NCBI RefSeq assembly: GCF_006345805.1
Contig: NC_042997.1
Coordinates: 149,358,001-149,422,000 of the forward strand
From: Octopus sinensis
Lineage: Eukaryota
Length of the DNA stretch: 64,000 bases
Reading direction: 5' to 3'
The position numbers and the translations under genes were made by a program. Positions 1 to 64,000 of this stretch are shown piece by piece. Every line of letters begins with the position of its first letter. Position 1 is the stretch's first letter. The notes beneath the pieces are model-generated. The model had not been told where the DNA came from. It saw only the letters and a list, made by a program, of their open reading frames with translations, and made no database searches.

Positions 1-75
1 GCAAAGTAGTTGTGTAGGCAGAGAGGAAAAAAAGACGTAATAGACTTTCTTCAAGAGGAAACAATGAAATCTGTT

Positions 76-130
<55 letters not shown>

Positions 131-920
131 CATACATATATATATACACGTAAACATTTGTGCGTGTGAATGAGTGTGTGTGTATTTGTGTGTAAGTGAG
201 TGAGTGTGTGTATGTATTTGTGTGTCAGTGAGAGAGTGTGTGTGTTGTATGTGTATGTGTGAGTGAGGCTGGATCCGAACAACTAGGCCGTATTCTACTG
301 AATAGTAGGTGCTTCATTATTTGCAGATATGTCACTCCTTGAAATCGATTAATATAGTGAACAAAAAACAATTCATAAAACAGAAGCCGTTTTCATTAGT
401 GATTCCCATCTGACAAAAACATTCTAGTGCGCCCTTTTACGCTTCAATACGCTTTGAACAAATAGACTGTCGCAAGGAAATAAATAAACAAAAGACATCA
501 GCACGATGTCGTATGCTTCTAGTAATCATTTACATCCTAATGTGTTGTGATTGCTATGGAGACACCAAACAATAAATACCTAACTTATTTTAATCACATA
601 TCGATAAAAACTCATTTTATTCTGGAAAAAAAAGTATAATATATACCAGTTCACATAATTATAGCGTCTGTAAAATTGGGAAAGCCTGTTATACATAGTG
701 AACAAAACTCGTTGATCATGTATGAAAAAAATATTAGAGCGCTTGAACATAGCTGAAATAGTTGTATATATACAGGAATAATTCTACAAATTATATAGGA
801 AATTTAGACGGTATGCAAAATCAACAATATTATCAACCGAAGGATCTCTTACGCTTACAGACACGCACAGGCGCAAAAACTCATTGTCACAAACACACAT
901 ACATACATGCATACACACAG

Positions 921-980
<60 letters not shown>

Positions 981-1020
981 TATATATATATTATATATAT
1001 ATATAATATATATATAAATA

Positions 1021-1321
1021 AAGAAAATGCTGACAAAATAATTTAAGTAAGGGAGAGTGTATTTAATTAGGTGAAAGTTATTTTTACCGGTTGCGTATTT
1101 GTTATGCTTATCAAAAGATATATTTTTAAGAGAGATAGGGTTCCTTTCTGATAGATTTTTTTCTCTTATCAGATAAGAGAAAAAAATCTATCAGAAAGGA
1201 ACCCTATCTCTCTTAAAATAATATCTTTTGATAAGCATAACAAATACGCAACCGGTAAAAAGAACTTTCACCTAATTAAATACACTCTCCCTTACTTAAA
1301 TTATTTTGTCTGCATTTTCTT
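1021..1321. repeat. 301 bp near-perfect palindrome (150 bp arms, 1 nt loop); foldback/MITE-like
   Basis: 1021-1170 is the reverse complement of 1172-1321, centred on A1171 (tctcttatc-A-gataagaga); 4 mismatched positions counted by eye. Confidence 0.95.
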
Positions 1322-1391
1322 CATTTCCTTTTTTTATATATCACAACTCGTGTTCCACATCTCCTTTTTTAAATATATATATATATATATT

Positions 1392-1797
1392 TTATATTGT
1401 CTCAGCCATTTGACTGCGGCCACGCTGGTGCACCGCCTTTAGTCGAACAAATTGATACCAGAACTTGTTCTTTGTAAGCCTAGCACCTGTTCTAATGGGC
1501 TCTTTTTGCTGAAGCACTAAGTTAAGGGGACGTAAACACACCAACATATCCATAATTTTTTCGGCGGTTAGTGATATATGGTGGAAGCGATGGTGGGGGG
1601 ACAAACACAGACACACAGACATATATATATACTCGACAGGCTTCTTTCAGTTTCTGTCTACCAAAACCACTCACAAGGCTTTGGGCGCCCCACGACTATA
1701 GTACAAGATACTTGCCCAAGTTGCCACGCAGTGGAACTGAACCTAGAACCATGCGATCGGTAAGCAAGCTACTTACCACACAACCACTCATGCGCCT
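1392..1797 (-). mobile_element. tRNA-derived SINE family A (octopus-type, ~400 bp), near full length
   Basis: Reverse complement begins aggcgcatgagtggttgtgtggtaagtagcttgc and is homologous along its length to the + copies at 30368 and 31419; internal (CA)/(TA) tract. Confidence 0.9.
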
Positions 1798-1814
1798 GAA
1801 GGATGATGGTGTAA

Positions 1815-1967
1815 GCTTCATTCAGTTTCCGTCTACCAAATCCACTCACAAGGTTTTGGTCAGCTAGGGGCTATAGTAGAAGACACTCACTGAAGATGCC
1901 ACGCAGTGGGACTGAACCCAGAAACACGTGGTTGGAAGCAAGCTTCTTACCTCACAGCTACTCATCC
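1815..1967 (-). mobile_element. SINE family A, 5' portion only
   Basis: ttcagtttccgtctaccaaatccactcacaagg...gccacgcagtgggactgaaccc matches the head of family A. Confidence 0.85.
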
Positions 1968-2159
1968 AAAACGTATAATATATATTCATCACGGCTGATC
2001 TTAGCAATCGGTTTCGCGTAAAGAATATAATGGAGTGTTGCGTAACAATTCGATTATATAACTTTACGCTCATAAGAGTTAACTGATATGGAAGTGAATA
2101 TCGTGACTGCTCCCTGTTGTCGGAGGCGTATTAGCACAGCCAGTAAGCAGCTGCTGTGA

Positions 2160-2400
2160 AAAAAGATGGTGAAAGGAAAGAGATTTGGTCAGGAGTTATG
2201 TACTTTGGTTAGGTATGTTGTGAAGCCGGGAAGAGTTATCTTGAAGTGGAGAAGGTGTCTATCAATAATGTGGTACTCTGGTTGGGGTGGGGGTCTGTGA
2301 TATATGTGGTGGTATCATATGCATAATTTTTTTCGGCGGTTAGTGATATATGGCTGTGTTCGTTGGTCTGTTTTCTTTCAGTAAAGAATAAAGCCGTGTT
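2160..2400 (-). pseudogene. Possible decayed LINE APE-endonuclease N-terminal fragment
   Basis: Minus-strand frames give YITDPHP and FKITLPGFTTYLTKVHN, resembling the ItETH...lPGY.tY.t.h motif of APE LINEs; stops and frameshifts present. Confidence 0.35.
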
Positions 2401-3439
2401 TTTGTATGTCAGCGTGCGGTGTGTGATGTGTGTATGTGTGTGTGTGTGGGGGGGGGGCTGAGTATTTGTAAGGGGACAATTAATTTTTGTGCAGGAGTTT
2501 GTGTTTGGGATGGAGGTATTTCCGCCTTATAGGGTTCTGCGTGTGTATACATGGGTGCATTTGTGTGCGCTTTATTCAAACTATTTTTGGGGGACCGAGG
2601 GCATTGGTGGAAGGTCGTTGGCGGAGGGTCGAGTCAGGGGACCTGTGGTTGCAGTCATGGTGGGGCGTACAGATACGATAGGATGTACTTCCTTTCATGC
2701 GAGCAAAGATTAAATACCTCACTCCTGCAATTCAGTTAGACATCCAGGATAACTACATGCATACATACTACATATATACATACATACATACACACACACA
2801 TACATACATACATACATACATACATACATACATACATACATACATACATACTTAATACATGCATGCATGTACATATATATGCATATATGTATGTATACAT
2901 GTATGTATATATGTTTTTTAAGTGATTTGAATTCTTCCTCAGAAGAGCTAGCTGGTTTCTAACAAAGATACAAAGCTCAATCTTTGGAATGTAGATGACG
3001 AAAACAATGTCACATTTTACCGTTCCGCATATATATAGTATTTGTAATGTACGAATCAGTTGGTTGACGTCTTTATCCCAAAATTTAAGGTCATCTAGAC
3101 TGGCAGATATTTACTTATAAAACCAAATGCTTCAAATATTATTGGTATAAATGTAAATCTGTGAATTGGATATAGCATACTTATCTCGTTTCTCTTTGAT
3201 TTTCAAAGAGATATTCATATCTGCAGGACAGCTGACCACTCTCACGGTTCATGCTTTACCAACAATATCCGGCATGATAAGCTTAAACTTAATAGACGTT
3301 TTAAAAGGAAAATTCCACCAGTATTCATTGTCCACTTATTCAATAACTGGGGTATTCTCTACAATTATTCCAGGACAGTCTTTGTTTCCGAATGGTATTG
3401 TATATTGTTTTTGCGACAACGTGATATAGCATACGATGG

Positions 3440-3905
3440 ATGCTAAAGCAGCAGCTCAATGACTCAAATGTGGACGTGATATACTTCGACTTTGCAAAAG
3501 ACTTTGACAAAGTCAACCTTGGTATGTTTTGCCAAAAGCTCCGAAATCTTGGCATATTTGCAAAACTTAGAGAATGAATGCATGACATTGTAAAAGGTAG
3601 CAGTCAGGTAGTGGTGTCAAATGTGGCCACCTCCAAGGAAACACAATGAGTGATTTTCCATAGGGCATTGTTCTGGGACCACAGCTATTCATAGTGCACC
3701 TCTCTAAGATTCCTCCAGCTGCTGAAGTAACTACCCTTGCTAGCTATGCAAACGATACAAAAGTCTCTCAGCGGATACAGAAACCTGGAGAAGTCGTGCA
3801 TCTGCAACGTGAGTTGGACCCAATGTACAGGTTGGCTGAGTAAAATAAAATTAATGCTGAAAAATTCTAAGCCCTGCGCTACCAACACAGGAAGCTCAAT
3901 GGAAA
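3440..3905 (+). pseudogene. CR1/L2-type LINE reverse transcriptase fragment
   Basis: Translates to NVDVIYFDFAKDFDKV...KLRNLGI...FP*GIVLGPQLF...SYANDTK...LQREL, i.e. decayed DFxKAFD, PQGxxLGP and YADD motifs. Confidence 0.9.
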
Positions 3906-4119
3906 GCAGATAGGTTGCACTGTATACCAATAACGTAAACCTCCTGAATTAGAGACATAACTTAGCCCGAACAACGTTTGTATACAACAATATACGTATA
4001 TAAATGCATACATATGTACGTATATACACATATGCATGTATATATGCAAATATATATGTATATATATGTACGTATGTATGTATGTATGTATGTATATCTC
4101 TCTCTCTCTCTCTCTCTCT

Positions 4120-4170
<51 letters not shown>

Positions 4171-5329
4171 AAGTTAATCCAAACATGAAAGCACAAAAAA
4201 ACACAACGCGAGGACGTGGTGCAAATATATATACATATATATATATACACACAGACACACTTTCTGACAATTTGCCTTGTATCCATGACCTTATTATCAC
4301 TGATCACGCTCGCGTGGCATTCATTGCCTGCCTACAGGTATATGTTGTCTATGTGCACCTATTTTGTTAATCCTCTGTTTCTCTTGTTTGTTTTATCTTA
4401 CCCTCCCTCAATACAATATAAAACGAGAATCAGTCAATCGATTTTATATCAGGTATTATCATACAGAATATTTATTATTTAAGACATACAAATTATCAAT
4501 GTATGAAGAAATTAAACGATCTCGCTAAAACACACGAATTTGCTTTTCGATAGAAACAAGTGTTACAAAACATACTAAATACATAAATATATTCATTCGA
4601 TTTTTCTCTTAAAAAACGTAGCGGTACAGATATGTGTGTGTAATGAAGATATCTTTTTATGGCAACAGACCTCACTAGCGGTATTTTGTAATTAGCGTGA
4701 ACTTCTGTGGGCATTTATATTTGGTATGAAACCTGTGAAAGTTTCACAAACCGAGACTCTTGCACACATATGCACGTACATACTGATATATGCAAAGGCG
4801 CGTACAGACTTGCAGAGAATCATATTTAGCAGGTACACGGGAAGAAGCACTAAAAGAAAGTTGATGGAAAACGCGGATGGGTGAAAAAAAGCGGAAAACG
4901 AAAGTAAGAAAATTAGACTTAAGTCTCCTTTGACCATAGAAACCATAAATATACTAGTTGAGTTAGAATAATTCAACGGAGACCGATCTGAAGTTTGCGA
5001 GACAACTGCTCACTCCAAAGAGGCTAGGGCCATCCAGTTCATGTAAAAAACATTTATCCATATGCTTGGATTTGCTGAATATTTCGGATCAGGAATTAAG
5101 TAGTGCAGCAAAATTCTTGGATCTAAAGAGAATATGTAATCTTTCAGTCAAGCATAAGTTGCGTTTATTGCATCCATTTAAATATGGTGAGGATTTCCCT
5201 ACGATCTCCACTTGATTGTATGTGGTGTACTGCTAGGCTTCAACTTAGTGGAATTAATTTTGTCGGTGATCCGGTAAGAAGTTTAGTGGTTTCCATAACG
5301 TGCAAACCACACCTTTTGCATTCACCTTC

Positions 5330-5570
5330 GCATTAACCAATGTAATAAGCTTAACTCAAAAGGAAAATTACATCGGTTTATGTGAACGTGATTTTCGTCT
5401 AATGACAAGCACGCATAAATATGGAATGTATGTAAAGAAACAAGGTCCATACAAAAATTTAAGAAAAGATTATTCTTTGTAACACAAATATAAACGAAGA
5501 ATCCTAATCCATGAAGTATTCTTAGCCTTGTATAATATTTATCACTTACTAATGGATGCCATTTTGAAAA
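5330..5570 (+). pseudogene. Penelope-like GIY-YIG endonuclease fragment (decayed)
   Basis: ENYIGLCERDFRLMTSTHKY followed by KNPNP*SILS, resembling YIGxTExxFKxR...H...i.WxIL of C-terminal PLE endonucleases. Confidence 0.5.
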
Positions 5571-5572
5571 AT

Positions 5573-5640
5573 TAGGCGTAGTTGTGCGGTAAGAAGTTTG
5601 CCTTTTAACCACCTTGTTTCCGGCCCAGTTCCACTGCGTA
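5573..5640 (+). mobile_element. SINE family A degenerate head
   Basis: aggcgtagttgtgcggtaagaagtttgcc...ccacc...cagttccactgcgt resembles the family A head. Confidence 0.6.
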
Positions 5641-6974
5641 ACAACTTCGTTAAGTGTCTTCTACTATTAACCCTGCTCGACCAAAGTCTTATGATTGGAT
5701 TTGGATATATACATATAGATATGTTAGGGTACCGAAATACCAGCTTTCTAGGAGTATGTATATGCTTGTGTGTCTTAATGTCTGTTTTTATTCCCTATCA
5801 CCGCTTGACAACAGGTATGTTTATTTGGTGTGTTTAGTTCCCTGTAACTTAGCGTAAGAAACCGATAAATAAGTACCAGTCTTTAAAATATATTGGAGTT
5901 GATTAATTTGACGAAATGTCTTCAAGATGGTGTCCCAGTATGGTCGCTGTCTAATGACTGAAACGAGAGAAAGAAGAAAAGAATGAAAGAACCTTAAATT
6001 GAAACATTCTAAAATTGTCAAGAAATGAAAGAAGTCCAATTCCCTAAACATATTAAAACGTATTGAAGCTTTCCATTTACCTCAATTTGTTAAAACTCAT
6101 TGAAGCTATCTTTCTATAAAACCTTACCACCATGGGATATGAGAAATATGAGAAATATAATTTCATAGAGTCATCATGGAATGTTGTTGTAAATATGAGA
6201 ATGAATAAATAAATACCTACGATGTGATGCACAGATGCATTTCATCTTCTTAATTATTTAACACAATGAAAATTTGATATGAAAATATATTTTAACGCCT
6301 ATCAATATGTTTGTAAACTTAGATTTCTGATCGAATCTATAAAATATTTGTTTTTTCATAATTCTATATATTAAATAATCTTGTCGCATAACTTCGTTTG
6401 CATACTACAACACATTTTAGAGTGTGAAAATATTCCGAGCAGCAGTGTATTTTCATATATTTAACTTATAAATTAACGTCTGTATTATATATATATAAAG
6501 AAGAAATATGAGTGATGGCTGGTTAATACCACTGCTTGTGTATGATATAAATGATCATGCTAAACAGAGCACATATCAGGTGTTTGTGAATCAACATAAC
6601 GATGTCTTACAAAAACGTAGTTATTTTATCTACTATAACTTCATGGAAATCAGACAAGTTGTGATGACTCAACGCACAAAATACACTCAGCCACCCTATA
6701 GGCATATTTAGTTATACTTAATTGCATAGATACACAACCACATACATACGTGCACACACGCGTACACACACATTTGTACATGTATGCATTCATCTATATA
6801 TGGACTAGTGAATGTGTGATGTATCTGTATACATACGTCCATGTTTCTGTATGTATATGATACGCCTATAAGCGTCTATAATCATTTATGAAAGACGTTA
6901 TTAGAAAGTTGTAGTAGCATGCAAATATTAACTATACAAATTATGCAAATGTATCTGCTTGTATATGCAAAATG

Positions 6975-6998
6975 ATATATATATATATATATATATAG

Positions 6999-7029
<31 letters not shown>

Positions 7030-7096
7030 ATATATATATATTTATAAATATATATATATACATACATATATATATATAGTTATATATGTATATGCA

Positions 7097-7142
<46 letters not shown>

Positions 7143-7178
7143 CATACATATATATGTATATATATGTATATCTATATA

Positions 7179-7251
<73 letters not shown>

Positions 7252-7324
7252 ATGCCTCTGCATATATGCGTGCATATACATACATAAAGACACACGGGCA
7301 CATACATATATATCAAGCATATAT

Positions 7325-7378
<54 letters not shown>
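6975..7378. repeat. Long interrupted (TA)n microsatellite
   Basis: About 400 bp of TA with scattered substitutions. Other (TA)n tracts lie at ~78-145, 926-1015, 4122-4162, 16158-16210, 22499-22555, 33831-33938, 34414-34473, 58580-58725 and 61187-61250. Confidence 0.98.
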
Positions 7379-7379
<1 letters not shown>

Positions 7380-7963
7380 AACTCGGTTATAATTAAGATT
7401 TTTATTTGAGGTTTTTACAGTAGTTCTATAGGCCGGTTGAAAGGATGGTAGGTTGGTCGATAGATAGGGAGAGAGATGTGGGAAATAAAATAGATGCAGA
7501 GATAACTATGTAAAGGCTGGTGGTTCTTTTAGATCGATTGTTAGATATATGAATGAATTCAGAATTACATAAAACCAAATAGAAGTCTGATGCATTGGAG
7601 AATCAAATTGATGAATGGATAATTATTGAGATAATAAGTATTCAAATTTTAAAGTAGTTCAATATTGAGAGATATATTCTAATAACGATCGAAGACTGTA
7701 ATAGCGATCTGAAGATTGAGCTGCAGATACATTGCAAAATAATTGCTATGCAAATGAAAGATATGGAACATGATGATAAATTGCAGAAATGTAAATGAAT
7801 TCAAACTATTTTGGAAATTCTTACGTGGAAAATGGATATCTCAGTGAAATATTTGTTTCCACTATATCACACAAACTTTGACGATCGCCATCTAAAAATA
7901 TATTCACAGATTTAGAACTCATTTTTAACATTATTATCATTATCATTGTTGTTCTTGTTACTC

Positions 7964-8062
7964 TTCTTCTTCTTCTTCTTCTTCTTCTTCCTCTCCTTCT
8001 CCTCCTTCTCCTTCTTCTTCTTCTTCTTCTTCTTCTTCTTCTTCTTCTTCTTCTTCTTCTAC
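7964..8062. repeat. (TTC)n/(TCC)n microsatellite
   Basis: Direct inspection. Confidence 0.97.
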
Positions 8063-10704
8063 TTCTTATTTTGCTTTTTCTTCTTGTAGTTGTTAGTATT
8101 CCTACTTAATTTTTGTCTTATTGACTTTTGTTCCCGAAACTTTGGATTTGATATAAATCAAGTTTAACTTTGAAACAATACATCGAAGCACAATTTAGCA
8201 GACTTAGGTACGAGCAGTCAAGTAAGAGATTCTACTAACTAAACATAGCTGGAAAATACTCCCTTAAAGCATCCCCTAAATTTTAATCAAGAAGAGAAAG
8301 CTTAGATATGTTAGGTCATATCGAAATATGATGGGATGCACATTTTTCTGAGTACCGTTGAATATGAATGTACTCTATACGGGGAGTTAATAATAAAAGT
8401 AACACGCTGGTAAAATATACAACACTTGGCAAGGGTATTTAAGTATAAGGATCAAGAGATGAAATCCTCTACTGCAATAAACAATGTTAGCCTGTGCAGT
8501 TATAAGTATTTTAATGTTTTAATGCAAAGCAACATCAAATATAAATAGTATTGTGCCAAAGGAAATTGAACTATTAACAGTAAAATGGAGTATTGAATGA
8601 AAATTAATAAAGAATTGAATACTCAAATTTCAGAAAAAACTGAGTTTCAAAAAAAAAAAAAACGAGGATTTACTTGGATATAAAAATGTAAATAATCCAA
8701 ACCAACCCAATTCTGCAAATCTTTTAATGATCGGAAATTATTCCTCTGAGTATTTGATCTTGCCGTTTAAACAAATGTCTGGAGTGATTGTTATATATTT
8801 AGTCCTTATTTCACGTTTTCAGCTACATTCAGACTTAGAGAATATTTCAGTAATAGGACATTTTCAGCCATCAAAGTACGTTTGAAAACTCAGAATTTTC
8901 CTCCTTTATTGCTCGCAAATTTTCACAGAGGAGACCGTTTCATTTTATGTCTTTATGACTAGTTACTAACATAATTTTAGACACCAGTTTACGACCAACA
9001 ATTGATATTTCGAACATACATTGTCTCTAGATACGCATGAAAACGACGACCACGCATTTTACAAATCATGTTTTTAATTTATCCTTGAGAAACAGTATTT
9101 AGCGCATGAATGCCAAGCAATGTGACCGTTGATAACTGTTTTTAACTCCAGGAAGACTCGTTTGAGCAGATTTTAGACCATCAAGCACGTGTCTAATTGT
9201 TTTCGATCTATTGTAGGTAAATCAAAGCAGTGGCTTTCCAACAATAAAAGGTTACAGCATTTTAAGCGCTGATATTTCTTATTTTTTCCTCATATAATGC
9301 CCATTTTATGTTGCATGATTTCTATCAGCATATACAAAAAGAAACAAGACGATCAGGATTGGAACCAGGTCGGACAGCAGAAAGCGAAACCACAATTCAT
9401 AATATAGATTCTACAAGCCAATTCTACTCTATATTAATCATGAAAATGTTTTAAATATGTATGCATTGTAATGAGTGTCGGTATAGCGTGATGTTCTGCT
9501 TAAGTGAAAGAAATATTGTTTTAAAATCACTCGAGGCAGTGACAGAAATAAAAACTGCAATTTTTGACTGCACGCGTTAGAGTATTAATATACGTCACTT
9601 CATGTACTGATTTAATCGAAGTAAAATAAGAACCAATCACACATTTCAATCAACGTGAGGAGGCATTATTCAAAATTTGAATAATATTTTAGCTGTACAA
9701 TTTTTTTTTCAGAATGTAGTTATAAATTTTATTCCTTTCTGAATTATTAGTTTCATATTTTGTATAACTTCACAAATGCTAATTTACTCACTCTATATAT
9801 AACTAATAATTCATCACATTATTTCGAAAGAGCTTTTATCAGTAGAACGCACGCACAGGAATTAAACGGAAATAATTTCCTAAGTTATGTTGTAACGTTT
9901 TCACATAGAGAAGTATAAATCACGAGATCTGTATTTTAACCACATATTGATGAGAAACATTTCTTTATATAGGGAGCATTGCACAACGCATCTGTACGCT
10001 GATGTAGTAAGCGAAATTGAAATACGGGTATTCAATTCTTTATTAGTTTTCATTCAATACTCCATTTTACTGTCACTAGTTCAATTTTCTTTTGCACGTC
10101 ACAATTTGAACATTTTGAAAAGCTTTTATTCTAAAAAAAGAGAAAATTCCACAGCCGAACCAGCGCATACTGTAAATCATCCTCCGGACGTTAGTGATCC
10201 GCGTAATAGGCATTTCCGACACCACAGTATCTTTAAACTTACCTCGGATTTTTCATGATATATTTCCTGCAAATTTCTTTTGATATTGCAGATTTACTAA
10301 ATGCCATCTGCTCAATTTTGAAACAGATTGTATTTTATGTAGTGAGCATCTCTATTATTGAAAACAAAGGAATGAACATTGAACAGTATTTTTGTTACTC
10401 ACCATTAATACATTACTTCGGCACTAAACAAAAAATTGATAGTAGTTAAGGAAATAGTATTAGGCTGCATTTGCACGCGTCTTAAAAATTTCTGCAAATG
10501 AAAATAAAGTTATGATTTCAGATCATATATAATTTATACGCTATTCCCAGAATCCGCTGAATATAAACAGTAATACAGAAGAATAGAATATTGTAAATCC
10601 CTTTCTTCAGACACTGGTTACTTGGACCTCTCATCAATACTCATTGATAACTTGTGGCGCAGCCGTACTCTTCACCGGTGTTTTTTGTTCAGTATTTGCT
10701 GTTG

Positions 10705-10943
10705 TCACTCCATCATTGTGTCTGTCAAACTCAGTTCGGATTTCTCTAAGCACCCCTTCGCTGAGTAAGACCCATTCTAAATATGACGAAAATATTTGAA
10801 GGATACGATTCAGGCATTATTGACAAGCTGATACACGAGATGCTCCATATAAATTCGTCACCATTGCACGGAAATTGTTGGAACCAATACATACCTTGTC
10901 TTTTCTCAACACCAGTTTATACATATTTGTGATTAAACCACTC
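10705..10943 (-). CDS. Candidate exon pair (10943-10895, 10776-10705) of an unidentified gene, or a pseudogenised ORF
   Basis: attgtag|49 nt|gtatgt encodes SGLITNMYKLVLRKDK; after a 118 nt putative intron, tttag|NGSYSAKGCLEKSELSLTDTMME*. GC is elevated versus flanks; no homology recognised. Confidence 0.3.
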
Positions 10944-11397
10944 CTACAATAAAATTGATATTCTTAAATTACGCCGACCTAAATGCTATCTATTTGCCGT
11001 ATAGTTATTGCTTTAAGTGAATTTAGATAATACGATTATTTTTAATAGAAATTATAAAACTTTATAATATAATATGTTACAATATGTAATTAAAGTATAT
11101 GCTTAATACTTTATACATAAATGAAAGAGTAAATTTACATTATTTCGTCGTTCAAAATAAATGAGGATAATATATATAAACGTATAGTAAAACAGTGGAA
11201 TCTAAGCAATATAGTTATTTTCTGAGCAAATGATAATAGACAACATTCAAGAAGACGAATAAATTGATAAGGGAAAACAGCAATTTTTCATTTTAAGAGT
11301 TTTGCTTCCCTTTCTCCTTCATAATATTGTATCTCTAATAAATTTATTTTTTTAGCTGCGCAAGAAGAATTATATCAGGTTTCCTTATATATGTATA

Positions 11398-11624
11398 TAT
11401 CTCTTATATAAAATCCGTTCTGTTTGTCTGTCTGTATGTGTGTCTTCTCGGATCTCGAGCATTCTCCATCCGATTGCGTTCATATTTGATATGTAGATAC
11501 CGAAGGTATGAGGACGTGTATAAGTCTTGAAAAAATTCCAGGTGAGAATCTGATCGATAAAGCCGTTTTTGTCCTGCTTTTCTTCCGTCAACCTATACAT
11601 AACTGCACCTTCCATTTTTTGTTT
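11398..11624 (+). mobile_element. Non-autonomous Helitron-like element, 5' part
   Basis: atctcttatataaaat...gtttgtctgtctgt...atctc...ccgatt...atttg follows the TC-start, (GTCT)n and ccgatt..aatttg layout typical of invertebrate non-autonomous Helitrons; no 3' CTAG/hairpin found. Confidence 0.55.
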
Positions 11625-11658
11625 TTTTAAAGCCAACTGTGAGAATAAACACATTTGA

Positions 11659-11694
<36 letters not shown>

Positions 11695-11728
11695 TCAAAT
11701 GTGTTTATTCTCAGAGTTGGCTTTAAAA
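11625..11728. repeat. 104 bp palindrome with a (TA)16 centre
   Basis: ttttaaagccaactgtgagaataaacacatttgact-(TA)16-agtcaaatgtgtttattctcagagttggctttaaaa; one mismatch in the 36 bp unique arms. Confidence 0.95.
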
Positions 11729-12807
11729 CTGTAGCAAGTGATATGATAGATCCGCGCTGCAATGAATTCCTCGTATTGAAGGCTATCGAAAAAGAACTTT
11801 GAACATTACGTATGTATAATGCATCTACGGGTAGTAGGATATAGATATGTCATCCAAATCTCATAGGTACGACACACCTACCTCAAAAATGGTGGTTTAT
11901 CGAGTCATATCAGCAATCTCTAATAAGATTCAGGTTATAGTATGGAAGCAGGAAAGTAAAGTGAATGGTGTTCTGTTAAAGACTCAGGTCTAACGTAATC
12001 GCTCTAAGAAAGTAACCAGCAACTATTCCTCACAACCGTAGGTAGTGTCATTGACAGTCCGTTTCAAAACTCTTCTTCACAACCCTAGGTAGTGCCGCAT
12101 CAAAACTGAAATCCACTCAGTCAAGTCTGTCGATTACGTTTAGAAGCAAATCAACATCAGTAATAATCATTCAAATGAAAGGGAATTAGGCATGAGTTAT
12201 TCAAAGTGTGTATACGATCATCAGCAATGAAGCTCTATGACAAAAACTGGATCCAGTTAAATATGGTATTTAGAAATTTCAGAATCACATCCTGAGTATC
12301 GAGTGTATGTGTGATGAAATGTAATCTTGAAAAACTTTGAATTACTTTAAACGAAGTCTCAATATTTCCAAAATATTTCATTAGATTTTTAATATTATTT
12401 GTATGTGTTTGAAATCTATATCTGGAGTATTCAAGTACTTTAGAATGTAAGCTATTTATTAAAGCTTATTTCCTCTGGTGAAAGGCAACAGTGCTAGTTA
12501 GCTAATTTTGATTTTGATGTTAACTTTTTGTTCAATATGTCTTTTAATTTTCTTTTCTTTTTTAAATTTGAGCTAATTTATAACTCATGTTTTTATCCTG
12601 ATCATCATAGTCACTCATCTCCATCTTTCTCACCATCACAATCAACATATTTCTTACTTTTCTTCTTGATTCTTATGTTTAATTCATCGTACTTCGTTGA
12701 GATTATTCTAAAAATTAATATTTATCCTTTAACATTCTTGAGTTAAATTGAATAAATATTTAATATTTATTCAATTATAAACCGTTTTATTTCACAAGAG
12801 CAAGTCG

Positions 12808-12979
12808 CAATTATTGTGACACTCTTAATTATTTTATTTGTGTGGCAATTACTGTGACAATATTAATTAACTTTTACCGATTCTTATTTCAGATACTCAT
12901 TACTCATTCCAATTTCGTTTTATTTGTGCGGTAATTATTGTGACAATCTTAATTAACAATTCACCGATTCTCATTTCAG
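12808..12979. repeat. Degenerate tandem duplication, period ~86 bp
   Basis: ttttatttgtg..g.aatta.tgtgacaat.ttaattaac...accgattct.atttcag at 12832-12892 and 12918-12979, plus a partial copy at 12808. Confidence 0.85.
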
Positions 12980-14326
12980 TTATGTGATTTCTCTCATGTG
13001 TATTTATTAGGAATATCGCTTGATGGTATGAACGGATGCGAGTTTCCTTCCTACAAGCAAGCATTCCGATACTTCTAAAATCTTCATGATCATAAAAAAT
13101 ATTACAAAACATGACGCTCCCAGGAACTCATTTTGTGAAAGGATGTTCATCATAAAAAAACAGCTCACAACACAATCACCATATCACACGCTTCAGCAAA
13201 CTAGAAAATGTTTTCGGAAAGCGCACTACTTTAAAATGCATGCATAAGCGATAGCCATTAAAAAATAAAGAAAAAATAATAATGTATTTGAAGCCCCGTC
13301 GTTTTTTTGATATCACCAACACGGATACTGAGATGTTCCTTGATTATTGAGTGAATTGCGAGTTTCTTTAAGAGAAACACCATAAAGAACTATCAAATTC
13401 AAATAGAGTTTTAAGTTAAATACTGTATAAAAATTCGAGTGAAAGAATAAGGGAACGAACTGTTAAACTGAAAACTATGATGGGATAATGTAGTTTTCAT
13501 GCTATAAAAAAGCTTAGCAGATCAGGTGCGAGTTTTAAGGAATACCCATGTGAATTGCATATCACGAGAATATATCGGCTATTGATTCATTCTTGTATTT
13601 TGCTTCCAAATCACATCTGTCACTGGTGTCGCGAAAACATTGTCAAGGACAGAAAATACAAACGCAATCTTATAAAATCTGAAATATTATGGAGCGACTG
13701 ATCGAGTAAAGGATACATGATTCGGCAACAACTTCTGCTAATGTGGTTACTATCCATACGCTATAGTGGATGCTATCACAGATAAGAACATGCAACAACC
13801 AGGTACAATACTCTTGATACCGAACGATTTTTGTAACATCCCTATCTACAGAGTCAAGTGATTTAGACATTTTGCTTTTGAAAACCATTCGTAGATATTT
13901 GTTTTGCATTGATTGACTATCTACGGTTGCTTGTCCCTTAGGAACAAGGAATTCGAGTTTGTTTTGTTACTTTCCTGTTCTTGTGCAAATGAAAGCATAT
14001 ACGTTTTGTGCATACAAGATTTAGAGAATGAAGATTCTATTTTTCATGTCCACGCAAGATACTAAGACAGGATGCCGTCTACTCATTGTTCTACCAGCCG
14101 GAGAAGTTAATGGGTTTAATGACTTTATATGACCTTGCTTCGATTGGAGTATTTGCAGAATATTCGGTTCAGTACGTGAGAATTTTCCGACAGGGCGCGG
14201 AAAGTAATGGAATAGAAAATAGTACAGTTGCGACATAACGGTTACCAATAAGTTCCGTATTTTTGACGTCAAATTCTGTATGAATGAAATTTTGGGTTAT
14301 TATCTCCACTATTACAATAGTGTACA

Positions 14327-14515
14327 GGCGGTGAGCTGACAGAATCCTTACCGTGCGGGGAAAATGTTTAGCGTCATTCCTCCCAACATTACGTTCTGAG
14401 TTCGAATGTCCCCGAACCCTATTTTTATCTCATTCTTTCGGGGTTTATAGAATCTGTACCGGTCGAGAAATTGAATTTGCTGGCCTTGTGCCAAAATTTT
14501 AAATCAATATTACAA
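14327..14515 (+). mobile_element. tRNA-derived SINE family B (Nin-domain-like), decayed
   Basis: ggcggtgagctgacagaatc...acgttctgagttcgaat...tctttcggggtttataga; homologous to the 24404 copy. Confidence 0.75.
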
Positions 14516-15678
14516 TCGTGTGTTCTGGTCAAGAAAGTAGATGGTAAATCATTAGGGAAAAGCGAACAGCTAAAACTTCTAATAGAAAGCAATTATTAAA
14601 TGGTTGACCGTCTGGAAACATTTTTATACATTCATGTCCTAAGAAATTTTCTGTGGTTTCTATTTCTCAAGTAAATTGAGTTTTTTAACCCCAATTTCTC
14701 GCAAATTTGAATATTCACTGCGTCCAATTAATTATAAATTTAAATACCCATTGCATTCACTGCGGAGTATTCCATTTTTATTTGCAAAGTCTCTCACATT
14801 CTCTTTGAAAATTAAATCCAAAATATACCTGTTTAATTTTGAACTCAGGATATCCATGAGGAGAGCCTAGAAAGTTAAGTAATTACTATTAGAAAACGAG
14901 GAGAAAAAAAAACAAAGTTACCGACAAGTACTCGAAACTAGCACTTTGTTCACAGTTTCCAAACACAATTTCAACAGTGACTCACACATACATACACACA
15001 CACATAAACACACATACACTCACACAGACAACAGTACACACTTGCGCACACATAGATACATATACACACAAATGAAAGGCAATTAATGTGTATGTGTGTG
15101 TATGTGTGTGTGCGTGCGTGTGCGCGTGTGTGTGCTGTTACCTGAAAAACCTTCGTGCCGCATCAGTTTTGTGAAATTTTATATTTGAACAAATCGCGGT
15201 TTCAAAACGACGAAAATATTTTGACTGAAATGAAGTTTTAATGTTGTGTGTTAACAAGCATCTTCCATAACAGAGTTTTAAAAACTTTTTAATACAAAGA
15301 TCCCCACCACAACCACATTATTTCGAAGGCTGTGGTTTTAAAAAATGGGGAAAATCCCCGTAATCATTTTCCCCAGAAATTCCTTTATAATCTATACCGT
15401 TTGAAAGAGATTTGTATAATTAAAAGATACCCAGCCTCCTCAAAGTTATGAGGGGGAAAATGTCAGATCGTGTGAATTTTCTGTAACTCCTCTCTCCAGC
15501 CACTCGTAAAAATTCTTTCCCATAAATCCCTATATACACTGACACCACAATATCTAAGTGGTATATGTAGATAATTTTGTTAAAAAGTATTCATTTTTCT
15601 GGATGTTATCAGCCAAATGCCCTTTTATTTATACGACTTTTTGCGTTTCATGTTTATTTCCTTAATTGCTAGCATTGT

Positions 15679-15711
<33 letters not shown>

Positions 15712-16154
15712 ACATACACACACACACTACACATCTTACAGATGGGCTGCTGAATTGAAATATCTATGTTGCTTTGTGTGGAAGGTAAAATTCGGCAAAC
15801 TGCTTATCCCTCTGTTGTTAGATTACCGTGATGTTTGCTTAAAATCAAAGAGATTATGACAGCGATAAAATAATGAAACTGCTATTTACTAAGCAACTGA
15901 GCACTATTATATAAGTAAATAATTAAACGTAAAATATTAAAAATATTAGAAATTGCATTCAAATGTGAAATGGAGGACGGTCTTCCTGTTAGTATATACA
16001 ATGAAGTAATATATACATCTGGATGCAATATAATGCCATACAGGAAAATTCAATCGTCACTAAATGCGACACAGAGTGAGTAGACACCCACATTGCAAGA
16101 AATAGCAGTAAAATATTCCCTATGCTCCAGGAAGAGTGCAAATTCATACGCATA

Positions 16155-16239
<85 letters not shown>

Positions 16240-16851
16240 TGTATGTATGTGCCTGTACATGTGCATTTATATGTGCGTGTGTAAACATGTTTAAAGGAGT
16301 TTATTAATCGTGAGAGGGGAAAGGAGAGATTATCTTCATTGTAAACAAAAACATAAGGATATAATTCAAATTTACAAGAAGCAGGAGCGGAAATATTTAC
16401 AAATAAATAAAGGAAATAAAATACAATATAGAGAAAGAAAGCAAGGAAGATAATGTGCAGAATTCACAACCGTTTTTTCGAAATAAAACCCAGCTAAATC
16501 AATTTGCTTGCTAAAATAAACCAGATAATTGTATTTATTGTTTTCAGTAATTTTGATTCTTAATTTAATTTTTTTATCGACTCTTGAAAACTTTATTTTC
16601 ATATTTTTTCAAATAGTATTTCTTTTTGTCTCATTGATTTTTTGGAATTTAGATTTGCTGAATTCTTTCATTCCATGTTCACATTAAATTTTGTTTGTAG
16701 GGCATTGTTTTACTGATACATTTAAATTGACTGAAAGTAAAATGTTTATCGGTCGTACGACGAAGACAAAATGCATGCTTATCGGTCATACGTTACAAGA
16801 AAGAAACGCTTGTCATTAATATTGCTTAATCCCACTCTAGTCCAATATCAT

Positions 16852-17003
16852 CATCATCATCATCTTTTTCTCCTCCTCCTCCTCCTCCTCCTCCCCCTCC
16901 TTCCTCTTCTTCTTTTTCTTCTTCTTCTTCTTCTTCTTCTTTTTCTTCTCCTCCGCATCCTCCTTATTCTTCTCCTTCTTCCTCTGCTTCTTCTTCCTCG
17001 TCT

Positions 17004-17035
<32 letters not shown>

Positions 17036-17180
17036 TTCCTTTTCTTCTTCTTCTTCTTCTTTCTATTGTTGTTGTTGTTCTTCTTCTTTCTATTGTTGTT
17101 GTTGTTGTTTTTCTTCTTTCTCTTGTTGTTGTTGTTGTTGTTCTTCTTCTTCTTCTTCTTCTTCTTCTTGTAGTTGTTAT
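16852..17180. repeat. Compound trinucleotide microsatellite (CAT/CTC/CTT/GTT)
   Basis: Direct inspection; source of the spurious poly-L ORF 16771-17304. Confidence 0.97.
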
Positions 17181-17349
17181 TATTCTTACAAAGAGTGTGT
17201 TACTTCATCTTCCTTTTTATAAGCCGGGCTATTTGGGTTATTGGTTGAATATCAAGTGCCTCATGTATAGTGGGTATGTTGTGTGTGATAACGGTTTTAT
17301 CTGAGTTGTTCTATTCAATCGTGAGTTACTCGGTTGAATTGTTACTGTA

Positions 17350-17403
<54 letters not shown>

Positions 17404-17404
<1 letters not shown>

Positions 17405-17923
17405 GAGTGAGAGAGCAGTACATGCCATAAAAGTGACACGGGTAAAAAATATACGAAACCCAGTATACACGTCATTACTACAAGTCTGATAAGGGTACAC
17501 CAAGCATATGCATCACAACCATATGAGCACGATGCGGTGATCTCATATCAAGATAATCATCACACGACCTTGCAGGTGGGGCCCAGTTAGAATTTTCTTC
17601 ATGAGGAGTAGCCCAAACCGGTCAAAAGGCCCCTGAATAAATATTGTTTAAGGATACTGAATAAAACACTCATGTTTCCAATGGTGAATTATCTAAACCC
17701 CAAAGAATTCCTTTCAACACATGGCTATGATGTCCCTCGACTACTTCAGTTCGTGGTCAGAGATACACATATTGTTAGCCACTAAGGGAAATGCTCATCC
17801 GGTTACGGTCAAACGACTGACAAGCAAATCTGTGGTATTGAGCAGAATATTTGCTGTAGTCCATCTGTTATACCAAGGCAAAGCAATGTACATTACATTT
17901 CCAATCAGTTATGATTAGAAGCC
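17404..17923 (-). mobile_element. Unnamed ~520 bp element C, copy 1, with (AAT)n at its inferred 3' end
   Basis: Colinear with 18807-19324 over its whole length (roughly 80% identity by eye); abuts (ATT)n at 17347-17404. Strand is inferred from the tail and from the truncation of copy 3. Confidence 0.85.
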
Positions 17924-17980
17924 ATGATAGCCACTGCCCGTTACTGCATTGGGGCATTTCTTCTTCTTCTTCTTCTTCTT

Positions 17981-18011
<31 letters not shown>

Positions 18012-18074
18012 TTATTATTATTATTATTATATTATTATTATTATTATTATTATTTTATTATTATTATTATGTTT

Positions 18075-18596
18075 ATTATTGTTCCTTCGTAACACAGTGT
18101 AGGGAAAAACGCACCGGAGTATCTTGACATCTGTCAAGTCACAACAAGGACCTCAGACAGCTAATACTTTCCTTAAGATGTGCTGTGTACCCAATAAGGC
18201 TGCTTTTTGCAAGACGTCAATCTTGCATGGGATTTCCAGGTGTCTTAAGAAATCTTGAAGTTTCAATGGGATTGAGCCAACGCTCCAGTAACCACTGGTA
18301 TCATTTTGACATTACCTTCTCGCATTCCATAGAGTCTTACCATTTCCACTTTTAGTTCGAAGTACCTGGTAGTTTTTTCAACCTCTTTACTCACAGCATT
18401 CATGTCATTTGGTATGGCTACATCAATTATCTGACAGTATTTGTCTCACTTATTCAATATGACAATATCAGGCCGACGGTGTGCGATTACACGATCCTTC
18501 TGGAAATCATAGTCCCAGAGTATCCTTACTTTTCCATCTTCCTGCATAACTTTAGTTGGTACATGCTCATACAAGTTCCCTGTTACGTCATATTGT
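18075..18596 (-). mobile_element. Dong/R4-clade RLE non-LTR retrotransposon, 3' fragment
   Basis: YEHVPTKVMQEDGKVRILWDYDFQKDRVIAHRRPDIVI...IIDVAIP...KEVEK...IPVVTGALG...LQKAALLGTQHILRKVLAV* (stop 18153-18155); short 3' UTR, then (TAA)n. Confidence 0.92.
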
Positions 18597-18711
18597 TATT
18601 TATTGCATAAGAGCCAACGAAGATGCACACACACTTCATCGTGGCGGCGTTTGTATTTTTTTTATGCAAGGCTCTCACATCCAGCGGGTCACAATTTCCA
18701 CAATCATCATT

Positions 18712-18777
<66 letters not shown>

Positions 18778-18806
18778 GTCCTCATCATCATCATAATCAT
18801 CATCAT

Positions 18807-19323
18807 TGGGTGAGAGAGCAGTGCATGCCATCAAAGTGAGGTAAAGTATACGAAGCCCAGTATACCCATCATGACTACCCGTCTGATAAGGGTTCAACAG
18901 GCACATGCATCACAACCATATGTGCGCGTCAAGGTGATCTCATATCAAGATAAACAACGCACGACTTTGCAGGTGGGGCCCAGTTAGAATTTTCTTCTGG
19001 TTGAGTAGCCCATCCCGCTCAAAAGGTCCCTGAATACGTATTGTGTAAGGATGTTGAACGAACAACCCATGTTTCCAATGGTGAATTATCCAAACCTCTA
19101 AGAATTCCTTTCAACACATGGCTATGATGCTCCCCCACTACTTCTGCTTGTCATCAGAGATACACATATCGTCAGCCACCAAGGGACATGCTCAACTGGT
19201 TAAGGTCAAACAACTGATAATCAAATCTGTGGTATTAAGCAGAATATTTGCCAAGACAAAACCAATTATACCAAGACAAAACAATGTACATGATAACACT
19301 TCCAGTCAGTTAAGATCAGAAGC

Positions 19324-19324
<1 letters not shown>
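18807..19324 (-). mobile_element. Unnamed ~520 bp element C, copy 2
   Basis: Full-length homologue of 17404-17923, embedded between (ATC)n 18703-18805 and (ATT)n 19325-19452. Confidence 0.85.
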
Positions 19325-19369
<45 letters not shown>

Positions 19370-19388
19370 GTTATTATTATTATTATTA

Positions 19389-19453
<65 letters not shown>

Positions 19454-20682
19454 GCTACAGATTGTTTGTCACACTTTATTCTTTGTTTCAGCATTCAGTC
19501 CTGCCAAAAGATCCTTTTCTTTTCCTGTAATGGATTTATAAATGCAAAATATTTCAGATGATAGTTCGATGATAACAAATATTTTTTGTAATTTAAAAAT
19601 ATATTAAAAACGGATCATTTGATAGGATAAACATTATAATGCTTCATTACTTAAACGTGCATCGTTTCGTAGGCAGAATTAGTTCATGTGAATTTGAAAG
19701 GAACTTTATTCTTTTAACCATATGTTCCGTTAATTAAAGACTTAGAGACGATGTTAAACTAAATTAATAAATAATAGAATCTGATATATCTCCTAACGCA
19801 ACTACTTGAAGGTGCCGCGTAAGATTTAATTTATTTTGGTTACAAATACTGAAAGCAAATTCTTCTAATCCTTTTCTTAATTGATATTTGAACTGTCTAC
19901 AGTTTGATATGTAAAGCCACATAAATACTTAATCCTAAAACCCATAATGATTTTTTCCCCTTTTATGCAGTCAGAAATTAGTATTGACAAATTAATATAT
20001 GGGATATTTAATATTATTGTTTGCATTGCGCGACGGTTTGTGTTGCTATAATCTATTTCGCAAACCTTACACTGCCTAGCAACTAAATTAAGTATTCTCT
20101 ACATTCCAGAAATAACGGAGTGTCAGGGTTTATATTAAAATAAAGATTAGATTCGGTAAACTCATTATCCACAATGCAATAGTTAAGTCTCCATCAACGT
20201 ATACTTTTAGAAAATCCAGCAGAATTCAATCAAAATATGGCACATAAATTAAAAATCGATAACAAATACTTGAAATAGTATTTTAATACGTTGAACAAAA
20301 GTGGAAAAATATACATGTATACGCAGTTTCAAATATAATTCAATACTTATCTAATTAAAAATTTGGCGTTCTTGCCTTCATTCAAATCTTAAGATTTGAA
20401 AATAAAAATGTCATAGATAGTAGAAAACTACATATTGATACCTCGTTATATTTAACAGAGGTATGAAATTTGGATTCCTTAATGTTACATGATCAATAAA
20501 CTGACCATAGGACTGCACCAACAAAGTTCCCCTCCGAGACACGAAATAGGGCAAGGTTGTTTGTAGAAGGCCAGCAGTCGCTCATGGACACCAGTGTTTC
20601 CTCTCCACAGCACCGATGTTGTCCAAGGAAGGCAAGGACCGTTATAGCATGTCGCTAGTGATGTTGCAATACTTTTGTACAG

Positions 20683-20740
20683 CTGAGTGATCTGGAGACA
20701 AATGCACTGCAGTTACCGCGGAGAAAATATCTCTCTTATG
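20683..20740 (+). CDS. Weak candidate exon
   Basis: cttttgtacag|CTGAGT...TATG|gtagaa; open frame LSDLETNALQLPRRKYLSY; donor is weak. Confidence 0.2.
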
Positions 20741-21354
20741 GTAGAAAGTGTGTCGGACTATTATTATGAATAAGCTAACGGGAAATAAACATAGAGTTTC
20801 TATACTCGAATTCTTCATTATCTTTATTATCAACACACACACAGACACACACACACAGACACACACACACATACACACACGCGCACACAAGCACATACAT
20901 ATATATGCTTATACAAAATCCATACCTCCATATGTATTATGTACATACCAACATATTTGTAGTGTTGTACTTAGATATATTTCAATGGATTCATCATATA
21001 AATGTTTTTCTTTCGCAACATTCACACAGCCAACCCTCTTGCCATGCATCTTTTTGAGATATGTAATGAAATCAGAACGAAATATATGATAGTGTTTGCC
21101 ATATTTCAAAATATGGAAGTGATACTGGTGCTGTGAGACATTCAATGGTTTGCGCAGAATGAAACTTTTATTACCAAGGCATTAAGTCATACAAATTTAT
21201 ATACATTTCTATATAATTTTAGTGTACATAGAGACTGTGATACTAAGTTGTGGCTACATACAGTTTGAAATGAGAAAGAGAAAGTTCGTAGCCAAAGTTA
21301 TATTAGAAAACTGTCGGGAAGAGTGATTCACATTTCAATATATTATTTGAGACT

Positions 21355-21660
21355 ACGATGATGATGATGATGATGATCATCATCATCATCATGGCGGTGA
21401 TAACGAAGACGATGACATGATGTTTGTGATGGTGATGATGATGATAATGCTGATGATAATGATGATGTTGATGACGATGATGGTGATGGTGATGACGACG
21501 ACGGCTACGACGACGACGACAAGGATGCTCATGATGACGATGATTGAGAGGAGATGGAGGAGGAGGGGCAGACGATGATGATGAAGATGATGGTGAGGAT
21601 GAGGATGGCGAAGACGATGACGTCTGTGATGATGATAATAATGATGATGATGTATATGAT
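21355..21660. repeat. Degenerate (GAT/GAC/GAG)n trinucleotide tract
   Basis: Direct inspection; similar tracts at 29175-29225 and 44040-44215. Confidence 0.92.
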
Positions 21661-21992
21661 AGGGGAAGGAAGATGAAGAATATGACAACAACGCCTGATA
21701 ATTCCTTTAGTAACAGAGTGTTTTATATGTAAATGAACTCTGTTCCGAGCGTTCGATCGCAAACATAGCTATAAAGGGAGTGACCTTTTGACCTTTTTGC
21801 TGATTGAAAGACAAGAAGTGGGTGAGGGAGAGAGGAATACTGTGTAAACTGAGGATTCTCGGCCTATTTTCGCAGAATATCTGTGGATCACTATCAATCA
21901 GCGAGAATTAAAACGTGAAATGTACTGAAATAATTTATTAAATACCATTCTGTTACAACAACAATGGAAAATGTCAAACTAAATATCAATAT

Positions 21993-22495
21993 CAGTCATT
22001 TCCACCGCGGCCATGCTGGAGCAGCACTTTAGAGGGTTCTAGGCGAACAAAATGACTCCAGGACTTATGTTCCAGCTTGGTACTTATTCTATCGGGCTCT
22101 TTTGCCGAACCGCTAAGTTACAGGTACCTAATCACACCAAAAACCGATTGACCAGCGGTGATGGGGGAAACACAGGCACAGTGATAAACACACATGGATA
22201 TATACTTATGTATACGACGGGATTCTTTGACTTCCCGTCGTCCATATCAAACTAACACAAGTAATATTAGATAACATGTTGCGGTAAACCAGTTATTCGC
22301 TCTCATACATGCTGAAACAAATACGTGTAGCCATACATTTATATACATGCATCAATAAAAATGCATGCACGCGTGCGCACACACACACATACATATGACA
22401 GGCTTCTTTCAGTTCCGTTCCTCAAATATACTCACAAGGTTTTAGTAGGTCCGAATCCATAGTACAAAACATTAATCCATGGTGCCACGCAGTGG

Positions 22496-22499
<4 letters not shown>
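21993..22499 (-). mobile_element. SINE family A, interrupted, head truncated at (TA)n
   Basis: 3' part cagtcatttccaccgcggccatgctggagc... and 5' part gacaggcttctttcag...gccacgcagtgggac ending in the TA run. Confidence 0.8.
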
Positions 22500-22560
<61 letters not shown>

Positions 22561-23497
22561 CATACATACATATATATACATATATTTATGTACATGTATA
22601 AAGAAAGAGAGATAGAGAGAGTGAGAGAGGTGCAAACAGAGAGATACGCATGTACTTATACATGCATCTAAACACACGATGATGTAATCCGCCTTTACCC
22701 GCCTCTCGTAATTTCAATTTCTGCTACTGACACTTTGCCTTCGAAGATTTAAATATTGTTAAGTCCAGATTAAAGCCACGGTGTAGTCACTGTATCAAAT
22801 GTGTTTCTTTCATCACCAAATAGTATTTAAAGTATGTCTGTATTCAAATTTCTCGAGGAGCGTTTTCTTTAGAGAATGAAAGGCAATAATTTAAAAGTAT
22901 TAACACAACCAGCCTAACTTTGTTTATAACGTTTGGACTGATGTAAACGCCCTGGAAAATCATTTCATGTGTACGACGAATGCTAAAATACATCGAAAGT
23001 CCATTATCGGTTGACGAATTTTCCGTAAAATCATTTCATATAGAATACAAATTCTAAAATGCCTGTGGTTATAAACGGCACGTCCAAGTTTCACTGGTTG
23101 TACTTATTCATATTCGTTACAAAAGTTGCTACTGTTGCTATTACTTAATTTGTACATAGCGCGCCGAGATTTTACTACACCACTTGCTGTTTCACCAGTG
23201 TTGTTCTCTAAGGGTTTGACTGATTTTCTGATTGGCACTTAGCTTGGCGAGCTGCCGCTGTTGGCCTGCGATGCTGTGAAATCCCGTGTTACGATAGTGC
23301 CACCCGCCGGTGTTCTAACGGAATGTCGTAAACCGATAATATAATTTCGATGCATCTGTTGCATACACGAAATGATTTTTCGAGATGTTTACGGGTATCT
23401 ATGGATTTATAAACAATACAAATCAGAGTGGAATTACCAGTTAATATTTGTTACAAAATCTGCTACATTTGCGTGTGTGTGCGTGCTGGTGTGTGTT

Positions 23498-23530
<33 letters not shown>

Positions 23531-24403
23531 GTTTAGGTGGGTGCTTCATTTGTAAGTGCACATATATGTATGATGCGCATGATCTGTGTTCATGTGTGCA
23601 TTTGCTTAAAAATTATTCTATATAGCTGCGTTTATTTGCATGTAATCACGTATGTATATATTCATGCTTGTATATTCATGTGTGTATATGTGCGTCATTG
23701 AGGATTCGTCCTCCACAAAATCTTTATGGAGTATATCACAATAAAATTATATCTGTGTAAAAATCTCATATCACAATTCGTTACAGAATGAATTGTATAA
23801 CATTGATTAGATGTAGAATGTTTCAAAATTCTGTACACGTAGGGTAAACTATGACGTAAGATTTTCTAAAGAGTTAAGAATATTTTAATGACTAAACAAA
23901 ACACGTGAAATGATTTTCAATTTATTGAAGCCTTTAGGTGATGCGCCGATAACATAGTTTCTCCTCAGTCACACCACCTGATACAATTAACAAAAAATAT
24001 CTTTCAACCCAGTTTTTTCTTGTATAACGAATCGTTGCCGCTATAACATATGTGATAATATGCCTATTAGTTCGGAGCTGATAAGGTGTAAAGTAATGAC
24101 AACATTAACGACGACGGCAATCAGATCATCAACAACGACAATAACAGGAAAACCATGCAAAAACAAAAACAGCAACAACTACTCAAAATATACATTTTTT
24201 TTTCTATCTAGAAATCTTCCATAACATTTATATACTTTATATTTTTTATGGTGGCAGCGCATAAAATTCATTAATTTCGTTATTTAGATGGTTTGAGGTA
24301 TGGCCTTTCCTTTCTTAGCAATAACTTTCATCAATTTAATTCATTAAGTAGGACCTGTGCCGTAAGAAACAAGCTTCGAATATATTCTACCTTTCTGTTA
24401 TAC

Positions 24404-24618
24404 TTAAGGGGGGCGTGCTGGCAGAAACGTTAGCACGCCTTGCGAAATGCGTAGCCGTATTTCGTCTGCCGTTACGTTCTGATTTCAAATTCCGCCGAGG
24501 TCTACTTTGCCTTTCATCGTTTCGGGGTCGATAAATTAAGTACCAGTTACGCACTGGAGTCGATGTCTGTCCTTGTTTGTCCTCTCTGTGTTTAGCCCCT
24601 TGTGGGCAGTAAAGAAAT
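24404..24618 (+). mobile_element. SINE family B (Nin-domain-like) with a 24 bp flanking direct repeat
   Basis: gggggcgtgctggcagaaacgttagc...gcctttcatcgtttcggggtcgataaattaagtaccag; flanked by atatattctacctttctgttatac at 24380-24403 and 24619-24642. Confidence 0.92.
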
Positions 24619-26159
24619 ATATATTCTACCTTTCTGTTATACATATTTCCTGAGCTGTAGGAAAATATACATATATATATCTAACATCGATATATATTTC
24701 TATATGCACATGGTGATGCAATATCACTATATTTATCCTTGACAAACATCTGGACATTCTGCCATCATTGCATGTAAAAGTTTGTAGATCTTTCGGTTAA
24801 ACGGATATTTTATTTTGTCTACTATCACATAAATTACTTTCAAAAGAAATCGAATGTTATTTGGCACATATAGTAATTGGAAATGTTAAATTGCAACGTA
24901 ATAAACATCAATATTCTGAGGTGTCAAGTTTATCTAAAATTTTCCTTATTAACTTTCTTTCTTCAGAATACTAAATGAGACACTTATTAAAATTTTGCTC
25001 CGAAAGGAATTCTACTAGATAAGAATACGTCTAATTATGAGATCAATAATGATAGCAGGAACGCTTTAGCTGCTTCTGTTTAATATTTGACCTGAAAATA
25101 AGTAGGTATATTGCTAAAATGTTTCAAAGTATCATTAATTCTACTAGTATTATTTATTCATTGTTTTAAATCTTTGTTACCGTTGCTTTAGTGTTTTCTT
25201 GGCGCACATGTAGTTAGTAGTAAGTTATTTACATTCTACTACCGTAGATATTCTTAATTAGAATTAGAACCATTATTACACATGAAAAATTAATGAATGT
25301 CGCATATCTTATGAGTAAAAAAATTGCTTCGTATAATGCAACGCAAATGAGAATATTTTAAAGCATTAAGATCCATTATACTAAAAAAGAAAGAGAAAAA
25401 CTACTAAACTTTATTTATTTGCTGCTTTAAAAGCAATTTTAAAATATGGGTCAATGTTTCAAGAATGCCGTAATGCTAATATAACAATTTCAGGATACAT
25501 GCTTTGCAAAAGTCAAGTAATATGATTCATAATATACCAACTATGCTGTGGAGCTTTTAGGTATGTACTCGTCGGCCTGCATGGTCGAGCATATCATTTC
25601 AGCTATGACCATCTCATCGTATTTTCTTAGGTAGAGAAAATCTAATATCATATGCACTAGATTTATATCCTTCTTTTTAAATAAATTTGACTTGCAAAGG
25701 ATTTTACCAACTTTTTCTTCATCGTACATCGAAGATGCACCTACAGTCTCCACTTACTGATCCTTATATGATGTACTCTTTTTGTATATACTTGTAAATT
25801 TGTATGAGATCATAGGTAAAGTTAATACACTTATCAACCTAGTTACTATTTTTTTTTGCCATTGTAGCTATGTTAACTTCGGGCAATACATAACCATTGA
25901 AATATTTACGAAATGAATAATATACTCGTCAAATCGCAAAGGAGATCGAGATGGTATATTGTATAATGAGTATAACTGGGATTTACAATGTGATCACATA
26001 CGCTCGTCGAACATATTGACAGATATCGAAAGTGCATATTGTGGAGAAAAGGTATTGATATTTTTTATTTATTCATTAAGGTACCTATTTAAATGATCAG
26101 ATTTAAAGATAGTTGTATGTAAATGCAAAATATGTAAGATATATTCCTTTCTACTCTAG

Positions 26160-26350
26160 GCACATGACCCGAAATTTGTGGGAAGCGGGGCCAGTGGATC
26201 ATATCGACCCCAGTACGCAACTGGTACTTAATTTATCGATCTCAAAAGGATGAAATTGTAAATCGACCTGGGCGGAATGTGAACTGAGAACGTAAAGATA
26301 GACGAAATATCGATAATCATTTCGCCCGGCATGCAAACGTTTCTGCCACC
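26160..26350 (-). mobile_element. SINE family B
   Basis: gaccccagtacgcaactggtacttaatttatcgatctcaaaaggatgaaa...ggcggaatgtgaactgagaacgtaaag is the reverse complement of the family B core. Confidence 0.85.
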
Positions 26351-26604
26351 TTAATCTGTAAGATATATTACTCCAAATATCTCAGTATGAGAGCTGAGTA
26401 GAAAATTCATAGTCACGTCCACATTATTCAGCTTAAGGCATTGAAATGACCTCCATCAAAACACAACAAAAGTTGTATGCTTCACTGTCATTATTTGGAA
26501 GAAGAAGAGAAACACTGAATTTTTTTATCGAGCTTCTCGAGCACACTCTTAATATGAGCCCCATCTCTCCCGCTCTCATTTTCTCTCACTCCTTCTCACT
26601 CTTC

Positions 26605-26735
26605 CCCTCTCTCTAGATAGATAAATGGATAGATATATGATACATAGACACATAGATGATACATAGATAGGTAGATATTTTGATAGGTAGGTCGATAGAT
26701 AGATACATAGACAGATAGATAGGCAGAAAGATAGA
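26605..26735. repeat. (TAGA)n degenerate tetranucleotide repeat
   Basis: Direct inspection; (TACA)n/(TATG)n tracts also at 2757-2850 and 31900-32105. Confidence 0.9.
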
Positions 26736-26764
26736 CTGTCACATCGATATTATGCTTTTGTATA

Positions 26765-26979
26765 ATCCTTTGACCTCTTTTAGTCATTTGAATTGGCCAT
26801 GCTGGAGCACCACCTTTTGTCGAAAAAATAGCCCCCAGGACTCATTCTTTGTAAACCAACTACATACTCTATCCTTCTCTCATTGCCGAACCACTAGATG
26901 TCGGGGACGTAAAAACACCAACATCGGTTTAAATTGATGGCGGGTAGACATACATAGACACAAATAACAAACACATACA

Positions 26980-27014
<35 letters not shown>

Positions 27015-27175
27015 GAAGGGCTTCTTTCAGTTTCCGTTACCAAATGCACACACAAAGCTTTGGTCAGCCCAAAGCTATAGTAGTAGACACTTACCCAAGG
27101 TGGCAGGCAGTAGAACTGAACCCGGAACCATGTGGTTGGGAAGCAGGCTTCTTATCACCCAGCCACTCTTGTGTA
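26765..27175 (-). mobile_element. SINE family A, near full length, internal (TA)n
   Basis: Homologous to 1392-1797 in the same orientation. Confidence 0.88.
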
Positions 27176-27831
27176 TAAGTACAAATGTCTCTAACCTAGT
27201 AACGAAAATCTGATATTTTAGATACAGGAGTACAAAGGTTTCAGATTATATCTCTCACTCTTTAGTTATGCTTGATGTGCAGCCAACGTTCTACGCAACA
27301 GAATATTTAGGAACAGCAGAGCACGACGCATTTCTCAGAAGCTAACTCATTCACTTCGTTTCATGAAATGCATTCCTATAATAATCCCTTCGAATAATCT
27401 ACTTTTTTACTTCCTAAATCGTATGCGCTATATACATTACTTTCTCCCGATTTAACTCTTTCCCGAGTTCAGAAAATTCAGATTCAATCAACTATACAGC
27501 TCTTCGACAAAACAACTTGCTTTTATCCACTGTAAGAATATTACATTTTATCTATTCAAAATAGACGTAGGTGTCATACACATAACCGGTCAATTTTGAT
27601 TTCCCACCACTGTCCCCGTTACTTTAATGTAGAATGAATGACTGTTCACTGTGCTGAAAATAAAACTGAACAATATATAATATCAAGTAAATCTCTCATT
27701 CCCCATCTCCCGATGCGTTTACTCGTCCATAAAATGAAGTTGCTATGATTAAATCCCGAGCAACGAGGAAATAATTGCCATATGGTTAGGAATATAAAAA
27801 GAGAGTCCGCATATGATTGATAACCCAGTAT

Positions 27832-27923
27832 CTTGTTTGCATGAGAGAAATGGTTCCACCGTTACGAGTGTAGATATCTAAATATCGTTTGCAGACAATC
27901 AATAATGTAAGTGACAACGTATT
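27832..27923 (-). repeat. ~100 bp dispersed repeat, inverted relative to 29568-29668
   Basis: 31 nt exact core: 27872-27902 is the reverse complement of 29588-29618. Confidence 0.9.
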
Positions 27924-29567
27924 CTGAGTTGGTGCATTGTTCCTCGTTTTCTTTGATTTGGATATTTTATAGGGTTAACAGATGCTTGTGTATAAATTGA
28001 CTTGTGTTTCGATAGAAGCCTTTAGGATAGAATAAGCGAAGAGGATTTAACGTCGTAGAAATCTGAAAGATGTTGGAGAAAAGATGTATACATTCGTAAC
28101 ATTGTTTATATATCATAGGAACTGCACGTAAACGAGATTGGAATGAGGAAAAAGCTAGTGAGAGATAAACCGATGCCAAAGTGGCTGATAAGTAACCCAA
28201 TACACAGATGCTAGATGCAAAATTATAAACAAAAACAAAATAATAAAAACAAACAAGCGTTAAGTGAAAAGTATTAAAATGTAATCGCTTCATGTCAAGG
28301 AAGTTAGAGAGAGACATTGAGTACGCGATTGTAAGAGATAGCATTAGACTGCGGAGGGGAGAGACAAATAGTGGGCGTTAAACGTGTATGATAAGCTATG
28401 AAAGAATTACACTGTTTTAAAATAAAGTTATTTGGTGATTTACGGCTCGATGTTAAAGGTCATGCGTCAGGAGTGGAACGTAAAAAGATTAAAATTTAGA
28501 AGAAACGTCTTTTTCTTGTTTTACAGTTAGAAAAAAACTGGGTTTGAAGAAAACTTATATCATTTTGGAGATAAGAGAATAGTTTAACGAATATATATGA
28601 AAAGAAAAAAGTAAAATTTATCTAACACAGAAATGTAGCAAAATGTAACACGCAGTGGAACAATAAAACTAAACATTCTTCGTTCTTAATGTCACTTGTG
28701 CTATTTGTCGGAATTCTCTTTGATTTATCTTTGCATTTTTTTTCTTTTTTGTTAAAAGAAAACGACACATATTAATAGTGGACGTTGTTGACGCTTCGTT
28801 CCACATCAACACCGATGCGGTAAATATATGACCATAGACATTCTCACCGTAACCATCATTCCTTTATGAGTTCTATGGAACCGCGTCATTCAATACCTCC
28901 TTTAAGAGGCACGATTTGATCTAAGGAATATTTGGTTGTTATTTCTAAAATGTCAAGCGACTATATAAACAGCCCTTAGTTGGCTTGTGCTCCGAGATGC
29001 GGTCTCGAATAATCAGAAGTCTGAATTCGCAGACTTCCAGGAGTTAATTTGATATTCTAAGGTAAATGTTATAGAGTACCTGTGAAGAACTGATGATCTA
29101 TTCACTCAGCAGTAGTTACCTCCTCACATATAGATAGGTACTTGAGCCAACGTAAAACATTAATAGTGATCAAGATGATGACGATGATGATGACGATGAT
29201 GATAATAATGATGATGATGATGATAGCGGTTTCTTAAAAAATTCTCTGTATTCAAAGCCTGAATTGTCGTGTGACTCGATAAAACGCTAATTTCGCTATT
29301 TTATCAGTTTATTTGCATGTCGTACGAACAGTTCATTTATGTGTATTACCCATGCGAGACAACAAATGAGCTAAATGATTAGAACGATGAATAAATTGTA
29401 TTAATGTATTTGTTCTCATGTTCTATGCTGTAGGTACAAATACTGCCGAAGTCGATATTATCATTCATTCATGTCGAGTCGAAAATAAAGTATCAATCCA
29501 TGATAGTGAAGGGAAATCTTAAAGGTACGGGCGAAGTGTATAGTGGTACGTGTAATACAAACACCGA

Positions 29568-29950
29568 GTACGCTGTCACTTGCAGTGTTGATTGTCTGCA
29601 AACGATATTTAGATATCTGTATTCGTGATGATATAACCACTTCTCGCATGCAAACAAGATACCAGGTTCCCAACTGCACAGGTTCCCAACTTCACGGGTT
29701 CCCAACTGCATCCAACTTGCTCTCTCTCTGTCTGATAACGCCCATGGTTTATAGAAGAGAGACTTGCAAGCTTTGGCAAGTTCATAAAAACTGTTGCCCA
29801 GTCTTGCACCTTGGTTAGGAAGTGTTTAAAGGAAGAAACCCATGGTTCACCCGTGAACAAAAGGAGTCCTAGAAAGTGCAAGCATACAACATCAGTCTCT
29901 GATGATCGCTTTGCAAATTTTCGAAAATTTACTTCCTTAGTTACCTTTGG
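29568..29950 (+). mobile_element. Tc1-like transposon remnant: ~100 bp repeat, 3x16 bp tandem, transposase N-terminal fragment
   Basis: ggttcccaactgcaca x3 at 29665-29712; LVRKCLKEETHGSPVNKRSPRKCKHTTSVSDDRF resembles the Tc1 etG...RxGRPrkT...dDR region. Confidence 0.55.
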
Positions 29951-30367
29951 TCTGCCTTCATCCGGATTGAGTGTGTGTCTGATAGATCTGGCTTACAGCG
30001 AGCCCATTTAGCAGACACAACCAATTTTAAATAAAAAGATATTCAGACGGATGACTGTCTTATTCTCTACGCTGACTTGGCCTGAGAGCGAGGTATCAAG
30101 AAACTCTTAGTATATGTGTCACTCACAAGCAGTGAAAACGTTATATTCTGTCTTATAGTCTACCATCGAACATATTCACTCGTTTGTTGATATTAAAATC
30201 GCTGCCCTTACACCAAGAATACCAGGAGTATCAACATAATGAAATATGATATAACAAACGAAAAAACAGTATTTCGCATGTAGCAACCCATCAATAAATC
30301 TCTATACACATACTCAACATCACAATCTCGCAAGCTGGCTGACTATCTACCTATATATATGTATATA

Positions 30368-30772
30368 GGCGCAGGAGTGGCTCTGTGGTAAGTAGCTTGC
30401 TAACAAACCACATGGTTCCGGGTTCAGTCCCACTGCGTGGCATCTTGGGCAAGTGTCTTCTGCTATAGCCCCGGGCCGACCAATGCCTTGTGAGTGGATT
30501 TGGTTGACGGAAACTGAAAGATGCCTGTCGTATATATGTATATATATGTGTGTGTGGGGGGGTTGTGTGTCTGTGTTTGTCCCCCTAGCATTGCTTGGCA
30601 ACCGATGCTGGTGTGTTTACGTCCCTGTCACTTCGCTGTTCGGCAAAAGAGACCGATAGAATAAGTACTGGACTTACAAAGAATAAGTCCCGGGGTCGAT
30701 TTGCTCGACTAAAGGCGGTGCTCGAGCACAGTCGCAGTCAAATGACTGAAACAAGTAAAAGAGTAAAGAGTA
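30368..30772 (+). mobile_element. SINE family A, full length with 13 bp TSD
   Basis: ggcgcaggagtggctctgtggtaagtagcttgc...gggttcagtcccactgcgtggc (A/B-box-like head) to the gaaacaagtaaaagagtaaagag tail; atatatgtatata at 30355-30367 and 30773-30785. Confidence 0.93.
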
Positions 30773-30830
30773 ATATATGTATATATATATATCAATACAC
30801 ATGCACACACACGCAAACACACATATATAT

Positions 30831-31030
30831 TAACTCCGTCCGGGTTGCGGATCCGTGGAACAAGCTGCCAGACGAGATGGTGAAGATGCCGACGACCGCT
30901 TTGTTCAAAGCCTCCCTTGACCTCAAGTAGCCTGAACTCTTTACATGAACACCACCCTGTACTTAACTCCATGTCCCCCTACATGGCCTTGCTATATGCT
31001 TTTGAGCCAAATTAACTAACTAACTAACAT
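30831..31030 (+). mobile_element. CR1-type LINE 3' end
   Basis: SVRVADPWNKLPDEMVKMPTTALFKASLDLK (the RV..WN.LP...FK..LD C-terminal motif), short UTR and (TAAC)n tail. Confidence 0.88.
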
Positions 31031-31418
31031 TAATATAAACGCCGCTGGCACACCTACGCGAAAACAAAAGAAAAATGGTTGAAGAGGACATAAATGAGAC
31101 GTGGTACTTCAATAGTAGCATTAAAATTGTCATTCGGATTTGAATTATTAAAAGTTTTAACGACGCAAAACTAACAAGAATCGATTCGAATCTTTAACAC
31201 ATGACCTCTATTACACAATAATATATATTCAATGTTAGATATTCGCAAATACACAAGGATATCATGTGTTATTGAACATTAATTTACTTTAATATGGTTT
31301 GCGTCTAGATATTGCTTTTGCGTAGCCTCTGAATACATCTGTAATTCACATGGGGTACGAGAGTAGATAGAGTTATCTAGCTTATCCAATTAAAAATACA
31401 ATCGTATTTCAAATGATA

Positions 31419-31800
31419 GGCGCAGGCGTGGCTGTGTGTTAAGAAACTTGCTTTCCAACCACATGATTCTGGGTTCAGTCCCACTGCGTGGCACCTTCTA
31501 CTATAGCCTCGAGCCGACCAAAGCTTTGTGAGTGGATTTCGTTGGCGGAAACTGAACGAGGCCCGTCGTATATACATATATATGTGTGTGTGTGTCTGTG
31601 TTTTTCCCTTACTACCACTTGACAACCGATGTTGGTATGTTTACATCCCCGTAACTTAGTAGTTCAGCAAAAGACCGCTAAAATAAGTATCAGGCTTAGA
31701 AAATAAGTACTGAGGTGAATACCTTCGACCAAAATTTATCCAAGGTGATGCCGCAACAAGGCCGCAGTCTAATTACTGAAACAACGAAAAGATGAAAGAT
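31419..31800 (+). mobile_element. SINE family A, full length
   Basis: ggcgcaggcgtggctgtgtgttaagaaacttgc...; colinear with the 30368 copy. Confidence 0.92.
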
Positions 31801-33089
31801 GCATGATAGAATATAAACATATCTAACACGTGCAGCTATCTTTTTGTTTATTCACTCTTATACCACACTTGCAGAAGCCGTACATACAGATAGCACATTT
31901 GTATATGTATGTATGTATGTATTTATGTATGTATGTATGTATGTATGTATGTGTGTATGTATGTATGTATGTATGTGTGTGTGTATGTATGTTTGTATGT
32001 ATGTATGTATGTATGTATGAATGTATGTATTTACTCATGTATATATGTATTTATGTATGTATTTATGTATGTATGCGTATATTTATGTATGTGTGTATGT
32101 ATGTATTTGAAAAATGTTTCAGTATTTTATGCTTAACATGTTGAATGTTGTAAGAACGCAATGCATTAACTACAGCCACTAATAATATGCTTAAAGTTGC
32201 ATCGTATATTGACCTTACATTAACACTGAATATTCGTGACTATAAAAATGTGTTTTTAGTAACTCACTTTTCTCTTGCCAGTCGTTTCATAACTTTCAGA
32301 TTCAGCCAATTGCAATATGTGAAATTACTACAGCCAAAGCTAAATGCTAGTTTGTACACCGGTTTTACTATTATGTAACACTTAGCTGAAACAACAAGTA
32401 ATAATGATTCCTTACAATGGTCGAATATATAGATAATAGAAGCGTCTGTAATGCTTGCATAAGATGAGTGACAGTCAAATTCGATATCACTGTGGAGGAG
32501 AAAAGAAACTAAATATTATTTGTGCTTCTCCAGATGCCTTGAACACAAATTATATAGAAACGCAACCAGATGTTTTATTGTGAAATTTATATTTTCGTCT
32601 CTCTTCATCCTTCTTTCTACTATATGTTGTCTTTTCTCAATTGCGTAATAACCGATTGATTTCCAGTCTCATGCTATTTATGTCTGTATTTCCACAGATT
32701 ATTAGTTATGCTCTCCAGATTTCTTCTACGTTTCACTTCTTACATAACACGCACATATCATTTACTGGCAGTGGAATACGGAAGAATATAAGAGCGGAGC
32801 AGCAGTGGATGAACTATAGAGAGAATGAGAGACGTGTGAGAGAAAAGCGAAAAGGAAAGCAAAAATAAATCCCTGGCTAGTATTGGAATAAAATAAGAGC
32901 TACAAGGTTGAAACGGCCATAGTTACGTTTTCATGGTCTGGCGCGTTCTAGGATAATAATGAAAAATTCGTGCTACTATAAAAAATTTCAAGTGAAATGA
33001 ACTTAGGCATTGCTCGGTATTATTCTGCTTTGGTGCTGTTGAAGAGACTTCAAATTGTAATGATTTTATGTTTGCAGATGTAGAAAAGA

Positions 33090-33560
33090 AGAAACCACAT
33101 TGCAAGCTTTATGTAGCAAAGAATGTTTGAAGACTACTAAACTCGTATATATCTTGTGGTAGAAATAACTGGTTTTTGACTTGATGAACCCATTGAACCA
33201 CGTATCTCTGTAACTTCTATAAAGCGACCGATGCTGTAATAGTCTGAAGGCGCTATATGTCGAGAATACGGTGAGTTCGGTAGAAATCTTCAACTGTCAT
33301 CTTGAACAGCATTTTGACGACAGTGATGACATCACGAGAACATCCCATTTAAATCGTCCAGTTTCCCGGTGGAGTGGCGTCAGTCCTCTTGGATGAGCTC
33401 ACTTAATCTATCCATATTGCACTAATCCTGTCGTGTGGAACGCAAGGAATCTGTGATGCCAAATTTCCCCTCCTTGATATGTAAACACTACTTCTGCGCA
33501 GTTCTTATAGAAATAACATCTTTCTTCCGTACACGGCTTAGTACCTCGAGTGGTCCGTCA
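33090..33560 (-). pseudogene. Decayed, internally deleted mariner transposase
   Basis: MDRLSELIQED*RHS...FLPNSPYSRHIAPSDYY (decayed PYSPDLAPSDY)...TWFNGFIKSKTSYFYHKIYTSLV. Confidence 0.65.
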
Positions 33561-33829
33561 GGTTTAGCAAAATCATTGTGAAAAAAGAAAAGTAGATATT
33601 GAAAATGCTCATTTTTCTTGCACGGCGCTCTGGCGTAACATGTCTTAAAAGGTGTACAATTTATTCAAGCTTTAAAAACGATAAAGGTAATGTTGTAGAA
33701 GAGGAATTGAGCTAGTAGTCAACATTAAAATAATGTAAAAATGAGACTAGGAATAAAGCATATTTTCTGTTAGTTTAAATAGCTGAATAGAAACGAAAGA
33801 ATTCACATAACAAAGGCAATAAATATGTT

Positions 33830-34477
<648 letters not shown>

Positions 34478-34816
34478 TTATGATATCTACGCAGCTGAAA
34501 TCCAGGAGATCCCACAAATTACATTAATTCATATGGAATAAATAAAGTATAACAGGAGTTATGTGAGGTGAATATATTCATTGAATCATTTGTCGTCCTT
34601 GGGATTACGACCGTTTCGTACGGATGTTAGCAGCATAAAACTTTATATTATATTCCTCTGTATTGAATTCCTATGTGGTTGGGTAGCCAGATTCAATATG
34701 GAGGGTTCGTGATAGCCACGTTATTCTTATGTACATCTACTCAAACATTCAGGTTGGTATTCCTAATATTGCATTGGGAGAATGTTTTTAATTACTATAG
34801 TTGTTTTCCTTTCCAG

Positions 34817-34902
34817 ATATGGAATTCAGCTCAGTTGCCAACAGGACGTCTTCACCTGATAGAGTGGTCAAAATGCGGCCTTATGAGACTAGAACCGAAT
34901 AA
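34817..34902 (+). CDS. Candidate terminal coding exon
   Basis: Strong acceptor gttgttttcctttccag| followed by xMEFSSVANRTSSPDRVVKMRPYETRTE*; no homology recognised. Confidence 0.3.
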
Positions 34903-35528
34903 GGGGAATCTTTTTCAATTTCACTCTTGTTTCTACCTATCACATTTTACATTGTCCGCGATAGAATGGGCGTGGAGCCATAATGGTGTCTGAGTATCTC
35001 TCTCTTAAATTCATACGCAAGGAAATATCTTTCAGCTATAAAGCTGTGAACTACAGAAGTCTCTACCTGAAATTTTGTAGCTCTAAGTTTTTAGGTAAGC
35101 ACATTCTGTATGCATGTATTTTCAACTTCTCTGTTTAATTTATTGTCTCTCATAGTTGCTGTATGTACATAATCTTATATATGCTTTGTAGAAAACATAG
35201 CACATGTAGAACTTTGTACACAAAACATACAGCCTTCTGTCTTGTTTTTCTTTATCTCTGCACCAAGTGACATTGACTTCGAAGCTCTTATTTTACTTAG
35301 TTGACTTTCTCTTCGATTCTTAAACAATTTGCTAGTTTATCTCTTTGAAATATGCATTGTAATCTAATTTCGTTCCAATGATTGGAATCGTTATGCAATA
35401 CTTTCGAAATTATTTCCGTTATCGTTTGCCTCTAAATTTTAATACAGCAATTGCATTGTAGTTATTTTGTCTAGATTTTTCTATAGGATCTGTTTGTGTA
35501 TATATTGTATTTACTTAACAAAACCGAA

Positions 35529-35565
<37 letters not shown>

Positions 35566-35578
35566 CTATGCTAGCACG

Positions 35579-35628
<50 letters not shown>

Positions 35629-36030
35629 ATATCCGTTGTTGAGCAACAATCTGCAGAATTGCTCAACGCAAACGTTGGACCGGATTAAATACTCAGATTT
35701 TTGTTTGTTTTGCATATATCCTATGGCAGTAGATTTATAAACAACGCTAATTAAGCTATAAAAGAAAACAAAATTTATCGATTTTCAAATCTTATTGGAT
35801 TCTCATAAGAGGCGTTTAAATCAATTTTACCAGTTCCGGAGAAACAACCTGTCAACCTGTTTACATTCTCAACAATTTCTGTAGCTACAGGAAGCTGTTG
35901 ATACAAATTTGCATATCGTCCTTCATTGAACTGCGGATACGCTGCTACACATTATTTTATCCGTGTCTTATACCAAACTGCTAGCCAATGGTGATGTAAA
36001 CAAACTTCCATTTCTCCACAATTATTTAAT

Positions 36031-36133
36031 CGGCCCGGGCCATAGTAGCATCACTTGCTAAAGATACCACATACTGGACTGAATCCAGAACCATGTGGCT
36101 GGGTAACAAACTTCTTACTACACAGCTACGCCT
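36031..36133 (-). mobile_element. SINE family A, head fragment
   Basis: ggactgaatccagaaccatgtggctgggtaacaaacttcttactacacagctacgcct. Confidence 0.75.
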
Positions 36134-36470
36134 CGTCAGCTAATTTTATATTTAATGAAGTATTAAACAATCATCCACTTCCTTGCCCTTTTCCATGCAA
36201 TGGTGCCTACCTCTACTAAATCATAAAAGCCTGTTAGCCATCATTTCGCGTTCAAAATTAAAAGCCATATAGAAATCCTTCCATGCATCATGTTTATCCT
36301 AGAGAAATCCAGATTAAACACCACCAGTCTTGGAGCCTTTGCAAAGCTCATTGGATCAGTTCTTATCTTTCTCGCAAGATGACTTCCACATAACCAGTTC
36401 ACACCACGGAAGTGAACTGGATGTGAGGGAAAAAGTATTAAGATATGATAGACACTTATACGCATACATG

Positions 36471-37717
36471 TATCAGGTTGAGTAAAAAGTAAGCAACATT
36501 TTGAAGTATGAAGAATTTGCACCGGATTTTTGCAGAGTTTTGAATTTTATAGAACATTTTTTTTGCAATTATCTGATAATACAAACATAGATTTGCCCAA
36601 CTGCATCAATAAATTTACATTGATATTTTTTCACCGTTGTTACAATAATCTGAAATGGAACAGTCAAAGCGCGATATTCAAAAAAGGACGTAAAGCAGCT
36701 GAAACTGCTCACAATATCAACGAAACGTTTGGTGAGGAGATGACCAGTGACTGGTCAACTCCAAAATGATTTCGCTGTGGAGACCTGAGCCTTTTTGTTA
36801 AGTAAATCGTGAGCGTAGTGGACGCCCATCTGTCATTGATGCCTGTCAATTAAAGACCGTCATTGAGAAAAATCGACGTAAAACCATTTGAAAACTGGCA
36901 AAAGAACTTCAAGTTAGCCAGAAAACTGCCTGCAACCGCTTGCATGCGATCGGAAAATGTAAAAAGTCGACAAGTGGGTACCACACGATCTGAATGAAAA
37001 TCAGAAAACGTACAATTATGAAATTTTGTCATCGTTTCTTTACCAAACCGATCCATTTCTCGACTGTATTGTATCTTGCGATGAAAAGTGGATTCTGTAC
37101 AATAATTAAAAAAAAACGTTCTTCGCCGTGGTTCGATCAAAATGAAGCATCGAGAATCTTCGCTGAACCCGAGCTCTTAAACAAAAAAGGTTATGAGGAT
37201 TGTTTGGAGGTATACTGCTGGACTCATCCGCTATAACTTCGTAAAACTCGGAAAAACTATTACTAAAGAAACATATTGCCAAAATGAACGAAATACTGCT
37301 ACTCCGTCCCAGACTGGTCAACAGAAGAGAGCCAATCATTCTTCATGGCAATGCTCAATTACAGGTTTTCGTAAGGACGCTCTAGACGTTAAGTGAACTT
37401 GGCTACAAAATTCTTCCCTACCGACCTTATTCCCAGACCTTTTTCCTACGGACTACCACTATTTCAATTAGCTTAATTGTTTCCTGCGAGAGGAGGAGTT
37501 CAAAAATCAAAGTGAATCTGAGAGTGCGTTCAAAGAGTTCATCAGCTCCAGAACTCCAGAGTCTTCTATTAGCGGAATAAACAAACTTGTAACTCGTTGG
37601 TAAAAACATATTGATTGCAACAGTACTTACTTTGATGAATAAAATTTCTGCATTGTTGAAATATATTGTGATGAATTTCCTGTTTCAAAAGTTGCTTACT
37701 TTTCACTCAGCTTGATA
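36471..37717 (+). mobile_element. Full-length mariner transposon, transposase inactivated
   Basis: TIRs tatcaggttgagtaaaaagtaagcaac (36471-36497) and gttgcttacttttcactcagcttgata (37691-37717), 24/27 match including the TA TSD; frames give KGRKAAETAHNINETFG, KWVPH, CDEKWILY and a PYSPDL-like motif, with many stops and frameshifts. Confidence 0.95.
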
Positions 37718-38346
37718 TATGTCTATATGTATGTATTTGTCCTACCTACACTTGTAATTCTGTAACGCTACGATTCTATGTGTATGTCAAAGTTTATATA
37801 CGTATATTACAGTTTGTTTCGGTGAGAGCGTTAGTGTGTATATATATACGTTTATAAATGGTTCTGTAAATAGAATTCTGGAACCACAAATATCTTATAT
37901 AGCCATTGTATTTGACAGAATGGATAACAAATTGGATGGCAAATTATTTTTCCTTCACCGTACAGAGCTTAACCAAAAACAGATAACAAATTATTATTTT
38001 TTTCTTCTCCGCTTCATATGTAAACGCAACTAACATTTCTCTCAGGTTTGATGAAATAAACTAGCAGGTCAGTTGCATGGTATTAATGATGGGAAAGTGA
38101 CGTAGCAAAATCTGTTGTTCGTTGATGAGGAGCCAGCTGGCTTAAAATGTCATGTTTCAAAACCTTCCTTGTAGAGTCTACGTAAAAGACAATCAAATTC
38201 CAAATGGCCATGCATACATATACAAACACAAACAAAAACACATACACGCATACAAAAAAACAGGCACGCACACAAACACATACACACACACACAATAAAA
38301 AAAATATATATCTAATATGTATATATAATTTAGTATATGTGTGTGT

Positions 38347-38387
<41 letters not shown>

Positions 38388-39574
38388 GAGAGAAAGAGAG
38401 AGAGAGGGGGGAAGAGAGAGAAAGAAAGAGAGAGAGAAAAGAGAGGCATGAAATTTGACAAGCTAATGTTGGTGTTGCCATCCACGGCTGATTCGGAGTA
38501 AGAGACGGAGAGAAAGAGAGTTTGCTAAGGAATAGAAGAGAAGGAGAAATTTCCCTTAAGAGAGGAGAACCGTTCTGCCAAACTTATATTTTACTTTATT
38601 ATTATACGAGGTATTTTTCTTAAGAGTGAAAAAATATAAGAAATAATATTTCCGTATAATTAATTTTTTCTTCATTTTGGGTGACCAAGTATCTGCATAT
38701 CACGTTATTTCGATCTTATATGAGTATATGTACGCATATCCAAATATATTATTTCCGAGCAATCTAGTGGTGATGATATTGGAAAATGGTCTTCTAGAGA
38801 TTATATGGCAAAAAATCACACGTAATATTTAGAAGAAACACCGATAAGGTGCTTCTACAAACGACCAGAAGAAGTGTTTCAAAGACGAGAAGGGACTTTC
38901 TTTATACTAAATCACTACACCACACGATGAGAATGTATATTATATGCAGCTCTATCGGAATTGGCCACAATGGCGTGATGTTCCTGCTAAGTGATCTGAC
39001 GGAAGTCAAAAAGGGAAATTCTACTGACAGTGTAAGAGATGTTGTCCGATTTTATGGAATTCGTCAGAAATAAATTGTAGACATCAACTGGAAATATTAC
39101 TGGTCCAAAGAAACTTTCAGACTTGGCAAGTAAAAAAGTTTTCTTCGAAAATGTAGTAATGGTAGGAATTATTTAACAGAAGAATACAGTCATCTTACAG
39201 TCTTAAAGATTGCTCGTGTGCACGTTGTGACTGTATCTGTAATTCCATATAATGAATTATTTCGAAGGTCGTATCCAGTGCATGTAGCTCAGCACATTGA
39301 GTTTTAGATATTTTCTCCTTTTTAGCATTTAACGTTATAATATATTATTAAATTACGTTTAGTGACTAATACATATTTTTTAATGTTATTTTTGTTATAT
39401 TAGCAGCTGACCATATTATCAGCTGAGTTCTTTTTGTAGGTCACAATAAGTGATTTTAGAAAGAATTTTCTTTTATTTATAACAGGCCGGGACTGACGAC
39501 GCATAAATTTGCGATGTAATTTCGTCCGCATTCACATCGATTTTAGCAAGAAGAGAAAGTGATTACGGTATAGG

Positions 39575-39745
39575 AGGACGCGTGGCCTTATTGTTGGATA
39601 TATGTTCACAGGCTCGTGGTTTTGAATACTGAAAACTGCGGCGTTTTGCGTTCTTCCTCAAAATACTTTATTTCACGCAGTTCAACCCACTCAACTGGAA
39701 ATAGATACCAACAGCAGCTGGGAGTTAACTGTATGGAAGTCTGGT
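39575..39745 (+). mobile_element. Old tRNA-derived SINE (third family), decayed
   Basis: ggacgcgtggcctta...ggctcgtggttttgaatac...gcgttcttcctcaaaatactt...ccactcaactggaaatagatacc resembles a tRNA head plus a ccactcagctg.aaatgggtacc core. Confidence 0.45.
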
Positions 39746-40381
39746 GTGTTGTACCAGTTGACAGTATTGAGCTCTCTGTCAATTGAAAGATATGGAAAAG
39801 AGATTATATTTGACCTAATGAGCCTGCATACATGTGACAGATCTGAGACTTAATGAATCATGTAAATAATAAAATGTAACGCATCGTTATATTTTGCGCA
39901 TAAGCAGCAAAATAAGTTTCATCTTTGATTATCGGATTGTTGAAGAATATTTCAGAAGTTTCCTTGTCATAGGAAGTGATCATCAATCATTTGGGCTAAA
40001 CTCTTTCATTCTACAAGTATTTAGTGGTGGATATTGTTCTTCTAGCCGTAAATTATGAAAATACTCACGATAACCATGTTTTAGATTTTATTATTTATAA
40101 TTACTTTATTATCTATAATGAAGATGTGGATGGTAATGATTCATATACTGGTAGTGATGATAATGATAACGGGGAAGATGGGAAGAAAAAGAGAAGGTGG
40201 CAGAAAAAAATGTCAAAAGTGATAATGATCATGATGCCAAACACATTAATCAACTCATTAATCGTCGGGATAATGTATGTAATTATGTTTTTTTTATTCA
40301 ATTTCAAATAGTTTAATGTTCATCTTATTTATAAAAGCTTTATCATTACCGTAAAGTTTTATAACGAAATATTGCGGAGCA

Positions 40382-40436
<55 letters not shown>

Positions 40437-40668
40437 CGCGTATGCTTGTTTTTATGTGTGCGTGCTTGTATGGGCGTGTGTACATGTGTATGTTGGTGCG
40501 TTTGTTCCTCTGGTTCTGGTTGTTCCTGCACGCTTATCTATATGCAGACATACGATTATCTATGTATGTACGCATATGTGTATGTGAGTGTGTGTATGTA
40601 TATGTAGGATTCAATTCGTATGTTTCATAAGGGTATGTCTGCATGTCCGAAGCAACATTTGGAGTAAG

Positions 40669-40710
<42 letters not shown>

Positions 40711-40711
<1 letters not shown>

Positions 40712-40767
40712 TTATTCCCCTTACATAGTCAGCATGTTAATTATTCCCCTTACATAGTCAGCATGTT
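40711..40767. repeat. 29 bp tandem duplication next to (TA)n
   Basis: attattccccttacatagtcagcatgtt occurs twice in tandem. Confidence 0.92.
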
Positions 40768-41544
40768 TGTTAATTATTGTGAAAATAATCATTAACGTGA
40801 TTGTTGTAATATGATAATATAATCCTGGAATATTTTACGAACAAAAGTTACAAAAAAACGTAGTCGATTCCCTTACTAATATATTTCTTGTTTCAAAATG
40901 TGCAAGTGCCTTGTTTTTAACCAATGAAATACTGACTAATGTTAAAAATGTAATTTTGTAAAGGAAACCACGTAATGCTCCCCGGACGATAAGTATTTTG
41001 TTAATATGTGGTGAAAGTGAGACAAATATTTTATCGTATATGTCAGCCATTGCAATTCATCATTTCGGCTAGCTAGCCTTTCCTTTCATTGAAATCGTAT
41101 ATTATCATCTTTTAACATTAATTACGACAAACGGAATGTCTCAAGTGAGACAAATAACGAAAGTGGAAACTCGTTAGGCTTGAATTCTGTTTTCCTTATC
41201 TCACGCTACTCTGTTACTGACATATTTAGGGTTCACATTCTTTCAAATACAAGTACCGAAAGGAAAGGTTTTATTTTGTCAGTCAGCAACCTACTTTCGT
41301 CATACGAGACGATAAAGGAAGAAAATACAACACACATACTTATTTATTCCTCGCAGGATATGGAGCTGGTGGCATTTCTACACGTATTTATTGATTTTAT
41401 TTTATTTAGCATTTACTCGAAAGGGAAACAATTATGCCAAAAAAAATGCTTTTCTCGTGCATTCAAACGATATAGTGACACCCATTACAAGTAGCTATAT
41501 ATCGAATGATCTCGCTGTTATTATTATCTGTTTCTTTATTACCC

Positions 41545-41680
41545 ACAAGGGGCTAAACATAGAGGGGACAAACAAGGACAGACAGACGGATTAAGTCAAT
41601 TACATTGACCCCAGTGCGTAACTGGTACTTAATTTAACGACCCCGAAAGGATGAAAGGCAAAGTCGACCTCGGCGGAATT
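41545..41680 (-). mobile_element. SINE family B, 3' half
   Basis: ccacaaggggctaaac...gaccccagtgcgtaactggtacttaatttaacgaccccgaaaggatgaaaggcaaagtcgacctcggcggaatt. Confidence 0.9.
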
Positions 41681-41689
41681 GATTTCGTT

Positions 41690-42580
41690 ATAATTATTAT
41701 CATTGCCATTGCACAGCTTCTAACGTTGGAGATGTACTACAGTGTCAGCTGTTCACTACATGTGAACTAAGGTAACACTTCTTATATTCAAGCATCTTCC
41801 GGAGTATTCGAGCAGTACCAAGCAGTGCTGTTTACTGCAAGTGCTATAACTATGCTCAAGCATAGTTTGCTTTCTTTCTCAATTAAGATTATGTCTGGCT
41901 TCCTATTCTACATCTCCTGGCTGGTCGTACTGAGTCATAAAATCCCATAGGCTCTTTGCATTATCATTTTCGACGATACCTTCAGGTTTATGGTCGTACT
42001 AAATTTTTTCTTGTCAAGTCTATACTTATTGCAAAGAGTCCAATGGACAAGCCTGGCTATATTGTCGTGACGTGTCATATATTCCTTCTGGGCTAATGGA
42101 GTACATTGACTGGTAATATGCCATACGGTTTCACCACTTTGTCCACAAATTCTGCACTTTTCTGATATGTTATCAACTCTGTATTTTATGCAATTTGTTC
42201 TTAGTAATTGTCTTGGGCACCACAGATTTGAGCCTCCGTTTCTGGTTTTAAATCACTTTTAGTCATCCACAGCCATCTTTTTATCTTCAGCATCCCTCTG
42301 AAATTGTCCATGCATTCTTTTCTTTATCCAACTATTTTCAGTTTCATTCGTTTTTAATTGCTTCTGCAGTGATTTAAGTTTCCAGACTTGCATCCTACAC
42401 AAGCCTGACCTTCCTACTTCTAATAATAGCGGTTCTGTTGCCCTTTTACATAGCATGTTATTTTGTTTTGTTCTGCTCTAATGCTGTGTTCGCATCCAAT
42501 AAGTCCTCTTCCCCAACTTTTTCTTGGTACATACAATCTGTATGAATCTCTTAGCCTACCAGATATAATGCTGTTACCAT
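41690..42580 (-). mobile_element. Dong/R4-clade RLE LINE, 3' fragment (second subfamily), internally deleted
   Basis: RLYVPRKSWGRGLIG...WIKKRMHGQF...KPETEAQICGAQ...CRICGQSGETVWHITSQC...RHDNIARLVHW...LWDF...KPDIILI...ALLGTARILRKML. Confidence 0.92.
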
Positions 42581-42736
42581 CATTGGCTTCAGTTTCATTA
42601 CCACCGTTGTTCGCAGTATTTTATTTTTACATTGTCATTTATATGAGGTTTATCAGGTTGCAGTGTTTTTTTTTTGTGACACCGTCACTAGATGTATCAT
42701 TAATAAGCTTATGAGGGGAGGAGGCTTCACCCGTTT

Positions 42737-42838
42737 CCTTTTCTTCTTTTTCTTCTTCTTCTTCTTCTTCTTCTTCTTCTTCTTCTTCTTCTTCTTCTTC
42801 TTCTTCTTCTTCTTTTTCTTCTTCTTTTTCTTCTTCTT

Positions 42839-42900
<62 letters not shown>

Positions 42901-43115
42901 CATCATCATCATAATCATCCTCAGTGATATCACTGATATTGTTTTTATGTGTAGTCGCAGCAGTGATTGCAGCAACAGCAGCAGCAGCGTGGGTGTGGGT
43001 AGTGGTAAGTGTGGCAATGTTGGTAGTGGCGGTGGTAGTGGTGGCAGTGATAGTGGTAAAATAACACCACTACCACCCTTACCATTATCATTATCATTGT
43101 TGTTATTTTTATTAA

Positions 43116-43175
<60 letters not shown>
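42737..43175. repeat. Compound (TTC)n(TTA)n(ATC)n ... (TTA)n microsatellites
   Basis: Direct inspection. Confidence 0.95.
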
Positions 43176-44407
43176 GTTGGAATTCCTCTAATCGGTTAAC
43201 TCATTTTACACTAAATTTATTTTATTAAAATAAGTGAGAAAAGAAAATAATTCAGTAGATATTCCCTGCGTGTGCTTGGATGTGAATTTTTTTAGTTGAT
43301 CACTGTCGTCCCAGTGATACAATTTTTCAAAATTACTATGGACTGGGACATTAGGTAAATATTTGTTTAGTTCAATGTAGGCAGTAGTTGACTGGGCAAT
43401 CATTTAATTCAAAATAATCTGGTCTTTGGATTTGGCTACAAACACTCCAACATCTACTTACAGAAAAAATAGAAACTTTAATTCGTAGCAATGCACCTGA
43501 TGGGATAGATTCCACAACTACCTACTAACACCAAATTACATTCATTTTCTTTTAATACATCATGCACTGATAATATTTGGCTATATTGACGACTGTGAAG
43601 TCTAGTACCAATTCTATGTATACACAAAAATACGAATTCGGTAGTTAAACCAAAAGACAGTTGTTACTGAAAATTAGAATTTAACGAAATATTTTGAAAA
43701 TTGATGTTTCATAACCTAGTAATTGTTGCCAGAGAAGAGTCTAAAGTTTTCGTTTAATGTTCAAAAATCAATAATGTATAATCTGGGTAAAGAATGAAAC
43801 TTGATGAAATACAATATCTCACATGAGACAAAGGTTTATAGCGTGTCAAAATACATTAGTGAACATTCTACAGTTGGTCAATGGAAACAACAGGTTATAT
43901 ATCCTTTCATTGTTCGCCTCTTTATAAGTAAGATTAATTGATTCAGTATATACTATAATTTAAGAATATTAATTAAATAGTTATATTAATTTTGGTCTCT
44001 GAGGACAGAACAGTAGAAATGAATACCGTGTCTGTTATAATTACCCTAACAGAAACAATAATAACAATACGAAAAACAATAATGAAAATAATAAAAATGG
44101 AAATGATACTGAACATGATGATTACGACGACAACAACAATGATGGTAATAACATCAATAGCAACAGCGACAACAACAAAAATGATAATGATGATGATGAT
44201 CATGATAATAATTAGTTGGTAATAAACTAAGTGAGGAATTTAGTGTGCAGGCAATTGTCCATTGGTACTCAGTTTTTGGATTACTTTATTAAGGCTCCCC
44301 GTGCCACAATAAACGCCAATGAAACAAGTGCCACCTTAGTCTGCTGGCTATGGGCAGCTGAAACTTTCCATCATACCTAGAAAACTAAGCTGAGAGTTTT
44401 CATCACG

Positions 44408-44460
44408 TAATAATAATAATCATAATAATAATAATAATAATTATAATAATAATAATAATG

Positions 44461-44505
<45 letters not shown>

Positions 44506-44598
44506 GCCTACCAATATACACTATGAGTTTCTTTGCCCTAGGAGTCGGGAAGACACTCGGCAAGAAATGGAAGAAAATTTGAAAGAAGAAAAAAAAAA

Positions 44599-44667
<69 letters not shown>

Positions 44668-44730
44668 TATTATTATTATTATTATGACAACAACAACAAC
44701 AACAACAATAATAATAATAGTAATAATAAT
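44408..44730. repeat. (AAT)n tracts including an (AAT)n(ATT)n fold-back at 44600-44685
   Basis: Direct inspection; the polarity switch is centred on aat|att at 44642/44643. Confidence 0.95.
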
Positions 44731-45625
44731 GAACCACTGCATGTACAGTACATACTTCGAAACCGAAATGCTGATGTAGACCAAGCAATAACCCATTAGT
44801 GGCTGAGAAGCTCAGGACTGAAAGCGGAGATTGATGGTTTCATATTAACGGCACAAGATCAAAACTTCCTTACTAAAAACTACCAGGATAAGGCTCTTCA
44901 AAACTGTTTTGATCCTAAATACAGATTCTGTGGCAAACTTTGTGAAACAATAGACCATCACGTCTCGAGATGTTTTCTGCTGACACCAAATGAATATAAA
45001 AATCGCCACGGTAGATTAGGGTAGTATTATCATTGCAAGATATGTAAACACTACAAAATCAGGACTCCATCTTGAGCCTGTCGTTGAATGTAAAAGTGTC
45101 ACTATCCTCTGGGATTTTCCAGGTGACATCGACAGAACGATCCACGCTAATCGACCAGATATAGTCATTAAAGACTAGAAGAAAAAGATGTAATAGACTA
45201 ATACATGTAAGTGTTCCCGCTGATAAATATATATCTGTAAAAGAAGTTGAGAGATATAGTAAATATAAGGACCTGGAAATTGAAATAGAAAACATGTGGA
45301 ATCTTAAAGCGAGAAGTGTTCCTATCATTATAGGTTCACTAGGTATGAAAAAGAGATGCCAGAAACACCGAGATGATGTCCCAGGAGAACCATGTCTCGC
45401 AGAAATCCAAAAGATTGTGCTGACAATTACTGCCCACATCCTTAGGGAGCCCTATAAATGTCTGTGTTGTATACATGAAGATATTTCGCTACTGCCCCTG
45501 CCACTTCCCCTCCCCATACTTTCAGTCATACTGTAACATCTCTTATCCTTCACTAGCCCTAAGATGCTAGGTGTGCTTCGGCAAGTTATCGTAACAAACG
45601 AGCAGATTAAAAGTAAATAACCACA
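44731..45625 (+). mobile_element. Dong/R4-clade RLE LINE, 3' fragment (third subfamily)
   Basis: WLRSSGLKAEIDGFILTAQDQ...YRFCGKLCETIDHHVSRC...YKNRH...LWDF...TIHANRPDIVIKD...KYKDLEIEIENMWNLKARSVPIIIGSLG...EIQKIVLTITAHILR. Confidence 0.93.
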
Positions 45626-45654
45626 AAACAACAACTGAAAAACCCAACAACTAT

Positions 45655-45890
45655 AATATTTAGGGACATTTTGAGCGGGACACGTTACTGGATCTGAAGA
45701 AAATTCTAACTTGGCCCCACCTACTGGGTTATGCGCTGTTTATCTTGATATGATGTTACCATGTCGCACACATATTGTTGTGATGCAGGTGCCTGGTGCA
45801 CCTTTATCAGACGGGTAGTCATGATAGGTATACTGGGCTTCGTATATTTAACCCCAGTTTCACATTATGACATGCACTGGTCTCCCACAC
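45655..45890 (+). mobile_element. Element C copy 3, truncated, with (CTA)n(AAT)n tail
   Basis: Reverse complement of the first ~240 bp of 18807-19324 (aaaattctaact.ggccccacct...tatcagacgggtagtcatga..ggtatactgggcttcgtata); tail 45891-45998. Confidence 0.88.
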
Positions 45891-45895
45891 ACTAC

Positions 45896-45985
<90 letters not shown>

Positions 45986-46931
45986 TAATAATAATAATAC
46001 ATAATCGACTGACCCAGAAATTTACAATTTAAATATTTACAGGGTTTTATGAAGCAAGTGTAATATATAACGGTGTATATATATCAAAGTTAAGTATCTA
46101 CATGATTTGATCAATTCATTCCACGTATCCTTGGTTTATTGTTTTTATCACATCTAATAAAATGGAGAACGTTTCGTGAAGAGCTGATTGGCTTTGATGT
46201 TTAAGCTTTGCCTAGATTCTGTCGATGATTGGCACATAAAATTTCACAGTTTCTGTTTAAAATATGCACTTGTATTCTTTTATTTTCATTGTGTTGGAAA
46301 GGTGGATACATTTCCTTTCCGATCCGTATTTCATATAAAAGTTTCTAGTGCATTTTCTACAGGTTGTTCAAAAATTTCTCCGCAGTGAATTTTCAAGAGC
46401 TTTTCGATGAACGGATTATTTCCAGGGAACTTCGGCTACCAAGATCATCTGATTTAACATCGACAGATATTTTTCTGGCGTACAAATAAAGGATGAGTGT
46501 CCAAGAATCGCCAGAGAAAACTTAATGAGCTAAAAAACATATTTATAACCTCCAGACGGTTCTTACCGCGTCAGATTCTCCAAGGTATATTTCAAAACAT
46601 GTATTGAAAATGAAACACGACACTTTTAACACTTCTTATAAAGCTGATTTAAAGTCTTGTAAAGTCTAATATATTCTTTGGTAGTCTTATACCATCTTAT
46701 AAATATGTATTTTGCAATAAAATACTCACTGCGGCGAGATGTTTTGAACACGCTAAATAAGAAATGTGCATCAGAATCCTATAACTCATGTAGAGGACTA
46801 TGTATTTCTTTTCTATCAGCGGTATTTCTCATTCCCATATTGTCCATCTCCATTAGCTGCTGACATCCAAAATGTTCAATAGAAATGCATTTTTGAATTA
46901 GGCCAAAAATGGATAACAATTTCGCTATAAT

Positions 46932-47640
46932 TTGTTTTTATGTCGATATCTATCGGACCAAAACGTGAACTTGAGAAAGAGGTGCACTGGAGCAGCGGTG
47001 GAAGTTGTGGAGGAGAGTATTCAGGAGAGTGTAGTTGTGGAGAGGTGGCATAAGCAGATAGCGGAACAGGATCGGAGTTTTGCGGAGGTGAGGGCAAGAA
47101 GGGGAGAGAGGAAGAGGTCACCATCGATGGTTGAACTGAAGAAGTACAAGGCAGTAGAAGAGGTGATCCAGCCTACGACGGGAAACGAAGAGGATTCGCC
47201 AGTGGGATCGCCGGTAAGGGACTTGCAAGTGCAGGAGCGTTCGGACCCACAGACACTCAAGCACACGGATGTGCAGACGCACAGAAGTGTAGACGAACAG
47301 ATGCAGGATATCTTAGAATCACGAAAACCTAAAAGCATGGACGCGTAGTCGAGGCACGCAGAGTTGCAGTCGGACGAACACACAGTCGCACAAGTGCACA
47401 AACACACTAACGCCCGGATACAATCGCGGGAAGGCCAAAAATTGCAGGAGTGCAGGGACGAGGGACATAAAAGCGAGAGAAACAAGCAGAGGTGGGGTTT
47501 CTAATGAAGTGTAGGGCACATAAAGGTTGAAATATTCTGAAGTTGAAAGTCATTATGAAGGAATGAATCCACTGGGGCCGGAGGTGGATGTTGAGCTTGG
47601 CGCCTCGGTGGTGAATTATGTGAACGAGGGGGAGAGGAGA
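46932..47640. other. GC-rich island with overlapping open frames on both strands; unidentified (retroelement ORF1 remnant or exon)
   Basis: 138 aa + ORF (46932-47348) and 154 aa - ORF (47021-47485); CpG-rich compared with the flanks; no motif recognised. Confidence 0.4.
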
Positions 47641-48034
47641 AAGTGTTAAGTTGTGGATTGTTTTAGAGACTGTGAAAGACTGAGAAAAACATTTAGTTAA
47701 ACTTTTTGATTTTTTTTTTAAAGGAAAAAAGAAGTAAATCCTGTAACTAATGTTCATTTGTTAAAACATTTTCTTTAAAATTGTAAGTGAAAAGGAAAAT
47801 GTAAGTCGCGGTTTCGCCTCGGAGCAGGTCTGGAAATTTTTATTTAAGGGAAAAAGGAATTCACGGCTTCATCTCAGAGCAGGTGCGATATGGCCATCTC
47901 CTTTTCATTGTAATTTAATTCATTTACCATTCATCCTTTCATGTGCTTTATTGTTCGCGCATGTGTGTGTATATCTCCTCTGTGTTTAGGCCTAGTGCCT
48001 GTAATAAAGAATTCAGCTAGCAAGCCATGCTACT

Positions 48035-48075
48035 GCATACTGATGATGAGCAATGACTCTGAAACTAGTCTCTGG
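48035..48075 (+). ncRNA. Degenerate minimal hammerhead-like motif
   Basis: gcata-CTGATGA-t-GAG-caatga-CTC-t-GAAA-C-ta-GTC-tctgg; palindromic ACTAGT stem III, but stem I pairs only 3/5. Confidence 0.45.
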
Positions 48076-49934
48076 TGCTGGCTTTGATGGGTGGAGGAAC
48101 TTATCTCTCATTTGAAAACATAAGGACACAGGAAATGTGTTTACGGCCAACAGGAAACTGTGTTTCCTAGGGCTAAATAGCTGTAGCACTCTTACTTTTC
48201 ATTGAACTGTCGCATTAAGTTGACAACATACCATCACTTTATATACATATATATAAATGTATACGTTGGCATATGTATCTGTTTGTCTATCTGTCTGTTA
48301 GATCTCTTTGTGTACATATATATTATATTATATGTGTATACACTTTTTCTAATTAGAAATTTAAATTTTATATCTAATAATATAATCACTAATTTTTAGC
48401 CATATAAACAAATTGCGATAATTAAAAGAAGTTGTGAAATTATTATCTATTATGGTGTCTCTTTTTATTGTCTCTTCAAAGTTATATTATATCCATTTTT
48501 TTCACGTTTGTATTCTTCGCTTGCACTACTTCTGAAGTAATGTATTATTTATGTCTATGTATGGCAATTTGCAGATGTACAATTATTTCCTGCTTTTAAC
48601 AACAGCTAAGTTCACTGCAGAATTCTAAAAACCAAAATGACAGTTCAAATTATAAATGGATTTAAAATATTTTTGGAGTGCGCACCCACTGGTATTGTAG
48701 ATCTACTTTTAAACATCTCTCTCGTCTTTGAAAGAAAAGTGAACAAAGGAAGACTAATGGCTGCATATTGATTTCTATTAATATCTCAACATTAAAGCAA
48801 GTTCGATTGCTTCTCCCAGCAACGTTGAAAGAAGAACAATAGACAGTGAACAATGTTCTGTAATCTCTGACAGATTAAAACAGATTCACACCAAGCATAT
48901 GATGTCTGATCTAACCTCAGCCAGCAGTTAATTTTGCAATTTACTGAACTGTTTGATCTCCATTAAAAACGTATAGCTGCACGTGTCATAACCTTATTAG
49001 AATAATTTCATATTTTATGATTAAGGCTTAACATTTTTGTATAAATTTCCCTTGGGATTGATATAGACACAGTAAGAGGGCTTGTTTCCTCGGAGGTAAT
49101 ATTTTAATCTTTTGTTTGATCATTTTAAGTAATTAGGCTGCTTTCTATCCACCACAAATCAAGGTCAGTTGTTAACAGAAAGAGAAGTCAATAGATTCTA
49201 ATAATAAATTCAGTTTAGTTAACAATATCATTGCTGAAAGACTAGTCCAAAATTATGTATATTAAGACTGAATAAATGAATGTATTGAATATTACTGTGG
49301 TAACTTTTTTCTTTGAAAGATTAAACTAAGAGAAATAGACTGCTGTTATTCATTATGGTCGTAACACATATAAAGTTATGTCTGGCGTTTGTATGTTTTG
49401 AATAACTTTAAATATCTATAGATTTTCAAATCAATTTTCAATTTAGAAAAATGTTATGAACTATACTTTTTTGTTAATGCTTCTGGTAGCTTCCTGTCGG
49501 ATTATTCCAAATTAAGCTGACACACCACCGAGACTGTTTTGGTTGAAGGCAAAGACTTAGTGTCCAAAAGCATACACCATATCATACAATGTACGTTTAC
49601 AACTTTATTTTTTTAATTTATAATTTTACATATGAAGGAGTCCGCGCTTATTTTTAACTCTAGCAGCTTAAGGCAAAGATATAAACTGTTTGTCTGTAGT
49701 TCAAGCTCTGAGTACAAATTCTGCTATTGTCGAAATATAGTGCATGGAGGTTTCGCCTTAAAGTGTTTTAACACATACAATTTCCCATCTCACAAAGACC
49801 TCAGCAATTGCTTCAACTAGGTCTTGAAAAGAAAGGTGATGCTAGCGAGAGAGAGATGCTATAATCTAGTGTGATAATCCAATCTATCTTTCTCTTGTGT
49901 GAAAATGATGGATGACAATGGCAGCAGTTACGCA

Positions 49935-50020
49935 GTGGGGTCGATGTAATCGACTTAATACCTATGTCTGTCCTTGTTTGTTCCCTCTGTGTTTAGCCCC
50001 TTGTGGGTAATAAAGAAATA
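49935..50020 (+). mobile_element. SINE family B, 3' end
   Basis: cagtggggtcgatgtaatcgactta...tgtctgtccttgtttg...gtttagccccttgtgggtaataaagaaata. Confidence 0.85.
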
Positions 50021-50449
50021 GGTCTGGTGAGTTTCAAAGGGTAGGACTTGAGCATGCATTTCCACGCGGGATAAAGAAATCAGAGTGATAGCGATTTAAA
50101 TGCTTAGTATATAGCAGCCTAATTGAGCCCTATACGTAAGGTTTCCATAAAATTATCCGAGATGGACTACACCTTTTGGACATTCTGTGGGATTTTATGC
50201 TCTTATGTTTTCTGTTGGATTTATTCATTTATTTAATCATATTGATTTCCTTCTACTCGAGAGAAACCGTCCATTTTTTTGGATTGTATATTTTATGTTG
50301 CATTTCTTGTGTTGCATTTCTGTGTTGCATTTCGTCCTGAGAAGTATCCTGAATGATTTGGGCATTTTTGGTGAATGTAAGAAATAACACATCCAGTAAC
50401 AATTATAATCATAATTATTAACTCTATAGTTTTAATTTTTTATTATAAT

Positions 50450-50557
50450 TATAGTATAGTATATTCTTCTCCTTTTCTTTTTTCTTCTTCTTAATAGTAG
50501 TAGTAGAAGAAGAAAAAAGAAGCAGAAGAAGACGAAGAAGTAAAAAAAGAAAAGAGA

Positions 50558-50592
<35 letters not shown>

Positions 50593-50685
50593 ATAGTAGT
50601 AGAAGAAGAAGAAGAAGAGGAAGAAGAAGAAGAAATAGACGAAGAAGACGAAGAAGTAAATAAAGAAAAAAAGTAGTAGTAGTTA

Positions 50686-50718
<33 letters not shown>

Positions 50719-50868
50719 AAGAAGAAGAAGACAAAGAAGAAAAAGACGAAGAAGACGAAGAAGACGAAGAAATAAAAAAAGAAAACAAAAAGTAGTAGTA
50801 ATTATAGTAGTAGTAGTAGTAGTAGTAGTAGTATAGTAGTAGTAATAGTAGTAGTAGTAGTAATAGTA

Positions 50869-50938
<70 letters not shown>

Positions 50939-51005
50939 ATAGAAGAAGAAGAAGAAGAAGAAGAAGAAGAAGAAGAAGAAGAAGAAGAAGAAGAACCAGC
51001 AGTAG
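50450..51005. repeat. Compound (TAG)n/(GAA)n microsatellite, ~550 bp
   Basis: Direct inspection. Confidence 0.97.
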
Positions 51006-51630
51006 CAGCTACTGAAATTGTCCATGCTGTTTTCCTGTTACTATATTAATTACAGCTAGTAAAAGGTGTGAGATATTATCATACAAATCAACACAAACGT
51101 AGATCATTTCCCACCAGATAATGCCTCTTTTATCTGAATCGCCCCAAGGCACCTTTATCGTAATCAAAGTCATTCATTTATTCACCATAATGACCACCGC
51201 ATTTTACTGAAATTTAACTAACAAGTTCCATGTCATTTACTATTTAGTAAGTAAGCCGAGCATTCTCTATGATATTATGTCATATCATCATCTTACTGCA
51301 TAAGAGAATTTAACTGAGACAAGGACCGATGAAGGCACTTCACATTGGATTATTGTAATGTCACTCAGATATCAAAGAAGACAATGCGTAATATGTAAAG
51401 AATGGCTTCAAGAGATACGTGTCTTTCGGTTTTCTTCAGCATCTGGCAGGTATAAATGTCGAAGGAGTACAGGAGAAAGAGAAGAATAATTTTCTTTTTT
51501 TTTTGTTAATATGGAAGATTTCTATGATTATTGGCATTTCCTCACAGCATATAATTCTTTCTTGACATCACGTTTCATTTTATTTTTATTTTCAATTTTC
51601 TTGTGTACAGCCTTACTCGCTATCACCTCT

Positions 51631-51667
<37 letters not shown>

Positions 51668-53434
51668 GTATATATATATATATACATATATATTTATATA
51701 TATAAATAATCATATATCGACCTTATGCACATACGTAGAAACACATACACACATACGTGTGTATCTACACAAATACACACACACATGCACGCACTTACAC
51801 ACGCGCGCGAGCATAAACACACACTCACACACAGACATAGACACATACGAGAATGTGCATGCAAACACAAGCATCTATACATAGTTCATACGCACAAATG
51901 TAACTGATTCTCTGCAGGCGTATTATGTCACCAAGTTCTCGATTCCTGATTGCATATTATTATAACACGAACAATGCATGAATGTTCCTATATTCCCACC
52001 AAGCTGAACCAAATCCATATAGCTAAATCTTGGGTGAATAATCCCGATAACATCAGCTGTTGTAAGCTACAATTTTTATCGAATATCGCAAGCACGCATA
52101 CACACGCGCGCGCACAAACCCACGTATGTATGTATATTAATATGTATTCATATAGATTCATACATATGTGTGTTTTTGTACATTCACACTTCGATACATG
52201 CAAAAACATTAATTATAAGATATCAGCTAAAGATTTATGTATAGTTTATACATTTGCAAATTTGCTTGTGGCTTTACGTATCGGACAGATCTCACGTCAT
52301 CCGTTTTAAGACGCATCTATGCCCCGCAGTGCGGTCGTGCTAAGATTTACAAAACGTACGTTTGCTGATTTTATGTATCATTTATTTACTGGATATGCTA
52401 TTATTATAAATACTTCGTAAATCGAATGATAATCATCTTTGTGTTACTCCTTAACCACTGAGGAACTAGGAGATATGCAACCTTCCCCCACTATCCTATA
52501 TGAAAGAAGATTCGTTTTAAAAGGTTTGATATAGGAGAGATCTATAGCTTCATGTGAAGCAAAGGAACATGGTGTTTATTCAATAGAATTAGCAATGATT
52601 TTCTAAATCACACAAATAGTCTAAATTATTGCCACCCATATGAATTTTTCAGTCAGTAGTTCCTATTTTTCAACTCATTTCTGCTATTACCAATAGTTAT
52701 TTACACGTACGGCTACATTTTGTCGCTTATTCGAAATTTGCTCTGCAATTATAATTGTTAAATTTAGGACTTACACATATTTACTAAACACGCACATGCA
52801 CACACATAAACGCACACACATACATATACACACAAACGCACACACATACTGCATGTACTTACATATATACACACATATACATGCATTTCTGTATATATAC
52901 TCATAGGATTAGACGTATTGCAGAAGCTAAATTATCTGTATATTGTTCACTTTAAACCAATTTAAAAAGTTTTTATTTCCTTTAGATGTCAGATAAAATC
53001 CTTCTATAAGAATTGAAAAGATATGCAGTTATGTTTGTGGCAATGTTTACGGAAGACTGCGATTTGTAAATTGCCAACTTTGTAAGTACTGCAACACTTA
53101 CAATAACTTGTAAGCGTTGCAAGTTATTTTGCAAGCAAATTTCAGAAGGAATTAGAAACCTTTACTGAGGTCGTTTCAACGTTGCTGAAGAGTAAAAGGC
53201 ACATATTCTAAACTTTCGGATACTATAAGGATGCTGAAATTTTCCCAACGTATTCAAGATATTATCGATGCTGATGGTGTATCTGTGTTGTAAGTGAGGG
53301 TGTGTTGTATGCGTATTTCTGTCTTTGTTTTGAATCTCTGTCTATGTCAACTTTGAAAGGTTTACAAAAGTATGAAAAAACATGTCCTTTATAGCTTAAC
53401 GGGTTACTTCATGTCTTTAATATTCAGGCCAACT

Positions 53435-53590
53435 AAGGCAGTGAGCTGGCAGAATAGTTAGCACATCGGGCAAAATGACTTGCGGCATTTCAGCCATCTT
53501 TACGTTCAGAGTGCAATTCCCACCGTGACAGACTTAGCCCCTCCCCCGAAATTGCTGTCCTTGTGCCAAGAATTAAAAATAATATTCAAG
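53435..53590 (+). mobile_element. SINE family B, internally deleted
   Basis: ggcagtgagctggcagaatagttagcacatcgggcaaaatg...tttacgttcagagt...ccttgtgccaagaatt. Confidence 0.8.
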
Positions 53591-56500
53591 CAAAGTGTGG
53601 AGAATGAAACAAGAAAACATTATTCCGCAATGTCAAGGCACAAAGTAAAAAAAAAGAAAAAGAAAGGCTAAAGTAAATAGTATAAGTGATAGGTAAAAAA
53701 ATATACATGAAGGTAATTCTATAGTATTAGTAAGATGTATTGAATTCCCACTCTCATATCTAAGTTAGTCGAATATTTAGAATTCAGTATACTACATCTT
53801 TTTTTTTTTTAACTTTCAACTGATTTTCAGTTATATACTTAAAATTTTATCCGGTGTCGGAGGTAAATAACCTGGGCTAACATTAAAACAATATTTTTCA
53901 CTTCCGTAAGTTTCAAATATCTACCTGAAGAAAGAGAGAAACTCCGCAAAATTAAAATACACAGAGGACTAACCAAAGATAACTGAATGCAATCTCCAGA
54001 GAACTGGAAATGCCATTCTTATGTCACTAAAACTGCAATCTACAATTCTACAAGAAAGTACATTTAATAATGCAGTCCTAGTGACACACTTTTTGAAGGG
54101 TTTGGCATAATCGGAATGGATATAATCGTGCTGGATACAACTTCCAGCACAGGTTCTATTTCAGCAGGTTGACCTGGATGTATACAACAACAGATATGGT
54201 TAAACATTCATAATACACAGATCTCTTCATTCTTTCTTATCTGCTAGTTTCCTTTACTGTTTCGATGATGATTCCATTGTAATTGCGTATTTCCTTTATA
54301 TTTTGATTTTCTTTGATAGATCCTCTTATAATTGTTGTTTTTGTTGTGTTTGCTTTTATTGCAGTGTAATTATATTTTTGTTGTTCGTAATATTTAAATA
54401 AAACACTCCATCATTATTGTTTTCACCATGATTTACTTTCTCTGTATTGTTGATTAATATAATATACTATATTAAATATTGATATGATTTTATTATATAC
54501 TTCATTTCCGTATTTTTCCTGTTCACTCGTTTTTCCTTTCATTTTCTGCCCCACCCACATACCCACATCTTCCTGTTTATTCTAGGCTGTTCTTATCACT
54601 ACCACCCTAATTACCATATATATAATTAGAGATGACCAATAACCGAGTCTAGGGCATTTTTTCCGGTTGATTGATAATAATTATCCTTTCTTCTATTCAA
54701 AATCATACATATTTCTTTGCAGCTGCGTTCATTGATATTGTTGTTGTTTCTTAATCATATATTTAATCATGGTGTTGTCATTTTGTCATTTATTTTGATT
54801 ATAGTTGTTGTTGGCAGAGTAGTTAATGATAATACTGGTGGTGAAGCTTGTGCTGCTGCTGCTGTCTTTGCGGGTGTTTTCATTATGTGTTTATATGAAA
54901 TATCTTAGTAATTACATTGGTGAGTAATTTCGTTCTATACATTTCATTGATTTGCCTGTATGCAACACTACCGACAATACAAGTTGGAAAAGCAATTCGA
55001 TCTTGCGTAGACAATATTTGAAGTAAGCTATGTACTGTTTTTTCTATATAGCTTTTGTATTAATAATAACGTTATATTTTTTTTATTCACTTATATATTC
55101 ATTTATTCATTGTTATATTTTTTAATTAATTAATCATCTTCGAAGTGTCTCACTGATTTTTTTATTTCTTTTGTTTCTTTTCAATATTTTCCTTCATGCG
55201 TTCAGCTGTTTGCGGAGAAAGGAGAGCGCGGTGAGGGAAGAAGGTTATAACACAGCAACACACTCACACACTTCCACCTGCGCTCATACGGAAATGCACA
55301 CCAGTATATACACAAGTGAACGTAACCCAGAATGGAGGTACATTCATGAATTTGTCGATGCGAACCAACGTGCCAGTATGGAAGCATACATAGACACACA
55401 CACACACACGAGCACACATACACACACAAACAAACACACACACATTTATATGTATACGTGTGTGTCTGTGTATGAATGTGTGTTGTTCCTGCCATTTTCT
55501 TTGTAAATCTATATGCTTATATTTGTGTATGTGTGTTTGTCCAAATGCACATTGTATAATTTTGCGTGTGCATGTGTCAGTGCATTTGTGTCTACGCATG
55601 CGTATCTTTTGCTAACGATTACTTATATATATATATATATATTTCACTTGAAATATTATACTGGGTAATCTGATTGCGTGACATCAAACCTCAATATTTA
55701 TGTTCGTGAAGTGGACATAGACTACTATAACTCAATAAATATATTCAACTGAAAGTGCGTATGTTTTAACTGTAAACTAGATTATCCATTTTGTTGCCCT
55801 AATATTGTCATCACTGATTACTTGTCTGTATAGCACAGACCATTTTACACGTAAAAATATGTATATTTCTCTACATGCTAAAAAGACAAACAAATGCATG
55901 CACATAATCATGTGTATATTTGTGTGAATGTGTGGGTATTTAATACAAAATAAAGACAATATTTTTGTTATATATGTTGCAAACAGCAGACGTGAATATA
56001 CATAAGTATAGAATAATTTCAAAGATGTGACGATAAATATTCAAATATCGCTGACCAAATTCATTTTCCTGTTAGATGGAGAAAAAGTGTAAAAATGTCA
56101 GGGCAGGAAAAGGAGGCGGAGAAAGATATTGGAAGTTAAAATGTTTCTAGACCAGAATATTTTTCTATACCACACAAGAAATATTACTGTGGGTTGAGTA
56201 TTGTATATTGTTCTCGTAAAGGAAATTTTTTCGTTTAAAGAATTGGGATATCGTAGGGACATGGAAGGGCGTGGCAGCAAATAATTTTGTTTTAACCCTT
56301 GATGCTCACATAAGCATATATTTAACCTAAAAAAATATGACTTTCGAAGACAATTACTAGATTGTGTTGCAATGCAAAAATGGTATGTATTATCTCCTGG
56401 GGATTAAAGTTTCTTCTATACATAATCAATGCCGGTCATGTGACGGGGGCCTTGTGCTTAAGACAAGGTAGCTTGAATTATACAAACACACACTTATATG

Positions 56501-57443
56501 CAAACATTAACTAATTACAATATCCGAGAAATCGCCGAGGGGCTGTGAATATGTCAATTAATTTATGTGGCCATTAATGTGCGTGTGTGTATAAACTTGC
56601 CCACAAGTATGGGCAAGCAAATAACGTCTGTATATATATACGCACAAATATATATAGTCTATGCGAATGTTTGCTTTCTTACAGATTTTGTGCGTGTCTG
56701 TGTGTATTCATCATGTACATGTCATTGTTTTCGTGTGTTCCATCTAGACGCCACAGAATCCGATTTCCTGGAATGATTACGAATGTCCCCCCCTATACTA
56801 CTCAAATCGTTTGCACAGCTCAGTGTATCTCTTATAATACACACGAAACACAATCTTTAAGTTGGATACAAGCGGCGTAAATTTATCTTTGGTTCACCAT
56901 AGATGATCGTTCCCATGATTTTAGACTAATTTACGTACCCGTCACACAGTAAACCTTTACGAAAGAGTATGGATTTTTTGCTGCCACATAGAAACTGCTA
57001 TACTTGGTTAATGATTTTACTCAAATATCGCAAGTGTTAATTATTCATGTCTGTGTGAATACATTCTCATTCTAGTATACCCAATAAGTGGCTATGTGGA
57101 CTAAGCCATCCTGTTTGTAGCATTGGAATTGGTGTTAACTGCAATATCATATCTTAATGGGATAGAAGTAGCATGTGGTTAGGAGTGATATCTTCCAAAC
57201 TGTTTTAGCTCAACCGATACTCTGTATCACAATGCGGTGGCTTGCAGATATCCTTAACTCGCTTGTTGTTTAGGCGTTTATTTCGTATTCAGGACAACAC
57301 AAATCGATCCTTCTATGTGAGAGTCTGTTGTAATGCATCTCCAGATGAGGCGACTATTAGTGTCAGTATCACTAGTATTCTCTAGATTGTGAGATAGGTT
57401 ATGTATGTACATATATGTAAATATAGCTATGAATATATATATA

Positions 57444-57474
<31 letters not shown>

Positions 57475-58647
57475 CATGAGCATATATAATGATACTTCTA
57501 GTGTATGTACACTCACGCCTATTAATTATACCCGCTTGCTAACAGTAGGTGTGTTCTATTTGGTCCATGTTCTTTTGGAGAAATATGAAACAGTGTTTTC
57601 TCGGATCCAAGTTTTTCTGGAACAGTAGATTTTAAGAGCATGTCAGAAAATGGTGTCGATTCTGTTTTCAACTCGTTCAGATGAGTTATATTCGATGATA
57701 GTAAGAAGTCTTCATTACAATACAGACTGATAATCACAGTTCAGAATCAAATGGATACATTCGTATCCTGTTTCTGAAGCTGAATACATAAAATGTGTTT
57801 GCAAAACCGCCCCGGATTCTAACAGTGTGTGTTGCCTAACTCCGTTTTAGAAATATTAAACAGCATAGAAACGGAGTATTCTTTGCCTCCATAAAACAAA
57901 GTAAAGCGAAAATATTTAAAAATTAGCACCGGTTTGTTATTAAGGATAAATCACACTAATGAATATACAAATTACAAACGATTACTATTTTATATGAAAT
58001 ACGTTTGCACATCAAATCTGTTCAAAATCTGAAGGGGACATAATGACAATTAGATACAAAATATTCTGCAGAATAAAAATTAGCGCTACATTATGTTATG
58101 GTGTTCTATCTTCTTCGCCGTGTGAAGTATCGCAAACACAGCTCTAGAGCAAATTATTCTTTTTGTACATAAACAGAGGTACATTCACTGAAAGACATAG
58201 ATACACTCATACAGACATGAACAATGTATAAACATAGACAAAAAACCCACGTCATTTTATGAAAAATGGTTGTCATTATTATATTCATTTTCCATATTGT
58301 GTCTAACAAGGACACAAAAAGAATTCCTCGAAGCCACTGTTGATAATAATCACCAGATATGTTCAGTGATCCATCACTTCTACGTCAGGCAGATATTTGT
58401 ATCTAATTGTTACTATCTCTTTCCTCATTGTTGCTCGGTAATTTCGTATATTACTATAAATTTGTTACTAGTGGAAAATGGCGTGTTATTAGCCGTATAT
58501 CCAGTATACAGTATCATTCTTGTTTCTAACTACGTACATCCACTTCAAATTGCCCTGTATGCATTAATATATATCTCAACGTATATATATATATATACAT
58601 AAATGCATATATATATAAACATATATGTACATACATACATATATATA

Positions 58648-58723
<76 letters not shown>

Positions 58724-60129
58724 CACGCACACCAAACACATACGCATGCATGGCGGGTGTTGGCAAGAATGTAAGCATTATGTATGTAAATGTGTGTGCT
58801 TGTCAGTATTGTTATTTGTGCATTGGTGTGTGCATATGTGGAGAGAGGAGTAAACGGTAAAATTAGATACATATGCATAAATGGTATTATATTTTGCTAT
58901 ACATAGTTTTGCATGCGCGCGTGTGTGTGTGTGTGGAGAGAGAGAGAGAGAGAGAGAGAGCAATGAATGAGAGCTGCGAGTGAGATTTAAACTAAAACTA
59001 ATAACTGCACGACAGAATTTCCTCTCCAGCTTCCAAATTATTTTTCTTTAACATGGTCTGTATCTCTCTATGTATCTCTGCTTCATACCTACTCTTCTCC
59101 CCCTCTCTCTCTCCCTCACAACTCCCTCCTCATTGGTTCACGTTCACAGATATGCCTCATTTTCTTTCCCTCTTTCTGGTTGACTTTCTTCCTTTTTTTT
59201 TCTCAATTCATTTATTTATTCATTTCTTCCGCTTTCAGAAAATATCATTCCTATTCGAAAGCCAACGGTTTGTAAACTGAATAAGCAGCAGCCACCATAT
59301 TAGCTCCGGTAGATGTAGAAGGGCGGAGGTGCTAGTGGAGGCTGATTTAGTTTCGACGTAATAGTATAGATGCTGTGATGCATTTTGTCCTGAACAAGAA
59401 TTAATGGTGCAAGAATAATACGGCCAGTGCAACTAATCACTCACAATGTAGTAAAATTCCATGCAAGTGCTTACATTATCATCTAGGTCTATCATTCTCA
59501 AGGAATCTAGCATTTCTAAATATTTTCTAGACCTCCCCAGTATTCTATGATAATATCACTCACATATGGCATTATTTCTACATGTCTATTCGTTCCACTT
59601 CCTCTTGACTACTTAGGATTGATGCATTCTCGTTAAGGTTTTTCGATTATTCAGGCATTTCTCGTTTCAATAACTTCTATGAATTTATAACTCACCTCTA
59701 CCCCATCTCTCATTTGACGGCGCTAGACAATACAATATGTTCCTTCCATCGTAATCAATGAGATTTGTATGAATACAAATATAAATATTTCAGATAAAAT
59801 ATGTTCTTCCACACAACCACCTTCACTACCCACTTCCACGAAGCCTAATATTATCATATGTGTCTGAGGCTCTTATTATTAGAGATTTCATATCTGGCTG
59901 CGAATATTTGTCTCAAATCAATTCAACATAAATTTATGTGCCTCTATAAATACTCTGACCACATACTAAATGTGAGTATAATGAAATTCTTAGGATCGTC
60001 TTATGTATGAATATATATATTGAAAAATACTTACACGTAGGAATAGAAGTACTTATGTAATTCTTTACATCATTAGTATCATTATTATTTTAGTTGTTTT
60101 TGTTGATTGATTAGGTTAGCATCGTTGCA

Positions 60130-60345
60130 AAAGCATTTGGCCCTCTGACAAAATTCGTAGAGGAAATTCTTTTGAGCTTCGAGCTTCTGCGCTCAAATCC
60201 TGAAAAGAGCAAATTGGCCTTTCATCAGTTCAAGGTTAATAAAATATAATTCAGTCAAGTACCGGAGTCAGTGGAGTCTTCTATGATAATGCGTTATGGT
60301 TAGTCTGCTCCATCACGAGTCATTGAAAAGATAAAAGATGAAAAA
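60130..60345 (+). mobile_element. Old SINE family B-like copy
   Basis: ctcaaatcc...ggcctttcatcagttcaaggttaataaaat...aagtacc...; tail gaaaagataaaagatgaaaa. Confidence 0.5.
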
Positions 60346-60364
60346 GCATTATTATTATTCACAG

Positions 60365-60449
60365 ATTTTGCTGGAACTCCTGGTGTCTTACATGCGTAGC
60401 GGGCTTGCTACCTGCAGCTTACAGTACCGTGCAATCCATTATTTTTCAG
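60365..60449 (+). CDS. Candidate internal exon (85 nt)
   Basis: attattattcacag|...TTTTCAG|gtatct; GC-richer than flanks; two frames open (ILLELLVSYMRSGLATCSLQYRAIHYFS or FCWNSWCLTCVAGLLPAAYSTVQSIIFQ). Confidence 0.35.
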
Positions 60450-61182
60450 GTATCTAATACTTTCCTGATTATTCTATCTATCTATCTTTCTATCTATACA
60501 TACATGCATATATATTATATGTAAATAGATATACTTGTCAATCAAATTCTAGCGCATTCTTGTTTTCTCAGTAACATTTCCGTTTTCAATTACCCTCAGG
60601 TTTTCATATTAACATTCAAGTAACAAGGTATGTTGTATCGTATTATTTATCTATATACACTTTCAGTGTTACAACACTTCTTGAGTGAACATTCTTTTAA
60701 AATCAATTCAATTGTTAGTTTTATTATATTGTTCCTTTCAACAACATTCATGTTTTATCCCCACCTCGTGGTGGTTGGTCGCAAACCGACAGCAACCATT
60801 TGTTTGGTGGTGTTGCGCAATTAATTGGAAAATTATAGATAATATAAGAACGGTTTGGGGGATGAAATCAAATTTATATTCAGTTCAATATATCGTTATT
60901 TATATCATCGTATTTTCAAACGCCTTTAAAATTTTGAACGATATTTCTTTTCTTTCTTTTCTCACTTCACATGAGGCATGTATTTTATAAAATTCAAATA
61001 TTAAAGCCATACATTAGAGATTGTTGCGAAGGATAAAATTCATTAAGAAAAAAAATACCGAATTTGCAAAAATCGTATTACGCTGGAAATTGAATGATTA
61101 ACAAAAACATTTATATAAACATGCGCGCGTGTGTATGTCTATGTGTGTGCGTGTGTATGCGTGTGTGTGTGTTCACGCGCGC

Positions 61183-61254
<72 letters not shown>

Positions 61255-62915
61255 CACTACTTTATGTACGCTGATCCTTTCTGTATGGCTGTATCCTGAG
61301 ATGAGGTGAAAGAAGTATTGTGTCTCTTTAACTCTGTAGAGTCGCACATGCGGTACACATTTCTCATTACTCTGATGAGGTCTGACATCAATATATTGAA
61401 TTTGGCATTGTCCGCGATAGCTGAGTTGCGATGGATCAGATATTTGGAGGCCATAGGTTTGGCATAATGTACATGGAGGATTTGGGTTCTATTATTCAGA
61501 TTCCAGCCAGAGTTCTATATCTAGTACTGGTAGTCTATGGTTAGGGTGTTTCGTAGGGTAGTCTATCGTGATCTTAATACTCTGGTAGATGGAGTTAACT
61601 ATTTGATGGATGTTCTCCATAGCATTAGTTTCTATTTCTATTTCAAGAGTACTCTCTTGTGGGGGTGCCTTTACCATTATGTTGATATCATCGACATAGC
61701 GAGAGTACATGTTCTTGAGTATGGATTTCTGTGTCAGGCATTCTTTAAGCCTCCAGTCCCACCATACCATGAACAGTTTGGCCATATCACCGACGATACT
61801 AATCTCGATAATTACCCCCTCATCTTGGGCAGATATTTTGTTGTTAAACTTAAACATGTGACCTTTTAGGGTAACTCTTACACTAATTCCTAGTGTATGT
61901 GGGATAATTTTCTTTACTTGGTATTCGTTTTCGGGGATCCGTATGTCTCTAGTCCATAGAAGTCTTCTTAGCCATAGATGTAATTATATACTGGGTGAGT
62001 CTACCTTTTAATCATCTACAGGGGTAGAAACTGTTTGTCTAGATATTCATTTTCATATGTCAGTCTAAGTAGGTGGCCCAGTTCCTCTGCGTTGACCTTA
62101 CGGAACTCCAATTATCCCCACGCATTTCTCCACCACAAAATCCACCTCGATGGATGCGTATAGGGATACCACATCTATGCTACCTACTATACACCCTGCA
62201 AGCTCACGGGTGTTGTTACTGTCGTTGATGCTACTGAGGTGATCTTCTGTGCTGTCACAAAAATCTGATGATATTTGGATTATGGGGCGTATGACCATTG
62301 AGAGAAAGTAGGAGATCCTATAGTTGCTAGTGATATTCGCTTCACAGATTCTGTCTTGTTGGCGTTCCTGCCACTGGATAAGTGGTTATTTTGTAGTCCT
62401 TGGGGAGTCCACACAGCGTCGGGATATCGTTGTTCCAGGATTGGAAATTATTGGCCGTGCGTATCTGAGGTTCAATAACAATTGTCCGCATCATCCTCTG
62501 GCAGTTGAGGACATTTTCTCTCTCCTCATGCGCCTGTAAAGACGTCATTTTCATATTCGCGATGTGAGGTTTCATTGCCAGGATGTAGTTCGGCCAGCTC
62601 TGTACAGACATCCTGCCGGACTTATCTGTGGGGCGGCAAACCACCTCTCCCTTCCTCGTGCGCTGTATGAGCTTACGTAGGCCACTCGTGGGTATATTCC
62701 CGAGTAGTTGGGTCTCTGTCATATTCTCTCTCTTGGTGTATAGTTCTAAAATTTGTCTCAGTTTAGTCTTAGCCATAGTGAATTGTGCTTCCGTGTGGTC
62801 ACAAGTGTGTTTTGGGATGCAGACCCTTTTGTTAAGGTATAGTGTTGTCGGATAAATCCGGCTCATGTTGTAAGATTTGACACATATGTTGAAGAACTGA
62901 GTGTCAAGGAGTGGT
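61255..62915 (-). mobile_element. Penelope-like element reverse transcriptase, decayed, with enlarged fingers region (Naiad-like)
   Basis: PTDKSGR...PTLCGLPKDYK...GSIDVVSLY...FKFNNKISAQDEG...RYVDD...LPVLDIELW...YAKPMASKYLIHRNSAI; several frameshifts and stops; ends at (TA)n. Confidence 0.93.
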
Positions 62916-64000
62916 TATTCATGTTGCTGGCCCTTCAAGTGACAAATCTTCTCAGAAATAGATATGCAGCGATGTAAATGAGAAAAATCCAGCTCGAAGG
63001 TTTGTTTCTATATCGATGAGTGTTATCAGCACAATGTTAAGAGACTTCATACTTAGAATCTACAAGCCATATACTGTAAACAAATTTTGTCAACCAAATT
63101 AATTTGCATAATTTAAACATAAATGGCAAAAAATATCACAAATTGAAACTGGAAAGTGGTATCAATATGGGCAATGAAGGGAAAATCTTGGACTGTCTGT
63201 TTTCGAAAGCCAAAACACTGCAAAGAACTGCATTGTGACTGGAGGTGTATTATAATACGCGAGAAGCTGTTCTATGCAGTGATATACATACATACATAAA
63301 CACATACACCCAAACACACACATACACGTTTGTGTGTATCTACAAATCTAATTGTATATATATACATATATATATATATATATGTATATATGACTATACG
63401 CACAGGCACATACACACATGCTCTCTCACACACACACACACAAAGGATATATCATACTCAGCAGATATTCTTCATTCAGGTGTAAATCAATAATTTATAA
63501 ATTATTTAATGACTTTAGAATCTTTAAGTCATTTGTTTCGTATACCATTTTGTTTTCACATGTCAGTGATAATCTTTTGTTTGTCTTTGATTTCGTGAGA
63601 TATTTATGGAGGCATACAATCCTCAAAACGGCTGACGAGAATAAAAACATAGTGTGGAGGTTTATTGGATATGTGTGATGAATCATATGGTGAGATGTTA
63701 TTTGTCATCGCTCTTTGATCTAATCATATATATTCTTGGCCAAGATAAAGTTTTTTGCTTCTTATATGCATTTCATGTACGAAGTAAGCAAGCAATTATG
63801 CACGCTCACAAACGCGCACATATGCTTTCGTTACAACACCTACGTGTTTATATTGGTTTTCTGAGAGGTTTGCACATCGTATGTTACGCCATATGTGTGT
63901 GGTGATTTTGTATTATTTACAGTATATGCGACGGAATCATCAAAATTACCTCAGGCCTTTTGTCTTTTGGCTGAAGATAGAAAGAAATCTATTGAGTGGT

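What the first reader, a model, noticed from the sequence alone, without database searches (positions are those of the whole stretch)
17347..19452. Head-to-tail, same-polarity array of TAA-embedded retroelements
Seen: (ATT)n - element C - (TTC/TTA)n - Dong/R4 3' end - (ATC)n - element C - (ATT)n, with all three inserts pointing the same way (AAT-type tails to the left). The second cluster (44408-45998) also has a Dong/R4 fragment and element C co-oriented and ending in (AAT)n. Established knowledge: Dong/R4 RLE elements are sequence-specific and Dong targets TAA repeats. Inference: each insertion regenerates a polarised TAA target, producing self-extending insertion trains shared by an autonomous LINE and a non-autonomous passenger.
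Basis: partly seen in the sequence, partly recalled or inferred. Interest (0 to 1): 0.72.

Follow-up and report, generated by a model that had tools for sequence, protein, structure and literature searches.

The report
Retroelement pile-ups in octopus TAA microsatellites
In an octopus chromosome, old broken copies of a known TAA-repeat-seeking jumping gene (Dong/R4 LINE) and of a small non-coding element with the same habit have stacked up one after another in the same microsatellites; this is an ordinary result of a known targeting mechanism, and the small element may be a previously undescribed passenger.

Summary
On the minus strand, 19453→17350 reads (AAT)43 – C2 – (GAT)35 – Dong-like 3' fragment – (TAA)24(GAA)18 – C1 – (AAT)18. 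All three inserts are co-oriented. A second train lies at 44408–46005 on the plus strand.

The "Dong/R4" pieces encode the CCHC plus restriction-like-endonuclease C-terminus of an RLE LINE. Relatives from many animals end in (TAA)n.

Element C is an ORF-less retroposon of at least 553 bp. Four copies were found, three in the window and one in a 213-kb Octopus vulgaris sample. They share one 3' end, have four different 5' truncation points, sit in TAA-class tracts and lie beside Dong fragments.

The window belongs to the Octopus vulgaris group, where Dong-R4 LINEs are already known to be abundant.

The likeliest mechanism is serial target-primed insertion into a strand-polar (TAA)n target.

Not shown:
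- That C is mobilised by Dong. There is no 3' sequence similarity.
- That trains are "self-extending".
- That co-orientation is absolute. One head-to-head pair exists at a polarity flip.

C's tails are (AAT)n, (GAT)n or (ACT)n(TAA)n, not uniformly AAT.

Verdict: a new member of a known kind, of modest interest.

The parts
19325..19453 (-). (AAT)43, the 5' flank of C2; upstream remnant of the microsatellite target
   Evidence: the sequence beyond 19454 is unique in the sample
18807..19324 (-). Element C copy C2, 518 bp, 5'-truncated at model position 30
   Evidence: closest to the O. vulgaris copy in L085 at 89-91% identity
18703..18806 (-). (GAT)35, the tail of C2 and 5' flank of the Dong-like fragment
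18081..18702 (-). DongA: 5'-truncated Dong/R4-type RLE LINE 3' end. It runs from the CCHC remnant through the RLE domain (RHD...RPDIV...D..P.D.N...KE.EK) with several stops and a frameshift, then an ~90-nt 3' UTR with a hairpin
18009..18080 (-). (TAA)24, the tail of DongA
17958..18010 (-). (GAA)18 block directly abutting the 5' end of C1
   Evidence: one of three (TAA)n(GAA)n compounds; each is followed by a truncated element
17405..17957 (-). Element C copy C1, 553 bp, the longest copy seen
17350..17404 (-). (AAT)18, the tail of C1; unique DNA follows (17170-17349)
44408..44504 (+). (TAA)32, the upstream tract of train 2
44505..44599 (+). Unassigned 95-nt insert between two (TAA)n tracts. It may be an extremely 5'-truncated retroelement end; not significantly similar to the DongB UTR
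44600..44730 (+). Compound tract (TAA)14-(TTA)14-(CAA)7-(TAA)6 with a polarity flip at about 44642
44731..45654 (+). DongB: 5'-truncated Dong/R4-type LINE 3' end (CCHC plus RLE, two frameshifts). Its 3' UTR ends ...CAACAACT|ATAATA, a tail of only two units
   Evidence: 3' UTR compared by eye with L001/L002
45655..45890 (+). Element C copy C3, the 3'-terminal 236 bp only (model positions 311-553)
45891..46005 (+). (TAC/ACT)12 then (TAA)26, the tail of C3
41700..42548 (-). DongD: a third, more divergent RLE LINE fragment with an internal deletion. Its short TAA-like tail carries an abundant octopus SINE (41525-41690) flanked by target-site duplications
42741..43175 (-). Compound microsatellite just 5' of DongD. 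Minus strand: (AAT)30 ... (GAT)8 (TAA)11 (GAA)42

Best explanation
This is a graveyard of independent retrotranspositions into strand-polar (TAA)n-containing compound microsatellites of an Octopus vulgaris-group genome.

Inferred mechanism: Dong/R4-type LINEs encode a reverse transcriptase followed by a CCHC knuckle and a restriction-like endonuclease. The endonuclease nicks the (TTA)n strand. The (UAA)n tail of the RNA pairs with the nick and reverse transcription is target-primed. Copies are therefore usually 5'-truncated, end in a trinucleotide tail, and always take the same orientation relative to the TAA strand.

Element C is an ORF-less retroposon family of at least 553 bp. It shows the same insertion signature and the same target, so it most likely borrows Dong-type machinery in trans.

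Because every insert leaves TAA-class repeat on both sides, later insertions land next to earlier ones and give co-oriented head-to-tail trains.

Shown: the anatomy, the RLE identity, the TAA tails in relatives, the non-random flanks and the recurrence in O. vulgaris.
Inferred: the nick/priming details, the trans-mobilisation of C, and the order of insertions.

These copies are old. C copies differ from one another by 9-25%, and the Dong ORFs are broken.
For: 1. RLE LINE identity. Conceptual translations show CCHC...RHD...RPDIV...D..P.D.N...K..EK..KY...GALG motifs. There are 401 and 285 homologues at E<=1e-3. A profile of these homologues hits R2 retrotransposon proteins 9nl3_A and 9dou_A at the CCHC and RLE segments. 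The full-length relative L001 has RVT_1 upstream and no APE domain.

2. TAA tail and target. L001 and L002 end in (ATA)n. 28 of 36 related loci with a trinucleotide tract after the ORF have the AAT class, and the others ((AAC), (ACT), (AGT)) are mostly followed by (AAT)n. O. vulgaris L087 has a Dong copy with (ATT)n on both sides. Supporting literature: PMC3812793, PMC7998251.

3. Element C. Four copies have one common 3' end (...CTCTCTCAC[T/C]C) and four different 5' ends, at model positions 1, 30, 83 and 311. None has an ORF or protein similarity.

4. Flanks. TAA-class sequence lies at or near the 5' side of all four C copies. It directly abuts C2 and the L085 copy. For C1 it lies behind a (GAA)18 block. 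For C3 it is only the two-unit ATAATA tail of DongB.

5. Recurrence. The only C copy in 213 kb of O. vulgaris sits in a TAA tract between Dong fragments.

6. Non-randomness: the permutation.

7. Independent events. C2 is closer to the copy 3.5 Mb away (89-91%) than to its neighbour C1 (83-84%). DongA and DongB share no nucleotide similarity.

8. Trains also occur beside relatives in other animals (L070, L077, L078, L039).

9. Dong-R4 is abundant and recently active in O. vulgaris (PMC13282606).
Against: - C's 3' region shows no similarity to any Dong 3' UTR seen here. The classical shared-tail criterion for a SINE/LINE pair is met only by the repeat tail.
- Blocks of (GAT)35, (GAA)18 and (ACT)12 sit where the simple model predicts (TAA)n.
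- Polarity flips, (TAA)n to (TTA)n, occur inside trains (window ~44642; L085 16197). One head-to-head pair exists.
- Co-orientation statistics are weak: 6 of 7 pairs, p≈0.06.
- No empty orthologous site or target-site duplication could be examined.
- RT-based clade placement was not possible, because the window fragments lack the RT domain.
Confidence: 0.72

Rival explanations
1. Element C is not a non-autonomous passenger. It is the long non-coding 3' end (3' UTR) of another autonomous Dong/R4-type LINE lineage, and all copies seen are simply short 5'-truncated LINE copies.
For: - All four copies are 5'-truncated at different points, and the true 5' end is unknown.
- No tRNA, 5S or snRNA head and no Rfam family was found.
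- Truncated LINE ends are often mistaken for SINEs (PMC2887409).
- Octopus carries several Dong lineages with unrelated 3' UTRs.
Against: - No coding similarity appears anywhere in 553 bp, although the Dong 3' UTRs seen here are about 90-200 nt.
- All four copies are 553 bp or shorter, whereas the Dong fragments range from ~150 to more than 1300 bp. That clustering would be unlikely (roughly 2%) if C were a multi-kb element.
Confidence: 0.2
2. The trains were made in single events, not serially. An R2-type reverse transcriptase jumped end-to-end from the 5' end of one RNA template to the 3' tail of another (or copied a read-through co-transcript) and integrated a chimeric head-to-tail cDNA.
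For: - R2-family RTs are known to template-jump (established knowledge: Bibillo and Eickbush).
- At the DongB–C3 junction only two tail units (ATAATA) separate the elements.
- Upstream tails abut directly on truncated 5' ends.
- Each of the three (TAA)n(GAA)n compounds is followed immediately by a truncated element, as if the junction were made enzymatically.
- Dong is co-transcribed with upstream TAA repeats and processed by a 5' ribozyme (PMC3774820).
Against: - Partners and order vary: C–Dong, Dong–C and Dong–Dong, with different Dong lineages.
- Long tails of 18-43 units lie between the members.
- Most Dong copies in relatives, and the L087 copy, are solitary.
- Serial insertion explains all the junctions without an extra assumption.
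Confidence: 0.1
3. There is no targeting. Ordinary LINE and SINE insertions happened to fall close together, and their short A-rich tails later expanded into long trinucleotide microsatellites. Alternatively, unequal crossing-over between microsatellites duplicated the elements locally.
For: - The octopus genome is extremely rich in compound trinucleotide microsatellites that are not tied to these elements.
- LINE tails are known to seed microsatellites (PMC3812793, PMC2887409).
- An abundant, unrelated SINE with target-site duplications also sits in DongD's tail.
Against: - Repeat tracts lie on the 5' side of the elements too, which tail expansion cannot explain.
- The permutation test gives p<5e-6.
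- The single C copy and most Dong fragments in an independent 213-kb sample are again in a TAA-tract cluster.
- C1 and C2 are not each other's closest relatives, so they are not local duplicates.
Confidence: 0.05

Closest known systems
Dong (Bombyx mori) and Dong-like R4-clade RLE LINEs (DongAg, DongBg, D. stevensoni Dong1/2; Dong-R4 families annotated in Octopus vulgaris)
   Same: - CCHC plus restriction-like endonuclease C-terminal to the RT, with no APE domain.
- (TAA)n 3' tail and (TAA)n on both flanks.
- 5'-truncated copies.
- Already annotated in molluscs and specifically in O. vulgaris (PMC3812793, PMC7998251, PMC13282606).
   Different: - The window holds only dead 3' fragments of at least three unrelated lineages (DongA, DongB, DongD).
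- Tails and flanks include (GAT), (GAA), (ACT) and (CAA) blocks as well as TAA.
- RT phylogeny against reference Dong/R4 could not be done here.
SINEU / Tx1-Mar in crocodilians (a SINE and a LINE sharing a specific target)
   Same: - A non-autonomous retroposon inferred to use a target-specific LINE because both insert into the same target and lie next to each other, without a clearly shared 3' tail (PMC4494074).
   Different: - The target there is a Mariner transposon and the LINE is an APE-type Tx1.
- SINEU has defined snRNA-derived heads, whereas C's head is unknown.
R2 SIDEs of Drosophila (non-autonomous derivatives of an RLE LINE)
   Same: - Non-autonomous elements that use an RLE LINE's site-specific machinery and insert co-oriented in the same repeated target (author's knowledge: Eickbush and Eickbush 2012).
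   Different: - SIDEs retain the R2 5' ribozyme and 3' UTR sequence. C shows no sequence relation to any Dong UTR seen here and no HDV-like ribozyme hit.
TRAS/SART telomeric-repeat LINEs and microsatellite-specific Waldo, Mino, Kibi and Koshi
   Same: - Insertion into simple tandem repeats in a fixed orientation, which gives co-oriented arrays within the repeat (PMC3812793, PMC2887409).
   Different: - Those are APE-type LINEs with other repeat units.

Membership tests
Dong/R4 clade RLE non-LTR retrotransposon | C-terminal CCHC zinc knuckle followed by a PD-(D/E)XK restriction-like endonuclease, downstream of the RT | tested here: met
   The motifs are present in DongA, DongB and DongD translations. 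A profile of homologues aligns to the R2 protein CCHC and RLE segments. The relative L001 has RVT_1 at aa 513-770 upstream of this domain.
Dong/R4 clade RLE non-LTR retrotransposon | No N-terminal APE endonuclease and no recognisable N-terminal zinc fingers | tested here: inconclusive
   The window copies are 5'-truncated. In relative L001, the 512 aa upstream of the RT have no Pfam hit, but that contig is cut at its 5' end.
Dong/R4 clade RLE non-LTR retrotransposon | 3' end is a (TAA)n tail and the insertion lies within (TAA)n microsatellites | tested here: met
   DongA is followed by (TAA)24 and DongB by ATAATA. The L087 copy has (ATT)n on both sides. 28 of 36 relatives with a trinucleotide tail have the AAT class.
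Dong/R4 clade RLE non-LTR retrotransposon | RT-domain phylogeny places it in the R4 clade rather than R2, NeSL, HERO or CRE | not testable with these tools
   The window fragments contain no RT, and no reference Dong, R4 or HERO sequences were available. HERO families with microsatellite targets exist (PMC4640811), so this remains open. Published annotation calls such octopus elements Dong-R4 (PMC13282606).
SINE (element C) | Short, non-coding, dispersed multicopy retroposon | tested here: met
   Four copies of 553 bp or less lie at three loci in two genome sources. They have no ORF and no protein similarity.
SINE (element C) | 5' head derived from a tRNA, 5S, 7SL or snRNA with an internal pol III promoter | tested here: not met
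   ARAGORN and Rfam find nothing in or near C. The true 5' end may not be represented, so this is a failure to find a head, not proof that none exists.
SINE (element C) | 3' tail sequence shared with the partner LINE | tested here: not met
   nhmmer at E<=10 and local alignment against about 10 Dong 3' UTRs give nothing. Only the trinucleotide repeat tail is shared.
Target-specific non-autonomous retroposon sharing a LINE's target (SINEU/Tx1-Mar type) | Same specific target and same orientation rule as the LINE, with copies adjacent to LINE copies | tested here: met
   All 4 C copies lie in TAA-class tracts, within 130 bp of a Dong fragment, and co-oriented with the local TAA strand. The sample is small.

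The most novel reading that the evidence does not exclude
Element C is an undescribed class of promoter-less retroposon aimed at microsatellites. Dong-type RT would recognise it only through its trinucleotide (UAA-like) tail, with no shared 3' UTR. Trains would be transcribed through one another from upstream, or built in one step by RT template jumping. The recurrent (TAA)n(GAA)n block at 5' junctions and the (TAA)n to (TTA)n flips would be enzymatic scars of that process. On this reading Dong-type elements would be a major engine of the compound trinucleotide microsatellites that fill octopus genomes.
Probability: 0.15. Interest if true: 0.6.

Novelty: new member of a known kind. Interest (0 to 1): 0.3.

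Why it matters
If C is confirmed genome-wide as a TAA-specific passenger, it would be an example of a non-autonomous element exploiting an RLE, microsatellite-targeting LINE without a shared 3' UTR. I found no report of such an element in the literature searched. That bears on how Dong-type reverse transcriptases choose their templates.

It would also help explain two features of octopus genomes. One is the 893 "unclassified SINE" families with recently active insertions reported in O. vulgaris. The other is the unusual load of compound trinucleotide microsatellites.

Practically, these loci will be mis-assembled or mis-annotated by standard pipelines, so knowing the pattern helps repeat curation. 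As it stands, the finding mostly re-illustrates known Dong biology.

Tried and rejected
- Pfam on the window's RLE translations gave no hit. The domain is not modelled there.
- Rfam (E<=1 on 17000-19800, gathering threshold on the whole window) and ARAGORN found no tRNA head, HDV-like ribozyme or other RNA family.
- An exact look-up of ten window ORFs found none in the protein collection.
- Scanning bacterial/archaeal genome contigs and viral contigs for a conserved 26-mer of C gave nothing.
- The idea that DongB plus C3 is one LINE with a C-like 3' UTR was rejected. By eye comparison with relatives L001 and L002, DongB's UTR ends in the usual ...AAC-type terminus plus ATAATA just before C3. 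C3 starts at an arbitrary internal point of C.
- The idea that the 95-nt piece 44505-44599 is a Dong 3' UTR stub was not supported statistically, so it is left unassigned.
- The consensus fold of C's 3' 240 nt has only 2 compensatory pairs in 4 sequences and is not used.
- Local tandem duplication of C was rejected by the identities.
- The DongA-based protein search returned no octopus protein, so Dong-centred O. vulgaris loci could not be fetched. The orthologous O. vulgaris region for the two clusters (about OX597814.1:147.01 and 147.04 Mb by extrapolation) could not be retrieved with the tools.
- Xiong and Eickbush 1993 (PMC309301) is not held.
Full report
**What is there**

Read 5'→3' on the minus strand it is:

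| Segment | Coordinates | Note |
|---|---|---|
| (AAT)43 | 19453-19325 | 5' flank of C2 |
| C2 | 19324-18807 | element C copy |
| (GAT)35 | 18806-18703 | tail of C2 |
| LINE fragment "DongA" | 18702-18081 | coding 3' end |
| (TAA)24 | 18080-18009 | tail of DongA |
| (GAA)18 | 18010-17958 | abuts C1's 5' end |
| C1 | 17957-17405 | element C copy |
| (AAT)18 | 17404-17350 | tail of C1 |

- Both outer flanks (17170-17349 and 19454-19700) are unique in all the sequence I could sample.
- C1 and C2 are 83% identical.

The second cluster, on the plus strand, is:

| Segment | Coordinates | Note |
|---|---|---|
| (TAA)32 | 44408-44504 | upstream tract |
| Unassigned piece | 44505-44599 | 95 nt |
| (TAA)14(TTA)14(CAA)7(TAA)6 | 44600-44730 | polarity flip near 44642 |
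| "DongB" | 44731-~45654 | LINE fragment |
| ATAATA | end of DongB span | two-unit tail |
| C3 | 45655-45890 | 3' 236 nt of C |
| (TAC)12(TAA)26 | 45891-46005 | tail of C3 |

**The LINE pieces**

- DongA and DongB translate, with stops and frameshifts, to a CCHC knuckle followed by RHD…RPDIV…D..P.D.N…K..EK..KY…GALG.
- They have hundreds of metazoan homologues in cnidarians, echinoderms and crustaceans. The best are 60% and 55% identical.
- A profile of these homologues aligns, weakly but at the right places, to the CCHC and restriction-like endonuclease segments of R2 retrotransposon proteins in the PDB (9nl3_A and 9dou_A, E≈3e-3).
- A full-length relative, L001, has RVT_1 upstream and no APE domain.
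- tblastn with the homologues found two further fragments in the window: DongD at 41700-42548(−) and a weak one at 3177-3410(−).
- DongA and DongB share no nucleotide similarity, so several lineages are present.

**TAA tails are the family's hallmark**

- Relatives L001 and L002 end in (ATA)n.
- Of 58 metagenome-derived relatives with a complete C-terminus, 36 have a trinucleotide tract shortly after the ORF.
- 28 of those 36 are AAT-class. The rest ((AAC), (ACT), (AGT)) are mostly followed by (AAT)n.
- Variant trinucleotide blocks are therefore normal for this family, which puts C2's (GAT)35 and C3's (ACT)12 in context.
- The literature states that Dong targets (TAA)n in insects, molluscs and cnidarians (PMC3812793, PMC7998251) and that R4/Dong elements carry an RT plus an REL-endonuclease.

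**The organism**

- A transposon ORF at 62342-62866 hits only Octopus vulgaris proteins.
- Window 52502-64000 is 95-98.6% identical to O. vulgaris chromosome OX597814.1 at about 147.05 Mb.
- In O. vulgaris, Dong-R4 LINEs are already annotated as one of the most recently active LINE groups, with 5 families and 1129 young insertions. SINEs make up 11.6% of that genome and most SINE families with recently active insertions are unclassified (PMC13282606).

**Element C**

- An nhmmer model of C finds only the three window copies and one copy in 213 kb of sampled O. vulgaris DNA, at L085:16577-17047.
- The four copies share one 3' end (…CTCTCTCAC[T/C]C) and start at four different internal points: model positions 1, 30, 83 and 311. 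This is the signature of target-primed reverse transcription with 5' truncation.
- C has no ORF, no similarity to the 246 Dong-like proteins, and no tRNA or Rfam match.
- It has no similarity to any Dong 3' UTR examined.
- Its tails are (AAT)18, AAT(GAT)35, (ACT)12(TAA)26 and (AAT)21(GAA)21.

**Is the association real?**

- All four C copies have TAA-class sequence at or near the 5' side as well: (AAT)43; (TAA)24(GAA)18; the ATAATA tail of DongB; and (ATA)15.
- All four lie within 130 bp of a Dong fragment.
- In the window, five of six elements have a perfect trinucleotide tract within 30 bp of the 5' end. No set of six random placements out of 200,000 reached five.
- All AAT-class tracts of the window fall in the three Dong-bearing loci.
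- In the independent O. vulgaris sample, the only C copy and all but one of the Dong fragments are in one TAA cluster. That cluster reads: three nested minus-sense Dong fragments, a polarity flip, then C(+), (AAT)21(GAA)21 and a plus-sense Dong fragment.
- The remaining Dong copy, in L087, is solitary with (ATT)n on both sides.
- C2 is closer to the O. vulgaris copy 3.5 Mb away (89-91%) than to its neighbour C1 (83-84%). The neighbours are therefore independent insertions, not local duplicates.

**Orientation**

- Six of seven adjacent element pairs are co-oriented.
- The exception, L085 X3(−)/C(+), straddles a switch of repeat polarity.
- Orientation therefore tracks the local TAA strand. That is what a sequence-specific endonuclease predicts, but numerically it is only p≈0.06 against random orientation.
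- Among relatives from other animals most copies are solitary. A minority (L070, L077, L078, L039/L040) have a second same-polarity TAA tract, and in L070 a second RLE fragment, just downstream.

**Mechanism**

- The best reading is serial TPRT by Dong/R4-type machinery into a polar (TAA)n target. C uses the same machinery in trans.
- The inference from shared target to shared machinery has a precedent in SINEU/Tx1-Mar (PMC4494074).

Three things are not shown.
1. The partner LINE of C is unidentified.
2. C may be the long UTR of another LINE lineage. I rate this about 0.2, because all four copies are 553 bp or shorter and non-coding.
3. Single-event chimeras made by RT template jumping or read-through transcripts cannot be excluded (about 0.1).

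"Self-extension" of the target is plausible but untested. By eye, element-linked TAA tracts are not longer than free ones in the sample (tract list).

**Unexplained**

- Only three (TAA)n(GAA)n compounds occur in about 266 kb. Each is followed immediately by a 5'-truncated element: C1, DongD and L085 X4.
- Twice, a tail (TAA)n flips to (TTA)n before the next element (window ~44642; L085 16197).

**Verdict**

The possibly new item is element C as a TAA-specific non-autonomous family. I rate this a new member of a known kind, with interest about 0.3.

Noticed in passing
window 17958-18080; 42741-42900; L085:17048-17175: The only three (TAA)n(GAA)n compound tracts in about 266 kb of octopus sequence are each followed directly by the 5' end of a truncated retroelement (C1, DongD, a Dong fragment). 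Two of the junctions read GAAGAA|AATG. This may be a 5'-junction signature.
   Followed up: partly
window 44600-44685; L085:16141-16275: Inside trains, the (TAA)n tail of an upstream element flips to (TTA)n before the next element. This forms a long perfect inverted microsatellite.
   Followed up: no
window 41525-41690 (-): A ~170-nt SINE (…GGGGTCGTTAAATTAAGTACCAG…) sits in DongD's short tail, flanked by the duplication GATAATAAT(T)ATAAC. It has 49 BLAST hits in the ~266-kb sample, so it is an abundant octopus SINE with ordinary target-site duplications.
   Followed up: partly
window 2925-3410 (-), next to (TACA)n 2754-2914: A weak RLE-type LINE fragment (…PDIV…CPADMNISLKIKEKRDKY…) has a 3' end that runs into an ACAT/TGTA-type tetranucleotide repeat. 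It may be a second microsatellite-associated RLE lineage.
   Followed up: no
window 52502-64000: This stretch is 95-98.6% identical to Octopus vulgaris OX597814.1:147045680-147065973. The window therefore comes from that chromosome region of O. vulgaris or a sister species.
   Followed up: yes
window 61492-62866 (-): Reverse-transcriptase-like ORFs (YVDDINIMV motif) of another retroelement are 68-87% identical to 'hypothetical predicted proteins' of O. vulgaris.
   Followed up: partly
window 50432-51025 and 16847-17169: Very long compound trinucleotide arrays ((AGT), (TAG), (AGA) blocks; (ATC), (CTC), (CTT), (GTT) blocks) have no recognisable element attached. Compound trinucleotide microsatellites are a general feature of this genome.
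   Followed up: no
L070:4780-5560; L078 and L079 about 4745-5400: In metagenome contigs that carry Dong relatives, the same ~110-nt piece (ttcttaggtgata.tacagttcagca…) follows the Dong tail. It is followed in turn by another (AAT)n and a second RLE fragment. This may be an analogous passenger in another animal.
   Followed up: no
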